Part shown: positions 1 to 64,000 of the stretch, piece by piece
How the letters are laid out: the number at the start of each line of letters is the position of its first letter
How positions within the stretch are numbered: position 1 is the stretch's first letter
NCBI GenBank assembly: GCA_038210595.1
Contig: JBBQWN010000005.1
Coordinates: 31,862-95,861 of the forward strand
DNA length: 64,000 nt
Direction: 5' to 3'
Origin: Sphingomonadales bacterium
Lineage (GTDB): Bacteria > Pseudomonadota > Alphaproteobacteria > Sphingomonadales > Sphingomonadaceae
Position numbers and translations under genes: made by a program
The notes under the pieces: generated by a model
Seen by the model: the letters and a program-made list of their open reading frames with translations, nothing else
The model's database searches: none
What the model was told of the DNA's origin: nothing

Positions 1-1005
1 CGCCTGGCCGCGCGCTGTCAGATAGGCGAGCGTCGCCGCCAGGGTCGTGCCCGCCACGCAATAGCCGATGGCGTGCGCCTGCTCGGCACCGGTCGCCTCG
101 AGCACCTTGGCGAGGGCCATGATCTGGCCCTCGCCGACATAGGTGTCGAGCGTCGCGTCGGCGAGGCTGGCATCGGCGTTTTTCCAGCTGACGACGAACA
201 CCGTCAGCCCCTGCTCGACGCACCAGCGCACGAAGCTTTTCTCGGCGGTCAGGTCGAGGATGTAGAATTTGTTGATCCACGGCGGGAAGATCAGCAGCGG
301 CGTCGCGTACACTTGCCGAGTCGTCGGCGCATACTGGATCAGCTGGAACAGCCGGTTCTCGAACACCACCTTGCCGGGCGTCACGGCGACGTTGCGGCCG
401 ACCTCGAAGGCGGTTTCGTCGGTCATCCGCATCCGACCGTCCTTGAGGTCATCGAGCAGATGGTCGAGGCCCTTCAGCAGGTTCTCGCCGCCGGTCTCCA
501 GCGTCGCCTTCAGCACCGCAGGGTTGGTCAGGGGGTAGTTGGACGGGCTGAGCGCGTCGACGAACTGGCGGGCGTGGAACAACGCCTTCGCCTTCTCGCG
601 CGGTGCCAGCCCGTCGAGCTCGGCGGTGGTGTCGAGGATGTATTTCGACGCCAGCAGATAGGACTGCCGCATCAGGTCGAACATCGGCAGCTCGGCCCAG
701 GCGGCGTCCTTGAAGCGCTTGTCGCCGACGTCGGGACGGGCGGCGGCGGGATCGATAAACGACTGCCACAACGCCATGCTGTCGGCGACGAACCGGGTCT
801 GCATCGCCATGAACTTCTGGGGATCGGTGGCGGTGATAGCCTTTTGCCAGACTCCGAGCAGGCCGAACGGATCGGGGGCCGCCGGGGCCGCGCCTTCCCG
901 CGTCATGAACTCCAGCATCGTCTGCTGGCCACGGCCGACAAGGTCGCTCCAGCGCTGAAAGCGGTCGAGTGCCGGCAAGGCGGCCGGCTCCTGTACGTCG
1001 GTCAT
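1..1005 (-). CDS. phaC: Class I poly(3-hydroxyalkanoate) synthase, N-terminal ~335 codons (gene continues past the left edge)
   Basis: Hand translation of the reverse strand from the ATG (complement of 1003-1005) gives MTDVQEPAALPALDRFQRW...TPLLIFPPWINKFYILDLTAEKSFVRWCVEQGLTVFVVSWKNAD...AIGYCVAGTTLAATLAYL. PPWINKFYILDL and the GYCxxG lipase-box-like motif are PhaC hallmarks. It is absent from the ORF track because it is open at the window edge. Confidence 0.85.
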   Translation of the reverse strand, partial: MTDVQEPAALPALDRFQRWSDLVGRGQQTMLEFMTREGAAPAAPDPFGLLGVWQKAITATDPQKFMAMQTRFVADSMALWQSFIDPAAARPDVGDKRFKDAAWAELPMFDLMRQSYLLASKYILDTTAELDGLAPREKAKALFHARQFVDALSPSNYPLTNPAVLKATLETGGENLLKGLDHLLDDLKDGRMRMTDETAFEVGRNVAVTPGKVVFENRLFQLIQYAPTTRQVYATPLLIFPPWINKFYILDLTAEKSFVRWCVEQGLTVFVVSWKNADASLADATLDTYVGEGQIMALAKVLEATGAEQAHAIGYCVAGTTLAATLAYLTARGQA

Positions 1006-1129
1006 GGCGTCTCCGTTCCCCGCCGTCCGACCATAGGCCAGTCGATGGTGCTTGGCGACGACGGCGTTTAGCGGCTAGCATCATTCCATCCGGGCAATGA
1101 CGGCCCGGGCGAACCCGGGGAGTTATTCG

Positions 1130-1378
1130 ATGAAGCACCTGATTCTGATCGCCGCCGCGGCGCTGCTGCCGACGGCTGCGCTGGCCCAGGACGCGCCCGC
1201 CGCGCCGCCCGCCGATGCGATGGCCGCCAAGCCGCTGCCCAAGTGCACCGCCAAGATCCAGGACAGCTGCGACCAGAGCAAGACGACCGAGAAGAACGCG
1301 CTCAACTATTATCCGGCCGACAGCCGCGATGCCGGCAACAACAAGATCGCCGGCAAGAAGGCGATGAAGCCGATGTAA
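1130..1378 (+). CDS. Small exported protein, unknown function
   Basis: Internal ATG of ORF 1097-1378, preceded by GGGGAG about 9 nt upstream. MKHLILIAAAALLPTAALAQDAP is a signal peptide. GC3-rich. A hairpin follows at about 1382-1401. Confidence 0.55.
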   Translation: MKHLILIAAAALLPTAALAQDAPAAPPADAMAAKPLPKCTAKIQDSCDQSKTTEKNALNYYPADSRDAGNNKIAGKKAMKPM

Positions 1379-1452
1379 CCAGCCTCGCCTAAACGCGAGG
1401 GCTATGGCAGTGAGGGTGCGGTCCCGTGGAGGGCCGCACCCGGAACTGTGCC

Positions 1453-2670
1453 ATGAACGACGACTTCTACCGCATCCGCCGCCTGCCGCCATATGTGTTC
1501 GCCGAGGTGAACGCGATGAAGGCAGCCGCGCGCGCGCGCGGCGAGGACATCGTCGACCTGGGCATGGGCAACCCCGACAGCCCGCCGCCCGCCCATGTCA
1601 TCGCCAAGCTGGCGGAAGTCGCGGCCAAGCCCGACGCCCACGGCTATTCGGCGTCGAAGGGCATTCCGGGCCTGCGCCGGGCGCAGGCCGCCTATTACGC
1701 CCGCCGCTTCGGCGTCGAGGTCTGCCCCGAGAGCGAGGTCGTGGTGACGCTCGGCTCCAAGGAAGGCCTCGCCAACCTGGCGCAGGCGATCACCGCGCCC
1801 GGCGACGTCATCCTCGCGCCGAACCCGAGCTACCCGATCCACGCCTTCGGCTTCATCATCGCCGGCTGCACGATCCGCTCGATCCCGGCGTCGCCCGGCC
1901 CGGACTTCTTCGAAAAGCTGGAGCGCGCGGTGCGCTATACCGTGCCCAAGCCGACCGTGCTGGTCATGGGCTATCCGTCCAACCCGACCGCAGAGACCGT
2001 CGACCTTGCCTTCTACGAGCAGGTCGTGGCGTTCGCGAAGGCGCACGGCATATGGGTGATCAGCGACCTGGCCTACGCCGAAATCTATTTCGAGGAGGAC
2101 AAGCCGACGCCGTCGATCCTGCAGGTGCCGGGCGCGCGCGACGTCGCGATCGAATTCACCTCGATGTCCAAGACCTATTCGATGGCGGGCTGGCGGATGG
2201 GTTTCGCGGTCGGCAACAAGCAGCTGATCGCGGCGCTGACGCGGGTCAAATCCTACCTCGACTACGGCGCCTTCACGCCGATCCAGGCGGCGGCGGTGGC
2301 GGCGCTCAACGGCCCGCAGGACTGCATCGCGGAGCACCGGGCGCTGTACAAACGCCGCCGCGACGTGCTGATCGAAAGCTTCGGCCGCGCCGGCTGGGAC
2401 ATCCCCGTGCCCCGCGCCAGCATGTTCGCCTGGACCCCGATCCCGCCCGCGCTGGCGCACCTCGGCGCGGTCGAGTTCTCAAAGCAGCTGATCCAGCACG
2501 CCAGCCTGGCGGTCGCGCCCGGCACCGGCTTCGGCGAGGAAGGCGAGGGCTTCGTCCGCATCGCGCTGGTCGAGAACGAGCACCGTATCCGCCAGGCGGC
2601 GCGCGGCGTGAAGCGCTACCTCCAGTCGATGGGTGTCAACAGCGCGGGGCCGGTGCGCGCCGCGGGCTGA
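1453..2670 (+). CDS. Class I/II PLP-dependent aminotransferase (AlaC / aspartate aminotransferase-like)
   Basis: MNDDFYRIRRLPPYVFAEVN... N-terminus is typical of this family. The PLP-lysine motif SMSKTYSMAGWRMGF is present. The start was taken at the ATG giving the conserved N-terminus (track ORF begins at 1426). Confidence 0.9.
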   Translation: MNDDFYRIRRLPPYVFAEVNAMKAAARARGEDIVDLGMGNPDSPPPAHVIAKLAEVAAKPDAHGYSASKGIPGLRRAQAAYYARRFGVEVCPESEVVVTLGSKEGLANLAQAITAPGDVILAPNPSYPIHAFGFIIAGCTIRSIPASPGPDFFEKLERAVRYTVPKPTVLVMGYPSNPTAETVDLAFYEQVVAFAKAHGIWVISDLAYAEIYFEEDKPTPSILQVPGARDVAIEFTSMSKTYSMAGWRMGFAVGNKQLIAALTRVKSYLDYGAFTPIQAAAVAALNGPQDCIAEHRALYKRRRDVLIESFGRAGWDIPVPRASMFAWTPIPPALAHLGAVEFSKQLIQHASLAVAPGTGFGEEGEGFVRIALVENEHRIRQAARGVKRYLQSMGVNSAGPVRAAG

Positions 2671-2671
2671 C

Positions 2672-4072
2672 CTATTTCGCCTCGGCGTATGTCCGGATCA
2701 GCGCGTGGAGATAGTCGCGGCCCTTGTACACCGACGCAACGCGGATGTGCTCATTGAGACCGTGGATGCCGCCGTAGTCGGCCTCGTAGAGTACGCCGGG
2801 AACGCCGTAGGACGGGATGCCGGCGGCGGCGAGGAAGATCGAGTCGCTCGCGCCCGTCGACATCGTCGGGATCAACGGCAGGCCGGGGTACATCTGTTTC
2901 GCCAGCGCCTCCGCCGGTCCGAGCACGGCGGGGTCGAGCGGCGTCGGCCGCGACGGCGGGCCGCGCCGGGCCTTGGCGGTCAGCCGGACCTGCGGATCGC
3001 CGATCACCGCGTTCAAGGTCGCCGCGGTGCCGTCGACGGTCTCGGTCGGAAAGATGCGGCAGTTGATGTTGGCGGTGACCCGCTGCGGCAGCGCGTTCTC
3101 GGCGTGGCCGCCGTTGATCAGCGTCGTCACGCAGGTGGTGCGCAGCGTCGAATTGAGCAGCGGGTCGCGCGCCAGGATCGCCGCCGCCGCGGTGTCGTTC
3201 GGGTTGGCGGCAATGGCGCGGGCGGCGGCGGCATTCGCGGGCGGCATCGTCGCGGCGGCGCGCGTGAAATAGGCTCGCGTCGTGTCGTCCAGCGTCACCG
3301 GAAAGTCGTGCGCCTGCACCTTTTCCACGGCTTGCGCGATGCGCAGGATGGCATTCTCCTTCGGCGGCCGCGACGAGTGGCCGCCCGGGTTGGTCGCCTC
3401 GATCGTGTAGTTCTGCGAAATCTTCTCGCTGACCTGGAGCTGCAGCGCGATCGGCCGGCCGTCGGGCGCGACGCTGCCGCCACCGCCTTCGTTCAACGCG
3501 AACTGCGCGTCGATCAGGTCGCGCTTGTTGGCCGCCAGCCACTCCGCGCCGTTGAACGCGCCGTTGGTTTCCTCGCCGCAGGTCAGCGCCAGCTTGACCG
3601 TCCGGCGCGGGCGCTTCTCGGCCTTCAGCCGGATCATCGTGTCGGTGTAGATCGCCGCCATCGCCTTGTCGTCGGACGCACCGCGGGCATAGAAATAGCC
3701 GTTCTCCTCGACCAGCGTGAACGGGTCGCGGGTCCAGTCCTCGCGCTTCGCCTCGACGACATCGATGTGCGCCAGCAGCAGGATCGCCTTCGCCTTGGCA
3801 TCGCTGCCCGGCAGCACGACGACCAGCCCGCCCTCCTTGGGCTTTTCGGGAATCGCGAACGGCGTCAGCTCGGCATCGGTATAGCCCGCCGCCTTCAGCC
3901 GCGTCGCCAGCTGTGCCGCGGCCTGGGTGCACGATCCCGCCGACAGCGTCGTGTTGGTGTTGACCAGCTCCTCGTACAGCGCGCGGAACTTCGCCTGGTC
4001 GGGCCGTATCGTCTGGGCCGAGGCGGTGCTCGCCAACAGCGTCGCCGCCAGCGTCAAGGTCATCATCTTCAC
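2672..4072 (-). CDS. Exported M20/M25/M40 family metallopeptidase
   Basis: 466-aa ORF with signal peptide MKMMTLTLAATLLASTASAQ. LLLAHIDVV...RGASDDK...CGEE motifs match the M20 metal-binding residues. Confidence 0.85.
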   Translation of the reverse strand: MKMMTLTLAATLLASTASAQTIRPDQAKFRALYEELVNTNTTLSAGSCTQAAAQLATRLKAAGYTDAELTPFAIPEKPKEGGLVVVLPGSDAKAKAILLLAHIDVVEAKREDWTRDPFTLVEENGYFYARGASDDKAMAAIYTDTMIRLKAEKRPRRTVKLALTCGEETNGAFNGAEWLAANKRDLIDAQFALNEGGGGSVAPDGRPIALQLQVSEKISQNYTIEATNPGGHSSRPPKENAILRIAQAVEKVQAHDFPVTLDDTTRAYFTRAAATMPPANAAAARAIAANPNDTAAAAILARDPLLNSTLRTTCVTTLINGGHAENALPQRVTANINCRIFPTETVDGTAATLNAVIGDPQVRLTAKARRGPPSRPTPLDPAVLGPAEALAKQMYPGLPLIPTMSTGASDSIFLAAAGIPSYGVPGVLYEADYGGIHGLNEHIRVASVYKGRDYLHALIRTYAEAK

Positions 4073-4156
4073 GCGCCGTCCCCCGTAACCAGTGACGCAT
4101 TCGCGCCGTTGCCGTCAGTAAGCGGCAGTGCGTCGCCGATAACAAGCCCTTGGGCG

Positions 4157-4186
4157 TTGACTTGGGAGCCACCTCGCCCACATAAG
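4157..4186 (+). promoter_or_regulatory. Candidate sigma70-type promoter for the suf operon (TTGACT-N18-CATAAG)
   Basis: Read directly in the 146-bp divergent gap between the M20 gene and the Rrf2 gene. Pattern match only. Confidence 0.25.
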
Positions 4187-4218
4187 CCGGACGAAATCGC
4201 TCCGCTTTAGGAACCCGC

Positions 4219-4644
4219 TTGATCCGTCTCAGCAACCTTGCCGACTATGCGGTCGTGGTGATGACCGCGGCGGCAAAGTGCGACGACCCGCGCCTGTCCG
4301 CCGCCGCCGTCGCCGCGCACACCGGCATCCCCGCGCCGACGGTCGCCAAGCTGATGGGCACGCTCGCCAAACAGGGCCTGCTGGTCTCGACCCGCGGCGT
4401 GGCGGGCGGTTTTCATCTGGCACGCGCCGCCAGCGCGATCAGCATTGCCGCGATCGTCGAGGCGGTCGACGGGCCGATCGCGTTGACCGCGTGTCAGGAG
4501 GGCGAGGTCTCGTCCTGCGCACTGACCGGCAGCTGCGCGGTCAAGCCGCACTGGGCCCCGATCAACGGCGCGGTACGCAGCGCGCTGCTGGCGGTCAGCC
4601 TCGCCGACCTGCTCCAGCCCGTCCGCAATAAGGTGCCGGCATGA
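4219..4644 (+). CDS. Rrf2-family transcriptional regulator, first gene of the suf operon (TTG start)
   Basis: [15 protein letters not shown]... is an Rrf2 wHTH N-terminus. A C-terminal Cys cluster ([15 protein letters not shown]) is compatible with Fe-S sensing. ATGA overlap with sufB. Confidence 0.85.
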
Positions 4645-6122
4645 CTGACGACGTTTTGGTTCGTGACGCCGCGGCAATCGCCGCGGTCGATGATCTTGCC
4701 ACCTATAAATGGGGTTTCGTCTCCGACATCGAATCCGAGATGGCCCCCAAGGGCCTGAACGAGGACACGGTGCGCTACATCAGCGCCAAGAAGGACGAGC
4801 CGCAGTGGCTGCTCGACTGGCGGCTGAAGGCGTACCGCCTGTGGCTGACGATGGACGCGCCCGACTGGGCCAAGGTCGACATCGCGCCGATCGACTATCA
4901 GGACATGTATTTCTACGCCGCGCCCAAGGCCAAGCCGACGCTCGCTTCGCTGGACGAGCTCGACCCCGAGATCCGCCGCACCTATGAAAAGCTCGGCATC
5001 CCGATCGAGGAGCAGAAGATGCTGGCGGGCGTCGAGGGCAGCCGCCGCGTCGCGGTCGACGCGGTGTTCGACAGCGTCTCGGTCGCCACCACTTTCCGCG
5101 CCGAGCTGGAGCGCGCCGGCGTCATCTTCCGTTCGATCAGCGAGGCGGTGAAGGAATACCCGGACCTCGTGAAGAAGTGGCTGGGCAGCGTCGTGCCGCA
5201 GCGCGACAACTACTTCGCCTGCCTCAACTCGGCGGTCTTTTCCGACGGCACCTTCGTCTACATTCCCGAAGGCGTCCGCTGCCCGATGGAGCTGTCGACC
5301 TATTTCCGCATCAATGCCCAGAACACCGGGCAGTTCGAGCGCACGCTGATCGTCGCCGACAAGGGCAGCCACGTTTCGTATCTCGAAGGCTGCACCGCCC
5401 CGATGCGCGACGAGAACCAGCTGCACGCGGCCGTCGTCGAACTGGTCGCGCTCGACGATGCCGAGATCAAGTACTCGACCGTGCAGAACTGGTATCCGGG
5501 CGATGCCAACGGCGTCGGCGGCATCTACAACTTCGTCACCAAGCGGGCGAACTGCCTCGGCAAGCGCAGCAAGGTCAGCTGGACGCAGGTCGAGACGGGC
5601 AGCGCGATCACCTGGAAATACCCGTCCTGCGTGCTGTCGGGGGAGGATTCGGTCGGCGAATTCTACTCGGTCGCGGTCACCAACAACCGCCAGCAGGCCG
5701 ACACGGGCACCAAGATGATCCACTTGGGGCGCGGCAGCCGCTCGACCATCGTGTCGAAGGGCATCAGCGCCGGCCGATCGAACAACACCTATCGCGGGCT
5801 GGTGAAAGTCGCCGCGACGGCCGAGGGCGTCCGCAACTTCACCCAGTGCGACTCGCTGCTGCTCGGCTCCGAGTGCGGCGCGCACACCGTGCCGTACATC
5901 GAGGTCCGCAACCCGAGCGCCCAGATCGAGCACGAGGCGACCACCTCCAAGATCAGCGACGACCAGATGTTCTACGCCCAGTCCCGCGGCCTCGACGCCG
6001 AGGAGTCGGTCGCGCTCATCGTCAACGGCTTCTGCCGCGAGGTGCTGAAGCAGCTGCCGATGGAGTTTGCGGTCGAGGCGCAGAAGCTGCTCGGAATCTC
6101 GCTCGAGGGCAGCGTCGGGTGA
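4641..6122 (+). CDS. sufB: Fe-S cluster assembly scaffold protein SufB
   Basis: 493 aa. Strongly conserved SufB sequence ([34 protein letters not shown]..., [21 protein letters not shown]). Confidence 0.97.
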
Positions 6123-6517
6123 TGTTTCGTGCCGCTCTACTGCTGGCCGCGTTCGGATTGGCGGCGTGCGACAAGCCGGCATCGCGCGAAAGCGGCAACC
6201 CCGCCATCGACCGCGCCCAGGCGGCCGCGGACGCGGCGTCGACCGCCTATGCCTCGTGCGTCGACAAAGCCGCGAAGGCGATCGACGTCAGCCTCGACCA
6301 GCCGCCGGCACTTGCCGACAAGGCTATGAAGTCGTGCATCGCCGAGCGCGGTGTCGCCGTCACCAAGGTGCATGCGGCCGAGATGGCGCGCGGCGGCGAC
6401 GAGATGATCGCGATGGAGATCGCCGAGCGCTCGGTACGCGTCGCCGATGGCGAACTCCGCGACCGCGCCAACGCGACCATCGTCACCCGCAAATATTCCG
6501 ACAAGAAGGCCTCGTAA
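6122..6517 (+). CDS. Small lipoprotein of unknown function inserted between sufB and sufC
   Basis: The last 132 codons of track ORF 5177-6517. The ATG overlaps the sufB stop (TGATG). [16 protein letters not shown] has a lipobox. GC3-rich codons. The upstream part of the track ORF is out of frame inside sufB. Confidence 0.6.
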   Translation: MFRAALLLAAFGLAACDKPASRESGNPAIDRAQAAADAASTAYASCVDKAAKAIDVSLDQPPALADKAMKSCIAERGVAVTKVHAAEMARGGDEMIAMEIAERSVRVADGELRDRANATIVTRKYSDKKAS

Positions 6518-6518
6518 G

Positions 6519-7259
6519 TTGCTCCAGATTAACGACCTCCACGCCACCGTCGGCGGCAAGACCATTCTCAACGGCCTGACGTTGACCGTGAACGCCGGCG
6601 AGGTGCACGCGATCATGGGGCCGAACGGCGCGGGCAAGTCGACGCTTTCGTACGTGCTCGCGGGCCGCGCCGGCTACGAAGTGACCGGCGGCAGCGTCAC
6701 CTTCGACGGGCACGACCTGCTGGCGCTTGCCCCGCACCAGCGCGCCGCCGCCGGCCTGTTCCTCGGGCTGCAATATCCGGTCGAGATCCCCGGCGTGTCG
6801 AACCTCGCCTTCCTGCGCACCGCCCTCAATGCCCAGCGCAAGCAGCGTGGCGAAGCCGAAGCCTCGGGCGCCGAGTTCATGAAGCTGGTCAAGGTCGAGG
6901 CCGAGGGCTTCGGGCTGTCGATGGACATGCTCAAGCGCCCGGTGAACGTCGGCTTCTCGGGCGGCGAGAAAAAGCGCAACGAGATGGTCCAGATGGCGGT
7001 CCTCGCGCCGAAACTGGCGGTGCTCGACGAAACCGACTCCGGCCTCGACATCGACGCGCTGCGCGTCGTCAGCGACGGCATCAACCGCCTGCGCTCGCCG
7101 GAGCGCGCGACGCTGCTGATCACCCACTACCAGCGCCTGCTCGACTATGTCGTGCCCGACCGCGTCCATGTCCTTGTGGCGGGGCGCATCGAGCGCAGCG
7201 GCGGGCCCGAGCTCGCGCACGAACTCGAGCGCGAGGGCTATGTGAGGCAGGCAGCGTGA
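6519..7259 (+). CDS. sufC: Fe-S cluster assembly ATPase SufC (TTG start)
   Basis: LLQINDLHATVGGKTILNGLTLTVNAGEVHAIMGPNGAGKSTL contains Walker A. LSGGEKKRNE-type signature and Walker B LAVLDETDSGLD are present. The start was set to TTG at 6519, just after the lipoprotein stop. The track ORF's extra N-terminus overlaps that gene. Confidence 0.93.
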   Translation: MLQINDLHATVGGKTILNGLTLTVNAGEVHAIMGPNGAGKSTLSYVLAGRAGYEVTGGSVTFDGHDLLALAPHQRAAAGLFLGLQYPVEIPGVSNLAFLRTALNAQRKQRGEAEASGAEFMKLVKVEAEGFGLSMDMLKRPVNVGFSGGEKKRNEMVQMAVLAPKLAVLDETDSGLDIDALRVVSDGINRLRSPERATLLITHYQRLLDYVVPDRVHVLVAGRIERSGGPELAHELEREGYVRQAA

Positions 7260-8341
7260 GCGCCTACCCGACCCGCAAGATCGAGGACTGGCGCTGGAGC
7301 GACCTCAGCGGGCTCGACGCGCTGGCGGCGGGACACGCGAACGACGCGCTGCCCGACCTGTCGCGCTACTGGATCGACCTCGACGGCCCGCGGCTGGTGT
7401 TCGCCGACGGGCGCTTCGTCGAGGCGCTGAGCGACCGGCGCGGCCTTACCGTCACAGCGGTGCGCAGCGCGCCCGGTCACCCGCTCGGCGATGTCGCGGC
7501 GGCGAAAGCGACCACCGGCCTGTGGCTGACCCGGACCGCGAACACACCCGCCATCGGCCCGATCCAGATCGTCCATGTCGCCAGCGGCGGTGCTTCGCAC
7601 CTGTCGAGCCGGATCGAGCTGGCGCGCGATGCCCATGCCGAAATCGTCGAGACCCACGTCGGCGCGGGATGGAGCAACGTCACGGCCACCGTCGCGCTGG
7701 CCGAGGGCGCGCGTCTGATGCGGACCATCCGCGTGCTCAAGACCGGCGGCGCGCACACCGACTTCACGCTGGCGACGGTCGCGCAGGCTGCCAGCTACAC
7801 ATCCGCCGCGCTGGTGACGGGCGCCGATAGCGCCCGTCTCGAGGCCCGCATCAAGCTGGACGGCACCGGCGCGTTCGCGGAGGCCGACGGTGTCATGCTG
7901 TCGCGCGGCGAGCAGAACCTCGACAGCTTCACGCGGGTCCAGCACGCCGCGCCCGGCGGCAGCAGCCGGCAGGTCTGGCGCTCGGTCGCCGACGACCGGT
8001 CGACCGCGTCCGTTGCCGGCCGCGTCGAGGTCGCGCGCGACGCGCAGAAGACCGACGCCGAGCAGTCGGTGAAGGCGCTGCTGCTCGCCCGCACCGCGAC
8101 CGCCAACGCCAAGCCGGAGCTGGAAATCTTCGCCGACGACGTGAAGTGCGCGCACGGCGCGACGGTCGGCGAGCTGAACCGCGACGCGCTGTTCTACCTG
8201 CAGAGCCGCGGCGTCGATCCGGCGGCGGCGAAGGCACTCCTCACCCGCGCCTTTATCGCCGACGCGCTCGACCGCATCGGCGACGAGACGGTGCGCGAAG
8301 CGGTGACGGCAGACGCGATTGCGTGGCTGGAGGCCAAGTGA
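7256..8341 (+). CDS. sufD: Fe-S cluster assembly protein SufD
   Basis: 361 aa. GTGA overlap with sufC. The conserved C-terminal SufB/D domain is present (AKPELEIFADDVKCAHGATVGELNRDALFYLQSRG). Confidence 0.9.
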   Translation: MSAYPTRKIEDWRWSDLSGLDALAAGHANDALPDLSRYWIDLDGPRLVFADGRFVEALSDRRGLTVTAVRSAPGHPLGDVAAAKATTGLWLTRTANTPAIGPIQIVHVASGGASHLSSRIELARDAHAEIVETHVGAGWSNVTATVALAEGARLMRTIRVLKTGGAHTDFTLATVAQAASYTSAALVTGADSARLEARIKLDGTGAFAEADGVMLSRGEQNLDSFTRVQHAAPGGSSRQVWRSVADDRSTASVAGRVEVARDAQKTDAEQSVKALLLARTATANAKPELEIFADDVKCAHGATVGELNRDALFYLQSRGVDPAAAKALLTRAFIADALDRIGDETVREAVTADAIAWLEAK

Positions 8342-9549
8342 ACGCCCCCGCCCACCCCTTCGTCCGCGACCACCGCGCCGACTTCCCCGGCCTCGCCGAC
8401 GGCTGGGCGTACCTCGATTCCGCCGCCACCGCGCAGAAGCCGCAGGCGGTGATCGACGCCATCGCCAGGGGCTATGGCCCCGACTACGCAACCGTCCACC
8501 GCGGCGTCTATGCACGCTCCGCGACGATGACCGAGCGGTTCGAGGCGGCGCGGCAGACCGTCGCGACCTTTATCAACGCCGCGTCGCCGTCCGAAGTCGT
8601 GTTCGTCCGCGGCGCGACCGAGGCGATCAACCTGGTCGCCCAGTCGTGGGGGAACGCCCTGAGGCCCGGCGACCGCATCCTGATCTCCGCGCTGGAGCAC
8701 CACAGCAACATCGTGCCGTGGCAGCTGCTGCGCGACCGCTTAGGGCTCGAGATCGACGTCGCGCCTCTGACCGCCGACCAACGCATCGACGAAGACGCTC
8801 TGATCGCGATGCTGACCCCGCGCACGAAGCTGGTCGCCATCGCGCACGTCTCGAATGTACTCGGCAGCATCGCCGACATCGGCCGCATTGCCGAGGCGGC
8901 GCACCGTGTCGGCGCGCTGCTGCTGATCGACGGCTGCCAGGCGGCCCCCCGCCTTAAGGTTGACGTGCAGGCCAGAGGTGCCGACTTCTACGTCTTCTCC
9001 GCCCACAAGCTCTACGGCCCGACCGGTATCGGCGTGCTGTGGGCGCGCGCCGACATTCTCGACGCGATGCCGCCGTGGCAGGGCGGCGGCGCGATGATCG
9101 AGACGGTGACCTTCGAACGCACCACCTACGCGCCTGCACCGCAGCGCTTCGAGGCGGGCACCCCGCACATCGTCGGCGCGATCGGGCTTGCGGCAGCCAT
9201 CGACTATGTGAACGAGATCGGCCTCGACGTCATCGACGCGCACGAGCGCGGGCTGGCGACGCTCGCCCGCGACGGCCTGCGCCGGATCAATTCGGTTCGC
9301 CTGTTCGGCCCCGAGGAGTCCGCCGGCATCGTCAGCTTCGCGTTGGACGGGGTGCATCCGCACGACATCGGCACTATCTTGGACGAGGGCGGCGTCGCCA
9401 TCCGCGCCGGCCACCATTGCGCGCAGCCGCTGATGGGGTTGCTCGGCGTTCCGGCGACGGCGCGGGCGAGCTTCGCGGTGTACAACGGCGCGGACGATGT
9501 CGAGCGGCTGCTCGACGGCATGAAGCGGGTGCAGAGGATTTTTGGATGA
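8338..9549 (+). CDS. sufS: Cysteine desulfurase SufS (class V aminotransferase)
   Basis: GTG at 8338 overlaps the sufD stop (GTGA). VNAPAHPFVRDHRADFPGL...YLDSAATAQKP...FSAHKLYGPTGIGVLW (PLP Lys)...RAGHHCAQP (catalytic Cys). Confidence 0.95.
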   Translation: MNAPAHPFVRDHRADFPGLADGWAYLDSAATAQKPQAVIDAIARGYGPDYATVHRGVYARSATMTERFEAARQTVATFINAASPSEVVFVRGATEAINLVAQSWGNALRPGDRILISALEHHSNIVPWQLLRDRLGLEIDVAPLTADQRIDEDALIAMLTPRTKLVAIAHVSNVLGSIADIGRIAEAAHRVGALLLIDGCQAAPRLKVDVQARGADFYVFSAHKLYGPTGIGVLWARADILDAMPPWQGGGAMIETVTFERTTYAPAPQRFEAGTPHIVGAIGLAAAIDYVNEIGLDVIDAHERGLATLARDGLRRINSVRLFGPEESAGIVSFALDGVHPHDIGTILDEGGVAIRAGHHCAQPLMGLLGVPATARASFAVYNGADDVERLLDGMKRVQRIFG

Positions 9550-9989
9550 ACGAGCGAACGTTCACGGTGGAAGAGGTCGCAGCGGCGCCCGAGGTGGCGA
9601 AGGCCCCGCCGGTCGGCTCTGATCGCCAGCCCGACTACCTTGAGGGCTTCCTGAGCGCCAAGCCCGCCCCCGCGGGCGACGCCCCCGGCGGCGAGCTCTA
9701 CGAGTCCGTCATCGAGGCGATCCGCTCGATCTTCGACCCCGAAATCCCGGTCAACATCTACGATCTCGGCCTGATCTACGGCGTCGACATCGACGAGGGC
9801 CATGCCGTCGTCACCATGACCTTGACCACCCCGCACTGCCCGGTCGCCGAGACCATGCCGGGCGAGGTCGAGATGCGCGTCATGAGCGTCCCCGGCATCG
9901 CCACGGCGGAAGTCAATCTGGTGTGGGACCCGGCATGGGATCCGGGCAAGATGTCGGACGAAGCCAAGCTTGAAATGGGGATGCTGTAG
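9546..9989 (+). CDS. sufT: DUF59/SufT-type Fe-S assembly protein
   Basis: ATGA overlap with sufS. IYDLGLIYGVDIDEGHAVVTMTLTTPHCPVAE is the MIP18/DUF59 core. Confidence 0.85.
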   Translation: MNERTFTVEEVAAAPEVAKAPPVGSDRQPDYLEGFLSAKPAPAGDAPGGELYESVIEAIRSIFDPEIPVNIYDLGLIYGVDIDEGHAVVTMTLTTPHCPVAETMPGEVEMRVMSVPGIATAEVNLVWDPAWDPGKMSDEAKLEMGML

Positions 9990-10357
9990 TGGAGACCCTC
10001 ACCGCCCCCCGCGTCCGCCGCGAACGGCCCGCGCCGATCATCGTCACCGATGGTGCAGCCGGGCGGATTGCGGACCTGATGGCCAAGGCCCCCGAAGGCA
10101 CCGCCGGGGTCCGCCTGACGACGCCCAAGCGCGGCTGCTCGGGGCTGGCCTATGACCTATCCTACGTCGCCGAGGCCAAGGCGGGCGACGAGGCCGTGCC
10201 GACGCCCGCCGGCACGCTGTACGTCGATGGCGGCAGCCTGATGTACCTGATCGGCAGCACGATGGACTGGCGCGAGGATGACTTCACCGCCGGTTTCGTG
10301 TTCAACAACCCCAACGCCAAGGGGGCCTGCGGGTGCGGAGAAAGCTTTACCGTCTAG
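9989..10357 (+). CDS. sufA: A-type Fe-S carrier (HesB/IscA/SufA family)
   Basis: 122 aa with a GTG start. CSGLAYDL ... NPNAKGACGCGESF are the three conserved Cys of A-type carriers. Confidence 0.9.
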   Translation: METLTAPRVRRERPAPIIVTDGAAGRIADLMAKAPEGTAGVRLTTPKRGCSGLAYDLSYVAEAKAGDEAVPTPAGTLYVDGGSLMYLIGSTMDWREDDFTAGFVFNNPNAKGACGCGESFTV

Positions 10358-10593
10358 CCGCGCTACTGCCGTTGCTAGCGCTCGCTGCCTGCGTCGACAC
10401 CGCCGTCGCGATCGTAAAGGCGCCCTTCCAGATCGTCGGCAAGACCGTCGACGTGTTGACTACGAGCCAATCCGAAGCCGATCGCAACCGCGGCCGCCGC
10501 GAACGCAAGGCCGAGGAGGAGCAGGCCAAGCACGATCGCAAGATGGCGAAGGAACGCCGCAAGACCGATCGCGAGGCGCGGCGGGAGCGCTGA
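10333..10593 (+). CDS. Small lipoprotein with a highly charged Lys/Arg/Glu-rich tail
   Basis: MRRKLYRLAALLPLLALAAC has a lipobox. The C-terminal 40 residues are about 60 percent R/K/E/D. It overlaps the sufA 3' end by 25 nt. Confidence 0.5.
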   Translation: MRRKLYRLAALLPLLALAACVDTAVAIVKAPFQIVGKTVDVLTTSQSEADRNRGRRERKAEEEQAKHDRKMAKERRKTDREARRER

Positions 10594-10754
10594 TCCCGTT
10601 AACGTGAATAGTTCGGGCAGGTCGCGGAAATCTGAGCCCAGATCTGTTCGACCTCTGCGGGCAATTGTTGTGCCGCGATATCCGCAGCTGCGGCATTGTC
10701 CAGCGAGTATTCTTCCGTCCGCATCACCTGGAAAGCGCGTTGGTGCCGGCTGGC

Positions 10755-11189
10755 TTAAAACAGGATAGCGTAGCCGCAATTGCGGTCAGAGGTCGTATAA
10801 CGGACAGCGAAATCGACAGCAGCGTAGATGCCGGGTTGCGGCGACTCCGCGGGGCCCTTTGTCCAGGTGACTTTCAAGATACGGCGATCGCGCCGGAGCC
10901 CGAGTCTGTGGACGCGCTCGTCCATTTCAGTAAGAAACTTGGCGAGGGGCAACATAGCCTGCAGCTGCGCCGTCATGATCGCGTGCGCGTCACTGAACTG
11001 GCCACCATCGACAGCCTGAAAATAGGCGTCGAGCCGCCGCCGGGCGATCGGCTCATCTGCGACCGTCGGCACCCAGCCGGGTGCGGAATCGGTTGTTAGG
11101 TTGACCTCCCGTGGCGGCGGCTCCGCCAGCGCCGGCGCAACCGACACGACTAGGGCTGCCGCGACCAGCCGCCCGCCTCGTCTAGTCAT
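10755..11189 (-). CDS. Exported hypothetical protein
   Basis: Internal ATG of track ORF 10755-11408. MTRRGGRLVAAALVVSVAPALAEPP is a signal peptide. The ATG lies 8 nt inside the upstream gene's end (ATGACTAG). GC is visibly lower than in the neighbouring genes. Confidence 0.55.
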   Translation of the reverse strand: MTRRGGRLVAAALVVSVAPALAEPPPREVNLTTDSAPGWVPTVADEPIARRRLDAYFQAVDGGQFSDAHAIMTAQLQAMLPLAKFLTEMDERVHRLGLRRDRRILKVTWTKGPAESPQPGIYAAVDFAVRYTTSDRNCGYAILF

Positions 11190-11727
11190 CCGGCCCCAAT
11201 GTCGGGTCGAGATCGCGCGGCCGGATGAAGCGCACCAACCGGCCGACATTGTCGTCGGCGTCAGCCCAGCGGTCGATGGCGAGCTCGATCCGGGCCAGCG
11301 TCGCTGTCGGATATTTGATCTCCGCCTCGGCGCGCAGGCCGTCGCCGGGGGGGACCAGCATGAGCAACAGGTCCTCGCAGCCGGGATTGTGGCCGACCAG
11401 CAGCGCATCGTCGTGCGCGTCGCTGAACTGCTGGATCAGGAGTAGCAGCGTCGCCGCCGACGACAGATAGATGCGCGTATCCCACAGCGGCTTCAGCGGC
11501 TGGCCGTAGCCGTCCTCGATGCCCTCGATGGTTTGGCGGACCCGCACCGCGGGACTGGCAGCGACGTGGTCGAAGGTCAGACCCTCGTCCGCGAACCAAC
11601 TACCGATGCGCGCCGCCGCCCGCCGCCCGCGGCCGTTGACCGGGCGGTCGAAGTCGCGCTCGACGGTATCGTCCCATGAGGATTTGGCGTGGCGGAGCAA
11701 GGTGAGCGTCTTCACGGACCGCACCAT
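11182..11727 (-). CDS. Histidine phosphatase superfamily protein (SixA-like)
   Basis: LTLLRHAKSSW (RHG/RHA catalytic motif) ... LLVGHNPG is typical of SixA-type phosphohistidine phosphatases. Confidence 0.8.
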   Translation of the reverse strand: MVRSVKTLTLLRHAKSSWDDTVERDFDRPVNGRGRRAAARIGSWFADEGLTFDHVAASPAVRVRQTIEGIEDGYGQPLKPLWDTRIYLSSAATLLLLIQQFSDAHDDALLVGHNPGCEDLLLMLVPPGDGLRAEAEIKYPTATLARIELAIDRWADADDNVGRLVRFIRPRDLDPTLGPDD

Positions 11728-11739
11728 GCGTCGGACAGG

Positions 11740-14454
11740 TTACGGATGGAAGGCGGTTTCCACCGGCGCGGCCACCAGCGTCGCGCGCACCGCCGCGACC
11801 GCCTCGTCGAGCGTCACCCGCGCCACCGGCGTGCCCGCCGGGAAGGCGGCGAGCAGTCGCGACGGCACCGCCGGCCCCAGCAGCACGAAACTTCCCGCAT
11901 CGTCGGCGCGGCGGATCAGCCGACCGAACGCCTGCGCCAGCCGGCCCATCGTGACCAGATCGTCATAGGCCGCGCCGCCGAACGCCGCGCGCCGGGCAGC
12001 GTGCAGCACGGTCGGGCGTGGCCAGGGCACGCCCTCCATCACGACCAACCTGAGCGAGCGGCCGGGCACGTCGACACCGTCGCGCAGCGCATCGGTGCCG
12101 AGTAGGCTGGCGGCCGGGTCGGCGCGGAAGATGTCGACCAGCGTGCCGGTGTCGATCGGATCGACATGCTGGGCGAACAGCGGCAGCCCGGCGCGGTGCA
12201 GCGGATCGGCGATGCGGGCATGCACCGCCTTCAGCCGCGCGATCGCCGTGAACAACCCGAGCGTCCCGCCGCCCGCCGCCTCGATCAGCCGCTTGTAGGC
12301 CGCCGCCAGCCCGGGCAGATCGCCGCGTCGCACGTCGGTGACGACCAGCACGCGGGAGTTGGCGGCATAGTCGAACGGGCTGTCGACCGCGAAACGCTGC
12401 GGCGGCAGGGTGAGGTGGGTGGCCCCGGTCCGCATCTCGGAGTCGCGCCACTCGTCCGCCGGAGTACCCCGCGCGCGCAGCGTCGCTGACGTCACCAGCA
12501 CGCCGTGCGCCGGTTCCAGCACGGCCCTGGCGAATGGCCGCGTCGGGTCAAGCCAGTGGCGGTGTACGCCGACGTCGAATTCGCGACCCTCTACGCGGTC
12601 GACCGCGAACCAGTCGATGAACTCCGGATCGGCCGGGCCGCCCAGGCGCGCCAGCAGCCCGACCCAGGCCTGCAGTAGTTGCGCTCGCAACCGCAGCCCC
12701 GCCGCCGCCCCGTCGAGCCGGGCGCGGGACGGCCCATCGAGCCAGTCGGGGGCCTCCTCCAGCACGGCGGTCAGCCGGGCCTCCAGCGCCAGCAGCGGCT
12801 GGGCAATGGCCTCGAACGCCGACGCGCACGCCGCAGCCGCCTCGATCACCGCTGGCAGCACCTCGACTACCGGCGTCTCGATGCCGTAGCCCGCTTCGCC
12901 GCCCAGCGCGCGCGCATGGACCTGAGCGCGAACCGCGGCGAGCAGCGTCTCGACCGGTCCGTAAGGCTCGCCACCGACCAGCCGCTGCCCCCAGCCATCG
13001 GCGGGCAGCGCGCGGCTCGCCTTGGCGGCGGCCTCGAGCGCCAGCGCGCCCTCGTCGTCATAGCTAATGACGTCGGACAAGCGCGCCGCCAGCCCGCGCC
13101 GCCGCCCCCGCGCCGCCTTGTCGGGGCCGAGGATCCAGCTGCGCAACTCGACCGCCTCCCGCGCACTGAGGTGCAGCGCGAAGGTCGAATCAGCCGCGTC
13201 GAAAAGGTGGTGGCCCTCGTCGAAGACGATGCGGCCCATGCGACCCGCTTCGGCGCGTTCGCGCACCGCATTGACCATTACCAGCGCATGATTGGCGATG
13301 ACCAGGTCGGCGTGCGCGGAGGCGCGGGTCGAGCGCTCGATGAAGCACGAGCGGTAGTGCGGGCAGCCGGCGTAGATGCACTCGCCACGCTGGTCGGTCA
13401 GGCCCCGGAACGCGGCGCGGCCAAACAGGTTAGCGAGCCAGCCCGGCAGGTCGCCCCCGACCATGTCCCCGTCGCGCGAATATTCGGCCCAGCGCGCTGC
13501 GAGCTGCGCGAAGATCCCGGCGCGGCCCGCGAAGCCGCCCTGCACGGCGTCCTCAAGGTTGAGCAGGCAGAGGTAGTTCTCGCGGCCCTTGCGAACCACG
13601 ACCTTGGCGCGCTTTGTTGCCGCGTCCGGATAAGCGCGCGCAGTTTCCTGGTCGAGCTGCCGCTGCAGCGCCTTGGTATAGGTCGACAGCCACACCGTGC
13701 CGCCCGCCTCCTGTGCCCACAGCGCGGCGGGCGCGAGATAGCCGAGCGTCTTGCCGATGCCGGTGCCGGCTTCGGCCAGCGCGACGTTGGGCGCGGTCGC
13801 CATGCTGCGCGGGCGGAAGGCGTGGGCGACGGCGCGGGCATAGTCGCGCTGGCCGGTGCGCCGCTCCGCCCCGATGCCGAGCAGCCGTTCGAGCTGGGCG
13901 TCGATCAGGCCGTCGGGCAGCGCGATGTCGCGGGGCTTCGGGCGCGGCGCGGTCTCCTCCCACTTGGGCAGCGTCTGGAACACCATCCGCTCGGCCTTGG
14001 CGGGCTGCTTCAGCCGCCGCGCGACCTCGGACGCCCAGCTCCAGCGCAGCCGCGCCAGCGACTGCAGCACGCCCCAGGCCCCGTGCCGCTCGGGCCACGC
14101 CGCATCGCCCAGTGTGCCGAGCAGCTGCGCCGCCGCCGTTCGCAGAAAACGCGCCTCGTCGCCCTGCCCGCCCGGCGGCGCCAGCCCAAGCGCCGCCGCC
14201 AGGCCGCCGGCAGTCGGCACCGCGAAACACGCCGGATGAACGAAGGCGAACAACTCCAGCAGATCGAGGCCGCTGATCTCCGGCAGTCCGAGCCGGCTGG
14301 CGACGACGGGCGCGTTCAGCAACAGCATCGGCGTGTCGGCCGCGCGGCGGATGGCCTCGCGAACCGACTCCGGCTCGACCGTCCCTTCGGGGGCGGCGAT
14401 CCACACCCCGCCGTAACTGGCGACGAGCGCGGGGTAGGGGAGATCGGGGATCAC
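11740..14454 (-). CDS. Rad3/XPD/DinG-family ATP-dependent DNA helicase with a 4-Cys Fe-S domain
   Basis: 904 aa. Walker [21 protein letters not shown] (DEAH-type box), and four Cys (YLCLLN...[15 protein letters not shown]) between motifs I and II, as in XPD/DinG Fe-S helicases. Confidence 0.85.
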
Positions 14455-14558
14455 GCGCGCAGGCTAGCAGCAGAACAGAGGCCGAACAACGGATCTGGAC
14501 CGGTAAAGGCTGCAGCCATGCGCCGCTGGCTACGACGGGCGCCAGCCTTGCCACCGCC

Positions 14559-16181
14559 ATGATTTTTGCCGAAACGCCAGCCGCCATGACCCCATCCCCC
14601 GAAGTGATCGACGCCGCGCGTGTCTCCAAGGCTTGGCCTTTCGAGGAGGCGCGCAAGCTAGTCGCGCGCTATCCGGGTGGGTTTCCGGCCGCCGGCGTGG
14701 TGTTCGAAACGGGCTATGGTCCGTCCGGCCTCCCGCACATCGGCACCTTCGGCGAGGTCGCGCGGACGACCATGGTGCGGCGGGCGTTCGAGCTGATCGC
14801 GCCTGGTGTGCCGACGCGCCTGATCGCGTTTTCCGACGACATGGACGGCTTTCGCAAAGTGCCGCCGGGCCTGCCGCAGCAGGACATGTTGCGAGCCCAT
14901 CTGAACCAGCCGCTCAGCCGCGTGCCCGACCCGTTCGGGACGCACGCCAGTTATGCCGCGCATAACAATGCCCGGCTGCGCGCCTTCCTCGACCGCTTCG
15001 GCTTCGACTACGAGTTTCTGTCGTCAACCGAATGCTACGCCTCGGGGCGGTTTGACGCGACACTGCGGCGGGTGCTGACGCACTACGACGCCGTCATCGA
15101 CGTCATCCTGCCGACGCTGGGGCCGGAGCGGCGCGCCACCTACTCGCCGTTCCTGCCGGTGCATCCGGTGACGGGTGAGGTGCTGCAGGTACCGCTGACC
15201 GGCCACGACGCCGCTGCCGGCACGATCAGCTTCGACGATGCCGACGGCGTGGCGCACACGGTGCCGGTCACCGGCGGCCACGCCAAGCTGCAGTGGAAGG
15301 TCGACTGGGCGATGCGCTGGGTGGCGCTCGGCGTCGACTACGAGATGGCAGGCAAGGACCTGATCGATTCGGTCACCCTGTCGAGCGCGGTGACGCGGGT
15401 GCTGGGCGCGCGGCCACCCGAGGGCTTTAACTATGAGCTGTTCCTCGATGCCGAGGGTACCAAGATCTCGAAGTCGAAGGGCAATGGCCTGACAATCGAC
15501 GAATGGCTGACCTATGCCGCACCGGAAAGCCTGGCGCTGTACATGTACCAGAGCCCGCGCAAGGCGAAGCGGCTGCATTTCGACGTCATCCCCAAGGCGG
15601 TCGAGGAGTATCATCAATTCCTCGGCAGCTACCCCGGCCAGCCGGTCGAGCAGCGGCTCGGCAACCCAGTGTTCCACATCCACGACGGCGCGCCGCCGGC
15701 GACCGATCTGCCGCTCAGCTTCGGCTTGCTGCTCAACCTGGTGACGGTGGCCGGTACCGACGACCCGGCGGTGCTGTGGGGCTTCGTATCGCGCTATGTG
15801 CCGGGCACCAACGCCGCGACGCACCCCGAGGTCGACGCGCTGGTGCGCTACGCGATACGCTATGCCCGCGACTTCGTTCTGCCGGGGTTAAGGCGGCGGG
15901 CGCCAGATCAGCGCGAGGCGGCGGCGCTCGCCGATCTCGACGGGCGTCTCGCCGCACTCGGACCCGAGGCGGATGCCGAGGCGTTCCAATTCGAGGTTTA
16001 TGAGGCCGGCAAAGCCGCCGGTTTCGAGCCGCTGCGCGAGTGGTTCAAGGCCCTGTACGAAACCTTGCTGGGCACCAGTCAGGGTCCGCGCATGGGTTCG
16101 TTCATCAAGCTGTACGGCCTTGCGGAAACCCGGCGATTGATCGCGGGGGCACGCGCGGCCGCAACGACGGAGACGGTGTAA
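14559..16181 (+). CDS. lysK: Class I lysine--tRNA ligase
   Basis: [12 protein letters not shown]...[16 protein letters not shown] (HIGH-like) ... KISKSKGNG (KMSKS) is the class I LysRS architecture common in alphaproteobacteria. An alternative ATG lies at 14586. Confidence 0.9.
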
Positions 16182-16939
16182 TGATGCGTTCGATCGTGAT
16201 GGCGGTGCTGCTCGCGACCGCCGCCCCGGCGTTTGCCGACGCGGGAGCAAGTTTCAAGGCCGGCCAGTGGCAGCAGGCGGCAGCGCTCGGTCGTTCCGAA
16301 GGCACGGCCGCCTCGCTGATGCTGGCGGGCCGCGCGACCCTGGCGGTGGCCGGGGCCCAGGAACGCGACAAGACAGCCGCGAAGGCGGCGATCGCGTCCG
16401 CTATCGCCGACTTCGACAAGGCCATCGCCAAGGCCCCGAACAGCCTCGAGGCACGGACCGAGAAGGCGATCGCCATCGGCTACCGTGCCAAGATCGACAA
16501 GTCGCCGGGCGACGGCAAGGAGGCGCGCGACCAGATGATGGCGGTGCTGGCCAAGGATCCCAATTTCGCGCTCGCCAACGCCGCCCTCGGCGCGTGGCAC
16601 GGGGGTGCGGTGGCGACCATCGGCAACTTTCTCGCCTCGACCTTGCTCGGTGCCAATCGCAAGGACATGGACAAGTATCTGACGCTGGCGATGGCGCGGG
16701 AGCCACACGAGATCATCCATCCGGTGACCTATGCGTTCACGCTCCTCGACATCGGTGCCGATGGCGCACCGAAGGCCACGACACTGCTGCGCACCGCGGT
16801 CAAGCTGCCGGTCAAGGATGCCTATGACGGCGTCAACCACAAGGCCGCGGTCCAGGTGTTGGCGCTGCTCGAGGCGAAGGACATCAAGGGCGCTCGGGCG
16901 CTGGTGAAGAAGCTTGAGCCGTTTAACAATGTCGGTTGA
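16181..16939 (+). CDS. Exported Ala-rich helical protein, unknown function
   Basis: ATG at 16181 overlaps the lysK stop (TAATG). [21 protein letters not shown] is a signal peptide. The track ORF's upstream extension lies inside lysK. Confidence 0.6.
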   Translation: MMRSIVMAVLLATAAPAFADAGASFKAGQWQQAAALGRSEGTAASLMLAGRATLAVAGAQERDKTAAKAAIASAIADFDKAIAKAPNSLEARTEKAIAIGYRAKIDKSPGDGKEARDQMMAVLAKDPNFALANAALGAWHGGAVATIGNFLASTLLGANRKDMDKYLTLAMAREPHEIIHPVTYAFTLLDIGADGAPKATTLLRTAVKLPVKDAYDGVNHKAAVQVLALLEAKDIKGARALVKKLEPFNNVG

Positions 16940-17162
16940 ACGGCGCCTGAAATCGCGGCAGTACGGCCGGCGGATGCGGTGGCCCGCCCGCGGCAATCCG
17001 TCCGACGGTGCGGTGCCGACTGTCGGAATATCTTACAGTTGCGCAGCGGGCAGAGTCATACCGCCTCCGTAAGCAACTCAGTACAATCGGCTCCGGCCAC
17101 GGTCCCGTATTGGCGCGAATCTTGCTTGGCTATATCGGCAACTGCGCGGCCGGAGCACGTCG

Positions 17163-17894
17163 ATGGCTACATCTAGTATCTTGGCGTCTATCGTCGTCGC
17201 CGTCCTTGCCGCGCCGGCCGCCGCGACCGTCCACGTCATCACCTTTTCGGGTACTGTCAGCGTAGGACTCGATCTGGCCGGCGCCTTCGGCACGCCGATA
17301 GCCTCTCTCACCGGCCGCCCTTACACAGCCAGCTACGCCTATGACCTGTCGCTGGGTACGCGAACCACCAGCACTGGGATCGCGGATGCCGTGACAGGTG
17401 GCGATCTGCTGGGCACCGTCTCGCCGATCATCGATGCATCACTTACCATCAATGGGATAACACATCACTTCGGCTCGCAGGACGGAATGGGTACGGCAAA
17501 ATACCTTCAGCTCGGTCTCGGTAGCCTCGGTGTCTATGGCGTCGCAGCGCGATCCGGCTCGCCGTATCTGGCCACCGTGGCCGTCATACCTGGCTTTACA
17601 CCCTCGCTCGACAATGACCTGGCGCTGCGGTCCGATGTCACGTGGAAGAGCGAATTCCTGATCGGCAGCGCAAATCCCTTGCAATTCGCCTTCGGCATTC
17701 TCGGCCCGGGACCGAACTCGGAGTTCTCCATTCAGACACTCGTGCCGGAACCTGCAAGCTGGACGATGATGATCGCCGGGTTCGGGCTGGTCGGTGTCGC
17801 CGCCCGACGAAACTCCCGATCACTTGCCTCAGCGACGCCGCGTCAGCCCTGGCGGCCAGCCAGGCTGGCCAGAGCGGGTGGCCGACCGCACTAG
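17163..17894 (+). CDS. PEPxxWA-CTERM sorting-domain protein (putative exosortase substrate)
   Basis: N-terminal signal peptide (MATSSILASIVVAVLAAPAAA). The C-terminal motif VPEPASWTMMIAGFGLVGVAARR is PEP, then a TM helix, then an Arg cluster. An unusual ~28-aa extension follows the Arg cluster. Confidence 0.75.
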   Translation: MATSSILASIVVAVLAAPAAATVHVITFSGTVSVGLDLAGAFGTPIASLTGRPYTASYAYDLSLGTRTTSTGIADAVTGGDLLGTVSPIIDASLTINGITHHFGSQDGMGTAKYLQLGLGSLGVYGVAARSGSPYLATVAVIPGFTPSLDNDLALRSDVTWKSEFLIGSANPLQFAFGILGPGPNSEFSIQTLVPEPASWTMMIAGFGLVGVAARRNSRSLASATPRQPWRPARLARAGGRPH

Positions 17895-19699
17895 GCGCGG
17901 CCGCCCTTCGACGCGATCCAGTCATCCACCTTCCGCTCCAGCACTTCCATCGGCAGCGCCCCCGACATTAGCACCTGGGCGTGGAAATCGCGCACGTCGA
18001 ACTTCGGCCCCAGCGCCTTCTCGGCTTTGGTGCGCAGGCGGCGGATGGTCAGCTGTCCGACCTTGTAGGCCAGCGCCTGGCTGGGAATGGCGATGTAGCG
18101 CTCGACCTCGGCGGTGGCGTCGGTCTTTCCCATCGCCGAATTGTCGAGCATGTATTTGATCGCCTGGTCGCGGGTCCAGCCCTTGCTGTGGATGCCGGTG
18201 TCGACAACCAGCCGCATGGCACGCAGGATCTCGTCGTCGAGATGGCCGTAATTCTGGTAGGGATCGGTGTAGAAACCGAGCTCATAGCCTAGGCTCTCGG
18301 CATAGAGTGCCCAGCCCTCGACGAAGGCTGTATTACCGCCAAAACGCTGGAACGCCGGGAGGCTCTCCTTCTCCTGCGCCAGGCTGATCTGGAAATGGTG
18401 GCCCGGCACGCCTTCGTGGAGGAACAGCGTCTCGAAGCCGAACTTCGAGCGCGAGGGCAGGTCATAGGCGTTGTAGTAGAACACGCCCGGTCGCGAGCCG
18501 TCGGGGGTGCCCTGCTGGTAGCTGCCTGCCGCGTCGGTCTTTTCCTTGTAGGCCGGCACCGGGCGCACCTCGAGCGGCGACTTCGGAATGGTCGAGAAGT
18601 CCTTGCGGACAACTGCCTCCATGCGCTTGTCGATGGCCAGGAAGTCGTCCTTCATCGCCTCGGCGGATGTCGGGTGGAAGCGCGGATCGGTGCGCATGAA
18701 CACGAAGAACTCGGCGAGGTTACCCTTGAAGCCGGTCTCGTCCTTGATCTTCGTCATCGCGGTATGGATACGGTCGACCTCGCGCAGGCCGAGCGCATGG
18801 ATTTCCTCCGGCGTCATCGTTGTCGTCGTGGTCTGCTCGACAAGGTAACGGTACAGTGCCGCGCCGCCCGGCATCTGGCCCAGCCCGACGGTTTCGCGGG
18901 CCTTGGGCAAATACTCGGTCTTGATGAAGTCGCGCACCCGCGCCTGCGCCGGGTTCAGCCGGTCGCGGATGAACGCCGCATAGTCGGCGGTGATCCGGGC
19001 GCGGTCGGCGGCGGCAATGCCGTCAGGGAACTTCAGGACCGGCTTGTAGAAAACGCTGTCCTCGACCTTCGCGGGCAGCAGGTTGTCGAACTGGCCGACG
19101 ACGTTCTGCATGACCAGCCGCGGGTTGGTGACGCCGTCGGCCAGGCCCTGCTTCATGCGTCCGATGGCGCGATCAAGGTAGACAACATAGCCATCCAGCC
19201 GCTTCAGGTTATCGTCATAGTCCTTGACCGACTTGAACGGGGCCGCACCCTCGCCCGACGAAACGTCCGGGATAAACACCTGGAAACCGCCGAAATGGTC
19301 GATCGGCCGTTCGATCGAGGCCTTGAGCAGGCCCGGCTTGAAGCCCTTTAGGCCGATCTCGGTCTGGTATTTGAAGACGTCGTAGGAGATCCGGTCGTCG
19401 AGGTTGAGCTTCGAGCGGTCGATCTTCTTGAGCGCCGCGAGATCGGCCTCGCCCGCCGCCTTCTCGCCCGCCAACCATTGGTCGGTGATGAAATCGCCGA
19501 ACTGCGCCGCGTAGCGCATGTCGCCGCGGAACAGCGCCTGGATCGGGTTGCGCTTGAGTTGTGCCTCGTCGCTGGCGGCGAACAGCGCCTTGAGCTCGGC
19601 CGACGCCGGCACATTGGGCGCAGCGGTGGTCACGGCAGCGGCAGGCGCGGCGAGCGGCAGCGCGGTGGTCAGCAGCAGGGCGGCGAGAATCGATCGCAT
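17891..19699 (-). CDS. Exported DUF885 family protein (putative metallopeptidase fold)
   Basis: MRSILAALLLTTALPLAAPAAA is a signal peptide. LHEGVPGHHFQ is the DUF885 HExxGHH motif. The start was chosen at the internal ATG that gives the signal peptide. Confidence 0.8.
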   Translation of the reverse strand: MRSILAALLLTTALPLAAPAAAVTTAAPNVPASAELKALFAASDEAQLKRNPIQALFRGDMRYAAQFGDFITDQWLAGEKAAGEADLAALKKIDRSKLNLDDRISYDVFKYQTEIGLKGFKPGLLKASIERPIDHFGGFQVFIPDVSSGEGAAPFKSVKDYDDNLKRLDGYVVYLDRAIGRMKQGLADGVTNPRLVMQNVVGQFDNLLPAKVEDSVFYKPVLKFPDGIAAADRARITADYAAFIRDRLNPAQARVRDFIKTEYLPKARETVGLGQMPGGAALYRYLVEQTTTTTMTPEEIHALGLREVDRIHTAMTKIKDETGFKGNLAEFFVFMRTDPRFHPTSAEAMKDDFLAIDKRMEAVVRKDFSTIPKSPLEVRPVPAYKEKTDAAGSYQQGTPDGSRPGVFYYNAYDLPSRSKFGFETLFLHEGVPGHHFQISLAQEKESLPAFQRFGGNTAFVEGWALYAESLGYELGFYTDPYQNYGHLDDEILRAMRLVVDTGIHSKGWTRDQAIKYMLDNSAMGKTDATAEVERYIAIPSQALAYKVGQLTIRRLRTKAEKALGPKFDVRDFHAQVLMSGALPMEVLERKVDDWIASKGGRA

Positions 19700-19759
19700 C
19701 GTTCTATCTCCGAATCGGTGTATTGGGCGGATAAGACGCTTGGCGTGGCGGTGCAACGG

Positions 19760-21055
19760 CTATTTCATCGGGATCGGCTTGCCTGCTGTCATCACGTAGC
19801 TGACGCTGAGTACAGCCTTCGGATCGCGCTGCGGATCGCCATCGACCGCGATGAGATCGGCGAACTTGCCGACTTCTAGTGTGCCGGTCCTGTCGGCCAC
19901 GCCGAGCAGCTCCGCGGCACCCTTGGTCGCGGCGACCAGTGCGTCCTTCGGCGTCATGCCGTGCTCGACGATCAGCGCTAGCTCCTCGGCATTGCGGCCG
20001 TGCGGATAGACGGCGGCATCGGTGCCGAGAGCGATGCGCACCCCGGCCTTCTGCGCGACGCCGATGTTGCGCCCGACGATCTGCATCGTCTGCAGCGCCT
20101 TGGCCTCGACGTTGGGCGTGTAGAAATTCTTGCCGATGTGCAGCTTCAGACCTTCATAGGCCATCAGCGTCGGCACGAGCCACGTGCCGTGCGCCTTCAT
20201 CGCTGCCGCCGCCTTGGCATCGAGGTACGTGCCGTGCTCGATCGAATCGACGCCGGCATTGGCCGCCGCCTCGATGCCGCGCGCGCCGTGCGCATGCGCC
20301 ATCGCTTTCAGTCCGACGCCGTGCGCGGCATCGACGATGGCCTTCATCTCGGCGTCGGTGAAGTGCTGCTCCAGCCCGATCGCGCCGTCGTCGAGGACGC
20401 CGCCGGTAGCCATGAATTTGATGACATCGACGCCCTTCGCGGCGAGGTGACGAACCGCGACGGCGCACGCCTCGGGCGAGTCGCAGACGCCGGGGTTGAG
20501 CCCTTGCGCATTCATCGCATCGGCGATCTCCGGGCTCAGCCCGACGGCGTTGTCGCCGTGCCCGCCCGAAATCGACAGGGGCGTGCCGGCGACCAGGATG
20601 CGCGGCCCCGGGAACGAACCTTCGGCGACTGCGTCGCGCATCGCCAGGCTGGCGAGCGTCGGGCCGCCAGCGTCGCGGACCGTGGTGAAGCCGGCGCGCG
20701 CCGTGATGAGCGCGTTCTTCAGGCCGGTCGCGGCTGCATAGGGTTCCGAGAACTTGGGCCGCAGCGATGCATACCACGGCAGGCCCGAATCCTGGGTCAG
20801 GTGCACATGGGCGTCGATCAGGCCGGGCATCACGGTCTTGGTCGACAGATCGATCACTTTCGCGCCCGCCGGTGCCGCCATGCCGGCCGGCCCGATGGCG
20901 ACGATGCGCCCGTCAGTGACGACGAGGCTGGACGCTCCCCGCGCCGGCTGCGCCGCATCGGTGACCAAGCGTCCGGCGCGGATAACCAGCGTTTCGGCGG
21001 CGGCGGGCGCGGCGGCGGCAAGCGCCAGCACGGCGGCGGTCAAGACATGGCGCAT
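19760..21055 (-). CDS. Exported amidohydrolase family protein
   Basis: Signal peptide MRHVLTAAVLALAAAAPAAA. PGLIDAHVHL metal-binding motif with downstream HAHG and GTDA motifs. Confidence 0.85.
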   Translation of the reverse strand: MRHVLTAAVLALAAAAPAAAETLVIRAGRLVTDAAQPARGASSLVVTDGRIVAIGPAGMAAPAGAKVIDLSTKTVMPGLIDAHVHLTQDSGLPWYASLRPKFSEPYAAATGLKNALITARAGFTTVRDAGGPTLASLAMRDAVAEGSFPGPRILVAGTPLSISGGHGDNAVGLSPEIADAMNAQGLNPGVCDSPEACAVAVRHLAAKGVDVIKFMATGGVLDDGAIGLEQHFTDAEMKAIVDAAHGVGLKAMAHAHGARGIEAAANAGVDSIEHGTYLDAKAAAAMKAHGTWLVPTLMAYEGLKLHIGKNFYTPNVEAKALQTMQIVGRNIGVAQKAGVRIALGTDAAVYPHGRNAEELALIVEHGMTPKDALVAATKGAAELLGVADRTGTLEVGKFADLIAVDGDPQRDPKAVLSVSYVMTAGKPIPMK

Positions 21056-21177
21056 GATATCCCCTTTTTGGTTGGCCGGACACTAGCTTGCGGACCCGTC
21101 GGTGCAAGCGTCGCCTTGCGTGCTTCTGATCGACCCGCCACAATCGATCGTCACGCGCGCCGGGGAAGGGACATGCG

Positions 21178-22497
21178 TTGCCGCTGAAGCGCTCGCGCTT
21201 GTTCGCCTTTGCCGCACCCTACCTGCCGCTGTCTGCGGTCGGCCTGCCCGCTGTCGTCTATCTGCCGCCTTACTACGCCGCAGAACTCGGCCTGGGCCTG
21301 GAGGCGGTCGGGCTGATCTTTCTCGTTGTCAGGCTGATCGACATCCCGCTCGATCCGGTGCTCGGCCACTTAATTGATCGGACCAAAGGACGGCTCGGGC
21401 GCTTTCGACCGTGGCTGGCGGGCGGCGCGGCGCTGATGGCGGCAGGCGCGCTGGCGGTGTATTTCGCGGTACCCGGGATTTCGGCGGGTGCCGCGCTGGC
21501 CGGGCTGCTGGTTCTGTATTTCGGCTATTCGGCGATGATGGTGGCGCAGACCGCGTGGGGCGCGACGCTGTCCGACGACTATCATGAGCGCAGCCGGGTG
21601 TTCGGCTGGTGGATGGCCCTGACCCAGGTCGGCATGCTGCTGGTGCTGGCGCTGCCGCCGCTGCTACCGCGACTAATCCCGGGCGCGGGGATCGCGTCGG
21701 GCATTCACGGCATGGGTTGGCTGGTCATCGCTGGCGCGCCGCTTACCGCACTATTGTGCCTGTCGGTGCTGCCGGAGCGGGCGCGGACCGGCAACCACGC
21801 CAAGCTGGCTGACTTCGCGCGCGTCGTCGCCAACCCGCTGATGCGCCGCCTGCTGCTCGTTGACCTGCTCGCCAACCTGGCACCCGGGGTCACCGGCGCG
21901 CTGTTCCTGTTCTTTTTCCAGGCGGTGAAAGGATATTCGGCCGCTTCCGCGTCGGCGCTGCTGCTCGTCTACTTCGTCGCCGGTCTCGCGGGCGTGCCGC
22001 TGTGGACCCGGCTCGCGCGTGCCACGTCCAAGCATCGCGCGATCGTCGTCGCCCTGCTGTTCTATTGCGTGACGCAGAGCCTGACCGCGCTGCTGCCGCC
22101 CGGAAACTGGCCCGTGGCAGCGATCGGCATGGCGCTGGCCGGTGTGCCTTATGGTGCCACCGCGCTGTTGCTGCGCGCCATGCTCGCCGACCTGTCCGAT
22201 GCCGAGACGTTGGCGTCGGGCGGCGACAAGACCGCGCTGTTCTACGCCGCTGGGGTCGGCGTGCAGAAGCTGGGCTATGCAATCCCGGTCGGGGTGCTGT
22301 ACCCGGTGCTGAGTGCGCTCGGCTTTGTTGCGGTCAAGGGTGCAGGCAACAGTGCGGACGCGCTGAACGGTCTGACCCTGTTGTTCACCGCGCTGCCCGT
22401 GGTTCTGGCGCTTGCAGCCGCGTGGACCGTGCGTTCCTGGCCGATCGACGCAGCAGCGCAGTCGGCGACAGCGGCCGCGCTTCGCGGCAATGTTTGA
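21178..22497 (+). CDS. MFS transporter of the glycoside-pentoside-hexuronide (GPH/MelB-like) type, TTG start
   Basis: 439 aa and about 12 predicted TM segments. The N-terminal LIDIPLDPVLGHLIDRTKGRLGRFRPWL motif (D-x-x-G-x-x-x-D-R-T...GR.RPW) is characteristic of GPH symporters. GGAAGGGA lies upstream of the TTG. Confidence 0.8.
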   Translation: MPLKRSRLFAFAAPYLPLSAVGLPAVVYLPPYYAAELGLGLEAVGLIFLVVRLIDIPLDPVLGHLIDRTKGRLGRFRPWLAGGAALMAAGALAVYFAVPGISAGAALAGLLVLYFGYSAMMVAQTAWGATLSDDYHERSRVFGWWMALTQVGMLLVLALPPLLPRLIPGAGIASGIHGMGWLVIAGAPLTALLCLSVLPERARTGNHAKLADFARVVANPLMRRLLLVDLLANLAPGVTGALFLFFFQAVKGYSAASASALLLVYFVAGLAGVPLWTRLARATSKHRAIVVALLFYCVTQSLTALLPPGNWPVAAIGMALAGVPYGATALLLRAMLADLSDAETLASGGDKTALFYAAGVGVQKLGYAIPVGVLYPVLSALGFVAVKGAGNSADALNGLTLLFTALPVVLALAAAWTVRSWPIDAAAQSATAAALRGNV

Positions 22498-22506
22498 GTA
22501 ATTATG

Positions 22507-22532
22507 TTGCTATAAGGTCGCCCTTGTAGCAA
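22507..22532. promoter_or_regulatory. Near-perfect 26-bp palindrome TTGCTAtAAGGtcgcCCTTgTAGCAA between the transporter gene and pcs
   Basis: 11 of 13 positions pair by hand alignment. It sits 35 nt upstream of the pcs GTG. A second small palindrome, GGAAactgTTCC (22533-22544), follows. No U-tract. Confidence 0.4.
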
Positions 22533-22566
22533 GGAAACTGTTCCAATCGACTCGCAGGATGTATCC

Positions 22567-25500
22567 GTGGCGCTTCTTGACGACGACCTCACGCTTCGTG
22601 GCCCGGCATCCGCGCCGGCTGTCAACCCGGTCCGCGACCGCTCGGCTTGGGAAGCAATGCGCGCCGCAGTGCTTGCCGATCCCGGCCGCTTCCACGGCGA
22701 CATTGCCGGCGAGACCATCCACTGGCTGATCGACGGCGCCTGGCTGAGCCGCGACGGCGCGACCTGGAAGGGCTGGGACGCCGCCACCGCCGCCCCGGTC
22801 AGCCGCGACCTGGGCGCCGATTTCGCGCCCTGGACCAAGGCCTTCGACAACAGCGACGCGCCGCACTACCGCTGGTTCGCGGGCGCGCAGACCAATGCCG
22901 CGTTCAACGAGGTCGACCGGCATGTGCTCGCCGGCCACGGTGCGGAAGCCGCGCTGATCTTCGAGGGCGACCGCTGGGACATGGCGGCGAACAAGGGCCG
23001 CGGCGGCCCGGTGGACGAGTTTCCCGTCTCCCGCCGCACCCTGCTGCTGGAGAGCGCCAAGTGCGCGCTGGCGCTCAAAGCTTTAGGCCTGAAGCAAGGC
23101 GACAGCATCGCGATCAACATGCCGTCGATCGTGCCCCAGATCTTCTGGACGGAAGGCGCCAAGCGCGCCGGCGTCATCTACACGCCGGTGTTCGGCGGGT
23201 TCAGCGACAAGACGCTGAGCGACCGTATTCATGACGCCGGCGCCAAGGTCGTCATCACCGCCGACGGCGGCTACCGCACAGCGCAGGTCGCAGCGTTCAA
23301 GACCGCCTACACCGACCCGGCGCTCGACAACTACATCCCGGTCGAGGTCGCGCTGCGCTTGATCGACGGCCTCGATTTGCCCGCCGAGCAGAAGGCGGCA
23401 ATCCTCGAGGCCGCGAAGGCAGCGCTGAAGGGCGAAGTCACAGTCGAGCGCTCCGACGTCATGCGCGGCGTCGGCCGCGCCCTGGCGACGCTGGGCCTCG
23501 ACGCGGCAGAATCGAGCCAGGTCCGCATCGCGGTCGCCAGCGCACTGGTCGATTCGCCACCGCGCGTCGATGCCGTCATCGTCGTGAAGCACACCGCGAC
23601 GCCCGACCTGGTGTGGCGCTCGCGCGACCGCTGGAGCCACGAGCTGACCGACGCCGCGGGCAAGGAGATCCTCGCCGCCGCCGGGCTGGCATCGGAAGCC
23701 GACCTGCTGGCGCTGCCCGACGAGGCGTTCGTCGCGGCGATCTGGAAAGCCTGCCCGCCGCTGCCGGTCGATGCCGAATTCCCGCTGTTCGTCATCTATA
23801 CCAGCGGCTCGACCGGCAAGCCCAAGGGCGTCGTCCACGTCCACGGCGGCTATATCGCCGGCATCGCCCACACGATGAAGGTCGCGTTCGACGCGCGCCC
23901 CGGCGACGTGCTGTACGTCGTCGCCGATCCCGGCTGGATCACCGGGCAGAGCTACCTGATCTCGGCGGCGCTGACGACACGCACGACGACGCTGATCACC
24001 GAAGGCTCGCCGGTGTTCCCGCACGCCGGGCGCTTCGCCGCCAGCATCGAGCGCCACGGCGTCACCATCTTCAAGGCCGGCGTCACCTTCCTGAAGTCGG
24101 TGATGAGCGACCCGCAGAACCTGCGCGACCTGCGTTCGTGGGACATGAGCTCGCTGCGCGTCGCGACCTTCTGCGCCGAGCCGACGTCGCCGCCGGTGCA
24201 GGCGTTCGGCATGGCCGAGATCACGCCCTGGTACATCAATTCCTACTGGGCGACCGAGCACGGCGGTATCGCCTGGACGCAGTTCTACGGCGCCGCCGAC
24301 TTCCCGCTGCGCCCCGACGCCCACACCTGGGCGCTGCCGTGGATCGTCGGCGAGGTCCGTATTCCGACCGACGACGCCCTGACCCACGCCAAGTGGCGCG
24401 AGGCGGCGCGCGGCGAGAAGGGCGAGATCGTCATCGCGCGCCCCTATCCCTATCTCGCGCGCACCGTCTGGGGCGATGCCGCCAATGTCGGCCAGCCGGG
24501 CTGGAAGGGTGACGCGGCGCGCTGGGAGGGCAGCTACTGGACCCGCTGGGACGGCGCGCCTGCCTATACCCAGGGCGACTTCGCCGTGCAGCACGAGGAC
24601 GATTCGTTCAGCCTCCACGGCCGCAGCGACGACGTCATCAATGTCAGCGGCCACCGCATGGGCACCGAGGAGATCGAGGGCGCGATCCTGCGCGACCGGG
24701 CACTCGACCCCAACTCGCCGGTCGGCAACGTGCTCGTCGTCGGCGCGCCCGACGCGACCAAGGGCCTGACCCCGCTCGCCTTCGTCGTTGCCTCGCCGGG
24801 CCGCAAGATCACGCAAGCCGACCGCAACCGCCTGACCGAACTGGTGCGCAGCGAGAAGGGGCCGACCGCCGTCCCCGCCGATTATCTGGAGGTCAAGGCG
24901 TTCCCCGAGACGCGTTCGGGCAAATACGTTCGCCGCATGGTCCGCGCCCTGGTCGAGGGCGGCGACCTGGGCGACACCTCGACCCTGCGCAATCCCGAGA
25001 GCCTCGACGACCTGCGCGAGGTGATCACCACCTGGCAGCGCCGCCAGCACCTGAGCGAGACGCAGCAACTGTTCGAGCGCTACCGCTACTTCCGCATCCA
25101 GTACAACACTGTCGCGCCCGGCAAGAAGGTGGCGACGGTCACCATCACCAACCCGCCGGTCAATGCGCTGAACGAGCGCGCGCTCGACGAGCTCAACATC
25201 GTCGTCGATCACCTGTCGCACCGCGACGACGTGGTCGCGGTCGTGTTCACCGGCGAAGGCACCGCGAGCTTCGTCGCGGGTGCCGATATCCGCCAGTTCC
25301 TCGACGAGATTCACGACGAGGACGAGGCGCGCGTCCTGCCCAACAACGCCCAGCTGGCGTTCAACAAGATCGAGGCGATGGACAAGCCCTGCATCGCCGC
25401 CATCCAGGGCGTCGCGCTGGGCGGCGGCATGGAGTTCGCGCTCGCCTGCCATTACCGCATCGCGGAGCCACACGCCCGCTTCGGGCAGCCGGAGATCAGG

Positions 25501-27879
25501 TTGCGGCTGATCCCGGGGTATGGGGGAACGCAACGGTTGCCGCGATTGCTGGCGGCGCATGGCGGGCAGCAGGGACTGTCCACGGCGCTCGAGATGATCC
25601 TGGGCGGGCGCAGCGTCGATGCCGAATTCGCTCTAAATGCCGGGTTGATCGACGAGGTCGTCGACGGCAGCGAGGACGCGCTGAGCCGCGCGCATGCCTT
25701 GGTCCGTGAAATCGTCGGTGGCCGCGAAATTCGCCGCGCCGCCAGCGAGCCGAGCGCCGACCTCGACGCGGCGCTCGCCGACCCGTTCATCGAGAGCATC
25801 GTCAGCCAGCTCCAATGGGCGGGCCGCGCAGATGCCGGCCGCCGCGCCATCGATGCGATCCGCACCGGCTGGACGCAGGGCATCGCGGCAGGCCTGGCGC
25901 GCGAGGCCGACCATTTCGCGGCCGCGGTCGTCCACCCGCAGGGCGGCAAGACCGGCATCCGCCAGTTCATCGACAAGACGAGCCCGGCGCTGCCGGTGCG
26001 GAGCGCGGACGCGGACACCACCGCGCCGCTGCCGGTCGGCGCACCGTTCTTCCCGGGCATCACGCCGCTGCCGACACGCCAGCATGGCTTCGGCATTGCC
26101 CGCGATCCGGCCACCGGGCAGCCGGGTTTCGGCCCGCCGGGTACGCACGAGAAGGAGCTGATCGTCCCGGTCGACGAGCCTGCCGCCAACGACGCGCTCG
26201 TCTACATGCTGACCTCGGAGGTCAATTTCAACGACATCTGGGCGCTGACCGGCATTCCGGTGTCGCCGTTCGACGGGCACGAGAACGACTATCAGACCAC
26301 CGGGTCCGGCGGTGTCGGGCTGGTCGCGGCGCTGGGCTCCGAGGCGCGGGCCGAGGGGCGGTTGAAGGTCGGCGACCTGGTCGCGGTCTATTCGGGGACC
26401 AACGACCTGCTCAGTCCGCAGGTCGGGCGCGACCCGATGTTCGCGGACTTCGCCATCCAGGGTTACGAGACCGAGACCGGCAGCCATGCGCAGTTCCTCG
26501 TCACCCAGGCGCCGCAGCTCCACCACGTCCCGGCCGACCTGACGCTGGAGGCGGCGGGGAGCTATATCCTCAACCTCGGCACCGTCGTCCGCGCGCTGTT
26601 CACGACGCTGGAGATCGAGCCCGGCAAGCGGCTGTTCGTCGAGGGCTCCGCTACCGGCACCGGCCACGACGCGCTGAAGACCAGCATCCGCACCGGGCTG
26701 CACGTGACCGGCCTCGTCTCGTCGCCGAGCCGCGCGGCGTTCGTGAAGGAGGTCGGCGCGGTCGGCGCACTCGACCGGACCGATCCGCGCTTCAAGGCGG
26801 CGTTCACCGCCGTGCCCGAGGACCCGGCAAAGTGGGCGGCATGGGAGGCGGCGGGCCAGCCTTTGCTCGACGAGTATCGCGCCATCAACGACGGGCAGTT
26901 GGCGGACTATGCCGTCAGCCATGCCGGCGAGACGGCCTTCCCGCGCACCTTCCAGCTGCTCGGCGAGGGCGGCATCCTGGCCTTCTACGGCGCGTCGTCG
27001 GGCTATCACTTCACCTATGTCGGCAAGCCGGGTGCCAGCGACCCGACGACGATGCTGCGCCGGGCCAAGCTGCGCGGCGGCGAGGCGGTGCTGCTGTTCT
27101 ATGGCCCGTGCAGCCGCGAACTGGCCGATCCGACCGGCCTCGAGATGATCGAGGCGGCGCGTGCCGCCAAGGCCCGCACCGTCGTCGTCACCACCACCGA
27201 CGGCCAGCGCGAGTTCCTGCAGTCGCTGGGCTTCGAGGATGCCATCGCCGGCATCGTCAGCCTGGAGGATTTAAAGCGCCGCCAGGGCGACCAGTTCGAA
27301 TGGCCCGACGCGATGCCGCGCCTGACGCCGGCGCGCGACGACATCGAGACCTTCCGCAGCGAAGTGCGGGACTATCAGGAAAAGACGCTGAAGCCCTTCG
27401 GCGCGGCGGTCGGGCGGCTGTTGCGCTCCCCCGACAATCCGCGCGGGTCGCCCGACCTGATCATCGAGCGTGCCGGCCAGGATACGCTCGGGGCGTCGAC
27501 GGCGCTGGTCAAGCCGTTCACCGGGCGGGTCGTGTACTCCGAGGACTGCGCCGGGCGGCGCTACTCCTTCTACGCGCCGCAGGTGTGGACGCGGCAGCGG
27601 CGCATCCTGATGCCGACCGCCGAGATCCGCGGCACCCACCTGTGCAACGCCTACGAGGTGACGCGCATGAACGACATGATCGCGGCCGGCCTGCTCGACG
27701 TGACGCCGCCGACGGTGGTGCCGTGGGAGGGCCTGCCCGAGGCGCACCAGTCGATGTGGGAAAACCGCCATTCGGGCGCGACCTATGTCGTCAACCACGC
27801 GCTGCCGGCGTTGGGGCTGCGCAGCAAGGACGCGCTGCTTGAAGCCTGGGCGGCGCAAGAGGCGGAGTCAGCCAAGTGA
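22567..27879 (+). CDS. pcs: Trifunctional propionyl-CoA synthase (3-hydroxypropionyl-CoA synthetase / dehydratase / acrylyl-CoA reductase fusion)
   Basis: 1770 aa. GTG start with AGGA 7 nt upstream. The N-terminus is collinear with my recollection of Chloroflexus aurantiacus Pcs (NP.RDR..WEA.RAA.LADPG.FHG.IA...IHW; APxYRWF.G..TNA.FNEVDRHV; YTPVFGGFSDKTLSDRIH.AGA.VVIT). Ligase motifs are YTSGSTGKPKG and ETRSGKYVRR (about aa 1-840). Crotonase motifs are FVAGADI and GGGMEFALACH (about aa 840-1040). An MDR/crotonyl-CoA-reductase-like domain has VEGSATGTG (about aa 1190-1770). Confidence 0.95.
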   Translation: MALLDDDLTLRGPASAPAVNPVRDRSAWEAMRAAVLADPGRFHGDIAGETIHWLIDGAWLSRDGATWKGWDAATAAPVSRDLGADFAPWTKAFDNSDAPHYRWFAGAQTNAAFNEVDRHVLAGHGAEAALIFEGDRWDMAANKGRGGPVDEFPVSRRTLLLESAKCALALKALGLKQGDSIAINMPSIVPQIFWTEGAKRAGVIYTPVFGGFSDKTLSDRIHDAGAKVVITADGGYRTAQVAAFKTAYTDPALDNYIPVEVALRLIDGLDLPAEQKAAILEAAKAALKGEVTVERSDVMRGVGRALATLGLDAAESSQVRIAVASALVDSPPRVDAVIVVKHTATPDLVWRSRDRWSHELTDAAGKEILAAAGLASEADLLALPDEAFVAAIWKACPPLPVDAEFPLFVIYTSGSTGKPKGVVHVHGGYIAGIAHTMKVAFDARPGDVLYVVADPGWITGQSYLISAALTTRTTTLITEGSPVFPHAGRFAASIERHGVTIFKAGVTFLKSVMSDPQNLRDLRSWDMSSLRVATFCAEPTSPPVQAFGMAEITPWYINSYWATEHGGIAWTQFYGAADFPLRPDAHTWALPWIVGEVRIPTDDALTHAKWREAARGEKGEIVIARPYPYLARTVWGDAANVGQPGWKGDAARWEGSYWTRWDGAPAYTQGDFAVQHEDDSFSLHGRSDDVINVSGHRMGTEEIEGAILRDRALDPNSPVGNVLVVGAPDATKGLTPLAFVVASPGRKITQADRNRLTELVRSEKGPTAVPADYLEVKAFPETRSGKYVRRMVRALVEGGDLGDTSTLRNPESLDDLREVITTWQRRQHLSETQQLFERYRYFRIQYNTVAPGKKVATVTITNPPVNALNERALDELNIVVDHLSHRDDVVAVVFTGEGTASFVAGADIRQFLDEIHDEDEARVLPNNAQLAFNKIEAMDKPCIAAIQGVALGGGMEFALACHYRIAEPHARFGQPEIRLRLIPGYGGTQRLPRLLAAHGGQQGLSTALEMILGGRSVDAEFALNAGLIDEVVDGSEDALSRAHALVREIVGGREIRRAASEPSADLDAALADPFIESIVSQLQWAGRADAGRRAIDAIRTGWTQGIAAGLAREADHFAAAVVHPQGGKTGIRQFIDKTSPALPVRSADADTTAPLPVGAPFFPGITPLPTRQHGFGIARDPATGQPGFGPPGTHEKELIVPVDEPAANDALVYMLTSEVNFNDIWALTGIPVSPFDGHENDYQTTGSGGVGLVAALGSEARAEGRLKVGDLVAVYSGTNDLLSPQVGRDPMFADFAIQGYETETGSHAQFLVTQAPQLHHVPADLTLEAAGSYILNLGTVVRALFTTLEIEPGKRLFVEGSATGTGHDALKTSIRTGLHVTGLVSSPSRAAFVKEVGAVGALDRTDPRFKAAFTAVPEDPAKWAAWEAAGQPLLDEYRAINDGQLADYAVSHAGETAFPRTFQLLGEGGILAFYGASSGYHFTYVGKPGASDPTTMLRRAKLRGGEAVLLFYGPCSRELADPTGLEMIEAARAAKARTVVVTTTDGQREFLQSLGFEDAIAGIVSLEDLKRRQGDQFEWPDAMPRLTPARDDIETFRSEVRDYQEKTLKPFGAAVGRLLRSPDNPRGSPDLIIERAGQDTLGASTALVKPFTGRVVYSEDCAGRRYSFYAPQVWTRQRRILMPTAEIRGTHLCNAYEVTRMNDMIAAGLLDVTPPTVVPWEGLPEAHQSMWENRHSGATYVVNHALPALGLRSKDALLEAWAAQEAESAK

Positions 27880-30800
27880 ACGCACCGATCGTCGAGCCGC
27901 TGGTCGGCACCTCCGGGCGGCTCGCCGGCAAGATTGCGCTGGTCACCGGCGCGGCCGGCAACCTCGGCGGCGAGATCGTCCGCCACTACCTGCGCGAGGG
28001 CGCGACGGTGGTGATGACCGGGCGCACCCCGGCGCGCACCGATGCGGCGCGCGAGGCTGTTCTGGCAGAGACAGGTGCCGATCCGGCGCGGGTCTCGACC
28101 GTCGTGCTCGACGGCGCGGACGCCGCATCGGTCCGCGCCGGCATCGCCGCGGTTGTGGAGCGCCACGGTCGCATCGACATCCTCGTCAACAATGCGGGAT
28201 CGGCGGGGCCGAAGGCGCCGCTGGAGCGCGTGCCGCTGACCGCCGACGAACTGGCGAACGGCGATACCGAGACGGTCAGCGCGGCGGCGCGCAGCCTGCT
28301 TGGCGTCGCCTGGAATCTGGTCCGCGCGGCGGCGGACGCGATGCCGCCGGGCGGGTCGATCGTCAACGTCTCGACCATCTTCAGCCGCACCCAATATTAT
28401 GCGCGCACGGCCTATGTCGTGCCCAAGGCGGCAATGAATGCGCTGTCGAAGACACTGGCGCGCGAGCTGGGCTCCCGCGGCATCCGGGTCAACACGCTGT
28501 TCCCCGGCCCGATCGAGAGCGACCGCATCCGCACCGTCTTCGCGGCGATGGACAAGTTGCAGGGCAAGCCGGCGAACGCCACCGCCGACCATTTCACCGG
28601 CATCATGGCGTTGGCCCGTGGTGCGGCGGCAGCGGATGCCAAGCCGCTGCCGACGCCGACCGATATCGCCGCCACCTGCGTGTTTCTCGGTTCCGACGAG
28701 AGCGCCGCCTTCACCGGCCACGATTTCGAGGTCACGCACGGCATGGATGTGCCGAAGGAATCGCGTTCGACCTATCTGTCGCGGCCGACGATGCGCTCCA
28801 TCGATGGCGCGGGCCTCGGCATTGTCGTGGCCGGCGGCGACAGCCTTGCGGACGCGCTGGAGATTGCGCGAGTGCAGGCAAACTGCGGGGCGGCGGTCTT
28901 GCTCGGCTTCGGCAGCGACGCCGCGGTCGCGATGGTGCAGCGCCGCCTCGATGCCGAGCCCGCGACCGGCGCACTGACGCTGGCGCGCTTCGACCGTAGC
29001 GATCCGGCCCAGATGGAGGCGGCGCTCGAAGCCTTTGGAGCTGAGATCACCGGCGCGATCATCTTGCCCGAGTTTGGCAACGACTTCTTCAACGGGCCGC
29101 TGCACGCGGCGTCGGACGAACAGGTCGACAGCTTCATCGACGCCGAGCTGACCGGCGCCGTCGCCGTCGCGCGGTCGCTGACGCGCTACTGGAAGCGCCA
29201 CGACGCGCTGGTCCACGAGCCGCGCTTCGTGTTCGTCGGCGGGCCGTCGGACGGCGGCGACAACGGTTGGAACGGCCTGCTCGCGGCTGCCTGCGAGCAG
29301 CTGGTGCGGGTCTGGCGCGACGAGAGCCAGGTCGATGTCGCAGCCGGCAAGCGGCGGCAGGCGGAGTGGGGCAACCAGATCGTCCGCACCGACAACCACG
29401 AGCCGGAGAATGTCCGCTTCACCGCCGGCCAGTGCGCGCGCATCCTGCTGAAGGAGCGCAAGGTCCAGCCGATCAGCCTGTACCTGCCCGAATCGATCGG
29501 CGAGGCGACCGGCGCGCGCGTCGCCATGGTCGGGTTCGCCGAGAACATCACCGGGCTGCATCTCGGAAAGGTCGCGCTTATCACCGGCGGCTCGGCCGGC
29601 ATCGGCGGTCAGGTCGCGCGGCTGCTGGCGCTGGCGGGTGCCAAGGTCATGCTCGTTGCACGCCGCGAGAGCGAACTGGCGACAATGCGCGCGCGTATCG
29701 TCGGCGAGCTCGAGGACGTCGGCTTCTCCGGCGTCGAGCGGCGCGTCCGCACGCTGTCGGGCATCGACGTCAGCGACCACGCGGCGCTCAACAAGGCGGT
29801 CGACGAGACCATCGCCGCGTTCGGGCGCATCGACTATCTGATCAACAATGCCGGCATCTCCGGCGCCGAGGAGATGGTCGTCGACATGGACGTCGCCGCC
29901 TGGCGGCGGACGCTGGATGCGAATTTGATCTCCAACTACGTCCTCGCGCATGCCGTGGTGCCAAGGATGAAGGCGCAGGGTTCCGGCTACATCCTCAACG
30001 TCAGCAGCTATTTCGGAGGCGAGAAGCACCTTGCCGTCGCCTACCCCAACCGCGCCGACTATGCGGTCAGCAAGGCTGGACAGCGGGCGATGGCGGAGGC
30101 GTTCGCGCGGTCGCTGGGTCCGGAAATTCAGATCAACGCCATTGCGCCGGGCCCGGTCGACGGCGACCGCCTGTCGGGCAAAGACGGCAAGGCCGGACTG
30201 TTCGACCGCCGCGGCCGGCTGATTCTGGAAAACAAGCGGCTAAATGCCGTCCACTCGGCGGTCATCCGCGCCGTCCGGGGCGGCGCGGCGATAGACACCG
30301 TACTCGGTCGCCTGGCGCGCAACGACTCGGTCCGCATCGCCCATGACCGTGACAATCCGCGTGAGCTTCGCGATCTGGCGCTATCCTGTGCGCAGGAAGG
30401 CGACGAAACCTGCAGTTGGGACCGTTTCATCCTGACCCGCGAGATCGCCGCGCGGCTTGTCCGCCGCCTGCGGCTGGGCGGCTACCTGACCGCGTCGCCG
30501 GCCTGGGCCACACGTCCCTCTACGGACGAAGCCGATGGCAGCTGGCTGCTGCGCGTACCGCTCGACGACAAGCCCTGGCTGCCGCCGGCGCGGATCGCGG
30601 CCGAGGCGGCCAAGGTCGGTGGCGGCGTCACCTCGCTGCTCAACCTCGGCCGCATGCCGACCGAGGGCGAGGTTGCGCAGGCGACGGTGTTCTTCCTCGC
30701 CGACCGCGCCGTCAGCGGCGAATGCTTCATGCCGTCGGGCGGCCTGAGCCTCGAACGCTCGACCGTCGAGCGCGAACTGTTCGGCAGCCCCAAGGCCGAG

Positions 30801-31514
30801 CGGCTGGAGCAGATGGCGGGCAAGACCGTGTGGATTATCGGGGAGCACCTCGTCGATTATCTGGCGGGCTGCGCCCAGGCCTTTGCCGACCTAGCGGTGG
30901 CGCGCGTCGTGTTCATCACGCGAACAGATGAAGGGGCGGAGACGCTGACCGCCACCGTTGCCGGCGCTCCGCTCGAATGCGTGACGGCCGGCGATGACCT
31001 GGAGGGGGCGCTGGATCGTGCCCTTGCGCAATGGGGACCACCGACGACCATCGTTTCGTCGCCGTTCACGCCGCTGCCCGACCGCCTGTTCGGCGACGAA
31101 AGCCTGAGTCCGGCCGCGTTTGCGACTCTGTGCGAGGACAATCTGACTCATCACTTCCGGGTCAGCCGCAAGGCCTCGCTCTACGACCATTGCCAGCTGG
31201 TACTGGTCACCCCCGATGTCGAGATCGGGCGCACCGGCCCGGCGTTCGCACTGGCCAACTTCATCAAGACCTCGCTTCACGCCTTCACCGCGACGCTGGC
31301 GGTCGAGAACGAGCGGCTGATCCACGATGTGCCTGTCAATCAGATCAACCTGACCCGGCGCGTTCGCAGCGAGGAACCCCGCAACCGTGACGAACATGAG
31401 GAGGAGGTTCGCCGGTTCGCCCGCGCCGTGTTGCTGGCCGGCGCGCCGCTGCCCGACGCGGAGGACTCGCGTTACCGCGCCCGCATCTATCGCGGCATGT
31501 CGATGACCGTCTAA
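27876..31514 (+). CDS. mcr: Bifunctional malonyl-CoA reductase (malonyl-CoA -> malonate semialdehyde -> 3-hydroxypropionate), four SDR-type domains
   Basis: 1212 aa. GTGA overlap with pcs. Long stretches are near-identical to the Chloroflexus Mcr sequence as I recall it: GRLAGKIAL.TG.AGN.G; NVSTIFSR..YY.R..YV.PKAA.NALS; RGIRVNT.FPGPIESDRIRTVF; GLHLGKVALITGGSAGIGGQ; GSGYILNVSSYFGGEK; YPNRADYAVSKAGQRAMAE; GPEIQINAIAPGPV.GDRL; FALANFIKT.LHAFTAT. TGxxGxxG and YxxxK motifs are present in both halves. Confidence 0.95.
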   Translation: MNAPIVEPLVGTSGRLAGKIALVTGAAGNLGGEIVRHYLREGATVVMTGRTPARTDAAREAVLAETGADPARVSTVVLDGADAASVRAGIAAVVERHGRIDILVNNAGSAGPKAPLERVPLTADELANGDTETVSAAARSLLGVAWNLVRAAADAMPPGGSIVNVSTIFSRTQYYARTAYVVPKAAMNALSKTLARELGSRGIRVNTLFPGPIESDRIRTVFAAMDKLQGKPANATADHFTGIMALARGAAAADAKPLPTPTDIAATCVFLGSDESAAFTGHDFEVTHGMDVPKESRSTYLSRPTMRSIDGAGLGIVVAGGDSLADALEIARVQANCGAAVLLGFGSDAAVAMVQRRLDAEPATGALTLARFDRSDPAQMEAALEAFGAEITGAIILPEFGNDFFNGPLHAASDEQVDSFIDAELTGAVAVARSLTRYWKRHDALVHEPRFVFVGGPSDGGDNGWNGLLAAACEQLVRVWRDESQVDVAAGKRRQAEWGNQIVRTDNHEPENVRFTAGQCARILLKERKVQPISLYLPESIGEATGARVAMVGFAENITGLHLGKVALITGGSAGIGGQVARLLALAGAKVMLVARRESELATMRARIVGELEDVGFSGVERRVRTLSGIDVSDHAALNKAVDETIAAFGRIDYLINNAGISGAEEMVVDMDVAAWRRTLDANLISNYVLAHAVVPRMKAQGSGYILNVSSYFGGEKHLAVAYPNRADYAVSKAGQRAMAEAFARSLGPEIQINAIAPGPVDGDRLSGKDGKAGLFDRRGRLILENKRLNAVHSAVIRAVRGGAAIDTVLGRLARNDSVRIAHDRDNPRELRDLALSCAQEGDETCSWDRFILTREIAARLVRRLRLGGYLTASPAWATRPSTDEADGSWLLRVPLDDKPWLPPARIAAEAAKVGGGVTSLLNLGRMPTEGEVAQATVFFLADRAVSGECFMPSGGLSLERSTVERELFGSPKAERLEQMAGKTVWIIGEHLVDYLAGCAQAFADLAVARVVFITRTDEGAETLTATVAGAPLECVTAGDDLEGALDRALAQWGPPTTIVSSPFTPLPDRLFGDESLSPAAFATLCEDNLTHHFRVSRKASLYDHCQLVLVTPDVEIGRTGPAFALANFIKTSLHAFTATLAVENERLIHDVPVNQINLTRRVRSEEPRNRDEHEEEVRRFARAVLLAGAPLPDAEDSRYRARIYRGMSMTV

Positions 31515-31524
31515 AGAGGCGGCC

Positions 31525-32469
31525 ATGAACGATTGGCTGGATTTCGAGAAACCCGTGGCGGCACTCGCCGACAGCGCGGCAGCGCTGCGTACGGCGGGGA
31601 CGCCCGAAGCGCTGGCGGAGGCCCCGCGGCTCGAGGAACGGGCGAAGCGGTTGCTGGCCGACCTCTACGGTCGCCTCACCCCGGCCCAGCGAATGCAGGT
31701 GGCGCGCCACCCGGCGCGGCCGCACTTCAAGGATTATGTCGCCGCACTGATCGAAGATTTCGTGCCGCTGGCGGGCGACCGTGGGTTCGGCGAGGATGCG
31801 GCGATCGTCGGTGGCATCGGTCGATTGCAGGGGCGCAGCGTTGTCGTGATCGGCCACGAGAAAGGCAACGACACCGCCAGCCGGGTAAAGCACAACTTCG
31901 GCATGGGCCGGCCGGAGGGCTATCGGAAGGCGACACGCCTAATGCAGCTGGCTGGCCAGTTCGCGCTTCCCGTCGTTACTTTCGTCGATACGCCCGGCGC
32001 CTATCCGGGCTTGGAAGGCGAAGCGCGCGGACAGGCGGAGGCGATCGCCCGCGCCACCCAAGCCTGCCTTGAGCTGCCAGTACCAATGGTTGCGGCGATC
32101 GTCGGCGAGGGCATGTCGGGCGGCGCGATCGGGCTGGCCGCCGCCAACAAGCTGCTGATGTTCGAGCATGCCGTCTATGCGGTCATCTCGCCCGAGGGCT
32201 GCGCCTCTATCCTGTGGCGCGGCGAGGCCGGCAGGGCGGCGGACGCCGCCGCCGCGATGAAGATCACCGCGGCCGACCTGCTCCGCCTCGGCATCATCGA
32301 CCGGATCGTCTACGAGCCCCCCGGCGGAGCGCACCGCGATCCGGCAACCGCGATGGCGCGGCTGGGTAGTGCGATCGGCGAAGAGCTTGGCAGTCTCGCC
32401 GGGCTGGACGCCGCGGCGCTGAGAAAGCAACGCCGCGACAAGTTCATCGCAATGGGCCGCAACCTGTAG
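31525..32469 (+). CDS. accA: Acetyl-CoA carboxylase carboxyltransferase alpha subunit
   Basis: 314 aa. MNDWLDFEKPVAAL...ARHPARPHFKDYV...RPEGYRKA.RLM.LA..F.LPVVTFVDTPGAYPG..GEARGQAEAIA. It starts 10 nt after the mcr stop, with AGAGG as a Shine-Dalgarno-like element. Confidence 0.95.
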   Translation: MNDWLDFEKPVAALADSAAALRTAGTPEALAEAPRLEERAKRLLADLYGRLTPAQRMQVARHPARPHFKDYVAALIEDFVPLAGDRGFGEDAAIVGGIGRLQGRSVVVIGHEKGNDTASRVKHNFGMGRPEGYRKATRLMQLAGQFALPVVTFVDTPGAYPGLEGEARGQAEAIARATQACLELPVPMVAAIVGEGMSGGAIGLAAANKLLMFEHAVYAVISPEGCASILWRGEAGRAADAAAAMKITAADLLRLGIIDRIVYEPPGGAHRDPATAMARLGSAIGEELGSLAGLDAAALRKQRRDKFIAMGRNL

Positions 32470-32474
32470 AGGCT

Positions 32475-32508
32475 TGCCCCGCCGACCCCCTCCAGGTCCG
32501 GCGGGGCA
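32475..32508. terminator. GC-rich hairpin (10-bp stem TGCCCCGCCG / CGGCGGGGCA, 14-nt loop) between convergent accA and mucR
   Basis: The inverted repeat was read directly. It lies 6 nt after the accA stop and 7 nt after the mucR stop. No clear U-tract on either side. Confidence 0.55.
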
Positions 32509-32514
32509 GGTCGC

Positions 32515-32988
32515 TCAGGCGGTCTTGCTGACGCGCGGCTTGCGCGGCTTCGGCGCGTCGCCGTTCGCGGCCGGCACCCGCGGCTTGCGGCCGAGGCCGA
32601 GCCGCTTGGCGACTTCGCGCCGGGCGTCCGAATAACCCGGCGCAACCATCGGATAGGTCGCCGGAAGATTGTAGCGCGAGCGATACTCTTCCGGAGTCAT
32701 GCCGTGGCCGGTCAGGTGGCGCTTCAAGCTCTTGTACGGCTTGCCGTCGATCAGCGAGAGAATGAAATCGCGGTTGGCGAGCGACTTACGCGCGGTAACC
32801 GCCGGCTGATGCGTCTCGGCGCTGCCACCGACGGTTTCGGTGCCGGGGCCCGACAGGCCGCTCAGCGCGGCATGAGTCGAGGCGATCAACGCCGGCAGAT
32901 CATCGACGCGGACATTGTTGTTCGCGACGAACGCCGAGAGCAGCTCGACTGTCAGTTCAGTGAGATCCTGTTGCTGTGTAGTATCCAT
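32515..32988 (-). CDS. mucR: MucR/Ros family zinc-finger transcriptional regulator
   Basis: MDTTQQQDLTELTVELLSAFVANNNV...SLIDGKPYKSLKRHLTGHGMTPEEYRSRYNLPATYPMVAPGYS is the diagnostic Ros/MucR domain. The start was taken at the internal ATG (complement of 32986-32988). Confidence 0.9.
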   Translation of the reverse strand: MDTTQQQDLTELTVELLSAFVANNNVRVDDLPALIASTHAALSGLSGPGTETVGGSAETHQPAVTARKSLANRDFILSLIDGKPYKSLKRHLTGHGMTPEEYRSRYNLPATYPMVAPGYSDARREVAKRLGLGRKPRVPAANGDAPKPRKPRVSKTA

Positions 32989-33158
32989 GGATTGACCCTT
33001 AACCATAAGAATGCCCCGCCGCGCGCGTCGAGAACGAGGCGACTTACACTCTGCTTTACGGAACCGGTCAAGATTCAAATGAAGCGGGCTTGATTGTCGC
33101 CGCCTAACATGCCGCCAGACCGATCATTCAGACTTGCCAGATCACGACAATCTGGTCA

Positions 33159-34082
33159 GTGGAGCCGATGACAATTGACCTCGCAATTCTCTATGAGCAT
33201 CCGGCATGGTTCATGCCGCTATTCGCTGCACTAGACCGTACCAACATCGAGTATCAGGCGGTCACGATCGGTGACCACAGCTTCGATCCTGGCGGGTCGC
33301 AGCCGCGGGCGCGGGTGGTGTTCAACCGCGTTGCGATGTCGAGCTTCCTGCGCGACGCCGAGCATCCGATCTTCTATGCGCAAGCGCTGTTCGATCACTT
33401 GCAAGGGCTCGGCACCCGGGTCGTCAACGGCAGTGCGGCGCTGGCCATCGATGCGTCGAAGGCGCGGCAGCTCAGTCTGCTCGCGCGCCTCAACCTCGGC
33501 ATACCGGCGACGCGGGTCGTCCATCGCCGTGCGGCGCTGCCGGCGGCTGCCGCGAGCCTGCGCTTCCCGGTGGTGGTCAAGGCCGACATCGGCGGGTCGG
33601 GCGCGGGCATCATCCGCTATGACACGCCCGACGCGCTATCCGCAGCGGTCGCGGACGGCACGACGCCGGTCAGCGTCAACGGCGTGCTGCTGGTGCAGGA
33701 ATATGTGCCCCGCCGCGGCGGCATGGTGACCCGCATCGAGACCCTGGGCGGCAAGTTCTTGTACGCCATCGACATCGCCAGCGACGGCGACACCTTCGAT
33801 CTTTGCCCGGCCGACGCCTGCAGCATCGACCGCGCGCCGGTCACCTTCACTGCCGTGCAGCCCCCGCCTGAACTGATCGACGCCGCCGAACGTATCGCCG
33901 CCGCGGCGCAGCTCGATGTCGGCGGCATCGAGTTCCTGATCGACGACCGCGACGGCGCCCCGCGCTTCTACGACATCAACGCGCTGTCCAACTTCGTCGC
34001 CCAGCCGCTCGACGTGCTCGGCTGGGATCCGCACGACCGGCTGGTAACTTTTTTGCGGGCCGTCATCGAAGAGGCACGATGA
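33159..34082 (+). CDS. ATP-grasp domain protein (RimK/glutathione-synthetase-like ligase)
   Basis: 307 aa. KARQLSLLARLNLGIPATRVV...FPVVVKADIGGSGAGI...LLVQEYVP...GGIEFLIDDRDG..RFYDINA matches the ATP-grasp core. An alternative ATG lies at 33168. ATGA overlap with the next gene. Confidence 0.75.
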   Translation: MEPMTIDLAILYEHPAWFMPLFAALDRTNIEYQAVTIGDHSFDPGGSQPRARVVFNRVAMSSFLRDAEHPIFYAQALFDHLQGLGTRVVNGSAALAIDASKARQLSLLARLNLGIPATRVVHRRAALPAAAASLRFPVVVKADIGGSGAGIIRYDTPDALSAAVADGTTPVSVNGVLLVQEYVPRRGGMVTRIETLGGKFLYAIDIASDGDTFDLCPADACSIDRAPVTFTAVQPPPELIDAAERIAAAAQLDVGGIEFLIDDRDGAPRFYDINALSNFVAQPLDVLGWDPHDRLVTFLRAVIEEAR

Positions 34083-35119
34083 TGCGCTTTGGTTTCTGGA
34101 TGCCGGTGTTCGGCGGTTGGCTGCGCAATGTCCCCGACGAGGGCATGACCGCGGACTGGCCCTATGTGAAGGCGCTCACTCAGCGCGCCGAGGCGACGGG
34201 CTGGGACCTGACCCTGATCGCGGAGCTGAACCTGAACGACATCAAGGGCATCGACGCGCCTTGCCTCGACGCCTGGTCGACCGCCGCCGCGCTCGCCGCG
34301 GTCACGGAGCGGCTGGAACTGATGGTCGCGGTGCGGCCCAATTTCCACCACCCGGCGCTGTTTGCCAAGGCGGCCGCCAACATCGACCGCATCGCCGGCG
34401 GCCGGCTGACGCTGAACGTCGTGTCGTCGTGGTGGGCGGACGAGGCCAAGCAATACGGCCTGCAGTTCGACCAGCACGACAATCGCTATGCCCGCACCGC
34501 GGAATGGCTAGCGGTGGTCGACGGACTGTGGACCGAGGACCGCTTCACGTTCGAGGGGCAGTTCTACAGCACCGACGCGGCGATCTGTGCGCCCAAGCCG
34601 ATGGCGACGCCGCGCCCCACCGTCTACGCCGGCGGTGAGAGCGAGGCGGCGAAGGCGATGATCGCCGAACATTGCGATGCCTTCGTCATGCATGGCGATC
34701 CGGTCGATGCGGTTGCCCCCAAGATCGCGGGCATGGCGGCGCGGCGGCTGGCGGCAGGCAAGCCGCCGATGACCTATGGCATGGCCGCCTATGCCATCGT
34801 TCGCGATACCGAGGCGGAGGCGGAGGCCGAACTGGCGCGCATCACCACGCTGAGCGGCGAGCCGCCGGCGGGCTACGACAATTTCGAGCAGTGGTTGTCG
34901 GGCACGCAGCTGGAGCGCGAGCTGAAGATCCGTGAATATTCGGTGTCGAACCGCGGCTTGCGGCCCGACTTCGTCGGCACCCCGGCGCAGGTGATCGAGC
35001 GCATCGCGGCGTTCGAAGCGGCGGGGCTGAACCTGCTGCTGCTCCAGATGAGCCCGCAGGCGGACGAAATGGACCGCTTCGCCGACCAGGTCATCGCACC
35101 GTACCGGGCTCGCGGTTAG
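34079..35119 (+). CDS. Luciferase-like (LLM class) flavin-dependent monooxygenase, SsuD/SfnG-like architecture
   Basis: 346 aa. MMRFGFWMPVFGGW...RLTLNVVSSWW..E...YG...DHD.RY.RT.EWL.VVDGLWTE..FTFEG.FY is collinear with FMNH2-dependent sulfone/alkanesulfonate monooxygenases. Confidence 0.85.
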   Translation: MMRFGFWMPVFGGWLRNVPDEGMTADWPYVKALTQRAEATGWDLTLIAELNLNDIKGIDAPCLDAWSTAAALAAVTERLELMVAVRPNFHHPALFAKAAANIDRIAGGRLTLNVVSSWWADEAKQYGLQFDQHDNRYARTAEWLAVVDGLWTEDRFTFEGQFYSTDAAICAPKPMATPRPTVYAGGESEAAKAMIAEHCDAFVMHGDPVDAVAPKIAGMAARRLAAGKPPMTYGMAAYAIVRDTEAEAEAELARITTLSGEPPAGYDNFEQWLSGTQLERELKIREYSVSNRGLRPDFVGTPAQVIERIAAFEAAGLNLLLLQMSPQADEMDRFADQVIAPYRARG

Positions 35120-36174
35120 CAACCGTTTGCGCAGGCCGGATCGGGCGACGCGAAAACGATGCGCAGCAGCATCGCGCCGGGTGCGGTGCGCGGATCGGTA
35201 GCGATGGCGTTGACGCGGCCGCTTTCGGGGGCGCGGATGGTCTCCACCGTGCGTCCGAAGGGATCGGCGATGGTGGCGACGATCGCCCCCTTGGTCACCG
35301 CCGCGCCCAGTTCGACCGCCAGCGTCGCGAAGCCGCCGCGGCCTGCCGTCACCTCGGCGAGCTTGTTGCCGACAAATGGCGTCACGGTGCGCGGCGGTGC
35401 GGCGGCGATCATCGTCAGGTCGGCCATCACGCGCAGCATCCCGTCGACGCCGCGCCGGGTCATGTCGGGCTGGAACACCTCCGGCCGCGACAGCTCCAGC
35501 GTGATCGCGGGGACGCCGTCGCGGACCATCTCGTTCTCGACCGTGCCATCGACGCCGGTATCGAGCTTGATGATGTCGGGCCCGGCCAGCTCGGCGATGG
35601 CCCGTGCCCGCGGCGTGCTGGCGAAGGCGTAGAGCACATAGGCCGTGCCGCGCGACTGGGTATGGAGATCGATCGCGGTCTCCGCATTCGGGCGCAGCAG
35701 CCCCGACCACAGCGCGGCCGCATAGCGTTCCGCCGCATCGCCGCCCGGCTTTCCCGGCATCAGGCGGTTGAGGTTGGAGCCGCCGTCGCCGCCTGCCGGC
35801 GTAAACGCCCGGGTTGAGTGCAGCACGCCGGGCGCGTTCAGCCCCGGCACCATGGTCAGCGTGCCCGCGAACGTGGCGGGATCGAGCCGCGCCGCCAGCG
35901 CATGGATGACCGCGATGCCGTTGAGCTCGTCACCGTGGATCGCTGCGGTGATCAGCAATTTCGGCCCTGGCCGTGCGCCGCGCACGACGATCACCGGCAC
36001 CAGCCACGCGCCGCCGGTGCGGCTGTCGCCGGCGCGGAACCACAAGCGGTGCAGGCCAGCCGGCAACGCTGCCGCATCGAGCCGGGTGACGACTTCGACG
36101 CCGTCCTGCCGGTCCCGCGTCGCCGCCGCCGCCGGCAGCGCGATCAGGACAGCGGCGAGCAGGGTGCGGAGCAT
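35116..36174 (-). CDS. Exported succinylglutamate desuccinylase/aspartoacylase (AstE/AspA, M14-like) family deacylase
   Basis: Signal peptide MLRTLLAAVLIALPAAAA. ITAAIHGDELNG is the family zinc-binding motif. Convergent with the LLM gene; the stops overlap (TTAG). Confidence 0.75.
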   Translation of the reverse strand: MLRTLLAAVLIALPAAAATRDRQDGVEVVTRLDAAALPAGLHRLWFRAGDSRTGGAWLVPVIVVRGARPGPKLLITAAIHGDELNGIAVIHALAARLDPATFAGTLTMVPGLNAPGVLHSTRAFTPAGGDGGSNLNRLMPGKPGGDAAERYAAALWSGLLRPNAETAIDLHTQSRGTAYVLYAFASTPRARAIAELAGPDIIKLDTGVDGTVENEMVRDGVPAITLELSRPEVFQPDMTRRGVDGMLRVMADLTMIAAAPPRTVTPFVGNKLAEVTAGRGGFATLAVELGAAVTKGAIVATIADPFGRTVETIRAPESGRVNAIATDPRTAPGAMLLRIVFASPDPACANGC

Positions 36175-36238
36175 GGCCGCGCTTACCGGGGCGCGCGCAC
36201 GATTGGCAAGTTACGGCAAGGCGCTAGTGTGCGGGGCC

Positions 36239-38158
36239 ATGCGACTCCTGCTTGCGCTTGCCCTACTGCCCATCGCCGCCGCCGCGAGCCCCGGGCCGCA
36301 ACCGCTGCCGACCGCGCCGCCGCTGCCGGTTGCGGCCGACGCCGCTTATCCTGGCGTCATCGCGCTGGAAGTCGACGCGCGCGACACGGCGCGGCGCATC
36401 GTGCGGGTGCGCGAGACGCTGCCGGTGCGGCCCGGGCCGCTGGTGCTGCTCTATCCCGAGTTCGTCGCTGGCGCGCACTTTGCGCTCAACACAGTCGATC
36501 GTCTGACCGGTCTCCTGGTCACTGCCAACGGCCAGCGGCTAGCGTGGCGGCGCGACCCGGCCGTCATCCACGCCTTTCGCCTCGACGTCCCGCCGGGCGT
36601 CGCCAGCCTCGACATCCGCTTCGAACTGCTGACCCCGACCGATCCCAAGCAGGGGCGGGTGACGATCACCGACGATATCGCGCACCTCCAGTGGCAGAGC
36701 CTGGTGCTGTACCCGGCGGGCCATTTCGCGCGGCAGATCGCGGTCGAGCCGAGCCTGACCCTGCCGGCGGCCTGGCAGTTCGGCACGGCGCTCGACACCG
36801 CCGGGGGCACCGGCATGACGACGCGCTTCCGGCGCACCGATCTCGAGACGCTGCTCGATTCGCCGGTGCTGGCGGGTGCGAACCTCCGCCGCATCGTCCT
36901 CGACGACGGGCCGCGGCCGGTCCGGCTGGTGCTGGCCGCGGACAACCCCGCCGCGCTCGCCGTCACCGACGCGCAGGTCGCGACGCTGCGGCGGCTGGTC
37001 GCCGAGACCGACCGGCTGTTCGGCGGGGCGCGCCATTTTGCGCACTACGACTGGCTGCTAGCGCTGAGCGATAGCATCGGCGGCATCGGCCGCGAACATC
37101 TCCAGTCGAGCGAGAATGCCGCCGCCGCCGACACCTTCACCGCCTGGGACAAGGTCTCGGCGCGGCGCACGCTGCTGCCGCACGAATACGTGCATAGCTG
37201 GAACGGCAAGTTCCGGCGCGGGGCCGACAGCTGGCGGCCCGACTTCAACTCGCCCATCGGCAACAGCCTGTTGTGGGTCTACGAAGGGCAGACGCAATAT
37301 TGGGGCATCGTGCTGGCGGCGCGCGCCGGGCTGCTGACGCCGGCGCAGGCGCGCGCCATGCTGGCGCAGACCGCCGCGACCGCCGCCGACCCGTCGGGCC
37401 GTGCCTGGCGCACCCTTGCCGACACCACCAACGACCCGCAGGTCCAGATGCGACGGCCGCAACCGTGGGCAAGCCGGATCCGCAACCAGGACTATTACGG
37501 CGAGGCGGCGCTGGTCTGGCTCGACGCCGACACGCTGATCCGCGAGCGCACCAACGGCAGCCGGTCACTCGACGATTTCGCGCGCGACTTCTTCGGCGGC
37601 GACGGGCGGACGGTGACCGAGACCTACTCGTTCGAAGATGTCGTCGCGGCGCTGAACCGGGTGCTGCCTTATGACTGGGCGGCATTTCTGCGGACCCGGC
37701 TGGAAAGCAGCGACCGGCCGCCGTTCGACGGCCTGCAGCGCGGCGGCTACCGGCTCGACTTCGCCGATACCCCGACCGAATATCAGAAGAGCGCCGACGC
37801 GGTTGCGCGGCGAACGGATCTCAGCGGCTCGATCGGGCTTGTCATCGACAGCAAGGATTCGACCTTGAGCGCGGTCCAGTGGGATGGCCCGGCATACAAG
37901 GCTGGGCTGACCGCCGGCAGCCAGCTGATCGCGGTCGGGGGCGCGCCCTACACGCCCGAACTGCTGATTGCCGCGATCGTCGCGGCCAAGGGCAACGGCC
38001 CGCCGGTCGAACTGATCGTCAAGAGCCTCGACCGGCTGGGCAGCGTCACCATCGATTGGCATGGCGGACTGCGCTATCCGATGCTGGCCCCGGCCGGCGC
38101 GCAGCCGGCGCTGCTCGACGCCATCCTGGCGCCCCGTGCCGAAGGAGCTTCGCGATGA
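36239..38158 (+). CDS. Exported M61 (glycyl aminopeptidase) family metallopeptidase with a C-terminal PDZ-like domain
   Basis: Start at ATG 36239 (MRLLLALALLPIAAAASP signal peptide). HEYVHSWNGKFRR is an HExxH zinc motif in M61 context. The C-terminal WDGPAYKAGLTAGSQLIAVGG is PDZ-like. The 470-nt upstream extension in the track ORF overlaps the opposite-strand deacylase gene. Confidence 0.75.
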   Translation: MRLLLALALLPIAAAASPGPQPLPTAPPLPVAADAAYPGVIALEVDARDTARRIVRVRETLPVRPGPLVLLYPEFVAGAHFALNTVDRLTGLLVTANGQRLAWRRDPAVIHAFRLDVPPGVASLDIRFELLTPTDPKQGRVTITDDIAHLQWQSLVLYPAGHFARQIAVEPSLTLPAAWQFGTALDTAGGTGMTTRFRRTDLETLLDSPVLAGANLRRIVLDDGPRPVRLVLAADNPAALAVTDAQVATLRRLVAETDRLFGGARHFAHYDWLLALSDSIGGIGREHLQSSENAAAADTFTAWDKVSARRTLLPHEYVHSWNGKFRRGADSWRPDFNSPIGNSLLWVYEGQTQYWGIVLAARAGLLTPAQARAMLAQTAATAADPSGRAWRTLADTTNDPQVQMRRPQPWASRIRNQDYYGEAALVWLDADTLIRERTNGSRSLDDFARDFFGGDGRTVTETYSFEDVVAALNRVLPYDWAAFLRTRLESSDRPPFDGLQRGGYRLDFADTPTEYQKSADAVARRTDLSGSIGLVIDSKDSTLSAVQWDGPAYKAGLTAGSQLIAVGGAPYTPELLIAAIVAAKGNGPPVELIVKSLDRLGSVTIDWHGGLRYPMLAPAGAQPALLDAILAPRAEGASR

Positions 38159-39141
38159 CCGAGCGTACCGCCATCCTCCACCGCACCGGCGGCCCCGAGG
38201 TGATCGAGTGGACGGACGTGACGCTGCCGCCGCCCGCCGCGGGCGAGGTGCGCATGCGGAATACCGCGGTCGGCCTCAACTTCATCGACACCTACCACCG
38301 CACCGGGCTTTATCCCGGACCGCTGCCGTCGGGCCTCGGGCTGGAGGCGGCGGGCATCGTCGAGGCGCTCGGGGCGGACGTCACCGGGCTTACCGCCGGC
38401 GACCGTGTGGGGACGTTCGGCCCGGCGCGCGGTGCCTATGCGACGGCGCGCAATCTGTCGGCCGCGTCCTTGCTGAAGCTGCCGGACGATATCGACGACG
38501 ACACCGCCGCCGCCGTGCTGTTGAAGGGCTGCACCGCAGAGTTCCTGGCCGAGCGCGCCGGCCGGGTGCAGCCGGGCATGACGGTGCTGGTCCATGCCGC
38601 GGCCGGCGGAGTCGGCCTGATCCTGACGCAGTGGCTGGCCGCCATCGGCGCGACCGTGATCGGTACCGTCGGTGACGCGGCGAAGGCAGCGCTGGCGACA
38701 AGCACGGGCGCCGCGCACGTCATCGAGTACCGGCACGAGGACGTGGCCGAACGGGTCCGCGCGCTGACCGGCGGCAAGGGCGCATCGGTGGTGTTCGACG
38801 GCATCGGGATGGTGACATGGGCGGCATCGCTCGATGCGACCGCGCGGCGCGGGCTGATTATCGGCTACGGCAACGCCGATGCGCCCGTCGCGGGCGTCAA
38901 CCTCGGCATCCTCGCCAGCAAGGGCTCGCTGTTCGCGACGCGGCCGACGCTGTTCGACTATTATGCGACGCCCGAGGAGCGCGCCGCCGGCACCGAACGC
39001 CTGTGGACGATGCTCCGCACCGGCAAGGTCAAGGTCACCATCGGCCAGCGTTACCAGCTGGAGGACGCGGCCCAGGCGCACGCCGACCTCGAAGCCCGCC
39101 GGACGACGGGGTCGACGATCCTGACGGTTCAGCGCGGGTAG
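38155..39141 (+). CDS. qor: NADPH:quinone oxidoreductase (zeta-crystallin-type MDR)
   Basis: ATGA overlap with the M61 gene. [43 protein letters not shown] and AAGGVG are classic Qor motifs. Confidence 0.9.
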
Positions 39142-40199
39142 GCGCGCACTGTCGTCGGGACCAGCGTGAGGGCATCGCCGGGCGCGAGGCTGTCGGGCGC
39201 ATCGGCGAGCGTCGCTTCGATCAGCTGCCCGCCGTCACCGACGCATTCAAGGCTGGCGCGGGCGCCGGTGTGGGCGAGGCGGCGGAGCGTGACCGGCAGG
39301 CCCTCGCCGGGCGTGCCGAGCCGGAATTCGTGCGGGCGGACGAACGCCTGGGCCGGGCCGTCGCCGGCGGCGGGCGCAGTGTTGGGCAGGCGCAGGCCGC
39401 CGAGTTCGACCGCGCCGCCCGCCAGCCGCGCGTCGAAACGGTTGGCGTTGCCGATGAAGCTGCAGACGAAGGCGGTGGCGGGGCGGTTGTAGACCGCGTC
39501 GGGCGTATCGACCTGTTCGATACGGCCGGCGTTCATCACCACCACCCGGTCGGCGAGATCGAGCGCCTCCTCCTGATCATGCGTGACGAAGATCGAGGTG
39601 ACATGGCTGGCGTCGTGGACGCCGCGCAGCCAGCGGCGCAAGTCCTGCCGCACCTTGGCGTCCAAGGCGCCGAACGGCTCGTCGAGGAGCAGCACACGCG
39701 GGTCGACCGCCAGCGCGCGGGCGAGCGCCACCCGCTGCCGCTGCCCGCCCGACAGTTGCGCCGGATAGCGCCTGCCGAGATCGGGCAGCTGTACGAGCGC
39801 CAGCAGCTCCGCAACCCGCGCCGCGATCGTCGCCTTGTCCGGGCGGTCGCGGCGGCGCTTGACGCTCAGACCGAAGGCGATGTTGTCGGCGACGGTCATG
39901 TGCCGGAACAGCGCATAATGCTGGAAGACAAAGCCGATGCCGCGTTCGCGCGCCGGCCGCTCGCTCATGTCGGTGCCGTCAAAGCGCACCGTGCCGGCAT
40001 CGGGAAAGTCGAGGCCGGCGATGATCCGCAACAGCGTCGTCTTGCCCGACCCGCTGGGGCCGAGCAGCGCCAGGAACTCGCCCGGCTCGACGACCAGGTC
40101 GACGCCCTCGAGTGCGGTGAAGCCGCCGAAGCGGCGGACCAGATGTTCGACCGTGACCGTCAATGCTTCGCCCCCGTCAGCTGGTCGGCATAACGCCAT
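39129..40199 (-). CDS. cysA: Sulfate/thiosulfate ABC transporter ATP-binding protein
   Basis: Walker [10 protein letters not shown], signature [15 protein letters not shown], Walker B LLLDEPF, and a CysA-type C-terminal regulatory domain. The likely true start is TTG at 40163, overlapping the cysW stop (TTGA). The track ATG at 40199 would overlap cysW by 40 nt. Confidence 0.92.
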
Positions 40200-41029
40200 T
40201 CCAGCAGCGTCTTCGCGACCAGCGTCACCAGCGCCAGGCCCGCGAGCAGCGAGGCAACCGCGAACGAGGCGACGAAGTTATACTCATTGTAGAGGATCTC
40301 GACATGCAGCGGCATGGTGTTGGTCAGGCCGCGGATATGGCCCGATACCACCGACACCGCGCCGAACTCGCCCATCGCCCGGGCGTTGCAGAGCAGCACG
40401 CCGTAGAGCAGGCCCCAGCGGATGTTGGGCAGGGTGACGCGGGCGAAGGTCTGCCAGCCACTGGCACCGAGCGACAGCGCTGCCTCCTCATCGTCCTTAC
40501 CCTGTTCCTGCATCAGCGGGATGAGTTCGCGGGCAACGAACGGGAAGGTTATGAATATAGTCGCTAAAACGATACCCGGAACGGCGAAGATGATCTGGAC
40601 ATCGTGGTCGCGGAGCCAGGGGCCGAACCAGCCCTGCAGGCCGAAGAGCAGCACGTAGATCAGGCCGGCGACCACCGGGGACACCGAAAAGGGCAGGTCT
40701 ATCAACGAGATAAGCAGGGCGCGGCCGCGGAAATCGAACTTGGCCACGGCCCAGGACGCGGCCACCCCGATGACGATGTTGAGCGGCACCGCGATGAGCG
40801 CGACGAGCAGCGTCAGACGCACCGCGGCGAGCGCGTCGGGGTCGGTGATCGCGGCCCGGTAAGCCTCCCAGCCCTTGGCGAAGGCCTCGACGAACACCAC
40901 CACCAGCGGCAGCGCGAGGTTGAGCAGCAGGAACGCCAGCGCCACCGTGACCAGCACCCACTTGGTCACCGGCGACGGTGCGGTCGGGTCGCGGCGCGGG
41001 GTCATGCGGTGCGCCGCGCCCGGTCCCAC
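40160..41029 (-). CDS. cysW: Sulfate ABC transporter permease CysW
   Basis: 289 aa, multi-TM, with an EAA-type loop ([25 protein letters not shown]). Confidence 0.9.
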
Positions 41030-41844
41030 GCCTGCAGCGCGTTGATCGCCAGCAGGATCGCGAACGAGGCGGTCAGCATGGTCGCCGCAATCGCCGTCGC
41101 CCCGGCATAATTATACTGCTCCAGCTGCGCGACGATCAGCAGCGGCGCGATCTCGGACCGGAACGGCAGGTTGCCGGCGATGAAGATGACGCTGCCGTAC
41201 TCCCCGACGCCGCGCGCGAACGCCAGCGCCGCGCCGGTGGTCAGCGCCGGCAGCACCGCGGGCAGCACGACACGCACGAAGGTCTGCAGCCGCGACGCGC
41301 CCAGCGAGGCGGCGGCCTCCTCGACATCATGCCCGAGGTCGGCGAGCACCGGCTCGACCGTCCGCACCACGAACGGCAGGCCGATGAAGGTCAGCGCGAC
41401 GACGACGCCGAGCGGCGTGAACGCGACCTTCACCCCCAATGGCTCCAGCCACGAGCCGATCACCCCGTTCGAGGCATAGACGGTGGTCAGCGCGATGCCC
41501 GCAACGCTGGTGGGCAGCGCGAACGGCAGGTCGACGAGCGCGCCGACGATGCGCTTGCCGGGAAATTCGGTCCGCACCAGGACCCACGCGACCAGCAGCC
41601 CGAACACCGCGTTGATCACCGCGGCCGCCGCCGCCGCCCCGAAGCTGAGCCGGTAGGCGGCGAGCGCCCGCCTGGAGAACGCCACCTCGGCAAACGCCTC
41701 CCACCCCATGCCGGCGGAGCGGATGAACACCGTCGACAGCGGCACCAGCACGATCAGCGTCAGCGCGAACACGGTGATGCCAAAGCTCAGCCCGAAACCG
41801 GGCATGATCGTGTGGCGCACGCCAAGGATACTGGACCGGCTCAA
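41002..41844 (-). CDS. cysT: Sulfate ABC transporter permease CysT
   Basis: ILGVRHTIMPGFGLSFGITVFALTLIVLVPL matches the CysT N-terminus. EAA loop EEAAASLGASRLQTFVRVVLP is present. The start is uncertain: TTG at 41844 or ATG at 41805. The track ORF's longer N-terminus overlaps the porin gene. Confidence 0.88.
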   Translation of the reverse strand: MSRSSILGVRHTIMPGFGLSFGITVFALTLIVLVPLSTVFIRSAGMGWEAFAEVAFSRRALAAYRLSFGAAAAAAVINAVFGLLVAWVLVRTEFPGKRIVGALVDLPFALPTSVAGIALTTVYASNGVIGSWLEPLGVKVAFTPLGVVVALTFIGLPFVVRTVEPVLADLGHDVEEAAASLGASRLQTFVRVVLPAVLPALTTGAALAFARGVGEYGSVIFIAGNLPFRSEIAPLLIVAQLEQYNYAGATAIAATMLTASFAILLAINALQAWDRARRTA

Positions 41845-41879
41845 GCGCCCTGTCTGGCGGGTTGCGACATTTCCCGCAA

Positions 41880-43343
41880 TCACCAGTCGAGGTGGAGGCG
41901 CGCGGCATAGGCGTCGCCGCTGGTCCGGGTGCCGACCGGATCGAGCGGCGTGTTGGTGCCGAAGAAGCGGATGTAGTTGAACTGGAACTTGAAATTGGGG
42001 GTCAGGTACCAATTGGCGGCGGCGGTGTAGCTGTGCGCCTTGTTGCCGAGACGGGCGAGCACCGGCGTGTCGCCGACGTCGAGCTGGTCATAGCGCGCGA
42101 CCAGTTCGATGGCACCGGTACCGCCTTGGTTGGAGAACGGGCTGAGCGGCCGGATGCGGTCGAAATTGCCGTTCTTGAACGGCCGCGATTCGCCGGTGAC
42201 GAACCAGCTGCCGTAGACGTAGAAACCGTCGGCGGTGAAGTCGCGGAAGCCGGGCTGACGATCGAAGCGCAGCCGCCCGTATTCGCCGGTCACCGAGAAC
42301 GGCCCGAGCACGCCGGTCGCTTCCGCCCCGACATAATAGACGCTGTCGACGTTGGGGATGACGCCGGTATCGATGATGTTGCCGCCGTCGACGCGGACGT
42401 TGGGCCGCTCCGTGACGCGCACCGCATCGGCGACGTCACCGCTCTTCAGATCCGTTCGCCAGAATCCGGCGACGCCGAGGTGGAGAACCTTGCCGGTGTC
42501 GTTGATCGGTTCCCAGGTGACGCGGGCGTTGCCGCCGGTGCTCTCGTCGGGGGCGCGGGTGACCGCCGCGCCGGTCGAGCGGGTGACGCTCTCATTGTCG
42601 CCCGAGAAGCCGATCGTGGCGGTGAAATTGTCGCGCAGATAGGCGACCGCCAGGCCGAGCCGCCGTTCCGCGCCGACGTTGCCGAAGGCGTTGGTGAACA
42701 TGCCGCGTTCGACGAAGCTGTTGTAATTGTCGCTGTTGTTCGATTCGAGCCCGAACGGCGCCTTGAACTGGCCGGCGGTGACCTGGAAATGCTTGAAGCC
42801 GTTGTACTGCAGGAAGGCGTCCTGGATGGCGACGGTGTTGCCGGCGAAATCGACCTCCAGCCGCCAGAAGAAATCCTTGAACGCGGTGCCCTCGACACCC
42901 AGCCGGGCGCGGCGGAAGCCGGTGCCGCTGTTATAGTCATAGCCGCCGCGGCGTTCGTCGAAGCCGACGTAATCGGCATCGAAGACGCCGCGCGCCTTGA
43001 AGGTGAAGACGCCGTTCGGGTCGCCGAGCAGCGGCGAGACGTTCGGCTGGACGCCCTTGGCGGCGCGCACCTCGACGTTCTGGATGCGCGCCTGGCTGGC
43101 CTCGAGCGCGTCCTGCAGGCTGCGGTTGCGGCTCTCCAGCGTCTGGACCTTGGCCTCGAGCGCGTTGAGGCGGTCGAGCACGGCGTCGCCGGTCGGCGGC
43201 GGCGGCGTCACCTCTGCGGCATCGAACGCCGGGGCCTCGCTATCGATGGCTCCGGGCACCGGCGTTGCGGCCGGCTGGGCCTGGGCAAGGGTCGAGGTGG
43301 CGAGCGCAAGCGTCCAGATCGACGCGCCGTGAAGTCGCTGCAT
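41880..43343 (-). CDS. Outer-membrane anion porin of the phosphate-selective porin O/P (OprO/OprP) family
   Basis: Signal peptide (MQRLHGASIWTLALATSTLAQA), then an N-terminal coiled coil (LNALEAKVQTLESRNRSLQDALEASQARI). FRRARLGVEGTAFKDFFWRLEVDFAGN...DAFLQYNGFKHFQVTAGQFKAPFGLE is the Porin_O_P signature. C-terminal aromatic residue (W). Confidence 0.75.
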   Translation of the reverse strand: MQRLHGASIWTLALATSTLAQAQPAATPVPGAIDSEAPAFDAAEVTPPPPTGDAVLDRLNALEAKVQTLESRNRSLQDALEASQARIQNVEVRAAKGVQPNVSPLLGDPNGVFTFKARGVFDADYVGFDERRGGYDYNSGTGFRRARLGVEGTAFKDFFWRLEVDFAGNTVAIQDAFLQYNGFKHFQVTAGQFKAPFGLESNNSDNYNSFVERGMFTNAFGNVGAERRLGLAVAYLRDNFTATIGFSGDNESVTRSTGAAVTRAPDESTGGNARVTWEPINDTGKVLHLGVAGFWRTDLKSGDVADAVRVTERPNVRVDGGNIIDTGVIPNVDSVYYVGAEATGVLGPFSVTGEYGRLRFDRQPGFRDFTADGFYVYGSWFVTGESRPFKNGNFDRIRPLSPFSNQGGTGAIELVARYDQLDVGDTPVLARLGNKAHSYTAAANWYLTPNFKFQFNYIRFFGTNTPLDPVGTRTSGDAYAARLHLDW

Positions 43344-43381
43344 CGTGGGATCCCCCCTGGCTTGGCGATGTGGTCGAAAGC

Positions 43382-44374
43382 CTAGCGGCGGGCCGCCTCG
43401 AAAATCTGGTCGAAGATGCCGCCGTCGTTGAAGTGCGCCGCCTGCGCCTTCTTCCAGCCGCCGAAATTCCGGTCGATGCTGAACAGCGCCAGCTTCGGGA
43501 AGCTGGCGGTGTATTTCGCGGCGATGGCCGGATCGACCGGGCGGTAGAAATTCTGCGCGATCACGGTCTGTGCGGCGGGCGTGTAGAGATAGTTGAGATA
43601 GGCCTCCGCCACCTTGCGGGTGCCGTGCCTGTCGACGTTCTTGTCGACGACGGCGACCGGCGGCTCGGCCCGGATACTGACCGACGGCGCGACGATCTCA
43701 TACTGGCCGGGCGCGTCCTTCTGGCTGAGATAGGCTTCGTTCTCCCACGCCAGCAGGACATCGCCCTGGCCGCGCTGGACAAACGTGGTGGTGGCGCCGC
43801 GCGCGCCCGAATCGAGCACCGTGACGTTCTTGTACAGCTTGGTGACGAAGTCGCGCGCGGCGGCCGACGTGCCGTATTTCTTCTGGGCATAGCCCCAGGC
43901 GGCGAGGTAGTTCCAGCGCGCGCCGCCGCTGGTCTTGGGGCTCGGCGTGATCACCTGGACGCCCGGCTTGACCAGATCGTCCCAGTCGCGGATCGCCTTC
44001 GGGTTGCCCTTGCGGACGAGAAACACGATCGTCGAGTAATAAGGCGTCGAATTGTGCGGCAGGCGCGCCTGCCACGTCGCGGGCAGCAGCTTCGCCTTGT
44101 CGGCGATCTCGTCGATGTCATAGGCCAGCGCCAGCGTCACGACATCGGCCTGCAGCCCGTCGATGACCGAGCGCGCCTGCTTGCCCGAGCCGCCGTGCGA
44201 CTGATTGATGGTCAGCGTGTCGCCGGTCTTCGCCTTCCAGTCGGCGGCGAACGCGGTGTTGACGGCGCGGTACAGCTCGCGCGTCGGATCATAGCTGACG
44301 TTGAGCAGCTTGACCTCGGCGGCCTGGGCAGCGGTGGCGAGCAGGGCGGCGGCGGCGGCGAGGGCAAGGCGCAT
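43382..44374 (-). CDS. sbp: Sulfate/thiosulfate ABC transporter periplasmic binding protein
   Basis: 330 aa. Signal peptide, then [13 protein letters not shown]...[32 protein letters not shown]...[19 protein letters not shown], the Sbp/CysP signature. Confidence 0.92.
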
Positions 44375-44495
44375 CGACGTGATCTCCCGTGGCGGTAGCG
44401 CAACGAGCGAACCTTATCCCTAGTTTCCGAGTAGGTATTATGACGAAAAACTTTTGCGATGCTTAGCCGGGCTATGCGGCCGCAGCTGAGCGCGG

Positions 44496-44921
44496 CTATG
44501 CCGCGACGCGCACCGGATCGATGTCGGCGAGGCTGGTGCCGTCGAGGATCGTCGCGGTCTTGTCGCGGACCAGCAGCATCAGCTTGCGGATGGCGCAGAC
44601 CGATTCCTCGAAACAGTCGGGGCAGCGCTGATAGGCGGTCTGGCTGACGCATGGCACCAGCGCCAGCGGCCCCTCGATCAGCCGGATGATCTCGCCGAAC
44701 GAAATCGCGGACGCTGGCCGCGCCAGCCGGTAGCCGCCGAGCTTGCCGCGCGAACTGGTCACCAGCCCGCCGTTCTTGAGTTCGAGCAGGATGATCTCGA
44801 GGAACTTGCGCGGCAGCTTCTGATCCGCCGCGATCGCGCTCATCGGCACCGGCGCGATACCGGGGGCACGGGCGAGAAAGATGAGCGCGCGGAGGGCGTA
44901 GCGCGAACGCTGGGTCAGCAT
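44496..44921 (-). CDS. Rrf2-family transcriptional regulator upstream of the sulfate uptake operon
   Basis: MLTQRSRYALRALIFLA...LPRKFLEIILLELKNGGLV.S.RG..GGY.LARP is the Rrf2 wHTH. Cys residues CVSQ...CPDC...C are present. The start was set at the second ATG (the track ORF begins at 44936). Confidence 0.85.
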   Translation of the reverse strand: MLTQRSRYALRALIFLARAPGIAPVPMSAIAADQKLPRKFLEIILLELKNGGLVTSSRGKLGGYRLARPASAISFGEIIRLIEGPLALVPCVSQTAYQRCPDCFEESVCAIRKLMLLVRDKTATILDGTSLADIDPVRVAA

Positions 44922-45039
44922 CGCCGCGTCATGCACCCGCCAGCCGGTGGATTCAAGCGACGGGGCGATGAACGGCGTGGCGCTTGCCCCGCCCGGCGGA
45001 GGCGCTAGACCGTTGCGGCGATGACTTAAGGAGTCGCGA

Positions 45040-45834
45040 ATGCGCTATTCGGGCAAGACCATCGTCGTCACCGGCTCCGGCCGCGAGCAGGGGCTGGGAC
45101 AGGCGATCCTGCAGCATTTTGCCGGCGAGGGCGCCAACTGCGTCGTCTCCGACCTGGCGATCACTGCGGAGACGGAGGGCGTCGCCGAGGACCTGCGCAA
45201 GCGCGGCGGTACGGTCGCCTGCATCCCCTGCGACGTCGGCGCGCCCGCCCAGTGCGCGACACTGATCGACCGCACCATCGATGTGTTCGGCGGCGTCGAC
45301 GTGATGGTCAACAACGCCGGCATCGGCTTCATGATGCAGCCGCTGCTGGAGGCCGATCCCGAAGACTGGGACCGGGTGCTGGCGGTCAACCTGTCAGGGG
45401 CGTTCTATTGCACCCAGGCCGCGGCGCGGGCGATGATCAAGGGCGGCAAGGGCGGCCGCATCATCAACATCGCCAGCCAGGCCGGCAAGACGCCGGTGCT
45501 GCACATGGCGAGCTATGTCGCCTCGAAGCACGGCATGATCGGCCTGACCCGCGCCGCCGCGCTGGAGCTGGGCGGCTATGGCATAACGGTCAACGCGGTG
45601 TGCCCCAACCACGTCACCACCGGGCTGGGCAGCCGCCAGAACGAGTATTTCTCCAAGCTGCTGGGGTTCGAGAGCGTCGCGGCCTATCTCGACAATCTCG
45701 CGCGCCACAACCCGATGGGGCGGCCGGGGCTGGCCACCGACACCGCCCGCGCCTGCGCCTGGCTGGCCAGCGACGACGCCGCCTACATCACCGGCGAGGC
45801 GCTGAACGTCTCGGGCGGCGAGGAAATGCATTGA
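45040..45834 (+). CDS. Short-chain dehydrogenase/reductase (FabG-like)
   Basis: TGSGREQGLG (TGxxxGxG-like), NNAG, and YVASKHG (YxxxK). Confidence 0.9.
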   Translation: MRYSGKTIVVTGSGREQGLGQAILQHFAGEGANCVVSDLAITAETEGVAEDLRKRGGTVACIPCDVGAPAQCATLIDRTIDVFGGVDVMVNNAGIGFMMQPLLEADPEDWDRVLAVNLSGAFYCTQAAARAMIKGGKGGRIINIASQAGKTPVLHMASYVASKHGMIGLTRAAALELGGYGITVNAVCPNHVTTGLGSRQNEYFSKLLGFESVAAYLDNLARHNPMGRPGLATDTARACAWLASDDAAYITGEALNVSGGEEMH

Positions 45835-46571
45835 GCCTGTCGCTGGCCGTCGACGGGGCGGTGGCGCGCCTGATCATCGACCGGGCGGCGAAGCGCAACG
45901 CCTTCACCAACGCGATGTGGGCAGCGGTGCCGGGGCTGGTGGCGGACGCGATGGCCGACCGGCACGTGCGCGTGCTCATCGTGCAGGCGGCGGAACCGGG
46001 CGTGTTCTGCGCCGGCGCCGACATCGCCGAGTTCGGGCAGGGTGGCAGCGACGAAGGCATCGTCCGCACCGCGCAGCTGGCCGTGGCGCGCGCGCCGATG
46101 CCGGTGATCGCTTTGGTCGAGGGCGACTGTGTCGGCGGCGGCTGCGGCCTCGCCATCGCCTGCGATATCCGCGTCGCCGCGCCCACCGCGCGCTTCGGCA
46201 TCACGCCGGCGAAACTGGGCCTCGTCTATTCGCTGCACGACACCAAGTTGCTGGTCGACCTGGTCGGGCCGGGGCAGGCCAAGCGCATGCTGTTCTCGGC
46301 CGGGCTTCTCGACGCGGCGGAGGCGCAGCGCATCGGGCTGGTCGAGATCGTGGCGGACGATGCCCGCGCCGCGGCGGCGGAGCTGGCCGCGACCATCGCC
46401 GCGAACTCGATGCACAGCACGACCGGAACCAAGGCGATCATCCGCCGCATCCTCGACGGGCAGCCGGACGACGACGACGCCACGCTGGCGATGTTCAGGG
46501 ATGCCCTCGACGGCCCCGACTTCGCCGAAGGGGTGGCGGCGTTCTGCGCCAAGCGCCGCCCGGCGTTTTAG
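45831..46571 (+). CDS. Enoyl-CoA hydratase/isomerase family protein (TTG start)
   Basis: TTGA overlap with the SDR gene. RLIIDRAAKRNAF...FCAGADIAEF...GDCVGGGCGLAIACDIR is the crotonase fold. Confidence 0.85.
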   Translation: MSLSLAVDGAVARLIIDRAAKRNAFTNAMWAAVPGLVADAMADRHVRVLIVQAAEPGVFCAGADIAEFGQGGSDEGIVRTAQLAVARAPMPVIALVEGDCVGGGCGLAIACDIRVAAPTARFGITPAKLGLVYSLHDTKLLVDLVGPGQAKRMLFSAGLLDAAEAQRIGLVEIVADDARAAAAELAATIAANSMHSTTGTKAIIRRILDGQPDDDDATLAMFRDALDGPDFAEGVAAFCAKRRPAF

Positions 46572-47005
46572 AGCGGCCGCCGCTTCAGTTCGTCGCGGAT
46601 TTCGGCGAGCAGCGCCTCGCTCGGCGTCGGCCCGGACGCGGCCGGGGCCGGGGCCGGCGCGGCCATCATCCGATTCACAGCGCGGACGATCAGGAAGATC
46701 ACGAACGCGATGATGACGAAGTTGATCGTGGCGGTCAGGAACTCGCCCCAGCCGAGCAGCGGCGCGCCCGCCTTCTTCAGCGCCGCATAGTCGGTGGTCG
46801 CGCCGACATAGCCCGCGGGCACCGGCCCGAGCAGTACGAAGTGGCTGGAGAAATCGACGCCACCGGTCACCGCGCCGATCACCGGCATGATGATGTCATC
46901 GGTCAGCGACGTGACGATCTTGCCGAACGCCGCACCGATAATCACCGCGACAGCCAGATCGAGCACGTTGCCGCGCGCGATGAACGCCTTGAATTCCGCG
47001 AACAT
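46568..47005 (-). CDS. mscL: Large-conductance mechanosensitive channel
   Basis: MFAEFKAFIARGNVLDLAVAVIIGAAFGKIVTSLTDDIIMPVIG is the near-consensus MscL N-terminus. The start was set at the internal ATG (complement of 47003-47005). Confidence 0.92.
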   Translation of the reverse strand: MFAEFKAFIARGNVLDLAVAVIIGAAFGKIVTSLTDDIIMPVIGAVTGGVDFSSHFVLLGPVPAGYVGATTDYAALKKAGAPLLGWGEFLTATINFVIIAFVIFLIVRAVNRMMAAPAPAPAASGPTPSEALLAEIRDELKRRPL

Positions 47006-47153
47006 TACGTCCCTCCCACCAACCCCGTGGCCGACAATGCACGGCACCGGGCGGCGGTCCAAACCAAAAAATTGTCGCGCATCCCCTGTTGCGTTCGCGT
47101 AACACACCTATCTACCGCTGGCCGAAGACCGGCCCCGTTTGGAGACCCGACGC

Positions 47154-47747
47154 ATGACGACCCGTTTCCTCACCCGTATCGCGCTGCCGCTCGCGGCCGT
47201 CGCCACCCTGTCCGGGTGCGGCGTCAACACGATCCCCGCGAAGGAAGAAACCGCCAAGGCGCGCTGGGCCGATGTCGAGAGCGCCTATCAGCGCCGCGCC
47301 GACCTGATCCCCAATTTGGTCGCGACCGTGAAGGGCTATGCCAAGCAGGAGAAGGACGTGCTGGTCGAAGTGACCAACGCCCGCGCCCGCGCCACCTCGA
47401 TCACCGTCGACCCGTCGAAGCTGTCCGATCCCGCCGCCGTCGCGCAGTTCGACCAGGCGCAGACCGCGCTGTCGGGCTCGCTCGGCCGTCTGCTGGTCAG
47501 TGTCGAGAAGTATCCGGATCTCAAGTCGAACGAGCAGTTCCTCAACCTGCAGTCGCAGATCGAGGGCACCGAGAACCGCATCAACGTCACCCGCAAGGAC
47601 TATAACGAGGCGGTGCGCGACTATAACACCGAGATCCGCACCTTCCCGAGTGTCATCGGCGCCAAGGTCATCTACGGTGCCAAGCCGCTGCAGCCGTTCA
47701 AGGCGACCAGCGCCGGTGCCGCCAACGCGCCGACGGTGACGTTCTAG
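47154..47747 (+). CDS. lemA: LemA family protein (lipoprotein/TM-anchored)
   Basis: MTTRFLTRIALPLAAVATLSGC...AKARWADVESAYQRRADLIPNLV.TVKGYA.QEKDVL..VT.AR is the LemA signature. GGAG lies 10 nt upstream of ATG 47154. Confidence 0.9.
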   Translation: MTTRFLTRIALPLAAVATLSGCGVNTIPAKEETAKARWADVESAYQRRADLIPNLVATVKGYAKQEKDVLVEVTNARARATSITVDPSKLSDPAAVAQFDQAQTALSGSLGRLLVSVEKYPDLKSNEQFLNLQSQIEGTENRINVTRKDYNEAVRDYNTEIRTFPSVIGAKVIYGAKPLQPFKATSAGAANAPTVTF

Positions 47748-47748
47748 G

Positions 47749-48591
47749 ATGAGCCAAGCTCGCCCGTACGCGGGCGGGGTGGCGGCCCCCGGCTTCGGCC
47801 GGGGGTTGGCGCTGCTGCTCGCCCTGTTGCTAGCGCTCCTCACCAGCGTCGCACACGCCGCGCCGACGTTCCCGCCGCTGACCGGCCGCGTCACCGATGC
47901 GGCCGGCGTGCTGCCCGCCGATGTCGCGGCATCGCTTAGCGCAAAGCTAGAGGCACTGGAGACCGCGACCGGCACGCAGCTGGTGGTCGCCACGGTGCCG
48001 TCGCTGCAGGACAACCCGATCGAGGACTACGGCTATCAGCTCGGCCGCGCCTGGAACATCGGCCAGAAGGGCACCAACAACGGCGTCATCCTGCTGGTCG
48101 CGCCGACCGAGCGCAAGGTGCGGATCGAGGTCGGCTACGGGCTCGAGGACCGGCTGACCGACGCGATGAGCGAGACCATCATCCGCAACAACATCATCCC
48201 GAGCTTCAAGGCCGGGGACCTGCCCGGCGGGGTCGTCGCGGGCACCGACGCGCTGATCGCGCAGCTGCAGGCCCCGGCCGATGAGGCGCGCGCCAACCTT
48301 GCCGCCGCCGCCGCGCAGCCGCGCGCCAAGCAACGCTCCGGCGGTCCCGGCTTCGGCGCCTTCGTGTGGCTGGCGATCATCGGATTATGGCTGTTCTTCT
48401 CGGTGTTCCGGGGCTCGCGCGGCCGGCGCTCCTCCGGCGTCGGCGAGGCGATCTTGTGGGGTGTCGCCAGCGGCATGTTCAACAACCGCGGCGGTGGTGG
48501 CGGCGGCTGGGGCGGTGGCGGCGGCGGCGGCGGCGGCTTTTCGGGCGGCGGCGGGTCGTTCGGCGGCGGCGGCGCGAGCGGCGGCTGGTAA
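47749..48591 (+). CDS. TPM-domain protein (YgcG-like) with a C-terminal TM segment and poly-Gly tail
   Basis: Signal peptide, then PPLTGRVTDAAGVLPADV...TGTQLVVATVPSLQ...GVILLVAPTERKVRIEVGYGLE (TPM/phosphatase-like domain). The tail is GGGGGGWGGGGGGGGFSGGGGSFGGGGASGGW. Confidence 0.8.
   Translation: MSQARPYAGGVAAPGFGRGLALLLALLLALLTSVAHAAPTFPPLTGRVTDAAGVLPADVAASLSAKLEALETATGTQLVVATVPSLQDNPIEDYGYQLGRAWNIGQKGTNNGVILLVAPTERKVRIEVGYGLEDRLTDAMSETIIRNNIIPSFKAGDLPGGVVAGTDALIAQLQAPADEARANLAAAAAQPRAKQRSGGPGFGAFVWLAIIGLWLFFSVFRGSRGRRSSGVGEAILWGVASGMFNNRGGGGGGWGGGGGGGGGFSGGGGSFGGGGASGGW
48487..48588. repeat. Low-complexity (GGC/GGT)n tract encoding the poly-Gly tail
   Basis: About 100 nt composed almost entirely of GGC/GGT/GGG codons, read directly. 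It produces the poly-Pro shadow ORF on the opposite strand. Confidence 0.9.
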
Positions 48592-49268
48592 TGGCGTTCA
48601 CCGACACCGACCGCGCCCGTATCGCCGACGCCATCGCCGCGGCGGAGCTGAACACCACCGGCGAGATCGTCTGCATCGTCAACGAGCACCCGCACCGTTA
48701 TGCCGCGACCGGGCTGACCGTCGCTGCGCTGGCGGCGTTCGTGGTGCCGTTCGCGGCGGTCTACGCGGGCCTCGACTTCGCCGCGCTGACGCCGTGGCGG
48801 AGCTGGACCGGCAGCGGCTTCGCTGCCGACCTGCGCGGCGGCATCGAGGCCTATGCACTGGTCCAGGTTGTGGTCTTCGCCGTGGTCGCGGCGCTGGGCG
48901 TGTGGACCGGGCTGGGCGCGGCGCTGACGCCCAGGGGCCTGAAGCGCGACCGTGTGCACGCCGAGGCGCTGAGCCAGTTCCGGGCACGCGGCATGGGGCG
49001 GACGCGGGCCGCCACCGGCGTGCTGATCTATGTCGCCACCGCCGACCGCATCGCCGAGGTCGTCGCCGACGCCGGCATCTACGAGAAGGTCGCACCGGAG
49101 CACTGGGCGACAACGGTCGCCGCGCTGATCGCCGGCATCAAGGCCGGCGACACGGCGCGCGGCTTCGTCGATGCGGTCGGGCTGGCGGGCACGGTGCTGG
49201 CCGAGCATTTTCCGCCGGTTATCGACGACAATCCCAACGAACTGCCGGACCGCCTGATCGAGCTCTGA
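48591..49268 (+). CDS. TPM-domain membrane protein (second TPM gene of the LemA module)
   Basis: TAATG overlap with the previous gene. MAFTDTDRARIADAIAAAELNTTGEIVCIV..., two TM helices, then ATGVLIYVATADRIAEVVADAGI (TPM core). Confidence 0.75.
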   Translation: MAFTDTDRARIADAIAAAELNTTGEIVCIVNEHPHRYAATGLTVAALAAFVVPFAAVYAGLDFAALTPWRSWTGSGFAADLRGGIEAYALVQVVVFAVVAALGVWTGLGAALTPRGLKRDRVHAEALSQFRARGMGRTRAATGVLIYVATADRIAEVVADAGIYEKVAPEHWATTVAALIAGIKAGDTARGFVDAVGLAGTVLAEHFPPVIDDNPNELPDRLIEL

Positions 49269-49351
49269 CGCCGCAGTGCGGAACCGAATCGGGGAGTCCC
49301 CGGTTTCTCCAGCATGAACGGGCCGCCAGGCCGCGGGCGAGAGAGACCGAG

Positions 49352-50272
49352 ATGCTGACCCCCTTTACGGCGCGCACGCCGCTGCGTGCGCCGACCGACG
49401 AACGTCGCGACAACGCCTTTCAGGAGGCACTGACCCGGTTCAACCGCGAGCGGCTGGCCACGGCGATGCCGTGCGGCGACTGGGAGGCGACGCTTGCCGC
49501 AGAGACTGCGATGCGCCTGGCCGAAGGCCGCTGGATCGAGACCGAGCGCCGCGCCGTCGCCGAGCGCGCCGCCGCCGCGCCGGCGGATCCGCAAGGCTTC
49601 GTGGCGTGGTTCGAGGCGCTGCTCGAAGGCGGACCGGGCCAGGGCGACCCGCTGTTCCCGTGGCTCGCCGATCACGCCACGCTGGCCGAACTCAGCTGGT
49701 ATCTGGAGCAGGAGGTCGCCGGCGAGGCGGGCTTCGACGATCTCGTCGCGCTGACCCAGGTCAAGCTGCCGGACCGTGCGAAGATGGAGCTGGCGCGCAA
49801 CTACTGGGACGAGATGGGGCGCGGCAATATGGCCGGGATGCACGGCCCGATGCTGGGCGCGCTCGCCGACAAGCTGGGCCTGAAACCGACGATCGAGACG
49901 ACGGTCGCCGAGAGCCTGGCTCTGGCCAACACGATGGTCGCGTTCGCCACGTCGCGCCGCTACGTCTGGCACTCGGTCGGCGCGCTCGGGGTCATCGAGC
50001 TGACCGCCCCGGCGCGTTCGGCGGCTGTCGCGGCGGGACTGCGGCGGCTGGGCTATAGCGACAAGGACCGCCGCTATTTCGATCTCCACGCCGTGCTCGA
50101 CGTCAAGCACTCGGCCGAGTGGAACAAGGAGGCGATTCTGCCGATCATGGCCGAGTTTCCCGATGCCGGGCGCTACATGGCAGAGGGCGCGCTGATGCGG
50201 CTGGAGTGCGGCGCGCGCTGCTTTGCGCGCTATCGTGCGGAGCTGTGGGGCGAAAAGCGGGTGGCGGCCTGA
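49352..50272 (+). CDS. Heme-oxygenase-like 'iron-containing redox enzyme' family protein (CADD/PqqC/TenA-like fold)
   Basis: 306 aa after ATG 49352 (the upstream part of the track ORF is shadow frame). ELARNYWDEMGRGNMAGMHGPML and FDLHAVLDVKHSAEW resemble the E-x-x-H metal-ligand helices of this family. Confidence 0.65.
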   Translation: MLTPFTARTPLRAPTDERRDNAFQEALTRFNRERLATAMPCGDWEATLAAETAMRLAEGRWIETERRAVAERAAAAPADPQGFVAWFEALLEGGPGQGDPLFPWLADHATLAELSWYLEQEVAGEAGFDDLVALTQVKLPDRAKMELARNYWDEMGRGNMAGMHGPMLGALADKLGLKPTIETTVAESLALANTMVAFATSRRYVWHSVGALGVIELTAPARSAAVAAGLRRLGYSDKDRRYFDLHAVLDVKHSAEWNKEAILPIMAEFPDAGRYMAEGALMRLECGARCFARYRAELWGEKRVAA

Positions 50273-50408
50273 TTAGTGTAGGACGGTCGGCAAAGCCGCC
50301 GCTGGCGTCGGACGAGTTCGCTTCGCGCCTCGCCGGCCGGTCGCGGCGCGAGCCTCGCCCTAGCTAACATCTGCTGCGCGGCTGCTTCGCTAGGGATAGC
50401 CGCGCTCG

Positions 50409-51665
<1,257 letters not shown>

Positions 51666-51781
51666 GTAAGTCTCTGAGATAGTGGTCCGGCGCTGTCGCT
51701 GAGCGAATTGCGATGGCGGACGGTGAGCGGCCCGTCAGGATGACGGTGCTGATGCCGACGTAGGTGCGCCGCGGGGTGCCG

Positions 51782-52231
51782 TCAAGCGGCGAACGGCTTC
51801 ACGATTGCCAGAATGACGATCAGGATCGTCGCCAGCGCCGGCACCTCGTTCAGCAGGCGCAGGGTCTTTTCGGCATAGGGCCGCTCGCCGCGCGCAAATT
51901 TCTTCGCCGTGCCCGCCAACCAGCCGTGATAGCCCGACAAAAAGACCACCAGCGTGATCTTCAGGTGCAGCCAGCCCGCGCCCGCGAAACCGTAGCTCGT
52001 CGCCACCATCAGCCCGAGCACCCATACCAGCACCAGCCCCGGATTGACGATGATCCGCAGGATCCGCCGGTTGCGCTCGTTCCACAGCGCATCCTCCGCC
52101 GAGCCGACGGGTGCAGCCATCTGATAGACCAGGAAGCGGGGCAGCATGAACAGACCCGCCATCCAGAAGATCACCGCGATTACGTGGAACGCCTTGACCC
52201 AGTCGTAGGCGCCGCCGAGCCAGCCGGTCAT
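51782..52231 (-). CDS. hemJ: Protoporphyrinogen IX oxidase HemJ-type membrane protein
   Basis: 149 aa, 4 TM. WVKAFHVIAVIFWMAGLFMLPRFLVY is the HemJ/UPF0093 signature. ATGA overlap with hemE. Confidence 0.8.
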   Translation of the reverse strand: MTGWLGGAYDWVKAFHVIAVIFWMAGLFMLPRFLVYQMAAPVGSAEDALWNERNRRILRIIVNPGLVLVWVLGLMVATSYGFAGAGWLHLKITLVVFLSGYHGWLAGTAKKFARGERPYAEKTLRLLNEVPALATILIVILAIVKPFAA

Positions 52232-53259
52232 CCCCGCACGATCCCGATCAATTCCTCGACATGCGCGATCGGCGTGTCCTGCAGGATGCCGTGGCCGAGG
52301 TTCATGATGTGCGGCCGCTCCTCGAACGCTGCCCGGATACGGGTCACACTCGACTTCAGCGCCTCGCCGCCGGCGATCAGCGCTAGGGGATCGAGATTGC
52401 CCTGGACCGGCATGCCGGGCGGCAGCATCGCGTCCGCCCAGGCCGGATCGATCGTCTCGTCCAGCCCGACCGCATCGATGCCGGTTTCGGCCGCATAGGC
52501 CGCGAGCTTGGCCCCGGCGCCCTTGGGGAAGCCGATCACCGGAATATCGCCGTGCCGGACCATCAGGCGGCCGACGATATCGGCGGTCGGCGCGATCACC
52601 CAGCGTTCGAACTGCGCCGGCGACAGGCTGCCCGACCAGCTGTCGAACAACTGCACCGCCTGCGCCCCCGCCGCGATCTGGCCCGACAGATAATCGACTG
52701 TGGTGTGGACGATGCGGTCGATCAGCGCCTGAAATGCGCCCGGATCGCGGTAGGCCAGCCGCCGTGCCGCCTCATGGTCTTTGGAGCCCTGACCCGCGAC
52801 CATATAGGTGGCGACGGTCCAGGGGGACCCGGCGAACCCCAGCATCGCGACTTCGGGGCTGAGCTCGGCGCGCACGCGGCGGACCGTCTCGTAGATCGGC
52901 AGGAAGCGTTCCGGCGCGGCATCCAGCGCATCGAACGCCCCGTCGAGCAGCGCCGGGGTCAGCCGCGGCCCCTCGCCCGGCCCGAAGGTCAGGTCCTGGC
53001 CCAGCGCGTGCGGCACGATCAGGATATCGGAAAACAGGATTGCGCCGTCGAGGCCGAAGCGGCGGATGGGCTGGAGCGTGATCTCGGCCGCCGCCTCGCT
53101 GTCATAGACCAGGGCCAGAAAGCCGCCCTTGGCCTCCCTGAGCGCGCGATACTCGGGCAGGTAACGCCCGGCCTGACGCATCAGCCACAGCGGCGGCGTG
53201 TCGAGACGTTCGCCCCCGAGCACGGTGAGGATCGGGGCGGGGCTGGGCGTGGTGATCAT
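52228..53259 (-). CDS. hemE: Uroporphyrinogen decarboxylase
   Basis: 343 aa from the ATG (complement of 53257-53259). PPLWLMRQAGRYLPEYR is the diagnostic HemE motif. The track ORF (to 54282) continues upstream through non-coding DNA and antisense to the next gene. Confidence 0.95.
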   Translation of the reverse strand: MITTPSPAPILTVLGGERLDTPPLWLMRQAGRYLPEYRALREAKGGFLALVYDSEAAAEITLQPIRRFGLDGAILFSDILIVPHALGQDLTFGPGEGPRLTPALLDGAFDALDAAPERFLPIYETVRRVRAELSPEVAMLGFAGSPWTVATYMVAGQGSKDHEAARRLAYRDPGAFQALIDRIVHTTVDYLSGQIAAGAQAVQLFDSWSGSLSPAQFERWVIAPTADIVGRLMVRHGDIPVIGFPKGAGAKLAAYAAETGIDAVGLDETIDPAWADAMLPPGMPVQGNLDPLALIAGGEALKSSVTRIRAAFEERPHIMNLGHGILQDTPIAHVEELIGIVRG

Positions 53260-53559
53260 GTCAGCCGTCAATGCCGCCTGCACCACTGCCTTGCAAAGAA
53301 TCTTTAGAAAGAGATGAGATGGTAATGGTGCGGTGGGTCGCGGGGATAAGTCGGGTGTCCCGCACGCATCCACAGCTGCGAACCCGTCCGGCCTTTGGAA
53401 ACGGCGCGAGTCGCCGGGGTTGTCCCCGCTGTCCACAGGGCTGCCTGTGGATTCGCGGGTGATGTTGAGCGTGAAGCCGAAGCCGCCCGGTTTTGCTGCC
53501 TTGCCCGATTCCGCGCCCGCCACTAACCCTCTGGCGACTGCTTCTCCACAGGCTTTGCC
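53260..53559. other. Candidate chromosomal replication origin (oriC) in the hemE / DUF299 divergent intergenic region
   Basis: Four TCCACA-core DnaA-box-like 9-mers: GCATCCACA 53366-53374, CTGTCCACA 53429-53437, TGTGGATTC 53446-53454 (reverse), and TTCTCCACA 53542-53550 (8/9 to TTATCCACA). Two TTRTCCCCG copies lie in opposite orientation (53341-53349 reverse, 53420-53428). A 40-nt AT-rich patch at 53291-53330 has 14 G/C of 40. Flanking synteny (hemE on one side, DUF299-maf-aroE-coaE-dnaQ on the other) matches that described for the Caulobacter and Rickettsia origins. Confidence 0.6.
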
Positions 53560-54393
53560 GTGACCCGCCTCCACCTCCACCTGGTTTCCGATTCGACTGG
53601 CGAAACGCTTGAATCGGTTGCCAAGGCGGGCCTCGCGCGGTTCGAGGGCGTCGAGGCGGTCAAGCATTTCTGGCCGATGGTGCGTAGCGAAGGCCATCTC
53701 GACCGCGTGTTCGAGGATATCGCCCGGCGGCCCGGGCTGGTGCTCTACACTTTGGTCGCCGGGCCGGTGCGCAACCGGCTGGAAACCCGCTGTGCTGCAA
53801 TGGGCCTGCCGATGGTGTCGGCGCTCGACCCGACGATCGAGGCCCTGTCCGAACTGCTCGGCCAGTCGGCGACGACCCGGCCCGGCCGCCAGCATGTCAT
53901 GGACGCCGCCTATTTCCGCCGGGTCGATGCGATCAACTACACGATGGTCCACGACGACGGGCAGCAGTCCGAGAACTGGGAGGAGGCCGACATCGTGCTG
54001 GCGGGCGTGTCGCGCAGCAGCAAGACGCCGACCGCGATCTATCTCGCCAACCGCGGCTACAAGACTGCCAACATGCCAGTGGTGCCGCAGTCGCCGCCGC
54101 CGGCCGCGCTGTTCACTTTGCGCCGGCCGCTGGTCGTCGGGCTGACCACCAGCCCGGAGCGGCTGGTGGCGATCCGCCGCAACCGCCTGCTGACGATGGG
54201 GCAGACTGCCGACACCGACTATGTCGAGCTCGACCGGGTCGCGGCCGAAGTGGCTTTCGCGCGCCGGCTTTTCGCCGACCACGACATTCCGGTGATCGAC
54301 GTGACTCGCCGCTCGATCGAGGAATCGGCGGCCGCGATCATCAACCTGGTGCAGGCGCGCGATGTCGCCCGCGGCGTCGACACGCTGCTGTGA
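53560..54393 (+). CDS. Bifunctional kinase/pyrophosphorylase regulator (PpsR/PDRP, DUF299; RP001-like)
   Basis: GTG start. HLHLVSDSTGETLE... and P-loop GVSRSSKTPT are the DUF299 signatures. Confidence 0.88.
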   Translation: MTRLHLHLVSDSTGETLESVAKAGLARFEGVEAVKHFWPMVRSEGHLDRVFEDIARRPGLVLYTLVAGPVRNRLETRCAAMGLPMVSALDPTIEALSELLGQSATTRPGRQHVMDAAYFRRVDAINYTMVHDDGQQSENWEEADIVLAGVSRSSKTPTAIYLANRGYKTANMPVVPQSPPPAALFTLRRPLVVGLTTSPERLVAIRRNRLLTMGQTADTDYVELDRVAAEVAFARRLFADHDIPVIDVTRRSIEESAAAIINLVQARDVARGVDTLL

Positions 54394-54986
54394 CGCTGGT
54401 GCTCGCCTCGACTAGCGCCAGCCGCCAGGCGATGCTGCGCGCCGCGCAGGTGCCGTTCGAGGCGGTCGCGCCGAACGTCGACGAGAGAGAGATCAAGGCA
54501 TCGATGGTCGCCGCCGGCGCGGGTGCGCGCGAGGTTGCCGACGCGCTCGCCGAGCTGAAGGCGTGCAAGGTGTCGCGGCGGCTGCCCGGCGCGCTGGTGC
54601 TCGGGTCCGACCAGATCCTCGAATGCGATAACGGCACCCTGCTCGACAAGCCCGAGGGGCGGGACGGGGCGGCGGCGCATCTGCGCCGCTTGATGGGCCG
54701 CGACCACCGGCTGGTCTGCGGCGCGGTGATCGCGCTGGACGGGCAGCCGGTGTGGCGGGTGGTCGATACCGCGCGCCTGTCGATGCGGACGCTCAGCGAC
54801 GCGTTCATCGCCGCCTATCTCGACCTGGAGGGCGAGGCGGTGCTTAGCTCGGTCGGGGCTTACCGGATCGAGGGGCCGGGTGCGCAGCTGTTCACGCGCA
54901 TCGACGGCGATCATTTCACGGTCATGGGCCTGCCGCTGCTGCCGGTGCTCGACTATCTGAGGGTGCGCGGGGTGATCGCGTCGTGA
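54390..54986 (+). CDS. maf: Maf-like nucleoside triphosphate pyrophosphatase
   Basis: GTGA overlap with the previous gene. LVLASTSASRQAML...LGSDQI...AYRIEG.GAQLF..I.GD...VMGLPL is the Maf family pattern. Confidence 0.88.
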   Translation: MTLVLASTSASRQAMLRAAQVPFEAVAPNVDEREIKASMVAAGAGAREVADALAELKACKVSRRLPGALVLGSDQILECDNGTLLDKPEGRDGAAAHLRRLMGRDHRLVCGAVIALDGQPVWRVVDTARLSMRTLSDAFIAAYLDLEGEAVLSSVGAYRIEGPGAQLFTRIDGDHFTVMGLPLLPVLDYLRVRGVIAS

Positions 54987-55789
54987 GGCCGTTTGCCGAA
55001 GTCATCGGCGACCCGATCGCGCAGTCGAAGTCGCCCGCCATCCACGGCTTCTGGCTGGCGCGGCGGGGCATCGACGCGGACTACCGCGCCACCCACGTTA
55101 CCCCCGACCGGCTGGCGGCGCACATGGCGGCGCGGGCCGCCGATCCGCTGTGGCGCGGCAGCAATGTCACCATCCCCCACAAGCTGGCGGTGATCGATCA
55201 TGTCGGCGATCCCGGCGGGGTGCGCGCCAGCATCGGCGCAATGAACACGGTGTTCCGCCAGGACGGGCAGGTGATCGGCACCAATACCGACGCGGCGGGC
55301 TTCTATGCGCCCATCGCAGGACTCGATCTGGCGGGCCAGCCGGTGATCGTTGTCGGGGCGGGCGGCGCGGCGCGGGCGGTGCTGTTCGCGCTGGCACGTG
55401 CCGGGGCAGGGCCCGTGACGGTTCTGGCGCGGTCGCCGTTGAAGGCGATGGGCCTGCTCGCGCAATTCGGGCTGAGCGGCGAGGTCAGGCCGATGACGGC
55501 GCGCCTGCCGCCGGCCGCGCTGCTGGTCAACGCCAGCCCGCTCGGCATGACCGGCCAGCCGCCGCTCGAGCTCGACCTGTCGCCGCTGCCAGAGGCGTGC
55601 GTGGTCTATGACATCGTCTATGCGCCGCTGGAGACGCCGCTGCTGGTCCAAGCACGCGCGCACGGCCTCGACACCGTTGACGGCCTCGACATGCTGATCG
55701 GCCAGGCGGCGGTAGCGTTCGAGCTGTTCTTCGGCGTCGCGCCGCCGCGCGAAGCGGACGACGAACTGCGCGCGATGCTGACCGCATGA
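54983..55789 (+). CDS. aroE: Shikimate dehydrogenase
   Basis: [18 protein letters not shown]...GSNVTIPHK...NTDAAGF...[11 protein letters not shown] are AroE motifs. Confidence 0.9.
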
Positions 55790-56397
55790 GCCTGATCATC
55801 GGCCTGACCGGTTCGATCGGCATGGGCAAGTCGACCGTCGCGGCGATGTTCGCGCGGCTGAAGGTGCCGGTGTTCGACGCCGACGCCGCCGTCCATGCGC
55901 TGCAGGGGCCGGGCGGCGCGGCGCTTCCCGCCATCGAGGCGGCGTTTCCGGGCACGACCTCGCCCGCCGGGCTGGACCGCGCCAAGCTCGGCGCGGCGGT
56001 GTTCGGCGATGCGGCGGCGCTGCAGCGGCTGGAGGCGATCATCCACCCGCTGGTCGGCGCGGCGCAGGCCCAGTTCCTGGCGCGTCACCGGCGCCGGCGG
56101 CTGGTGGTGCTCGACATTCCACTGCTGTTCGAAAAGGGCGGCGCGGCCAAGGTCGATGTCACCGTCGTCGTCTCTGCGCCCCCCGAGATCCAGCGCGCCC
56201 GCGTGCTCGCCCGGCCCGGTATGACGCCGGCGAAATTCGCGGCGATCCTCGCCCAGCAGCTGCCCGACGCCGAGAAGCGTGCGCGGGCCGACATCGTCAT
56301 CCCCACCGGCGTCGGCCGCCAGGTGACGCGGCGCGTTGTCGAGCGCATCGTGGCTTGTCTGTCGGCCGCGGAACCGCGATATCGCCGCCATGCGTGA
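55786..56397 (+). CDS. coaE: Dephospho-CoA kinase
   Basis: [14 protein letters not shown]-loop at the N-terminus. [10 protein letters not shown]. Confidence 0.9.
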
Positions 56398-57055
56398 GAT
56401 TGTCTTCGACACCGAAACCACCGGCATCATGCCCGGCGACGGCCACAGGATCGTCGAGATCGGCGCGCTGGAGATGGTCGGCAAGGTCCTGACCGGGCGC
56501 AGTTTCCACACCTATCTCGACCCGTGCCGGGCGATGCCCAAGGACGCGCAGGGCGTGCATGGGCTGAGCAGCGATTTCCTGACCGGCCAGCCGGTGTTCG
56601 AGGCGGTGGTCGACGAGTTCCTGGCGTTCATCGAGGATTCGCCGCTGGTTGCCCATAACGCGGTGTTCGACTTCGGCTTCGTCAATTTCGAGCTGCGCCG
56701 CGCCGGCATGAAGATGCTGCCCGACAGCCGCATGGTCTGTACGCTGGAGATGAGCCGCAAGAAGCATCCGGGTGCCAAGCACACGCTCGATGCGCTGTGC
56801 AACCGCTACGGCGTCGACCTGTCGGCCCGCACCAAGCATGGCGCGCTGCTCGATGCGGAGCTGCTGGCGCGCGTCTATGTCGAGCTGTGCGGGGGCCGGC
56901 AGATCGGTTTCGACCTTGCCGCCGATACCGCCGCCGAGGCCGCGCCGGTCGAACGGGTTGCCCATGTCGCGCGCGCCCATGCGGCATCCGACGCCGAACT
57001 GCTGCGCCACGCCGCGTTCATTGCGACGTTGAAGGACCCCGTCTGGTTGTCCTGA
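56390..57055 (+). CDS. dnaQ: DNA polymerase III epsilon subunit (3'-5' proofreading exonuclease)
   Basis: [13 protein letters not shown] (ExoI), [12 protein letters not shown] (ExoII), and [14 protein letters not shown] (ExoIII). The ATG at 56390 overlaps the coaE end by 8 nt. Confidence 0.92.
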
Positions 57056-57103
57056 CGTTCATTCGGACGCACACTGGTTCGTCCAGAGCATGAGGAGCCG
57101 TAC

Positions 57104-57685
57104 ATGGACATTCGCGTTTCGGGCCATCAGGTCGACGCCGGCGCGGCCTTCCGCGAGCATGTCACGACGCGGTTGAAGGCGATCGCCGACAAATATTTCC
57201 CGCGCACCATCGGCGCGCACGTGACGCTGGGCAGCGGGCCCTATGGCGGATTCTCGTGCGACATCGTCATGCATGTGATGAGCGACCTGATCCTCAAGGG
57301 CTCGGGACGCGCCACCGAGGCCCATCCCGCCTTCGACCAGGCGGCCGAGCGCATCGACAAGCAGCTGCGCCGTTACATGCGCCGGCTGAAGGATCGCCAC
57401 GGCCCCGGCAACGCGGTGCAGAATGGCGCAACGCTGCCCGAGATCGACAATGCCGGCTACACCATCTTCGCCGCGCCGAAGGAGGAGGAGGAGCCCGGCG
57501 ACGCGCCCCTGGTCATCGCCGAGACGCGCGTCGATATCCCGGACGCCACCGTCGGCGACGCGGTGATGATGCTCGACCTGCGCAACACCACCGCCCTGCT
57601 GTTCAAGAACAGCGGCACCGGCGCGCACAACATGGTCTATCGGCGCGAGGACGGCAGCATCGGCTGGGTCGAGCCGCGGGCTTGA
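57104..57685 (+). CDS. hpf: Ribosome hibernation promoting factor, long form
   Basis: MDIRVSGHQVDAGAAFREHV..RL..I..KYF... is the RaiA/HPF N-domain. The C-terminal FKNSGTGAHNMVYRREDGSIGWVEP is the dimerisation domain. Confidence 0.9.
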   Translation: MDIRVSGHQVDAGAAFREHVTTRLKAIADKYFPRTIGAHVTLGSGPYGGFSCDIVMHVMSDLILKGSGRATEAHPAFDQAAERIDKQLRRYMRRLKDRHGPGNAVQNGATLPEIDNAGYTIFAAPKEEEEPGDAPLVIAETRVDIPDATVGDAVMMLDLRNTTALLFKNSGTGAHNMVYRREDGSIGWVEPRA

Positions 57686-58119
57686 GCCCGGAGACGCACT
57701 ACCGGGCGCTGGAGCGGCTGTACGCCAGCGCCCCGATCAACGCCGCCTTCGCCTCGTCGCTCAAAGTCACGGGGGCGGGCGCGACGCGGCTCGAGATGAC
57801 GGCCGGTCCAGAGCATTTCCATGCGGCCGGGGCCGTCCACGGCACGCTGTATTTCAAACTGCTCGACGATGCCGCTTTCTATGCCGCCAACAGCCTAGTG
57901 CCCGAGGTGTTCATGCTGACCACCGCGTTCAACATCCTGATGACGCGGCCGCTGCAGCCCGGTCCGCTGGTCGCCGAGGGGCGCTGGGTGTCGGGCGCGC
58001 GCCGGGTGCTGATCGCCGAGGCGTGGCTGACCGATGCCAGCGGCGAGGAGGTCGGGCGTGGCACCGGCACCTTCATGCGCTCGCGCATTCCGCTTGCGTC
58101 GCTGGAGGCCTATTCCTGA
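57682..58119 (+). CDS. PaaI/hotdog-fold thioesterase (TTG start)
   Basis: TTGA overlap with hpf. GAVHGTLYFKLLDDAAFYAA...RRVLIAEAWLTDASGEEVGRGTGTF is a PaaI-like pattern. Confidence 0.75.
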   Translation: MSPETHYRALERLYASAPINAAFASSLKVTGAGATRLEMTAGPEHFHAAGAVHGTLYFKLLDDAAFYAANSLVPEVFMLTTAFNILMTRPLQPGPLVAEGRWVSGARRVLIAEAWLTDASGEEVGRGTGTFMRSRIPLASLEAYS

Positions 58120-58139
58120 GCGAACCGCGCCTCGCCGCC

Positions 58140-58442
58140 GTGGTCTGGGTCAATGCGTTGATCCGCCGGGTCAACGCCGCGGGCGACGTCGCGACCGTGC
58201 TGCACAAGGGTGACGGCGTTGCCGGCAGTGTCGTGCTGGTCCATCGCCGGGGCACCGAAACTCGCGCTTTTCAGCGGCTGCTGGGGGCGGCGGGAGACTA
58301 TGAATGGCGGGCGACCGCGACCGCCGCAGCGGTCGACGAGTGGGTCGAGCGGCAGCTAAAATACGATCCCGACCTGTGGGTAATCGAACTCGATACCCCG
58401 AATCCGGCACGGTTCATCGACGAAACGATCGTCTTCGATTGA
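58140..58442 (+). CDS. DUF1491 family protein
   Basis: WVNALIRRVNAAGDVATVLHKGDGVAGSVVLV...WVIELD resembles DUF1491. The start is uncertain: GTG at 58140, or CTG at 58116 overlapping the upstream stop (CTGA). Confidence 0.6.
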   Translation: MVWVNALIRRVNAAGDVATVLHKGDGVAGSVVLVHRRGTETRAFQRLLGAAGDYEWRATATAAAVDEWVERQLKYDPDLWVIELDTPNPARFIDETIVFD

Positions 58443-58616
58443 CCGGCAGGGTGCCGTCTCGCAACTGCAACATCGTGTTTGCCGAACCCGTGGGCGGGGC
58501 CGGCGATGTTTCACCCAAGCGGACCTGATCCGGTTCAGCCCAGCGACGTTCGGCAACCTTTGAACACGCCGAGCGCACGCGGACCGGAAGCCAGGCCGTG
58601 GGTAGCAGACGAGTGA

Positions 58617-59240
58617 ATGACCTCCAGGTTCCATAATATTACCCGGCTGATGAGCGTTGCGCTCGCCGGTTTCGCGCTTCTCGCCGCTGGCGAAGCGCCC
58701 CAGCTAACCCCCGCCGTCTTGACCGTCGACAGCCCTGCCGCCGCGCTCGCCGCGCAGTCGCCGATCAAGGGCGACGCCAGTGTCGCCGACACCGACGAGA
58801 CCACCGCCGCCGACATAGAACTTGCCAAGCCCGCCAGCCTGCGCGCGCTGGTCGGCCAGATGGCCACCCTTCCGTCGACGCCGCTCAACGCCGAAGCCAA
58901 GTGCCTCGCGACCGCGGTGTTCTTCGAAGCCCGCGGCGAACCGCTGGAGGGTCAGCTCGCGGTTGCCCAGGTCATCCTCAACCGCGTCGCCTCGGGCCGC
59001 TATGCCGGCAGCGTCTGCGGCGTCGTCTATCAACCCGGCCAGTTCACCTTTGCGCGGCGCGCCGTCAACACCCGCTCCGCCGACTGGCAGACTGCTGCCG
59101 CGATCGCCGTCATTGCCCAGGCCGAGCGCTGGCTACAGGTTGCGCCGAAGGCGATGGCGTTCCACGCCGCCCGGGTCAACGTCAGCTGGGGCAACATGCA
59201 GCGCGTCAGCCGCATCGGTAACCACATCTTTTACCGCTAG
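58617..59240 (+). CDS. Exported cell-wall hydrolase (SleB/Hydrolase_2 domain)
   Basis: LATAVFFEARGEPLEGQLAVAQVILNRV.SGRY..SVCGVVYQPGQFTF is the Hydrolase_2 signature. An N-terminal hydrophobic segment is present. Confidence 0.8.
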   Translation: MTSRFHNITRLMSVALAGFALLAAGEAPQLTPAVLTVDSPAAALAAQSPIKGDASVADTDETTAADIELAKPASLRALVGQMATLPSTPLNAEAKCLATAVFFEARGEPLEGQLAVAQVILNRVASGRYAGSVCGVVYQPGQFTFARRAVNTRSADWQTAAAIAVIAQAERWLQVAPKAMAFHAARVNVSWGNMQRVSRIGNHIFYR

Positions 59241-59279
59241 GAGCCGGTCCCTATATCGGCGGGCAAAGGAGCCCGTTCG

Positions 59280-59666
59280 ATGACCGACCCCGTCCAGACC
59301 CGCGACGACCAGCTGAGCCCCGAGGCGCGCCATGTGCTCCGCGAGCATGGCACCGAGCGCGCCGGCACCAGCGAGCTGAACTTCGAAAAGCGCACCGGCG
59401 TCTACAGCTGTGCCGGCTGCGGCACCCCGGTCTACGATTCCGGCGCGAAGTACGACAGCGGCAGCGGCTGGCCGAGCTTCTTTCGCGAGATTCCCGGCGC
59501 AGTCGAGACCAGCGTCGACAAGAAGTTCGGGATGACCCGCACCGAGGTGCACTGCGCCAAGTGCGGCGGCCACTTGGGTCACGTCTTCCCGGACGGCCCG
59601 GCCGAGACCGGCCTGCGCCACTGCATCAACGGCGTCGCGCTGGATTTCGAACCGAAGGACGCCTAG
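59280..59666 (+). CDS. msrB: Peptide-methionine (R)-S-oxide reductase
   Basis: YSCAGCGTPVY...GSGWPSF...TEVHCAKCGGHLGHVF.DGP..TGLRHCING has all MsrB motifs. AAGGAG Shine-Dalgarno upstream. Confidence 0.95.
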   Translation: MTDPVQTRDDQLSPEARHVLREHGTERAGTSELNFEKRTGVYSCAGCGTPVYDSGAKYDSGSGWPSFFREIPGAVETSVDKKFGMTRTEVHCAKCGGHLGHVFPDGPAETGLRHCINGVALDFEPKDA

Positions 59667-59678
59667 CCGTCCGCCTCA

Positions 59679-59711
59679 CCGCCGCCCCATTGTGCGCCTA
59701 GGGGGCGGCGG
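59679..59711 (+). terminator. Perfect 10-bp GC hairpin (CCGCCGCCCC / GGGGCGGCGG, 13-nt loop) between msrB and the DEAD-box helicase gene
   Basis: Read directly. The 3' arm ends at the nucleotide before the helicase ATG (59712). It could act as the msrB terminator and/or occlude the helicase ribosome-binding region. Confidence 0.45.
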
Positions 59712-61346
59712 ATGCCCTTCAGTACCACGCACCCCGCGCTGGCCGGCGCGCTGGTCGCGCGCGGTTATGCCGCCCCGACCCCCGTCCAGGCCGCCGTCCT
59801 TACCGCCGACGCCACCCGCGACCTGATCGTCTCGGCCCAGACCGGCAGCGGAAAGACCGTCGCTTACGGCCTTGCCATGGCCGGCCCGCTGCTCGGTGAC
59901 GCCGAGCGCTTTGCCCGCGCTGCCGCCCCGCTGGCGCTGATCATCGCACCGACCCGCGAGCTGGCCTTGCAGGTGGCGCGCGAACTCGAATGGTTGTTCG
60001 CAGGGGCGGGCGGTGTCGTCGCGACCTGCGTCGGCGGCATGAACGTCCGCGAGGAAGCCCGCACGCTGAGCCGTGGCAGCCACATCGTCGTCGGGACGCC
60101 GGGCCGGCTGCGCGACCATCTCGAGCGCGGCAACCTCGCCACCACCGACCTGCGCGCCGTCGTCCTCGACGAGGCGGACGAGATGCTCGACCTGGGGTTT
60201 CGCGACGACCTCGAGGAGATCCTCGACCAGGTGCCGACCGAGCGCCGCACCCTGCTGTTCTCGGCGACGCTGCCCAAGCCGATCCAGGCACTGGCCAAGC
60301 GCTATCAGAAGAATGCCGAGCGGCTGACCGTCGGCAGCGCCGCCGAGGCGCACGGCGACATCGACTACCGCGCCGTCCGCGTCGCGCCCAACGATCTCGA
60401 GGCCGCCGTGGTCAACGTGCTGCGCTTCCACGAGACGGGGGCCGCGATGGTGTTCGCCGCGACCCGCGAAGGGGTCCGCCGCTTGCACGCTAATCTGGTC
60501 GAGCGCGGCTTTGCCGCCGTCGCGCTGTCGGGCGAACTGAGCCAGTCCGAGCGCACCCATGCACTGCAAGCGTTGCGCGACCGCCGCGCCCGTGTCTGCG
60601 TCGCCACCGATGTTGCGGCGCGCGGCCTCGACCTGCCTGACCTGGGCCTCGTCATTCATGCCGAGCTGCCCCACGACGCCGAGGTGCTGCAGCATCGTTC
60701 GGGCCGCACCGGGCGCGCCGGCAAGAAGGGCGTCTGCGTGGTGCTCGTGCCCTATCCCAAGCGCCGCCGCGCCGAGGGGATGCTGCGCGAGGCCAATATC
60801 CGCGCGACATGGGAGGACGTGCCGTCGGCCGACGCCATCGCCGAGCGTGACGATGCGCGCCTGATGGACGAGATCGGGGACGCCGGCGACGACCTCGCCG
60901 CCGCGGAGGCCCTTCTGGCATCGAAGGATGCGGTTGCCGTGGCGGCCGCGCTGCTGCGCCGCTACCGCGCGTCGCTGCCCGCGCCCGAGGAGCTAACCGA
61001 CACCGGGCCGCTGCAGCGCGGCGAGCCGGAGCAGGCCCGTGCCGGTTTTGAGGATGTGGTCTGGTTCCGGGTCAACACCGGCCGGGTCAACAACGCCGAT
61101 CCGCGCTGGCTGCTGCCGTACCTGTGCCGCCGCGGCCACCTGACCCGCAAGGACATCGGCGCGATCCGCATCTTCGACCGCGAGACCCGCTTCGAAATCC
61201 CGCGGCCGCTGGCGCACCGCTTCGCCGACGCGCTGAAGCGCACCGACGACGGCGATCCCAGCGTCATCATCGAGGCTGCCGGCAACGCGCCCGAACCGGC
61301 GCGGCGTCCGCCGAGTCCGCGCCGGGGACCGCCACCGCGGCGCTAG
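59712..61346 (+). CDS. DEAD-box ATP-dependent RNA helicase with a DbpA-type C-terminal RNA-binding domain
   Basis: Q-motif PTPVQ, AQTGSGKT, PTRELA, DEAD (VLDEADEM), SAT, HRSGRTGRAG. The C-terminal VWFRVNTGRVNNADPRWLLPYLCRRG...IRIF is DbpA-domain-like. Arg/Pro-rich tail. Confidence 0.92.
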   Translation: MPFSTTHPALAGALVARGYAAPTPVQAAVLTADATRDLIVSAQTGSGKTVAYGLAMAGPLLGDAERFARAAAPLALIIAPTRELALQVARELEWLFAGAGGVVATCVGGMNVREEARTLSRGSHIVVGTPGRLRDHLERGNLATTDLRAVVLDEADEMLDLGFRDDLEEILDQVPTERRTLLFSATLPKPIQALAKRYQKNAERLTVGSAAEAHGDIDYRAVRVAPNDLEAAVVNVLRFHETGAAMVFAATREGVRRLHANLVERGFAAVALSGELSQSERTHALQALRDRRARVCVATDVAARGLDLPDLGLVIHAELPHDAEVLQHRSGRTGRAGKKGVCVVLVPYPKRRRAEGMLREANIRATWEDVPSADAIAERDDARLMDEIGDAGDDLAAAEALLASKDAVAVAAALLRRYRASLPAPEELTDTGPLQRGEPEQARAGFEDVVWFRVNTGRVNNADPRWLLPYLCRRGHLTRKDIGAIRIFDRETRFEIPRPLAHRFADALKRTDDGDPSVIIEAAGNAPEPARRPPSPRRGPPPRR

Positions 61347-61380
61347 TTGCGCGGCTGGGCTAGCCGCCTAAACTCCGGGC

Positions 61381-62238
61381 ATGATCCTGCTCAGCCTGGC
61401 GCTCGCCGCCGCTCCGACCACCGCCGACATCCTGAAGGACGCGCCGCCGTCAGCGTGGCTGGCGGTGCCGCCCGAAGACCTGCTCGTCGTCGACAGCGCC
61501 ACGGGGCGGGTGGTGATCCAGCTCGCGCCGTTCGCGCCCGTGCACACCGCAGCCATCCGCGCGCTGGCCCGCGCCGGGCGCTTCGATGGCGGCGCGGTGG
61601 TGCGGGTGCAGGACAATTATGTCGTCCAATTCGCGGCGAAGGAAGCGCGTGACACGACCGGCGGCGGGCAGGGACCGGGCGCGCCGAAGCCGGGGCCAAA
61701 GCTGGCGGCCGAATACGACTGGCCTGCGTCGAAGGCCTGGACCGCGCTGCGCTACCGCGACGCCTATGCGGCGCAGGCGGGTTTCCACGGCGGCTGGCCG
61801 GTCGCCCGCGCGGCTGGCCGCGAGTGGCTGGTGCATTGCTACGCCATGGTCGGTGCGGGCCGCGACAACCCGCCCGATACCGGCGACGGCAGCGAGCTGT
61901 ACGCGGTCATCGGCCACGCTCCGCGTCACCTCGACCGCAATATCGCGCTTGTCGGGCGCGTCATCGACGGCCTGCCGCAGTGGAGCGCGCTGCCGCGCGG
62001 CACCGAGGCGCTGGGCTTCTACAAGGAAGAGGCGCAGCGCACGCCGGTGACGCGGGTCCGCATCGCCGCCGACCTGCCCGCCGCCGAGCGCCCGCGCTTC
62101 ATCGCGATGGATACGGCCAGCCCGAGCTTCAAGGCACTGATCACGGCGTGGGCCAACCGCACCGAGAGCTTCTTCGCGACGCCCGCCGGTGCCGTCGATG
62201 TCTGCAACGTCGCCGTGCCGGTGAAGGCCGCGCCCTAG
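61381..62238 (+). CDS. Exported cyclophilin-like (peptidyl-prolyl isomerase family) protein, tentative
   Basis: 285 aa with an N-terminal hydrophobic signal (MILLSLALAAAP). VVIQLAPFAPVHTAAIRALARAGRFDG and SELYAVIGHAPRHLDRNIALVGRVIDG loosely resemble the cyclophilin fold. The family call is weak. Confidence 0.5.
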   Translation: MILLSLALAAAPTTADILKDAPPSAWLAVPPEDLLVVDSATGRVVIQLAPFAPVHTAAIRALARAGRFDGGAVVRVQDNYVVQFAAKEARDTTGGGQGPGAPKPGPKLAAEYDWPASKAWTALRYRDAYAAQAGFHGGWPVARAAGREWLVHCYAMVGAGRDNPPDTGDGSELYAVIGHAPRHLDRNIALVGRVIDGLPQWSALPRGTEALGFYKEEAQRTPVTRVRIAADLPAAERPRFIAMDTASPSFKALITAWANRTESFFATPAGAVDVCNVAVPVKAAP

Positions 62239-62879
62239 GCGTCCGCGCCCGGCTGCCGCTCCGGCCGGGCGGCCTGGAACGCCGGTAGCGCATTCAGCCG
62301 CTTGTCGATCTCGCCGAGTGCGGGGAAGCGCGCGATATCGGCCTGGACGCGGCGGGCACCATAGAGCGCGGGGACGAGGCAGACATCGGCGAGGGTGACG
62401 GTGTCGCCGAACAGATAGGATCCCTGTGCCCGCTCGGCTTGTTCCTCGAGCGGGGCCAGCGCCAGCTCGATCCAGTGCCGCGACCAGGCATCGAGCGCGG
62501 CCTCATCATGGCCGAGTTCGCGGCTGAGATATTTGCGGACCCGCAGGTTCACCAGCGGATGCGAGTCGGCGATCATGCCCAGCGCCGCACCCCGGATACG
62601 GGCACGCTCAGCGGGGCCGCCGGGCAGCAGCGCCGGTTCCGGGTGCGTTTCCTCCAGCCATTCGATGATTGCCAGGCTCTGCGCGATGCCGGTGTCGCCG
62701 TCGATCAGGAAGGGCACCAGCCCCTGCGGGTTGAGCATCGTGTAGCCGACGCCCGACTGCGCCCCGGTCCGCAGGTCGACGACCTTGCTGTCGTACGCCA
62801 GCCCCTTGACGTTCAGCGCGATCCGCACCCGGTAGGCGGCGGACGAGCGCCAGTAATCATAGAGGACGCGGTCGCTCAC
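62235..62879 (-). CDS. maiA: Maleylacetoacetate (or maleylpyruvate) isomerase, zeta-class GST, GTG start
   Basis: LYDYWRSSAAYRVRIALNVKGL.Y....VDL..G.Q is the GST-zeta signature. GTGA overlap with the upstream FAH gene. Confidence 0.85.
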   Translation of the reverse strand: MSDRVLYDYWRSSAAYRVRIALNVKGLAYDSKVVDLRTGAQSGVGYTMLNPQGLVPFLIDGDTGIAQSLAIIEWLEETHPEPALLPGGPAERARIRGAALGMIADSHPLVNLRVRKYLSRELGHDEAALDAWSRHWIELALAPLEEQAERAQGSYLFGDTVTLADVCLVPALYGARRVQADIARFPALGEIDKRLNALPAFQAARPERQPGADA

Positions 62880-63880
62880 AGCTGGACCACCGTCTGCTCG
62901 ATCGCGCCGAAGATACTGTGGCTGGCGGCGTCCGTCATCTCGATGCGGATCGTGTCGCCGAATGCCATGAACGGGGTTTTGGGCGCGCCGCTGGCAATGG
63001 TTTCGATCATGCGGAGTTCGGCGAGGCAGGAATAGCCGACGCCGCCGTCCGCCACCGGCCGGCCCGGGCTGTCGCCGTCCTTGTTGCTGACCGTCCCCGA
63101 GCCGATGATCGCTCCGGCACCCAGCCGCCGGGTCCTAGTGACGTGCGCGATCAGGCGCGCGAACGAGAAGGTCATGTCGATCCCGGCGTCGGGATGGCCG
63201 AACGCCTGGCCGTTGAGCGTCGAGACCAGCGGCCGGTGCAGCTTGCCGCCACGCCAGTCGTCGCCGAGTTCATCGGGCGTCACCGCCACCGGCGAGAAGG
63301 CGGTCGACGGCTTCGACTGGTAGAAGCCGAAGCCTTTCGCCAGTTCGCCGGGGATCAGGTTGCGCAGGCTGACGTCGTTGACCAGCACGACGAGCCGGAT
63401 ATGCGCGCCCGCGGCCGCTTCGCTCGTGCCCATCGGCACGTCGCCGGTGACGACCGCGACCTCCGCCTCGAAATCGATCCCGAAGGCCGCATCGGGCACG
63501 ACGATGTCGCCGCGCGGCGCGGTGAAGTCGTCGCTGCCGCCCTGGTAGACCAGCGGGTCGGTCCAGAACGTCGCCGGCATCTCCGCGCCGCGCGCCTTGC
63601 GCACCAGCTCGACGTGATTGACGTAGGCGGAGCCGTCGACCCAGTGGTGGGCGCGCGGCAGTGGACTCAGCGCCTCGCGCTCGTGGAAGCGTTCGAGCGG
63701 CACTGCCTCGTGCTCGACATCCTCGGCAAGCAGTCGCAGGCGCGGCTCCGCGTGTCCCCAGTCGTCGAGCGCCGCCTGCAGCGTCTGGGCAATGTGCGTC
63801 GCGTCCGCGTACCAGTGTAGGTCACGCGACACGACCACCAGCCGCCCGTCGCGGCCGCCTGCGAGCGATGCCAACTTCAC
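62876..63880 (-). CDS. Fumarylacetoacetate hydrolase family protein (short, ~334-aa bacterial type)
   Basis: GIDFEAEVAVVTGD...LVNDVSLRNL...GFGFYQSKPSTAFSP...GSGTVSN is the FAH-fold metal/substrate motif set. GTG start overlapping the upstream stop (GTGA). Confidence 0.85.
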   Translation of the reverse strand: MKLASLAGGRDGRLVVVSRDLHWYADATHIAQTLQAALDDWGHAEPRLRLLAEDVEHEAVPLERFHEREALSPLPRAHHWVDGSAYVNHVELVRKARGAEMPATFWTDPLVYQGGSDDFTAPRGDIVVPDAAFGIDFEAEVAVVTGDVPMGTSEAAAGAHIRLVVLVNDVSLRNLIPGELAKGFGFYQSKPSTAFSPVAVTPDELGDDWRGGKLHRPLVSTLNGQAFGHPDAGIDMTFSFARLIAHVTRTRRLGAGAIIGSGTVSNKDGDSPGRPVADGGVGYSCLAELRMIETIASGAPKTPFMAFGDTIRIEMTDAASHSIFGAIEQTVVQL

Positions 63881-64000
63881 GGCTTTGTCTTCCAGCTGTT
63901 CTTATAGTCCGTCCACTCGACCCCTTCGGCGGCGTGCCCGACATCGAGCGGGTCGCGGGTGTCGATCATCACCGCATATTCGTCGGTCATCGGCTTCGGC
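63877..64000 (-). CDS. C-terminal 40 codons of a probable ring-cleavage dioxygenase (homogentisate 1,2-dioxygenase-like); gene continues past the right edge
   Basis: Hand translation gives ...PKPMTDEYAVMIDTRDPLDVGHAAEGVEWTDYKNSWKTKP*. The pattern x-A-[FV]-M-x-[DE]-T...DY..SW loosely parallels HgmA C-termini, and the position upstream of FAH and maiA fits. The identity is not secure. Confidence 0.4.
   Translation of the reverse strand, partial: PKPMTDEYAVMIDTRDPLDVGHAAEGVEWTDYKNSWKTKP

Follow-up and report, generated by a model that had tools for sequence, protein, structure and literature searches.

Sequence comparison supports the identification of the product of 22567-27879 as a full-length trifunctional propionyl-CoA synthase (Pcs; K14469; EC 6.2.1.36 / 4.2.1.116 / 1.3.1.84), with the predicted activities of a 3-hydroxypropionyl-CoA synthetase, a 3-hydroxypropionyl-CoA dehydratase and an acrylyl-CoA reductase. 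Its gene very likely belongs to a co-transcribed operon, pcs-mcr-accA, for the acetyl-CoA-to-propionyl-CoA segment of the 3-hydroxypropionate (3-HP) bi-cycle. The find is correct but ordinary, because the gene set is already known and occurs widely among sphingomonads and further heterotrophs that harvest light. In the window, which is the whole 64-kb stretch of DNA that was analyzed, the module is arranged as follows.

22567-32469, forward strand: putative pcs-mcr-accA operon, with junctions of -4 and +10 nt
22567..27879, forward strand: pcs, 1770 aa, GTG start, from the ORF list and its translation
27876..31514, forward strand: mcr, bifunctional malonyl-CoA reductase (K14468), 1212 aa, GTG start
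31525..32469, forward strand: accA, 314 aa, alpha subunit of the acetyl-CoA carboxylase carboxyltransferase, 10 nt downstream of mcr

The pcs gene is a real gene and not an open frame arisen by chance from a high G+C content, because its GC3 lies within the range of the other high-GC3 ORFs of the window and the Pfam domains of its product are ordered and score above gathering. The initial annotation had described a 1770-aa ORF with a set of motifs and a host-like codon usage. The frame and every quoted motif are present, and both the GC3 of 0.91 (0.78-0.94 in the remaining high-GC3 ORFs retained from the window) and the flat G+C across the locus (0.685-0.705, window range 0.64-0.73) are host-like. 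A protein of an NCBI assembly (P0001) shows 100% identity and coverage to the 1770-aa product and has the identical start, and an AGGA Shine-Dalgarno-like element was seen on sequence inspection at 22557-22560, 6 nt before the GTG. A frameshifted or split pcs was rejected, as the frame runs without a break in the window and at 79 out of the 80 related loci. Long antisense ORFs also run across the pcs DNA in the ORF list, for example 23083..25560 on the reverse strand (825 aa). Most plausibly they are shadow frames of the kind common in GC-rich DNA, because they are overlapped by the much longer, homology-supported pcs ORF. The Shine-Dalgarno-like element is part of the region directly in front of the gene.

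22507..22566, forward strand: upstream intergenic region of pcs, containing an inverted repeat and the Shine-Dalgarno-like element, from sequence inspection

The inverted repeat TTGCTA-N14-TAGCAA occupies 22507-22532. An operator role for it is only a guess, because inspection of the region in front of pcs at eight related loci, that of Glacieibacterium frigidum included, did not reveal it. A consensus scan of 22507..22566 found no sigma-70-like promoter.

The single Pcs polypeptide carries a ligase, a crotonase-type dehydratase and an MDR enoyl-CoA reductase in the order characteristic of Pcs. Correspondingly, the Pfam domains ACAS_N, AMP-binding and AMP-binding_C are followed by ECH_1 and then by ADH_zinc_N, all above the gathering score.

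22567..25026, forward strand: ligase domain of Pcs, about residues 1-820, acetyl-CoA-synthetase-like, ANL superfamily
25102..25956, forward strand: dehydratase domain of Pcs, about residues 846-1130, crotonase fold
26074..27879, forward strand: reductase domain of Pcs, about residues 1170-1770, MDR superfamily, crotonyl-CoA carboxylase/reductase-like

Within the ligase domain, ACAS_N spans residues 86-114, AMP-binding 157-626 and AMP-binding_C 716-786, and ACS structures align to residues 394-826. Its motifs are the P-loop YTSGSTGKPKG (411-421), YWATEHGG at 560, GRSDDVINVSGHR at 685 and PETRSGKYVRR (780-790). As in the ANL family in general, K786 within PETRSGK is presumably the A10 lysine. 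The ligase motifs occur in 79-80 of 80 aligned Pcs sequences, the window protein included. The dehydratase domain harbors ECH_1 at residues 854-1052, and structures of enoyl-CoA hydratases and of FadB/FadJ, including the 3-hydroxypropionyl-CoA dehydratase 5ZAI, align to residues 846-1128. Three motifs were located here, FVAGADI (902-908), GGGMEFALACH (952-962) and GQPEI at 973. By the pattern of the crotonase family, we take FVAGADI to be the oxyanion hole and E956 (GGGME) and E976 (GQPEI) to be the catalytic glutamates. The reductase domain is collinear with residues 992-1846 of the Pcs structure 6EQO, and the CCR structure 4GI2 aligns to residues 1174-1484. Pfam ADH_zinc_N (1366-1479) and ADH_zinc_N_2 (1629-1737) were found in this domain, and the NCBIfam model crot-CoA-red matches residues 1200-1484 below its cut-off. 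VEGSATGTG is positioned at residues 1358-1366, of which GSATGTG (1360-1366) is presumably the NADPH-binding glycine motif, as in MDR proteins in general. The motifs of all three active sites are intact in the sequence and conserved over 80 orthologues; the loss of catalytic residues that the initial annotation had raised as a counter-argument was not observed. In an alignment of 80 Pcs sequences, 776 columns reach a conservation of at least 95%, and the window protein deviates at 13 of these, for example at Q572 and D729, both of which are H in other Pcs.

The top structure match was 6EQO, the Pcs of Erythrobacter sp. NAP1, with 2629 bits and one collinear stretch of query residues 22-1768 against residues 23-1846. 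The identity amounts to 68.9% over 1686 aligned residues. This structure reportedly stems from the work of Bernhardsgruetter et al. in 2018 (Nat Chem Biol) and is said to define the reaction chamber. At full length, the window protein is 59% identical to a Pcs from Roseiflexus sp. (P0363) and 60% identical to one from a member of the Chloroflexia (P0330). Both alignments are collinear, starting near residue 10 and reaching the C-terminal region; these two proteins represented the Chloroflexi in the comparison. The collinear alignment with 6EQO and the full-length identity to the NAP1 and Chloroflexi enzymes support the identification, and the trifunctional Pcs that had been claimed for a sphingomonad chromosome is thereby upheld. 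Separate ACS, ECH and CCR paralogues, which had been named as best matches that would speak against it, were rejected: the best match is the full-length NAP1 enzyme, and stand-alone chains match single domains only, with at most 262 bits, which is 10-20 times lower.

It is extremely improbable that the protein is no true Pcs but a diverged paralogue acting on other substrates, such as short hydroxy-acids, or a reductive carboxylase. The 19 short deletions relative to the NAP1 enzyme and the 13 departures from highly conserved columns are consistent with such a divergence. At a greater distance there are Pcs-like clusters in which the ligase motifs are degenerate (P0127, P0134), and according to a review the reductase domain of NAP1 Pcs has a latent carboxylase activity. 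However, an identity of 69% to the characterised enzyme and of 86% to the protein of G. frigidum, the conserved synteny with mcr, the integrity of every catalytic motif and the position of the protein inside the canonical clade argue for a genuine Pcs.

Relatives of Pcs are encoded in at least 571 species-representative genomes from taxa that include Sphingomonadales, Gemmatimonadota, Burkholderiales and Steroidobacterales. The view of the initial annotation that Pcs is only sporadic outside Chloroflexi could not be maintained. Hundreds of full-length proteins are at least 69% identical to the window Pcs; most relatives exceed it in length by about 50-80 residues. The protein-representative search was run with Pcs residues 600-1770 as the query. 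In the literature, marker genes or complete gene sets of the 3-HP bi-cycle have been described in Burkholderiales and Gemmatimonadota. A neighbour-joining tree of Pcs mirrors taxonomy and places the window protein beside G. frigidum, inside the Sphingosinicellaceae clade. Because the tree mirrors taxonomy and the codon usage is host-like, the data point to vertical inheritance of pcs within the Sphingosinicellaceae. A recent horizontal transfer was rejected on the same tree and on the host-like G+C and GC3.

The malonyl-CoA reductase gene directly downstream of pcs had been missed in the initial annotation. The two genes share 4 nt (GTGA), in which the GTG start of mcr and the stop codon of pcs overlap. 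The product is a protein of about 1200 aa with four tandem SDR-type domains and full-length homology to solved Mcr structures. It matches 8HI4 (1140 bits, query 12-1212) and the 1219-aa chain 8HJW (1131 bits) at full length, and also the N- and C-terminal fragment chains 6K8V and 6K8S. We take 8HI4 to be the Roseiflexus MCR and 8HJW the Chloroflexus MCR. Pfam recognizes two catalytic SDR domains, and YYARTAYVVPK (174-184) and YPNRADYAVSK (723-733) match the catalytic/substrate motif YxxRxxY...K, which in RfxMCR comprises Y172-Y178-K182 in SDR1 and Y743-Y749-K753 in SDR3 (PMC10470521). Mcr is predicted to convert malonyl-CoA via malonate semialdehyde to 3-hydroxypropionate.

The third gene encodes AccA (Pfam ACCA, 2.5e-124; NCBIfam equivalog NF004344, 423.8 bits with a cut-off of 357). 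Among 80 related loci, which come from four groups at phylum or order level, pcs adjoins mcr in at least 69; accA comes after mcr in 34 and is missing from the module in the other 46. The accA gene is probably the housekeeping one, and its position next to mcr may therefore be of little functional significance. A promoter and terminator scan showed nothing informative near pcs-mcr-accA, and Rfam and tRNA scans of the 64-kb window gave nothing. Related pcs loci were also searched for a conserved upstream partner (regulator, transporter or pcc). None was found; the upstream genes differ between lineages and include those for a sugar transferase, an acyl-CoA ligase, a TonB receptor, a GGDEF-EAL protein and a LOV kinase. 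In the window, this place is taken by a transporter gene.

21178..22497, forward strand: MFS_2/GPH-family transporter gene, 69 nt upstream of pcs, Pfam MFS_2 1.9e-68

The NCBIfam gph score of this transporter is below the cut-off. Membership in the module was rejected as improbable, since the 80 related loci yielded no homologue near pcs and the upstream genes vary by lineage. The transporter would be of importance if Pcs mainly assimilated external 3-HP that it imports, with the 3-HP made by Mcr being secondary. Acrylate, DMSP, the breakdown of beta-alanine or uracil, and algal or lichen exudates would be sources of such 3-HP. Pcs alone suffices to bring 3-HP into propionyl-CoA, the transporter gene lies on the same strand as pcs, and Garritano et al. 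suggest that incomplete enzyme sets of the 3-HP bi-cycle are there for the assimilation of organic substrates, including 3-HP. Nevertheless, this explanation is unlikely. The transporter is of the glycoside-pentoside-hexuronide type and lacks the counterparts at related loci noted above, whereas mcr overlaps pcs and is its regular neighbour, and organisms that only consume 3-HP need no synthesis of it from malonyl-CoA.

On balance, bicarbonate co-assimilation appears to be the likeliest role of pcs-mcr-accA; autotrophy is not claimed. AccA together with AccBCD, encoded elsewhere, would carboxylate acetyl-CoA to malonyl-CoA, which Mcr would reduce to 3-HP with two NADPH. In this reaction the C-terminal SDR3 would produce malonate semialdehyde and the N-terminal SDR1 would reduce it to 3-HP. 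The ligase domain of Pcs would then form 3-HP-CoA from 3-HP, ATP and CoA, the crotonase domain would dehydrate it to acrylyl-CoA, and the MDR reductase domain would reduce acrylyl-CoA with NADPH to propionyl-CoA. By analogy with the NAP1 enzyme, the steps of Pcs may take place inside an enclosed chamber that retains the reactive acrylyl-CoA. The net route would thus lead from acetyl-CoA and bicarbonate to propionyl-CoA, spending NADPH and ATP, and propionyl-CoA could be converted to succinyl-CoA via propionyl-CoA carboxylase and methylmalonyl-CoA mutase. This would take place in a Glacieibacterium-like member of the Sphingosinicellaceae, a placement drawn from the closest relatives, while it grows photoheterotrophically or mixotrophically. 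Annotation of the 64-kb window yielded neither a propionyl-CoA carboxylase nor a methylmalonyl-CoA epimerase or mutase, and photosynthesis genes are likewise absent from it.

A complete autotrophic 3-HP bi-cycle with CO2 as sole carbon source, as in Chloroflexus, is very unlikely. The signature enzymes Mcr and Pcs are both present and intact, and Garritano et al. reported complete bi-cycle gene sets in some MAGs of Burkholderiales and Gemmatimonadales with related genes. However, mcl, mch, mct, meh and smtAB for glyoxylate assimilation and the second cycle do not occur in the 64-kb window. In the Sphingomonadales relatives studied, NAP1 and Porphyrobacter sp. ULC335, the pathway was judged incomplete, with second-cycle genes missing or partial according to the ULC335 paper, and AAP-associated 3-HP gene sets in Microcystis blooms were found to be incomplete as well. 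The ULC335 paper describes the same set of Pcs, Mcr and AccA, remarks on the frequent association of AccA with Pcs and Mcr, and reports that the 3-HP bi-cycle genes are day-activated; the incomplete pathway was suggested to co-assimilate CO2. Publications that describe the cluster for NAP1 and Porphyrobacter regard its physiological role as unsettled.

Co-assimilation of bicarbonate might also be under the control of light. Tentatively, pcs-mcr-accA in cold-adapted Sphingosinicellaceae of the Glacieibacterium lineage could be a translationally coupled, light-regulated shunt that fixes bicarbonate at the expense of NADPH and ATP, with the LOV blue-light histidine kinase encoded upstream of G. 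frigidum pcs as the sensor. Such a shunt would bring bicarbonate into acetyl-CoA-derived propionyl-CoA and then into succinyl-CoA. If this is true, nominal heterotrophs would be measurable contributors to inorganic-carbon uptake.

As a discovery the window Pcs carries little weight, since the family is characterised, the cluster and its spread are in the literature and the exact protein is deposited at NCBI. Neither Pcs nor Mcr is covered by an NCBIfam model, and therefore NCBI gives such proteins generic names, namely AMP-binding protein, acetate--CoA ligase and SDR family oxidoreductase. At JGI, relatives are named acrylyl-CoA reductase (NADPH)/3-hydroxypropionyl-CoA dehydratase/3-hydroxypropionyl-CoA synthetase. 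The generic NCBI names conceal a widespread carbon-metabolism module from routine annotation. Co-assimilation of CO2, a redox valve and the use of 3-HP are candidate roles for the partial pathway in aerobic phototrophic heterotrophs, and the cultured relatives G. frigidum, Porphyrobacter and NAP1 suit this question better than the window.

Among the known systems, Chloroflexus Pcs serves a complete autotrophic bi-cycle, whereas the window gives no evidence for the second cycle. The C. aurantiacus enzyme was reportedly described as a 3-hydroxypropionate bi-cycle enzyme by Alber and Fuchs in 2002. The Roseiflexus sp. protein P0363 carries extra insertions and comprises 1912 aa. With NAP1 Pcs the window protein shares the order of the three domains, all motifs of ligase, crotonase and reductase and an origin in the Sphingomonadales. 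It differs in being 80 residues shorter, with 78 deleted residues distributed over 19 gaps of at most 13 residues each, the largest of which (13 residues) follows residue 607. In the Pcs tree it belongs to the Sphingosinicellaceae clade, apart from that of the Erythrobacteraceae. Presumably mcr adjoins pcs in the NAP1 genome too. The three genes stand in the order pcs, mcr, accA in related loci too, among them those of Porphyrobacter and Erythrobacter genomes, but the pcs-mcr junction is a 4-nt overlap in the window and a gap of roughly 70-250 nt in most relatives. The closest named relative is G. frigidum LB1R16 (locus L001), with identities of 86% for Pcs, 78% for Mcr and 81% for AccA. Two extra ORFs separate mcr and accA in G. 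frigidum, whereas none does so in the window, and the gene directly upstream of pcs encodes a LOV-HWE histidine kinase in the former and the MFS transporter in the latter. Both share a DUF885-amidohydrolase gene pair near the module, which is located downstream of it in G. frigidum and upstream of it in the window.

The open reading frame that the initial annotation had described as a trifunctional propionyl-CoA synthase (Pcs) was recovered with exactly the same limits and strand from the ORF listing and translation. The operon extends beyond the pcs stop codon, where that description ended. The genes at this locus are:

69 nt upstream of pcs, plus strand: MFS_2/GPH-type transporter gene, from domain searches
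22567..27879, plus strand: pcs, GTG start, 1770 codons
27876..31514, plus strand: mcr, 1212 aa, its GTG start overlapping the pcs TGA
31525..32469, plus strand: accA, 10 nt past mcr, passing the NCBIfam equivalog cut-off

The window has a G+C content of 69%, and spurious long ORFs arise on other frames. At 0.91, the GC3 of pcs falls among the values of the other retained high-GC3 ORFs, and G+C content is flat across the locus. This indicates that the pcs frame is a true gene and not a spurious GC-rich ORF, and agrees with the host-like codon usage noted initially. An AGGA element is positioned 6 nt 5' of the start, and a protein already recorded from an NCBI assembly (P0001, 1770 aa) is identical to the window Pcs.

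Among all PDB sequences, the top match of Pcs was the crystal structure of Erythrobacter sp. NAP1 Pcs (6EQO; 2629 bits), tenfold ahead of the rest. Residues 22-1768 align with 23-1846 of 6EQO in one unbroken stretch, with 68.9% identity over 1686 aligned residues as counted from the alignment. Compared to the NAP1 protein, the window Pcs lacks 78 residues in 19 short gaps, the largest of which (13 residues) follows residue 607. Stand-alone acetyl-CoA synthetases, enoyl-CoA hydratases and one crotonyl-CoA carboxylase/reductase each matched only their own third of Pcs at no more than 262 bits, and a reading as separate synthetase, hydratase and reductase relatives was rejected on this ground. 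The Pfam domains follow the order ACAS_N, AMP-binding and AMP-binding_C, then ECH_1, then ADH_zinc_N. All motifs quoted in the initial annotation were found in the translation, and the following elements are present:

Residue 411: ANL P-loop YTSGSTGKPKG
K786: A10 lysine in PETRSGK
Residue 902: crotonase oxyanion-hole motif FVAGADI
E956 and E976: the two crotonase glutamates, in GGGME and GQPEI
Residue 1360: reductase nucleotide-binding motif GSATGTG

The roles of these residues are assigned by analogy with other members of the ANL, crotonase and MDR families. The collinear match, the domain order and the motifs support the identification as full-length trifunctional Pcs. Aligning Pcs with 79 orthologues of species-representative genomes gave 519 invariant columns, and the window protein deviates from the consensus at 13 of the 776 columns conserved to at least 95%. 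That it is a neofunctionalised paralogue appears hardly credible. In a second database search, Pcs proteins of Roseiflexus sp. (59% identical) and Chloroflexia (60%) were collinear from about residue 10, which supports the initially noted collinearity with Chloroflexus-type Pcs, as judged from these two Chloroflexi proteins.

The mcr product showed full-length matches to the cryo-EM or crystal chains 8HI4 and 8HJW and also matched the fragment chains 6K8S and 6K8V, which are malonyl-CoA reductases of Roseiflexus, Chloroflexus and, for both fragments, Porphyrobacter dokdonensis. Its motifs YYARTAYVVPK (174-184) and YPNRADYAVSK (723-733) match the YxxRxxY...K catalytic elements in SDR1 and SDR3 of the Roseiflexus enzyme (PMC10470521). 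The ORF is thus identified as the gene for the bifunctional malonyl-CoA reductase. As judged from sequence, pcs-mcr-accA is a compact operon with an intact catalytic apparatus.

The supposedly sporadic occurrence of Pcs outside Chloroflexi, for which the gene had been rated of high interest, did not hold. Protein searches returned hundreds of full-length relatives with at least 69% identity, among them Glacieibacterium, Polymorphobacter/Sandarakinorhabdus, Novosphingobium, Sphingorhabdus, Sphingomonas, Sandaracinobacteroides and strain AAP81b, and 50% clustering gave four full-length clusters among the 150 best matches. Scanning a single genome for each GTDB species confirmed a relative in at least 571 genomes, the best 80 of which include Sphingomonadales, Gemmatimonadota, Burkholderiales (Rubrivivax, Piscinibacter) and Steroidobacterales. 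Among these 80 loci, mcr directly follows pcs in at least 69, most others ending at a contig edge, and accA follows mcr in 34. In a neighbour-joining tree the window Pcs is sister to that of Glacieibacterium frigidum (86%) inside a Sphingosinicellaceae clade. The tree largely tracks taxonomy. Combined with the host-like composition, this favours vertical descent in the family and speaks against recent horizontal transfer. Farther full-length members (P0273, P0288, P0322, P0324, P0334) occur in Polyangia/Myxococcales, Bdellovibrionota, Verrucomicrobiota, Sulfobacillus (S. benefaciens) and Aneurinibacillus (A. danicus, A. aneurinilyticus). These lineages are not known as phototrophs; therefore, Pcs is not strictly tied to phototrophy.

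By homology, AccABCD would form malonyl-CoA, Mcr would reduce it with two NADPH to 3-hydroxypropionate (3-HP), and Pcs would use ATP, CoA and NADPH to turn 3-HP into propionyl-CoA, keeping acrylyl-CoA enclosed. The most likely role, favoured by a modest degree, is co-assimilation of bicarbonate in photoheterotrophic or mixotrophic growth, by a route that consumes reductant and leads from acetyl-CoA towards succinyl-CoA. Propionyl-CoA carboxylase, methylmalonyl-CoA epimerase and mutase genes were absent from the annotated 64-kb window, as were photosynthesis genes. Assimilation of external 3-HP is unlikely, being weakened by the obligatory pairing of pcs with mcr and by the lack of a conserved transporter beside pcs: the MFS gene is near pcs in none of the 80 related loci, where upstream genes vary. 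An inverted repeat (TTGCTA-N14-TAGCAA, 22507-22532) in the 69-nt gap between both genes could be an operator; no copy was seen ahead of pcs in the eight related loci inspected, including G. frigidum. A full autotrophic bi-cycle is very improbable, as no second-cycle genes were annotated within the 64-kb window and the pathway was judged incomplete in the studied relatives NAP1 and Porphyrobacter sp. ULC335. The latter strain has the same Pcs, Mcr and AccA set, and the study of it notes AccA as a frequent companion of Pcs and Mcr. Its bi-cycle genes were day-activated and possibly implicated in CO2 co-assimilation.

Directly upstream of G. frigidum pcs, on the same strand, lies a 352-aa PAS_9 and HWE_HK histidine kinase (locus L001, 8769-9827). 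It has the canonical LOV flavin-binding motif GRNCRFLQG and is thus a predicted blue-light sensor kinase. Its position is in line with the daytime activation described in Porphyrobacter, though this may be coincidence. No counterpart was found in the window, and weaker PAS-HWE kinase matches that lack the motif occur on the opposite strand, immediately past mcr, in four loci (L003, L004, L044, L065).

Elsewhere the window carries ordinary core-chromosomal genes (phaC, sufBCDS, lysK, sulfate ABC transporter, rho, hemE, aroE, hpf, msrB, DEAD-box helicase); scans of the whole window detected no tRNA genes or Rfam RNAs. The longest ORF with the hemE (uroporphyrinogen decarboxylase) domain (52228-54282, minus strand, 684 aa) carries URO-D at residues 349-682 only. 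Its true start is probably well downstream, and the extra length would be an over-called start of the kind common in GC-rich DNA. No gene was called with confidence in the 689 nt past accA (32470-33158), where the only ORFs (187 aa, minus; 129 aa, plus) are low in GC3 and Rfam gave no match.

Low-G+C MAGs encode two remote Pcs-like proteins of full length, P0127 (1832 aa, 41% identical) and P0134 (1828 aa, 33%; cluster named Gammaproteobacteria), which keep the three-domain layout with degenerate ligase motifs such as YTAGLTGKPKP, YSSGSTSKARP and IPRVSSGKISR, and may be neofunctionalised relatives. In the giant multidomain proteins P0131 (6910 aa, Chlamydiota MAG) and P0132 (2388 aa), one segment shares 39-42% identity with the reductase region of the window Pcs (residues ~1155-1765), which indicates reuse of this module in very different architectures. 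Neither Pcs nor Mcr passed any model of NCBIfam release 20, the best being acetate--CoA ligase and generic SDR, below or unrelated to cut-offs. Relatives appear in NCBI records as 'AMP-binding protein', 'acetate--CoA ligase' or 'SDR family oxidoreductase'; JGI gives Pcs its correct name. This constitutes an annotation gap for a widespread pcs-mcr module.

Compared to the window, G. frigidum harbors two extra ORFs between mcr and accA, one encoding a GDSL lipase with a PEP-CTERM motif. Its DUF885-amidohydrolase pair is located downstream of accA (L001, 22201-25274, minus strand), whereas that of the window lies upstream of the module (17891-21055, minus), indicating local rearrangement around an otherwise conserved neighbourhood. 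Bi-cycle enzymes have been reported in Alpha- and Gammaproteobacteria, with complete sets in Burkholderiales and Gemmatimonadales MAGs (Garritano et al. 2022). A 2026 preprint found the markers in freshwater Pseudomonadota and Gemmatimonadota known as photoheterotrophs, calling their role unresolved, and NAP1 Pcs is in routine use for synthetic pathways. As the cluster and its spread are already published, the window Pcs is a further orthologue in a family that is known and already has many members.

Follow-up and report, generated by a model that had tools for sequence, protein, structure and literature searches.

Bifunctional malonyl-CoA reductase (Mcr) structures have been solved from Chloroflexus aurantiacus (Caur_2614; PDB 8HJW), from Roseiflexus castenholzii (8HI4) and, within the Sphingomonadales, from Porphyrobacter dokdonensis (PdMCR; 6K8S-6K8W). 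In the Chloroflexi the enzyme serves the autotrophic 3-hydroxypropionate (3-HP) bi-cycle, unlike in the Proteobacteria, where the pathway is partial. The C. aurantiacus mcr gene is unlinked to the propionyl-CoA synthase gene pcs (Caur_0613) (PMC3150298), a separation that had been stated correctly when the locus described below was first annotated. Erythrobacter sp. NAP1, Porphyrobacter sp. ULC335 and other Proteobacteria carry a partial module of the bi-cycle with the same three genes as our locus, pcs, mcr and accA. AccA frequently accompanies Pcs and Mcr, the pathway is incomplete, and both Porphyrobacter and Erythrobacter NAP1 have been described with this same partial pathway, for CO2 co-assimilation (Porphyrobacter preprint). 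The order pcs-mcr(-accA) is the normal and already described arrangement in Proteobacteria carrying these genes. Their first reports, in Erythrobacter NAP1 and in NOR5 gammaproteobacteria, are said to be those of Zarzycki et al. in 2009 and Zarzycki and Fuchs in 2011. Archaea with the 3-HP/4-HB cycle have a malonyl-CoA reductase that carries out just the first of the two reductions; it is monofunctional, belongs to an unrelated fold family and is not known to be homologous to the SDR-based Mcr. KEGG treats it as a separate orthologue (K15017) from the bifunctional enzyme.

The window, by which we mean the whole 64-kb stretch of Sphingomonadales DNA analysed, is not special in its arrangement of these genes. 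Related sphingomonads routinely carry this gene pair, so the window offers a further instance of a known module rather than a new system, and it adds one more Sphingomonadales lineage with the first half of the 3-HP bi-cycle as a compact, predicted pcs-mcr-accA operon. We consider it very probable that this operon has as its middle cistron a functional bifunctional Mcr, whose synthesis is tied to that of Pcs and which acts in the first part of the bi-cycle. Coordinates are those of the window, and genes and domains lie on the plus strand unless stated otherwise.

Identity and predicted domain architecture of Mcr

The mcr frame (27876-31514) starts with GTG and encodes 1212 amino acids, a predicted bifunctional NADPH-dependent malonyl-CoA reductase / malonate-semialdehyde reductase. 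In phmmer searches against the PDB it matched the Roseiflexus enzyme 8HI4 (1140 bits, query 12-1212 to residues 3-1229, E = 0), the Chloroflexus enzyme 8HJW (1131 bits, query 13-1212 to residues 4-1219, E = 0) and the PdMCR entries 6K8S (1065 bits, C-terminal half) and 6K8V (693 bits, N-terminal half). The matches to these three solved enzymes are collinear and full-length. PdMCR, which gives the strongest PDB matches per residue, has all catalytic and CoA-binding residues in common with the window Mcr and 72% identity to it over the C-terminal 316 aa. It belongs to the same family and the same order but to a different family-level lineage, the window's nearest named relative being a Sphingosinicellaceae bacterium. 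The C. aurantiacus and R. castenholzii enzymes are of the same length class, and their architecture of four SDR modules and an extra domain appears collinear. Their catalytic motifs are identical to those of the window Mcr, and identity by region is 52-70%: Chloroflexus reaches 55% in the N-terminal 300 aa and 70% in the SDR3 core (234 aa), and Roseiflexus 52% across the C-terminal region.

The first-pass annotation had named this frame a bifunctional malonyl-CoA reductase and proposed alignment to Chloroflexus Mcr as a check. The alignment runs end to end, beyond generic SDR similarity, and the full-length matches at E = 0 together with the retention of all mapped residues uphold the name. 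The accompanying description of long blocks matching Chloroflexus nearly residue for residue is accurate for the blocks. All quoted blocks are present and three of the four are identical in C. aurantiacus MCR, namely GLHLGKVALITGGSAGIGGQ (aa 560), GSGYILNVSSYFGGEK (aa 702) and YPNRADYAVSKAGQRAMAE (aa 723), with FALANFIKT (aa 1124) and LHAFTAT (aa 1134) identical in Porphyrobacter MCR; over the whole length the Chloroflexi enzymes are moderately identical to the window Mcr, with near-complete identity confined to motif blocks. The four SDR-like modules it had proposed are only partly visible to Pfam, which returns two strong SDR domains, a weak SDR2 and no match for SDR4, so that full-length homology to solved structures is needed to recognise them.

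Neither Pfam nor NCBIfam holds an Mcr-specific model, and NCBIfam lacks one for Pcs as well, so that the protein is assigned to its family through pairwise and structure-linked homology. Over 1000 homologues were found, for which JGI naming is malonyl-CoA reductase/3-HP dehydrogenase. The Pfam and NCBIfam matches are themselves merely of the generic SDR/FabG type and NCBI labels the relatives 'SDR family oxidoreductase', as would be expected of a generic tandem SDR fusion acting on a substrate other than malonyl-CoA. We regard such a fusion as barely credible, given an end-to-end MCR alignment that takes in the non-SDR extra domain and SDR4, the retention of every malonyl-CoA-binding residue and the obligate linkage to pcs. 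Homology thus firmly supports the frame at 27876-31514 as a genuine two-step malonyl-CoA reductase (EC 1.2.1.75 and 1.1.1.298; K14468).

Domain boundaries and catalytic and binding residues were transferred from RfxMCR (PMC10470521) through gap-free alignment blocks, and full-length alignment to the cryo-EM structure suggests four SDR modules with an extra domain within SDR3. SDR1 (aa 1-293, 28754 being its last nucleotide from 27876; Pfam SDR aa 25-290) would be the catalytic malonate-semialdehyde reductase domain. Its residues T167, Y174, R177, Y180 and K184 correspond to RfxMCR T165, Y172, R175, Y178 and K182, so that both the Thr-Tyr-Lys triad (T167/Y180/K184) and the YxxRxxY semialdehyde-binding motif (Y174/R177) are present, and the NADPH contacts R50 and D79 correspond to R41 and D70. 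SDR2 (aa 294-552, 28755-29531), with boundaries from RfxMCR and a weak sub-threshold Pfam SDR match (E 5e-4, 20 bits), is a probable non-catalytic pseudo-SDR. The SDR3 core (aa 553-762, 29532-30161; Pfam SDR aa 565-764), with a further piece at aa 927-956 (30654-30743), is by homology the catalytic malonyl-CoA reductase domain. It retains S711, Y723, R726, Y729 and K733 (RfxMCR S731, Y743, R746, Y749 and K753) and the NADPH contacts S573, R596 and D631 (S593, R616 and D651). The extra domain between these two pieces (aa 763-926, 30162-30653) matches no Pfam family, and its putative CoA/malonyl-binding residues R765, L775 and R779 correspond to RfxMCR R785, L795 and R799. SDR4 (aa 957-1212, 30744-31511), which has no Pfam SDR match, is predicted to be non-catalytic and to contribute R1147 to malonyl-CoA binding, a residue that counting of alignment positions equates with RfxMCR R1164. 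The active-site, substrate-binding and NADPH-binding residues are invariant among 12 homologues.

The predicted pcs-mcr-accA operon and its flanking genes

Upstream of mcr, pcs (22567-27879) encodes a predicted trifunctional propionyl-CoA synthase of 1770 aa with acyl-CoA ligase, enoyl-CoA hydratase and enoyl-CoA reductase activities. It contains the Pfam domains AMP-binding, ECH_1 and ADH_zinc_N and along its full length matches the Erythrobacter NAP1 PCS structure 6EQO (phmmer, 2629 bits, query 22-1768). Downstream, a 10-nt gap holding a Shine-Dalgarno sequence, AGAGG (31515-31519), separates mcr from accA (31525-32469), the last gene of the unit. Its product is assigned as the acetyl-CoA carboxylase carboxyltransferase alpha subunit (Pfam ACCA, 2.5e-124), and it passes the NCBIfam equivalog cut-offs for NF004344 (423.8 bits against 357) and TIGR00513 (355.9 against 319.3). 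A consensus scan found no promoter-like or terminator-like sites at the pcs-mcr and mcr-accA junctions, and GC3 is 0.83-0.91 across the operon genes, resembling that of neighbouring genes. From this compact layout we infer that the three genes are co-transcribed with mcr as the middle cistron.

An MFS_2 / GPH-family transporter gene (21178-22497; Pfam MFS_2, 1.9e-68; NCBIfam GPH match below cut-off) is separated from pcs, downstream of it, by 69 nt and could itself open the unit; among the relatives, the closest one, L083, is alone in keeping it there. The spacer between them contains an imperfect palindrome, TTGCTATAAGG-N4-CCTTGTAGCAA (22507-22532, 35 nt before the pcs GTG), whose arms are kept in L083 while the centre differs, and which is a candidate operator or hairpin. 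Beyond accA, a Ros/MucR-family transcriptional regulator (32515-33078, minus strand; Pfam ROS_MUCR, 1.4e-40) is convergent with the operon and is likewise found at that position only in L083.

The pcs-mcr junction in the window and among relatives

The pcs frame ends GCC AAG TGA, and the mcr start codon GTG (27876-27878) overlaps this stop (27877-27879) in the 4-nt sequence GTGA (27876-27879), as the first-pass annotation had noted from the same letters. A Shine-Dalgarno-like GGAG (27864-27867) lies within the last pcs codons, 8 nt before the GTG. Further upstream, a stop codon at 27840-27842 closes the mcr frame; between there and the Rossmann motif TGAAGNLG the frame holds no ATG, GTG or TTG besides this GTG, making 27876 the sole canonical mcr start.

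Related loci were gathered with a 41-aa Mcr-specific block as the query against metagenome contigs. A scan of genome contigs with the full-length alignment picked up the generic SDR motif IDILVNNA and returned nearly exclusively unrelated SDR genes, with a single true Mcr (L001). Among related loci with an Mcr at least 60% identical, 63 of 63 have pcs immediately before mcr, which covers every locus of the proteobacterial type in the set; L163-L167 have it there too, while in five Chloroflexi-like metagenomic loci neither pcs nor accA adjoins mcr. At 67-90% identity most loci have accA directly downstream of mcr; L081 and the 61-65% group lack it at this place. Flanking genes are common to the closest relatives only, L165 among them.

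The junction itself varies by lineage across the proteobacterial module. The 4-nt GTGA overlap of the window is found in L083, L081 and L165, the sequence AAGTGAACGC is kept in the relatives at 85-91%, and GGAG at 7-8 nt spacing is kept in L083 and L081. Overlapping junctions occur within the window's own clade and again in two further lineages. In all, GTGA or ATGA overlaps make up 13 distinct junctions, 11 of them with GGAG or GAGG at -11 to -14.

The anatomy expected of translational coupling, a stop-start overlap with a Shine-Dalgarno sequence inside pcs and no other start, is therefore present and kept in relatives. With the mcr GTG overlapping the pcs stop and the mcr Shine-Dalgarno sequence sitting in the last pcs codons, terminating ribosomes could re-initiate on mcr, or at least hold the site open, and Mcr synthesis would be tied to that of Pcs. 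Overlapping stop-start pairs commonly support re-initiation. Coupling of mcr to pcs is in our view probable, and a fixed Pcs:Mcr stoichiometry might follow from it. A mechanism that depends on RNA structure was dropped, as folding of the pcs-mcr junction gave no structure beyond chance against shuffled sequence (z = +0.88). This accessibility of the Shine-Dalgarno sequence and start codon would also permit independent initiation, so the overlap is no proof of coupling or of a fixed ratio, and the good GGAG at optimal spacing and the spacers of 1-170 nt in many relatives, which make the overlap dispensable for the module, would also fit genome compaction only, Mcr being initiated independently at a ratio to Pcs that is not fixed. 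This is possible but somewhat doubtful, because overlap and Shine-Dalgarno sequence are kept in several lineages while the nearby pcs C-terminal codons vary and carry indels, and because of the general tendency of such overlaps to support re-initiation.

A third, large clade has, instead of the overlap, a conserved pcs-mcr spacer of about 105 nt with an EcfG-type promoter motif. Neither these spacer motifs nor the EcfG motif occurs in the 64-kb window, and Rfam contains no family matching the spacer. RNAalifold missed its variable hairpin owing to the alignment register, and a hand-drawn structure was tested instead; in this clade the mcr leader could possibly sequester its own Shine-Dalgarno sequence. 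We tentatively suggest, as a reading that is rather more likely to be wrong than right, two regulatory designs with differing physiological use. In the window clade mcr would be slaved to pcs by the overlap, with no EcfG-type motif, and in the sister clade an EcfG-type motif would precede both pcs and mcr, the latter with a conserved leader of about 85 nt in which CUCUCCUC is able to sequester the Shine-Dalgarno sequence GAGGAGAG. If so, the window clade would make the acetyl-CoA-to-propionyl-CoA route as one stoichiometric unit, 3-HP chemistry that co-assimilates CO2 would in sphingomonads respond to stress or to reductant, and the leader would represent an undescribed cis-regulatory RNA. Comparing junction types across relatives in this way yields concrete, testable regulatory hypotheses.

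Probable pathway role of the operon

Both the enzyme activity and the physiological role of the window's Mcr are read here from its sequence. Homology predicts that malonyl-CoA is reduced to malonate semialdehyde with NADPH in the C-terminal half (SDR3, extra domain and SDR4), and that the N-terminal half (SDR1 and SDR2) reduces the semialdehyde to 3-hydroxypropionate with a second NADPH. Together with acetyl-CoA carboxylase, the unit would convert acetyl-CoA and HCO3- via malonyl-CoA and 3-HP to propionyl-CoA, which is the first part of the 3-HP bi-cycle.

Surveys that report marker genes in Alpha- and Gammaproteobacteria and in Gemmatimonadota raise the possibility of a complete, autotrophic bi-cycle in the host. 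We think this unlikely, since the cultured relatives Erythrobacter NAP1 and Porphyrobacter ULC335 have been described with an incomplete pathway and no mcl, mch, mct, meh, smt (smtAB) or pcc gene was found in the 64-kb window. No photosynthesis gene was found in the window either. For the proteobacterial unit the proposed role is mixotrophic co-assimilation or the disposal of reductant, as opposed to autotrophy.

The presence of Mcr can reasonably be taken to speak against a cluster devoted purely to scavenging 3-HP. A catabolic role would have Mcr work mainly in the oxidative direction, turning 3-HP, such as that derived from acrylate or DMSP, into malonyl-CoA, and the transporter gene before the operon and the fact that Pcs alone already consumes 3-HP could be read in this way. 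It is nevertheless very unlikely, as the NADPH-specifying residues R50 and R596 favour reduction in vivo, the malonyl-CoA-making accA is co-located, and characterised homologues act reductively (PMC10470521). The reductive route from acetyl-CoA to propionyl-CoA remains our preferred assignment. The well-conserved Mcr/Pcs pair could be mined for 3-HP biotechnology, although its practical value is modest. Standard pipelines name such proteins 'SDR family oxidoreductase', and name-based pathway surveys consequently miss them.

A bifunctional malonyl-CoA reductase

The mcr ORF (27876-31514, + strand) encodes 1212 amino acids from a GTG start, and its product is a genuine bifunctional malonyl-CoA reductase (Mcr), as judged by end-to-end matches to solved structures and by the conservation of catalytic and binding residues. 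In a phmmer search of the protein against all PDB sequences, Roseiflexus castenholzii MCR (RfxMCR; 8HI4) scores 1140 bits, with query 12-1212 aligned to residues 3-1229, and Chloroflexus aurantiacus MCR (8HJW) matches end to end at 1131 bits. The two halves of Porphyrobacter dokdonensis MCR score 1065 (6K8S) and 693 bits (6K8V), and ordinary SDRs remain below 100 bits. Regional identities, computed against the fragments printed by this search, are 55% to Chloroflexus over the N-terminal 300 aa, 70% to Chloroflexus over the 234-aa SDR3 core, 52% to Roseiflexus over the C-terminal 320 aa and 72% to Porphyrobacter over the C-terminal 316 aa. The first-pass annotation had singled out four motif blocks as Chloroflexus-like; three are exact in Chloroflexus MCR and the fourth is exact in Porphyrobacter MCR.

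The key residues of RfxMCR have been established by structure and mutagenesis (PMC10470521) and were transferred to the window protein via gap-free alignment blocks. The SDR1 triad T165, Y178 and K182 corresponds to T167, Y180 and K184, with semialdehyde-binding Y172 and R175 at Y174 and R177. The SDR3 triad S731, Y749 and K753 falls at S711, Y729 and K733, and malonyl-binding Y743 and R746 at Y723 and R726. The CoA and malonyl contacts R785, L795, R799 and R1164 map to R765, L775, R779 and R1147, and the NADPH contacts R41, D70, S593, R616 and D651 to R50, D79, S573, R596 and D631. Every mapped residue is kept, and none varies when the protein is aligned with 11 homologues of 68-91% identity.

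The proposal of four SDR-like modules is supported by homology to the MCR cryo-EM structure but not by sequence motifs, as Pfam gives only a weak SDR signal for the second module and none for the fourth. The Pfam and NCBIfam matches for Mcr are limited to generic SDRs, because neither collection has an Mcr model. Database naming has a corresponding gap: since NCBIfam and Pfam lack a model for bifunctional Mcr or Pcs, NCBI calls the homologous proteins P0015, P0023, P0034, P0043 and P0124 merely 'SDR family oxidoreductase', where JGI/KEGG has malonyl-CoA reductase.

The pcs-mcr pair among relatives

Mcr homologues number more than 1000. The closest are metagenome proteins of 85-91% identity, one member of this cluster being annotated 'SDR family oxidoreductase [Sphingosinicellaceae bacterium]', and relatives at about 70% occur in Sphingomonas, Sandaracinobacter and Thermaurantiacus. 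Scanning metagenomes for an Mcr-specific peptide block yielded 80 loci, which were analysed by tblastn together with three others. In all 63 loci that have upstream sequence and an Mcr of 60% identity or more, some of them near-duplicates, pcs lies directly 5' of mcr on the same strand. In most of the 67-90% group the gene after mcr is accA, which is not in that position in L081 or in the 61-65% group. The full set of flanking genes in the window is common only to its closest relative, L083; L165 also has an amidohydrolase gene upstream, and beyond the closest relatives the surroundings of the core pair vary.

Five loci (L102, L156, L158, L159 and L162) encode an Mcr about 49% identical to the window protein and 55-62% identical to the N-terminal fragments of the Chloroflexus and Roseiflexus enzymes, with neither pcs nor accA within 7-10 kb of mcr. 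They appear to form a Chloroflexi-like clade with unlinked genes. The first-pass statement that mcr and pcs are not adjacent in Chloroflexus is borne out by C. aurantiacus, where they are Caur_2614 and Caur_0613 (PMC3150298).

A preprint on Porphyrobacter ULC335 reports a frequent association of AccA with Pcs and Mcr, and states that such bacteria, like Erythrobacter NAP1, have an incomplete 3-hydroxypropionate (3-HP) bi-cycle thought to allow CO2 co-assimilation. Surveys find the marker genes of the bi-cycle widespread in Alpha- and Gammaproteobacteria. Given these reports and the constant upstream position of pcs, the pcs-mcr(-accA) arrangement is already known and widespread, and is normal for proteobacterial carriers of these genes.

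Two possible designs at the pcs-mcr junction

The upstream pcs ORF (22567-27879, + strand; 1770 aa) has ligase, enoyl-CoA hydratase and reductase domains by Pfam, and its product matches the propionyl-CoA synthase structure 6EQO of Erythrobacter sp. NAP1 from end to end (2629 bits). Direct reading of the sequence confirms the overlap of the two genes. The junction reads GCC AAG TGA in the pcs frame, so that the mcr GTG (27876-27878) runs into the pcs TGA (27877-27879) and the two genes overlap by 4 nt. GTG 27876 is the sole canonical start for mcr, because an in-frame stop codon lies upstream (27840-27842) and no other ATG, GTG or TTG intervenes between that stop and the first Rossmann motif KIALVTGAAGNLG. 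A Shine-Dalgarno-like GGAG (27864-27867) lies 8 nt 5' of the GTG. Codon-position GC is gene-like in both ORFs (GC3 0.86 and 0.91; 68-70% GC overall), and no compositional deviation from neighbouring genes was found.

The 4-nt overlap is kept within the window's clade, in L083 (90% identity), L165 (91%) and L081 (85%), and an ATGA version occurs in Sandaracinobacter (L001) and across the 61-63% group. An 88% relative, L163, probably has it too, with an apparently frameshifted pcs 3' end. There (L163:2-1455) ORF calling splits this end into two overlapping frames (2-1330 and 1327-1455), possibly through a frameshift or assembly error in pcs, and places the mcr start 16 codons 5' of the probable overlapping one at 1452. 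GGAG, GAGG or AGGA occurs at -11 to -14 in 11 of the 13 distinct overlapping junctions, persisting despite differing pcs C-terminal codons and indels. Conservation of both the overlap and the Shine-Dalgarno motif supports, on comparative grounds, a functional start site positioned for termination-reinitiation. RNA folding shows no excess of structure at the window junction over shuffled sequence (z = +0.88), so mcr translation may instead be initiated independently of pcs. Translational coupling of pcs and mcr is probable in the window; the fixed stoichiometry of Pcs and Mcr proposed in the first-pass annotation is a hypothesis. In other relatives the two genes overlap by 1 nt or 8 nt, or lie 1-170 nt apart.

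In a sister clade of 31 loci with Mcr about 67% identical (L114 (7739-7855), L111, L115, L125, L127-L139, L141, L142, L144-L154 and L157), about 105 nt lie between pcs and mcr. This spacer carries a core, TTGAAACGTTC-N5-TYTCCTCCCC (also given as TTGAAACGTTC-N5-TCTCCTCCCC), present once per locus and nowhere else in those loci, then a covarying hairpin (5/7 pairs changed on both sides), then GAGGAGAG-N5-8-ATG. An upstream CUCUCCUC is complementary to GAGGAGAG, with 95.5% of cells paired and no compensatory changes, and they are paired with each other in the minimum-energy fold of four of five representatives. An Rfam search with the spacer gave no match. The spacer is a candidate cis-regulatory leader, because CUCUCCUC is able to base-pair with the Shine-Dalgarno of mcr.

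The motif of the alphaproteobacterial general-stress sigma factor is GGAAC-N17-20-GTT in S. melonis (PMC6599016). Searched as GGAAC-N16/17-CGTT, this EcfG-type motif straddles the pcs stop just 5' of the mcr leader in 19 sister-clade loci (e.g. L114:7723-7748), with CATT at -10 in the remainder. A second copy is located 150-200 nt 5' of pcs in about 29 loci (e.g. L114:2094-2118), as a conserved island within otherwise variable sequence. These sites suggest that a stress sigma factor controls pcs and mcr in the sister clade. The core, leader and EcfG-type motifs are absent from the window and its closest relatives. Sister-clade mcr probably has its own stress-responsive promoter and a regulated leader; in the window's clade mcr would be tied to pcs.

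Probable operon context and proposed role

A canonical accA (31525-32469), which passes NCBIfam equivalog cut-offs, begins 10 nt after the mcr stop behind AGAGG. If it is the only accA, an essential fatty-acid-synthesis gene would depend on the operon or on a promoter inside mcr, as the gap leaves no room for a promoter of its own. In L165 (11677-16137; 91% relative) an insertion of three genes separates mcr from accA, made up of a PhdYeFM/PIN toxin-antitoxin pair and genes for a biotinyl-carboxyltransferase fusion and a GDSL lipase. Neither the pcs-mcr nor the mcr-accA junction shows a sigma-70-like or terminator-like site. Upstream, a GPH/MFS_2 transporter gene ends 69 nt 5' of pcs, and this spacer holds an imperfect palindrome, TTGCTATAAGG-N4-CCTTGTAGCAA (22507-22532), whose arms are kept in L083 and whose centre diverges. 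It is a possible operator or hairpin for control of pcs-mcr-accA.

By homology, acetyl-CoA carboxylase would supply malonyl-CoA, which SDR3, the extra domain and SDR4 would reduce to malonate semialdehyde. SDR1 would then form 3-HP, for two NADPH in total, and Pcs would convert 3-HP to propionyl-CoA. The neighbouring accA and the NADPH-type cofactor sites favour this reductive, carbon-assimilating direction over 3-HP catabolism. For the same reasons, the earlier argument from the presence of Mcr, against a role in 3-HP scavenging alone, is a reasonable hypothesis.

No further 3-HP bi-cycle genes, photosynthesis genes or mobile elements lie within the 64-kb window, the remainder of which is ordinary chromosome (suf operon, lysS, rho, maf-aroE-coaE-dnaQ, a sulfate ABC transporter and others). 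The suf Fe-S assembly operon (4219-10357; sufB, sufC, sufD, sufS and an A-type carrier) has an Rrf2-family regulator upstream. A second Rrf2 regulator (44496-44936) adjoins the sulfate-type ABC transporter cluster (39129-44374), which includes a phosphate-selective-porin-family gene. A 299-aa ORF (16040-16939) has gene-like codon-position GC (GC3 0.81) and no Pfam match; its true start is probably later than predicted, because about 140 nt of the ORF as called lie within the 3' end of the class-I lysyl-tRNA synthetase gene. A small protein encoded at 17163-17894 carries a PEP-CTERM sorting motif, which implies that the genome encodes an exosortase system.

Follow-up and report, generated by a model that had tools for sequence, protein, structure and literature searches.

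The stretch of DNA analyzed here, referred to as the window, comprises 64 kb and carries the genes pcs, mcr and accA in this order on the plus strand. The first of these, pcs (22567..27879), encodes a propionyl-CoA synthase (Pcs) of 1770 aa with acyl-CoA ligase, enoyl-CoA hydratase and enoyl reductase domains, which are represented by the Pfam domains AMP-binding, ECH_1 and ADH_zinc_N. Over residues 22-1768 it matches the structure 6eqo, presumably the Pcs of Erythrobacter NAP1, with 2629 bits, and an identical 1770-aa product is already recorded in the protein collection searched. The pcs stop overlaps by 4 nt with the start of mcr (27876..31514, plus strand), the gene for a bifunctional malonyl-CoA reductase (Mcr) of 1212 aa with two SDR domains; the product shows a full-length match to the Roseiflexus MCR 8hi4 (1140 bits) and to the PDB entries 6k8s and 6k8v, which we take to be fragments of a Porphyrobacter MCR. 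It has more than 100 homologues with identities of 67-91%, several of which carry the JGI name malonyl-CoA reductase. The mcr stop codon TAA (31512-31514) is followed by a spacer of 10 nt (31515..31524) containing an AGAGG element at 31515-31519, 5 nt ahead of the ATG of accA at 31525; both the gap and the element, already reported in a first-pass annotation of this DNA, can be located in the sequence. The junction between mcr and accA shows no significant RNA structure (z = -0.15), and a sigma-70-based scan, which is weak for this taxon, returned no promoter- or terminator-like match on the plus strand in or near the spacer and the mcr 3' region. Downstream of accA (31525..32469, plus strand) follows a G+C-rich hairpin (32471..32512) located between accA and a convergent gene for a Ros/MucR-family regulator (mucR; 32515..33078, minus strand; Pfam ROS_MUCR, 138.6 bits), which bounds the unit. 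The hairpin has a folding energy of -35.9 kcal/mol (z = -3.67), none of 200 shuffled sequences folds as well, and it is devoid of a U-tract; it probably forms the 3' boundary of both the accA and the mucR transcripts. That it is strong, as noted in the first-pass annotation, is correct, while its description as the sole strong hairpin of the region holds for intergenic sequence only, as imperfect inverted repeats are also present inside coding regions. No Rfam family and no tRNA was found in the window.

The open reading frame at 31525..32469 encodes, judged by its similarity to characterized families, a full-length and genuine carboxyltransferase alpha subunit of acetyl-CoA carboxylase (ACC) of 314 aa, as had been proposed. 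In profile searches the protein scores 423.8 bits against the equivalog NF004344 (cutoff 357), with residues 2-312 covering profile positions 3-315 of 319, and 355.9 bits against TIGR00513 (cutoff 319.3); the match to Pfam ACCA (PF03255) amounts to 414.9 bits. Moreover, it aligns end-to-end with the solved AccA structures of E. coli and S. aureus. The alignment to the E. coli protein (8uxz) shows that the DTPGAYPG, ERGQ-like and SGGA motifs are kept, and that the glycine motif GGSGGA reads EGMSGGA in the window protein, with Met replacing one Gly just before SGG, which we assume to be the oxyanion glycines of the AccA catalytic core. Only two changes unique to the window protein affect alignment columns with a conservation of 95% or more. 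Compared with the AccA of the related locus L083, it diverges most at aa 135-212, where the identity is 79%, whereas elsewhere it is 95%. The window protein is thus a full-length homologue of the E. coli-type AccA with the SGG glycines retained, and it differs in that its gene occupies an operon position behind mcr; to our knowledge, accA of E. coli has no linkage to a pathway that consumes malonyl-CoA.

On the upstream side, a gene for an MFS/GPH-family transporter (21178..22497, plus strand; Pfam MFS_2, 231 bits; TIGR00792 gph, 163 bits, under its cutoff) is co-oriented with pcs and ends 69 nt before it. Among the relatives, a homologue at this position is found in L083 only, and L081 and L082 have different genes there; in other clusters pcs is preceded by EAL/QueF genes, by LysR plus DabBA genes, or by a TonB receptor gene. 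The AT-richer spacer just upstream of pcs contains a dyad, TTGCTA-N14-TAGCAA (22507..22532; in general form TTGC-N18-GCAA), that lies between the transporter gene and pcs. Of 45 loci, 19 have the pattern TT[GA]C-N18-G[CT]AA, a feature defined in the present analysis rather than taken from the literature, at one constant distance ahead of pcs, compared to 0.45 on average and 3 at most in shuffled sequences. The dyad is a candidate for an operator or promoter element of the unit. Of the single operon of transporter, pcs, mcr and accA that had been proposed, the close packing of accA behind pcs-mcr without a terminator between them stands, whereas the transporter is not a conserved member and its belonging to the unit is doubtful. 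In Sphingomonas sp. HMP6, genes for a fused DabB-DabA inorganic-carbon pump and a LysR regulator are located just upstream of pcs, which in this one genome fits a bicarbonate-consuming direction of the pathway; neither was seen beside pcs in the other loci compared, for which the metagenome sequence covers only about 0.7-1 kb upstream.

The arrangement of mcr and accA was compared in a set of loci obtained from a metagenome scan with a C-terminal Mcr alignment, yielding 77 mcr loci with enough downstream sequence. In 56 of these 77 loci, which are not phylogenetically independent, accA starts between -4 and +31 nt after mcr, in ten cases with a GTGA stop/start overlap, and accA also directly follows mcr in Sphingomonas sp. 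HMP6, L166 and L167/L168, Porphyrobacter-like loci included. The adjacency, on whose conservation among mcr-carrying relatives the first-pass annotation had made its interpretation depend, is accordingly widespread. The linked AccA proteins, originating from Erythrobacter, Porphyrobacter, Novosphingobium, Sphingomonas and Sandaracinobacter, are mutually just 62-81% identical, and the arrangement must therefore be old. It is not required, however, since Blastomonas and a group of loci with a GDSL lipase gene have pcs-mcr without adjoining accA. The homologous pcs-mcr pair in these loci (Blastomonas/Sphingomonas ursincola, L118, L132, L136, L155 and L169) encodes Mcr proteins with 63-72% identity to that of the window over the aligned regions, more for short C-terminal fragments; unlike in the window, mcr is the last gene there or is followed by a gene for a PEP-CTERM GDSL lipase. 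Where accA is missing, the sequence downstream of mcr showed no remnants of it, and no mcr was found on PLSDB plasmids. The linkage as such is not new: for Porphyrobacter sp. ULC335, the association of accA with mcr is already mentioned in a supplementary legend of a 2023 paper (PMC10674011).

New in the present analysis is that the linked AccA proteins form a lineage of their own and that the AccA of the window does not belong to it. We use the term L-type for the mcr-linked AccA lineage of other Sphingomonadales and H-type for ordinary AccA. In a neighbor-joining tree, all 56 linked AccAs from other loci group in a single clade, separate from 120 ordinary AccAs that had been selected by similarity to the window protein; the tree is without bootstrap values, and the internal branches that matter most have lengths of just 0.005 and 0.020. 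Held-out score differences between an L-type and an H-type profile range from +18 to +114 bits for linked and from -96 to -38 bits for ordinary AccAs. Furthermore, the linked AccA of HMP6 is 76-78% identical to linked AccAs of Erythrobacteraceae but reaches only 69% with ordinary AccAs of Sphingomonas, a group whose members share 90% identity with one another. The window protein is nested among the ordinary AccAs in the tree and has a score difference of -56.5 bits, inside the held-out H-type range. By these sequence criteria it is an ordinary Sphingomonadales H-type AccA outside the L-type lineage. A chimera of an L-type 5' end and an H-type 3' end was also considered and is not supported, as the protein is H-like throughout and only 2 of 16 patch substitutions go toward the L-type consensus.

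How an H-type gene came to lie behind mcr can be approached by comparing close relatives. Within the genus of the window, mcr is directly followed by accA in the window and in L083, which share 85% DNA identity; in L081 a block of 3.5 kb lies between the two genes, and in L082 and L164 the arrangement is absent. Altogether, three of the four genomes of the genus have accA on the same strand no more than 3.5 kb beyond mcr; assuming a genome size of about 3.5 Mb, we estimate that an unlinked accA would lie there with a chance of roughly 0.1%. Ahead of its accA, L081 retains a degraded copy of the mcr 3' end (24 of 45 nt identical; shuffling test, P = 0.0002), suggesting that direct adjacency is ancestral for this group. 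The AccA of the window shares 86% identity with the product of the unlinked accA of L164, and mucR lies downstream of accA in L164 as well as in L083. L164 stems from the same sample as L082, which has pcs-mcr without adjoining accA, and the loci closest to the genus in the Mcr tree have no accA after mcr. Because the arrangement varies among such close relatives, the juxtaposition in the window looks secondary: we infer that an H-type accA was brought beside mcr in a lineage that had lost its L-type copy, and the window gene is probably the only accA of the organism.

The best explanation of these data, to which we assign a probability of about 0.58, is that a functional accA is the last gene of a co-transcribed pcs-mcr-accA unit that couples the supply of malonyl-CoA to its reduction. 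Transcription of the unit would start just ahead of pcs, at a regulated promoter, and end at the hairpin after accA, and co-expression would raise the carboxyltransferase alpha subunit along with Mcr and Pcs. Acetyl-CoA would be carboxylated to malonyl-CoA, which Mcr would reduce with 2 NADPH to 3-hydroxypropionate, and Pcs would convert this with ATP, CoA and NADPH to propionyl-CoA. This route would represent the first half of the 3-hydroxypropionate bi-cycle and might serve CO2 co-assimilation or act as a sink for reductant. The carboxyltransferase half-reaction of ACC is reversible, and for this reason the linkage alone does not give the direction of flux, so that the earlier reading of the linkage as evidence for the carboxylating direction cannot be upheld in this form. 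Moreover, additional alpha subunit without additional AccD, AccB and AccC may leave the ACC activity unraised, and a sole accA would be needed for lipid synthesis regardless of pcs and mcr, implying either constitutive transcription or an internal promoter.

The closest known counterpart is the ULC335 cluster (KVF90_08260, 08265, 08270; PMC10674011), with which the window shares the three genes, their order and strand, and in which accA follows mcr after 9 nt instead of 10 nt; equivalent pcs-mcr-accA clusters are present in Erythrobacter, Novosphingobium, Sphingomonas sp. HMP6 and Sandaracinobacter. In these clusters, as in the window, the other bi-cycle genes are not clustered with pcs-mcr-accA, and a role in CO2 co-assimilation has been proposed for both; for aerobic phototrophs this role of Mcr and Pcs is credited in PMC10674011 to Zarzycki and Fuchs (2011). 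Recent surveys still call the role of the two enzymes unresolved. The difference lies in the accA slot, which in most Sphingomonadales with mcr is filled by an L-type gene, mostly for a protein of 308 aa, and in the window by an H-type gene for 314 aa. At least in ULC335, the L-type gene is an additional copy: the supplementary tables of PMC10674011 give ULC335 a second, unlinked accA of 314 aa elsewhere besides the mcr-linked one, and a single accD among the rows listed. In the ULC335 transcriptome as given there, the fold changes of the linked accA go in the same direction as those of pcs and mcr, but accA falls into temporal expression cluster 9, while pcs and mcr belong to cluster 2 in the wild type and to cluster 3 in the mutant, which speaks against co-expression.

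Other explanations can be given for the same layout. The gene behind mcr might be a housekeeping accA placed there by a recent local deletion or recombination and without any pathway-specific role, being expressed from its own promoter inside the mcr 3' end or by unselected read-through. Its H-type nature and its orthology to an unlinked accA agree with this, as do the differing arrangements among the four close relatives, the sister lineages with pcs-mcr but no accA, and the observation that even the dedicated linked copy of ULC335 lies outside the temporal cluster of pcs and mcr (PMC10674011). However, that a member of the canonical partner family of mcr should come to lie on the same strand at a distance of 10 nt by chance is very unlikely, the adjacency is conserved between the window and L083, the decayed mcr end in L081 points to ancestral adjacency, and the sigma-70-based scan, weak as it is for this taxon, revealed no promoter-like site in the mcr 3' region. 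We consider such a neutral origin unlikely. It is rather improbable, too, that a further accA elsewhere in the genome serves lipid synthesis and that the linked gene is a dedicated extra copy of H-type descent. The two accA genes of ULC335 (PMC10674011) offer a precedent, and the lower identity to L083 at aa 135-212 could be a sign that constraint on the protein was relaxed or altered; yet L164 carries the H-type gene in unlinked form in the same sample as the accA-less pcs-mcr locus L082, the window AccA scores well above the equivalog cutoff with only its two unique changes at highly conserved positions, and the window contains no second accA.

A very different role would follow if the transporter imported external 3-hydroxypropionate, derived from the breakdown of DMSP, acrylate or beta-alanine, which Pcs would convert to propionyl-CoA, with Mcr and the carboxyltransferase operating in reverse, from 3-hydroxypropionate via malonyl-CoA toward acetyl-CoA. 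The co-oriented transporter gene at 69 nt from pcs and the reversibility of the carboxyltransferase half-reaction would allow for this. Nevertheless, we regard it as very improbable, given that the transporter is not conserved with pcs-mcr and is separated from pcs by the conserved dyad, that Mcr is NADPH-dependent and physiologically reductive in characterized systems (PMC10470521), and that the DabBA pump of HMP6, in one genome only, points to consumption of bicarbonate.

The proposed pcs-mcr-accA unit is of interest as Mcr and Pcs are widespread in aerobic anoxygenic phototrophs and other Proteobacteria without a full CO2-fixation cycle. That an ACC subunit gene stands in a conserved operonic arrangement with mcr is genomic evidence that the malonyl-CoA for Mcr derives from carboxylation of acetyl-CoA, and this evidence gains from the existence of a separate AccA lineage accompanying mcr. 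The L-type accA can probably be deleted without cell death because a second copy exists, and could be used as a genetic handle that makes direction and size of the flux testable, while the window provides a contrast case with the same layout and an ordinary accA, separating the effects of position from those of isoform. More tentatively, and with some doubt on our side, co-transcription of mcr and accA may have been selected strongly enough to arise twice, once with a dedicated L-type paralogue accompanying pcs-mcr across families of Sphingomonadales, and again in the window by recruitment of the housekeeping accA once that paralogue had been lost. If so, L-type AccA would be a specialized ACC isoform for carbon assimilation, possibly uncoupled from the feedback of lipid synthesis, and in aerobic phototrophs the partial bi-cycle would operate in the direction of carboxylation.

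In Chloroflexus aurantiacus, ACC, Mcr and Pcs likewise lead from acetyl-CoA to propionyl-CoA within the 3-hydroxypropionate bi-cycle; unlike in the window, accA, mcr and pcs are unlinked there (Caur_1647, Caur_2614, Caur_0613; PMC3150298). The window also differs from the full cycle of Chloroflexus in that mcl, mch, mct and meh are absent from the window genes scanned, in agreement with the first-pass annotation. Likewise, accB, accC and accD were not detected among these genes, nor was smtAB in the 64 kb. Among the related loci, accB-accC lie 8 kb downstream of mcr in L169 only, which we treat as a coincidence.

Four genes are closely packed on the plus strand at 21178-32469 of the window: an MFS/GPH-type transporter (21178-22497), pcs for propionyl-CoA synthase (22567-27879; 1770 aa; acyl-CoA ligase, enoyl-CoA hydratase and zinc-type reductase domains), mcr for the bifunctional malonyl-CoA reductase (27876-31514; 1212 aa; two SDR domains), which overlaps pcs by 4 nt, and accA (31525-32469; 314 aa). 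The window AccA matches TIGR00513, Pfam ACCA and, along its entire extent, the NCBIfam equivalog NF004344 (423.8 bits; cutoff 357), and solved AccA structures align with it end to end; the top match among these is the 273-aa AccA chain of PDB 9m70_B (285 bits), ahead of E. coli AccA. Mcr aligns over its full length with the Roseiflexus malonyl-CoA reductase 8hi4 (1140 bits) and also with 6k8s and 6k8v, known as Porphyrobacter MCR fragments, and Pcs matches 6eqo, known as the Erythrobacter NAP1 propionyl-CoA synthase, with 2629 bits. The first-pass annotation had placed accA 10 nt behind mcr with an AGAGG element in between and a hairpin after accA; both are borne out, by the coordinates (mcr stop 31512-31514, AGAGG 31515-31519, accA ATG 31525) and by a fold of -35.9 kcal/mol (z = -3.67) between accA and the convergent mucR. 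The mcr-accA junction itself has no significant structure (z = -0.15). The remaining window is ordinary chromosome, including the SUF system, lysyl-tRNA synthetase, Rho, HemE, AroE and a sulfate ABC transporter, and the scan of its genes found no further ACC subunits and, as already annotated, no other genes of the 3-hydroxypropionate bi-cycle in the 64 kb.

The adjacency of mcr and accA, for which a comparison with relatives had been proposed, is widespread. Searching metagenome contigs with aligned Mcr C-terminal sequences yielded 80 true mcr loci, and three more came from other routes; the 77 that extend 1 kb or more past the end of mcr were counted. accA starts -4 to +31 nt from the mcr stop in 56 of these 77 loci, which are phylogenetically non-independent and do not represent 56 separate events; at 10 of the 56, stop and start overlap as GTGA. 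One locus carries accA 3.5 kb from mcr, and 20 have none. The identical layout is found in the complete genome of Sphingomonas sp. HMP6, in a related locus termed L166 and in Porphyrobacter-like contigs, and exact-sequence look-up assigned linked AccAs to Erythrobacter or Erythromicrobium ramosus, Erythrobacter sanguineus, Porphyrobacter sp. SLTP, Novosphingobium sp. Chol11 and Sphingomonas MAGs; the locus L001 belongs to a Sandaracinobacter MAG. Pairwise identities among the linked AccAs are no higher than 62-81%, so the pcs-mcr-accA arrangement is old. Directly upstream of the cluster in HMP6 (AP022672.1) lie a DabA fusion and a LysR gene (1-3279, minus strand, and 3389-4339, plus strand, of the locus); the fusion (1336 aa) joins a proton-antiporter-like domain to DabA, an inorganic-carbon pump, and was seen in this one genome.

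The loci without accA fall into Blastomonas/Sphingomonas ursincola, in which mcr is the last gene, a group with a PEP-CTERM GDSL lipase 3' of mcr, and a few singletons. About 630-1250 nt separate mcr from the convergent gene in the Blastomonas/S. ursincola loci (L084-L096), without an ORF passing the filters, and no accA remnant was detected in this interval. In L118, L132, L136, L155 and L169 the first gene after mcr encodes a GDSL/SGNH lipase carrying a PEP-CTERM sorting tail, and an MFS_1 transporter usually comes next. In L169, pcs is broken into three ORFs (4477-9961), by frameshifts or long-read assembly errors, and aroQ-accB-accC sits some 8 kb past mcr (21552-23693), as seen in no other locus.

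The linked AccAs form a lineage of their own, to which the window AccA does not belong. A neighbour-joining tree without bootstrap was built from 181 AccAs and two PDB sequences with E. coli AccA as root. One clade takes in all 56 other mcr-adjacent AccAs (L-type), and its sister clade (H-type) unites the window AccA with its 120 best database matches (where named, Polymorphobacter, Sphingomonas, Allosphingosinicella, Sphingomicrobium and Sphingosinicella) and with AccA of Polymorphobacter megasporae and of L083, L081 and L164, three loci of the window's own genus. Profile HMMs were trained on half of each group and the other halves scored, taking L-type minus H-type bits: held-out linked AccAs gave +18 to +114 and held-out ordinary ones -96 to -38 bits, and the window AccA scored -56.5, L083 -49.6, L081 -53.0 and L164 -45.2 bits, compared with +61.9 for the linked AccA of HMP6, +24.6 for L166 and +25.0 for L001. 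The linked AccA of HMP6 shares 76-78% identity with linked AccAs of Erythrobacteraceae but only 69% with ordinary Sphingomonas AccAs, which share 90% among themselves. Judged by tree, profiles and identities, together with the two accA copies documented for one genome, Porphyrobacter sp. ULC335, the L-type AccA (mostly 308 aa) is a paralogue travelling with pcs-mcr. By the same comparisons the window accA is of the ordinary lineage. Both assignments are qualified by short deep branches in the tree, by basal L-type members that separate only weakly and by an ordinary set picked for similarity to the window AccA.

Within the window accA, a divergent tract at about 31925-32155 (aa 135-212) shares 69-80% DNA and 79% protein identity with L083, compared with about 86-94% and 95% outside it; L083, L081 and L164 agree with one another across the tract. 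Of 16 changes read from the aligned sequences, only two point to the L-type consensus and about five to E. coli-like states, and one replaces Gly by Met in EGGSGGA. The tract may stem from recombination with a distant accA, from altered constraint or from assembly of a mixed population.

Loci of the window's genus differ downstream of mcr. L083 is collinear with the window (transporter-pcs-mcr-accA-mucR; 85% DNA identity). L081 matches the window up to the mcr stop and then has a 3.5-kb block before accA, comprising a PhdYeFM antitoxin/PIN toxin pair directly after mcr (13677-14329), a 595-aa biotinyl-carrier/carboxyltransferase fusion (14326-16113) and a GDSL/SGNH lipase, likewise with a PEP-CTERM tail (16202-17149). 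In L082 unrelated genes follow pcs-mcr, and L164, from the same sample, has LysR, a 599-aa fusion protein (8159-9958), accA (86% identical to that of the window), a peptidase and mucR, without mcr. In both the 595- and the 599-aa protein, a biotinyl/lipoyl domain at the N-terminus is fused to a complete carboxyltransferase domain. The two proteins are 83% identical, are encoded shortly upstream of accA and are absent from the window; they may be single-chain biotin-dependent carboxyltransferases or decarboxylases. In the Mcr C-terminal tree the window's genus falls among loci without accA after mcr, within the larger clade with L-type accA. The simplest reading is that the L-type copy was lost and an ordinary accA was then juxtaposed. 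In L081, an apparent decayed mcr 3' end just upstream of accA (24 of 45 nt as in the window; shuffle mean 12.2, P = 0.0002) and an accA-start-like stretch after the mcr stop (P about 0.02) suggest an initially direct adjacency with later insertion of the block, an order that is tentative given that the lipase of the block is orthologous to the one 3' of mcr in sister lineages.

The 5' boundary probably differs from that of the plausible transporter-pcs-mcr-accA operon of the first-pass annotation. The tight packing of pcs-mcr-accA stands, but the transporter is common to the window and L083 only, with quite different genes upstream of pcs in other loci. The AT-richer 69-nt spacer between transporter and pcs contains the dyad TTGCTA-N14-TAGCAA (22507-22532). 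In 19 of 45 loci the pattern TT[GA]C-N18-G[CT]AA recurs at a constant spacing ahead of pcs (shuffles: mean 0.45, maximum 3), namely in all four genomes of the window's genus and in 15 L-type loci. It lies 57-101 nt before the position that aligns with the window pcs start, and in many of the L-type loci TTTTGCTGCAT comes after it. The dyad is a candidate operator or promoter for pcs-mcr. Because of this conserved dyad and the restricted transporter, the conserved regulated unit most likely begins at pcs.

ACC converts acetyl-CoA, bicarbonate and ATP to malonyl-CoA, which Mcr reduces to 3-hydroxypropionate with 2 NADPH, and Pcs forms propionyl-CoA from 3-hydroxypropionate with ATP, CoA and NADPH. 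An accA in the pcs-mcr transcript would tie the supply of carboxyltransferase alpha to two enzymes draining malonyl-CoA. We favour such a co-transcribed, functionally coupled unit operating in the carboxylating direction, with a probability of roughly 0.58. The repeated mcr-accA linkage points to this direction without proving it, as do, for one genome, the DabB-DabA pump and LysR beside the HMP6 cluster; assimilation of 3-hydroxypropionate or a reverse reading is given very little weight. The case for the window is weakened by the instability of the arrangement among close relatives and by lineages that have no linked accA; in addition, an only-copy accA needs expression whatever pcs and mcr do, and the ULC335 data show partial co-variation only. 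The interpretation of the first-pass annotation is partly supported. A merely neutral juxtaposition of accA and mcr is considerably less probable than the coupled unit. Separately from these readings, it is rather improbable that the window accA is an extra copy, a reading that the two accA genes of ULC335 could suggest (PMC10674011).

The linkage had been put forward as new evidence, but both the association and the pathway idea are in the literature, and the mcr-accA finding is not categorically new. In ULC335, pcs (KVF90_08260), mcr (08265; end 1761785) and accA (08270; start 1761795) are adjacent, and partial bi-cycle CO2 co-assimilation is credited to Zarzycki and Fuchs 2011 (PMC10674011). 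The supplementary tables place a second accA (KVF90_10520; 945 bp) away from this cluster, and among the genes listed accD (13125) occurs once, as does an accC/accB pair (PMC10674011). Temporal clustering groups pcs with mcr (cluster 2 for the wild type, cluster 3 for the mutant) and assigns the linked accA to cluster 9 and the second one to clusters 15 and 1; the listed fold changes of the linked accA (-0.90, -0.56) have the same sense as those of mcr (-1.68, -2.12) (PMC10674011). In Chloroflexus, unlike in the window, pcs, mcr and accA are unlinked (PMC3150298). The literature searched contained no further analysis of the mcr-linked accA; relative to it, the separate lineage of linked AccAs and the filling of the window slot by an ordinary accA appear to be new. 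The window shows a variant of a known layout, with the same slot behind mcr built with an ordinary accA.

Two further observations concern other genes of the window. A 684-aa ORF (52228-54282, minus strand) matches uroporphyrinogen decarboxylase at residues 350-683 only; its N-terminal half has no Pfam match, third-position GC of the ORF is lower (0.78), and its start is probably over-extended, the alternative being an unannotated N-terminal extension. Adjoining mucR, the genes for a RimK-like ATP-grasp protein and for an SfnG-like luciferase-type monooxygenase of the dimethylsulfone monooxygenase family share a 4-nt overlap (33159-35119, plus strand), with the sulfate ABC transporter and a porin close by at 39-44 kb.

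Follow-up and report, generated by a model that had tools for sequence, protein, structure and literature searches.

The hemE-DUF299 gap as the probable chromosomal replication origin of an uncultured Sphingomonadales bacterium

Is the short intergenic gap between hemE and the gene of a DUF299 protein the chromosomal replication origin (oriC) of an uncultured sphingomonad, and by which elements might it work? The question was raised by a sequence-only reading of a 64,000-nt stretch of a contig (the whole of which is referred to here as the window, or 64 kb). This reading named the gap as a likely chromosomal origin and gave its flanking order as rho-hemJ-hemE on the left and DUF299-maf-aroE-coaE-dnaQ on the right, an order that matches to NCBIfam models bear out. 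The gap is 300 nt in length, with the left ORF (minus strand) starting at an ATG at 53259 and the right ORF (plus strand) at a GTG at 53560. The locus is arranged as follows:

50409-51665, minus strand: rho (NCBIfam model match)
51782-52231, minus strand: hemJ (NCBIfam model match)
52228-53259, minus strand: hemE (uroporphyrinogen decarboxylase), left boundary of the gap (NCBIfam TIGR01464, 379.8 bits)
53260-53559, no strand assigned: the gap, a candidate chromosomal origin marked by a box cluster, GANTC sites and low stability, its architecture being kept in 78 related loci
53560-54393, plus strand: DUF299/PDRP regulator (pyruvate-phosphate-dikinase/PEP-synthase), right boundary of the gap (NCBIfam NF003742)
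54390-54986, plus strand: maf (NCBIfam)
54983-55789, plus strand: aroE (NCBIfam)
55786-56397, plus strand: coaE (NCBIfam)
56336-57055, plus strand: dnaQ (NCBIfam), the end of a right-hand cluster that spans 53560-57055

The source of the window is an uncultured member of the Sphingomonadales, near Polymorphobacter and Sandarakinorhabdus, and the public runs that contain the sequence are metagenomes only. Segments 53011-53597 and 53049-53679 were found to be identical (0 differences) in independent contigs of two sediment metagenomes. As the match between these two independent assemblies is exact, the gap sequence is not an assembly artefact.

The gene order at this locus is a familiar one. Brassinga et al. 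(2001) reportedly gave maf, aroE, coaE and dnaQ as the downstream cluster in Caulobacter, and the sequence-only reading named Rickettsia and rhizobia as further lineages that keep this neighbourhood. Within the sphingomonads, oriC has been predicted computationally with Ori-Finder/DoriC, which draws on base-composition asymmetry, DnaA boxes and marker genes (PMC4741004, PMC5144681, PMC4059872). The predicted origin lies at the hemE gap in Sphingopyxis granuli TFA and "most Sphingomonadaceae" (PMC4741004), in four HCH-degrading Sphingobium/Sphingomonas strains (PMC5144681) and in Novosphingobium PP1Y and N. aromaticivorans (PMC4059872). Additional file 1 of the first of these works places rho, a membrane protein and hemE on one side of oriC and yqfL on the other, with conserved boxes and a DNA-unwinding element (DUE) (PMC4741004). 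The window has the same order, with rho, a membrane protein (HemJ) and hemE set opposite DUF299, and likewise several boxes and a DUE candidate on the hemE side. It differs in that its gap is among the shortest and possesses no perfect box of the form TTATCCACA or TTATCCCCA, at least one of which occurs in most relatives. Judging by the box order and spacing shared in a comparison of 78 loci (below), the gap is the ortholog of the predicted sphingomonad oriC. Three features dealt with below, namely the trio-like run, the conserved GANTC sites and an 18-bp double box, were not found described in the accessible portions of published sphingomonad oriC work, nor was a zero-spacer box pair in the origin papers cited here.

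DnaA-box-like elements were identified in the gap at the following positions:

53332-53349, minus strand: hemE-proximal double box TTATCCCCG/CGACCCACC (inverted copy TTATCCCCGCGACCCACC), pointing to an AT-rich patch; 4 mismatches to the 18-mer TTATCCCCGTTATCCACA
53366-53374, plus strand: 9-mer GCATCCACA (7/9) with a TCCACA core
53420-53437, plus strand: central double box of the abutting 9-mers TTGTCCCCG/CTGTCCACA (together TTGTCCCCGCTGTCCACA); 3 mismatches to TTATCCCCGTTATCCACA
53446-53454, minus strand: 9-mer GAATCCACA with a TCCACA core, overlapping the GANTC site GATTC at 53450-53454
53542-53550, plus strand: TTCTCCACA (8/9), the best DnaA box of the gap, ending 9 nt before the GTG start of DUF299

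The prediction thus comprises six clear box-like 9-mers and a doubtful seventh; of the clear ones, four have TCCACA as their core and two TCCCCG. In the hemE-proximal pair it is TTATCCCCG (53341-53349, minus strand) that is clear and CGACCCACC (53332-53340) that is doubtful, while the halves of the central pair, TTGTCCCCG (53420-53428, TCCCCG core) and CTGTCCACA (53429-53437, TCCACA core), both lie on the plus strand. GAATCCACA points towards the central box, with which it makes up the palindrome TCCACAGG-4 nt-CCTGTGGA. Between GCATCCACA and the box before it the distance is 25 nt, the spacing at which TTATCCACA or TGATCCACA is found in loci L029, L034 and L035. The perfect DnaA boxes TTATCCACA and TTATCCCCA are both absent from the window gap, and all of its boxes are sub-consensus. 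Three earlier claims on these elements were confirmed, namely four TCCACA-core 9-mers at a frequency far above chance, one 9-mer at 8/9 to the consensus (that at 53542-53550) and two opposed TTRTCCCCG elements (53341-53349, minus strand, and 53420-53428, plus strand).

The TCCACA core occurs four times in the gap and 18 times in the whole 64 kb; every other 300-nt stretch holds at most one, as does each of the other 14 intergenic stretches (≥80 nt). Chance clustering of the hexamer was considered, given that the gap is somewhat richer in A+T than the window as a whole (63% versus ~69% G+C). From the rest of the window 0.066 copies are expected per 300 nt (Poisson P(≥4) 7e-7, or ~5e-4 after scan correction), and first-order Markov simulations on the gap's own composition raise the expectation to 0.13 only. 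Chance was rejected on a P(≥4) of 5e-6 with the dinucleotide composition of the gap and on the recurrence of the cluster in 73/79 homologous gaps, which leave it a practically nil probability.

These 79 gaps derive from a scan with the DUF299 protein, one genome per species, which gave 80 loci, all of them from Sphingomonadales; the closest belong to Polymorphobacter, Sandarakinorhabdus and MAGs at 76-84% identity. One locus (L004) is from a closed genome, that of Polymorphobacter sp. NZ_CP180346.1, where the orthologous gap falls between bases 2,040,860 and 2,053,660 of 2,817,605. The gaps of 78 relatives were usable (79 with the window) and were compared by a motif map plus an alignment of 24 gaps. 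hemE and DUF299 flank the gap in all 78 relatives with a contig covering both genes, and hemJ-hemE and DUF299-maf-aroE-coaE-dnaQ are kept on their respective sides in every locus that extends far enough. The density of TCCACA among relatives is 7.6 per kb in the gap versus 0.29 per kb outside. Perfect TTATCCACA is present in 56/79 gaps and TTATCCCCA in 41/79, compared with 0 of the 6-kb flank sets in both cases. The conserved 18-bp double box, formed by abutting TTATCCCCG/TTATCCACA, was found with at most 4 mismatches to TTATCCCCGTTATCCACA in 67/79 gaps versus 3/2581 background 300-nt chunks (0.1%), and the central double box is the best-conserved block of the gap alignment. Reading from hemE, the relatives share the following order:

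1: AT-rich DNA that includes a conserved GANTC site (AAGAnTCT in the consensus)
2: consecutive T[A/T]G triplets, in many cases TAGTAGTAG
3: a single minus-strand box or a pair, read on the top strand as TGTGGATNN and/or TGGGGATAA
4: a box on the plus strand, at a distance of 25 nt
5: the motif GCGAGTCGC, likewise conserved, with a GANTC site inside
6: the 18-bp abutting box pair, 14 nt after the start of the GCGAGTCGC motif
7: a convergent TGTGGA partner, kept in many relatives
8: a block resembling a promoter, TTGCC...CTAnGC
9: the final box, immediately before the start of DUF299, where nearly all relatives have TTATCCACA or TTATCCCCA

Every box of the window falls on a position conserved in the family, with family spacing. 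The distances from the minus-strand box to the next box (25 nt) and from the GCGAGTCGC/GANTC motif to the central TCCACA box (23 nt) are those of the relatives; that from the central TCCACA box to the last box is 113 nt versus 123-134 nt.

The gap could also be a relic, an ancestral hemE-linked origin that has decayed while another site fires. In favour of this, all its boxes are sub-consensus, its trio-like element (see below) is degenerate, and its 300 nt place it among the shortest of the 79 gaps compared (270-528 nt). However, every box retains its position and orientation, and neither the TCCACA cores nor the AT-rich patch has been lost. The boxes of the nearest relatives (L047, L048, L023, L045 and L056) are similarly sub-consensus, and the Caulobacter origin also functions with weak and moderate boxes alone (PMC6393856). 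Since the nearest relatives share such boxes, as in Caulobacter, they are better read as a trait of the clade than as decay, and a relic is considered very improbable.

Two candidate features for unwinding lie on the hemE side of the gap:

53295-53329, no strand assigned: AT-rich patch, candidate DUE, the least stable 35-nt duplex in the 64 kb
53320-53328, plus strand: degenerate DnaA-trio-like triplets TGG TAA TGG, placed via alignment to relatives

The nearest-neighbour energy of the patch is -40.4 kcal/mol compared to a window mean of -56.2 (sd 3.6), that is ~4.4 sd above the mean. An AT-rich patch of 40 nt with 14 G/C had been pointed out from the letters alone, and counts in 40-nt windows agree: a value of exactly 14 is found for those that begin at 53287, 53290 and 53291, and three places in 64 kb reach it. 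The patch includes a GANTC site (GAATC, 53298-53302), and the consensus of the relatives across the AT-rich segment is AAGAnTCT...AAAAGA in the alignment.

At the position of the triplets the relatives read TAG TAG TAG or TTG TAG. A trio-like pattern, defined as at least two consecutive T[A/T]G or TAA triplets on the plus strand, is present in 59/79 gaps versus 0.13 per 380 nt outside, and among the loci listed it lies at the expected spot. The window gap itself does not contain this strict pattern; in TGG TAA TGG a single triplet has the central A.

In E. coli oriC, too, a box (R1) faces an AT-rich region (the 13-mers), and the rule for box orientation comes from the origins of E. coli and B. 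subtilis. The basal unwinding system of bacterial origins consists of DnaA boxes, DnaA-trios (3'-GAT-5') and an AT-rich region (PMC10721633). Relatives resemble it in that the strand reading TGTGGATAA or TGGGGATAA possesses (TAG)2-3, equal to 3'-GAT-5', directly 5' of the box, with AT-rich DNA beyond. The window resembles it in its AT-rich patch, followed by a GC-rich spacer and then TTATCCCCG facing the patch; it differs in its triplets and in the doubtful second box of the pair.

A box cluster outside the context of dnaA would also fit a locus that titrates or reactivates DnaA, like datA or DARS of E. coli. No locus of this type is known to be conserved at hemE in Alphaproteobacteria. An AT-rich element and trio-like repeats beside an inward-facing box make up an unwinding architecture, and Ori-Finder places the origin of relatives at hemE (PMC4741004, PMC4059872), though DnaA boxes are among its criteria. 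A titrating or reactivating role in place of an origin is thereby rated extremely improbable.

Putative methylation and promoter signals were also identified in the gap:

53406-53414, no strand assigned: conserved GCGAGTCGC motif with the GANTC site GAGTC (53408-53412), found in 36/79 gaps versus 2 flank sets
53501-53528, plus strand: putative promoter of the DUF299 operon, TTGCCC-16 nt-CTAACC, proposed from conservation only

GANTC sites start at 53298, 53408, 53450 and 53507 in the gap, with a fifth at ~53590 inside the DUF299 ORF, and this cluster is the densest of the 64-kb window. Among relatives, GANTC reaches 16.4 per kb in the gap versus 1.9 per kb outside (8.6-fold). The site at 53507 (GATTC) falls in the spacer of the putative promoter, the TTGCC and CTAnGC/CTAACC blocks of which are kept in the gap alignment of relatives; a scan of 53100-53700 for E. 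coli-type promoters and terminators gave no match. Scans of all 64 kb for Rfam families and tRNAs were negative.

The sequence-only reading had reported no TTAA-N7-TTAA sites for CtrA and suggested that cell-cycle control may differ from that of Caulobacter. A consensus search agrees, with no full, loose or half-site in the window gap. Full or half sites were likewise found in 0/78 of the relatives' gaps, and the loose form TTWW-N7-TTWW in 8/78. For IHF, a consensus search (WATCAN5WTR) gave no match in the window gap and a match in 8/78 relatives, so that this site is not conserved.

These features can be set beside those of Cori, the origin of Caulobacter crescentus, which has been mapped experimentally between hemE and duf299 (CCNA_00001) and which contains two moderate G-boxes, five weak W-boxes, an AT-rich region, five GANTC sites and five CtrA sites (PMC6393856, PMC1914354). 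The two loci have the same boundary genes. In both, the boxes fall short of the consensus and include some with a TCCCC core, as in the W-boxes; AT-rich DNA lies towards hemE; five GANTC sites fall inside the origin or at its margin; and hemE and duf299 promoters sit at the origin edges, the window's promoter being a predicted one. The window gap differs in having no CtrA site or IHF consensus and no small RNA detectable with Rfam, and dnaA was not found in the window.

Strand asymmetry within the window was uninformative. The minimum of the cumulative GC skew lies near 26 kb, not at 53.4 kb, and the profile follows gene strand; per gene, the coding strand is C3-rich by ~0.1 regardless of position. 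When GC3 skew was regressed on gene strand together with a movable switch, none of the switch positions along the window revealed a replication signal (r ≤ 0.025). As the skew tracks gene strand and has no replication component, it neither supports nor contradicts an origin here. The sequence-only reading had also held that genes diverge from the gap on both sides, as co-orientation with replication would have it. This is correct locally, with three genes on the left, but not for the left arm overall: 43% of coding bases there run in the direction of a fork that departs from the gap, compared to 89% on the right. Co-orientation is a weak argument for the origin. Genes diverge at the gap in all 80 loci, and coding and leading strand are therefore confounded. 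Left of the gap, the E. coli KOPS motif GGGNAGGG favours the strand opposite to expectation by 4:1, a ratio from five sites of a motif that is unvalidated for this clade.

These observations bear on a further explanation, in which the gap is only a divergent promoter regulated by DnaA, serving hemE and the DUF299-dnaQ operon, with the origin elsewhere, for example near dnaA. Its best box ends 9 nt before the DUF299 start, downstream of the promoter-like element, dnaQ is part of the operon, and the window offers no skew or co-orientation signal. A Pfam search found no dnaA, dnaN, gyrB or parAB in the window; dnaA is not within 53 kb to the left or 10 kb to the right, and since it lies outside the window a second box cluster elsewhere is possible. 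Against a promoter alone stand six or seven boxes, a double box, the trio-like repeats of relatives and the least stable duplex, which together form an architecture of the origin type rather than that of an operator. In addition, the homologous gap is the mapped Caulobacter origin (PMC6393856), and in complete sphingomonad genomes it is the Ori-Finder pick at the switch in composition (PMC4741004, PMC4059872). Regulatory and origin roles are moreover compatible. An exclusively regulatory gap is therefore held to be improbable.

None of the alternatives accounts for the combination found here. With a conserved multi-box scaffold, an inward-facing box, the trio-like repeats of relatives and the least stable duplex all found at the locus of a mapped alphaproteobacterial origin, the gap at 53260-53559 is very probably the chromosomal oriC, of the hemE-linked alphaproteobacterial type, of this uncultured bacterium. 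The first reading of the gap as a likely origin is upheld by synteny, the box cluster, the AT-rich element and the conservation of box positions across 78 loci.

A sequence of events at such an origin can be proposed. DnaA-ATP would bind the six or seven sub-consensus boxes, four with TCCACA and two with TCCCCG cores among them, over ~220 bp. A cooperative scaffold would probably be provided by the two abutting central boxes together with the box that converges on them. The hemE-proximal box or pair (53332-53349, minus strand) is turned towards the AT-rich patch, from which 13 nt of GC-rich DNA separate it. A DnaA oligomer nucleated at this box may then extend onto the trio-like triplets and melt 53295-53329; this is the least secure step, since the triplets of the window are degenerate. 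Melting would be followed by helicase loading and bidirectional replication. The cluster of five GANTC sites, of which only that at ~53590 lies beyond the gap, suggests that a CcrM-type methylation state marks the origin, and CtrA would not act directly at it. Through the last box (53542-53550), transcription of DUF299-maf-aroE-coaE-dnaQ is probably linked to DnaA occupancy as well, since this box ends 9 nt before the start codon and lies downstream of the promoter-like block.

It is conceivable, though doubtful, that this lineage fires from an origin in which all boxes are sub-consensus, the trio is degenerate and CtrA sites are lacking, with control exerted through GANTC methylation and the 18-bp double box. 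Were this true, a weak-box origin design would exist separately from competition with CtrA, which is the explanation given for Cori of Caulobacter (PMC6393856).

The position of the origin is one already predicted for the family, there is mechanistically nothing unexpected here, and the understanding of how alphaproteobacterial origins work is unchanged. For this uncultured sphingomonad, which resembles Polymorphobacter and Sandarakinorhabdus, the locus would fix the zero point of the replicon, useful for closing and orienting assemblies, for reading skew and for growth estimates from metagenome coverage. For the order as a whole, the map of 79 loci, with its box order and spacing, double box, GANTC sites, trio-like run and lack of conserved CtrA and IHF sites, could guide experiments.

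Runs of TAGTAGTAG or TTGTAG lie immediately 5' of the hemE-proximal DnaA box (53341-53349, minus strand, in the window) in 59 of the 79 hemE-DUF299 gaps compared. In the related sphingomonad loci these trio-like runs are found approximately 90-105 nt from the hemE start (for example, gap position 95 in locus L030 and gap position 100 in loci L034-L036), and they occupy the strand expected for DnaA-trios, the repeated triplets located between the DnaA box and the AT-rich region in the basal unwinding system. The window carries a degenerate copy of the run.

GANTC (CcrM-type methylation) positions are conserved across the whole sphingomonad origin, with a density among the related loci of 16.4 per kb in the gaps versus 1.9 per kb outside. 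Their placements comprise the AT-rich patch, the GCGAGTCGC motif, an overlap with a box and the spacer of the putative DUF299 promoter. The sites in the window are as follows:

53298, GANTC site
53408, GANTC site
53450, GANTC site
53507, GANTC site

At the hemE end of the gap, relatives share a conserved GTCAAG (CTTGAC on the hemE strand), which occupies columns 70-75 in an alignment of 24 gaps and lies approximately 35 nt upstream of their hemE start codon (ATG). This motif suggests a putative promoter from which a nearly leaderless hemE mRNA would be transcribed. Its window equivalent, ATTGAC (53267-53272), is just 7 nt from the called hemE ATG, and therefore either approximately 30 nt are missing here or the hemE start has been miscalled.

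Apart from the AT-rich patch, stretches of 40 nt with 14 or fewer G/C were identified at just two places in the window, both of them short intergenic spacers, and DnaA-box cores were found in neither of these:

44414-44495, low-G/C spacer separating the gene for a sulfate-binding protein from that for an Rrf2 regulator
about 22480-22520, low-G/C spacer upstream of the propionyl-CoA-synthase-like gene described below

Rrf2-family regulators occur twice in the window. One lies in the region 4186-10357, where it precedes a SUF iron-sulfur cluster operon with Pfam matches to SufBD, an ABC ATPase, a class-V aminotransferase (cysteine desulfurase type) and an Fe-S biosynthesis A-type carrier. The other is:

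44496-45044, second Rrf2 regulator, with genes of a sulfate ABC transporter and the gene for an O/P-type porin alongside

The region 48135-50272 is ambiguous in its coding, with long ORFs overlapping on both strands: a C-terminal Haem_oxygenas_2 (iron-containing redox enzyme) is the sole domain of a 663-aa plus-strand ORF, and a weak TPM domain occurs in a second plus-strand frame.

Three neighbouring genes of partial 3-hydroxypropionate-bicycle type were also observed (22516-32469, plus strand). One encodes a 1787-aa protein in which acyl-CoA synthetase, enoyl-CoA hydratase and reductase are fused; its whole length matches PDB accession no. 6eqo (2629 bits), the Erythrobacter sp. NAP1 propionyl-CoA synthase. 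A 1223-aa double-SDR protein has full-length matches to 8hi4, 8hjw and 6k8s, which are bifunctional malonyl-CoA reductases. The third gene of the set is:

31507-32469, plus strand, accA

Genes of this sort are known from aerobic anoxygenic phototroph sphingomonads.
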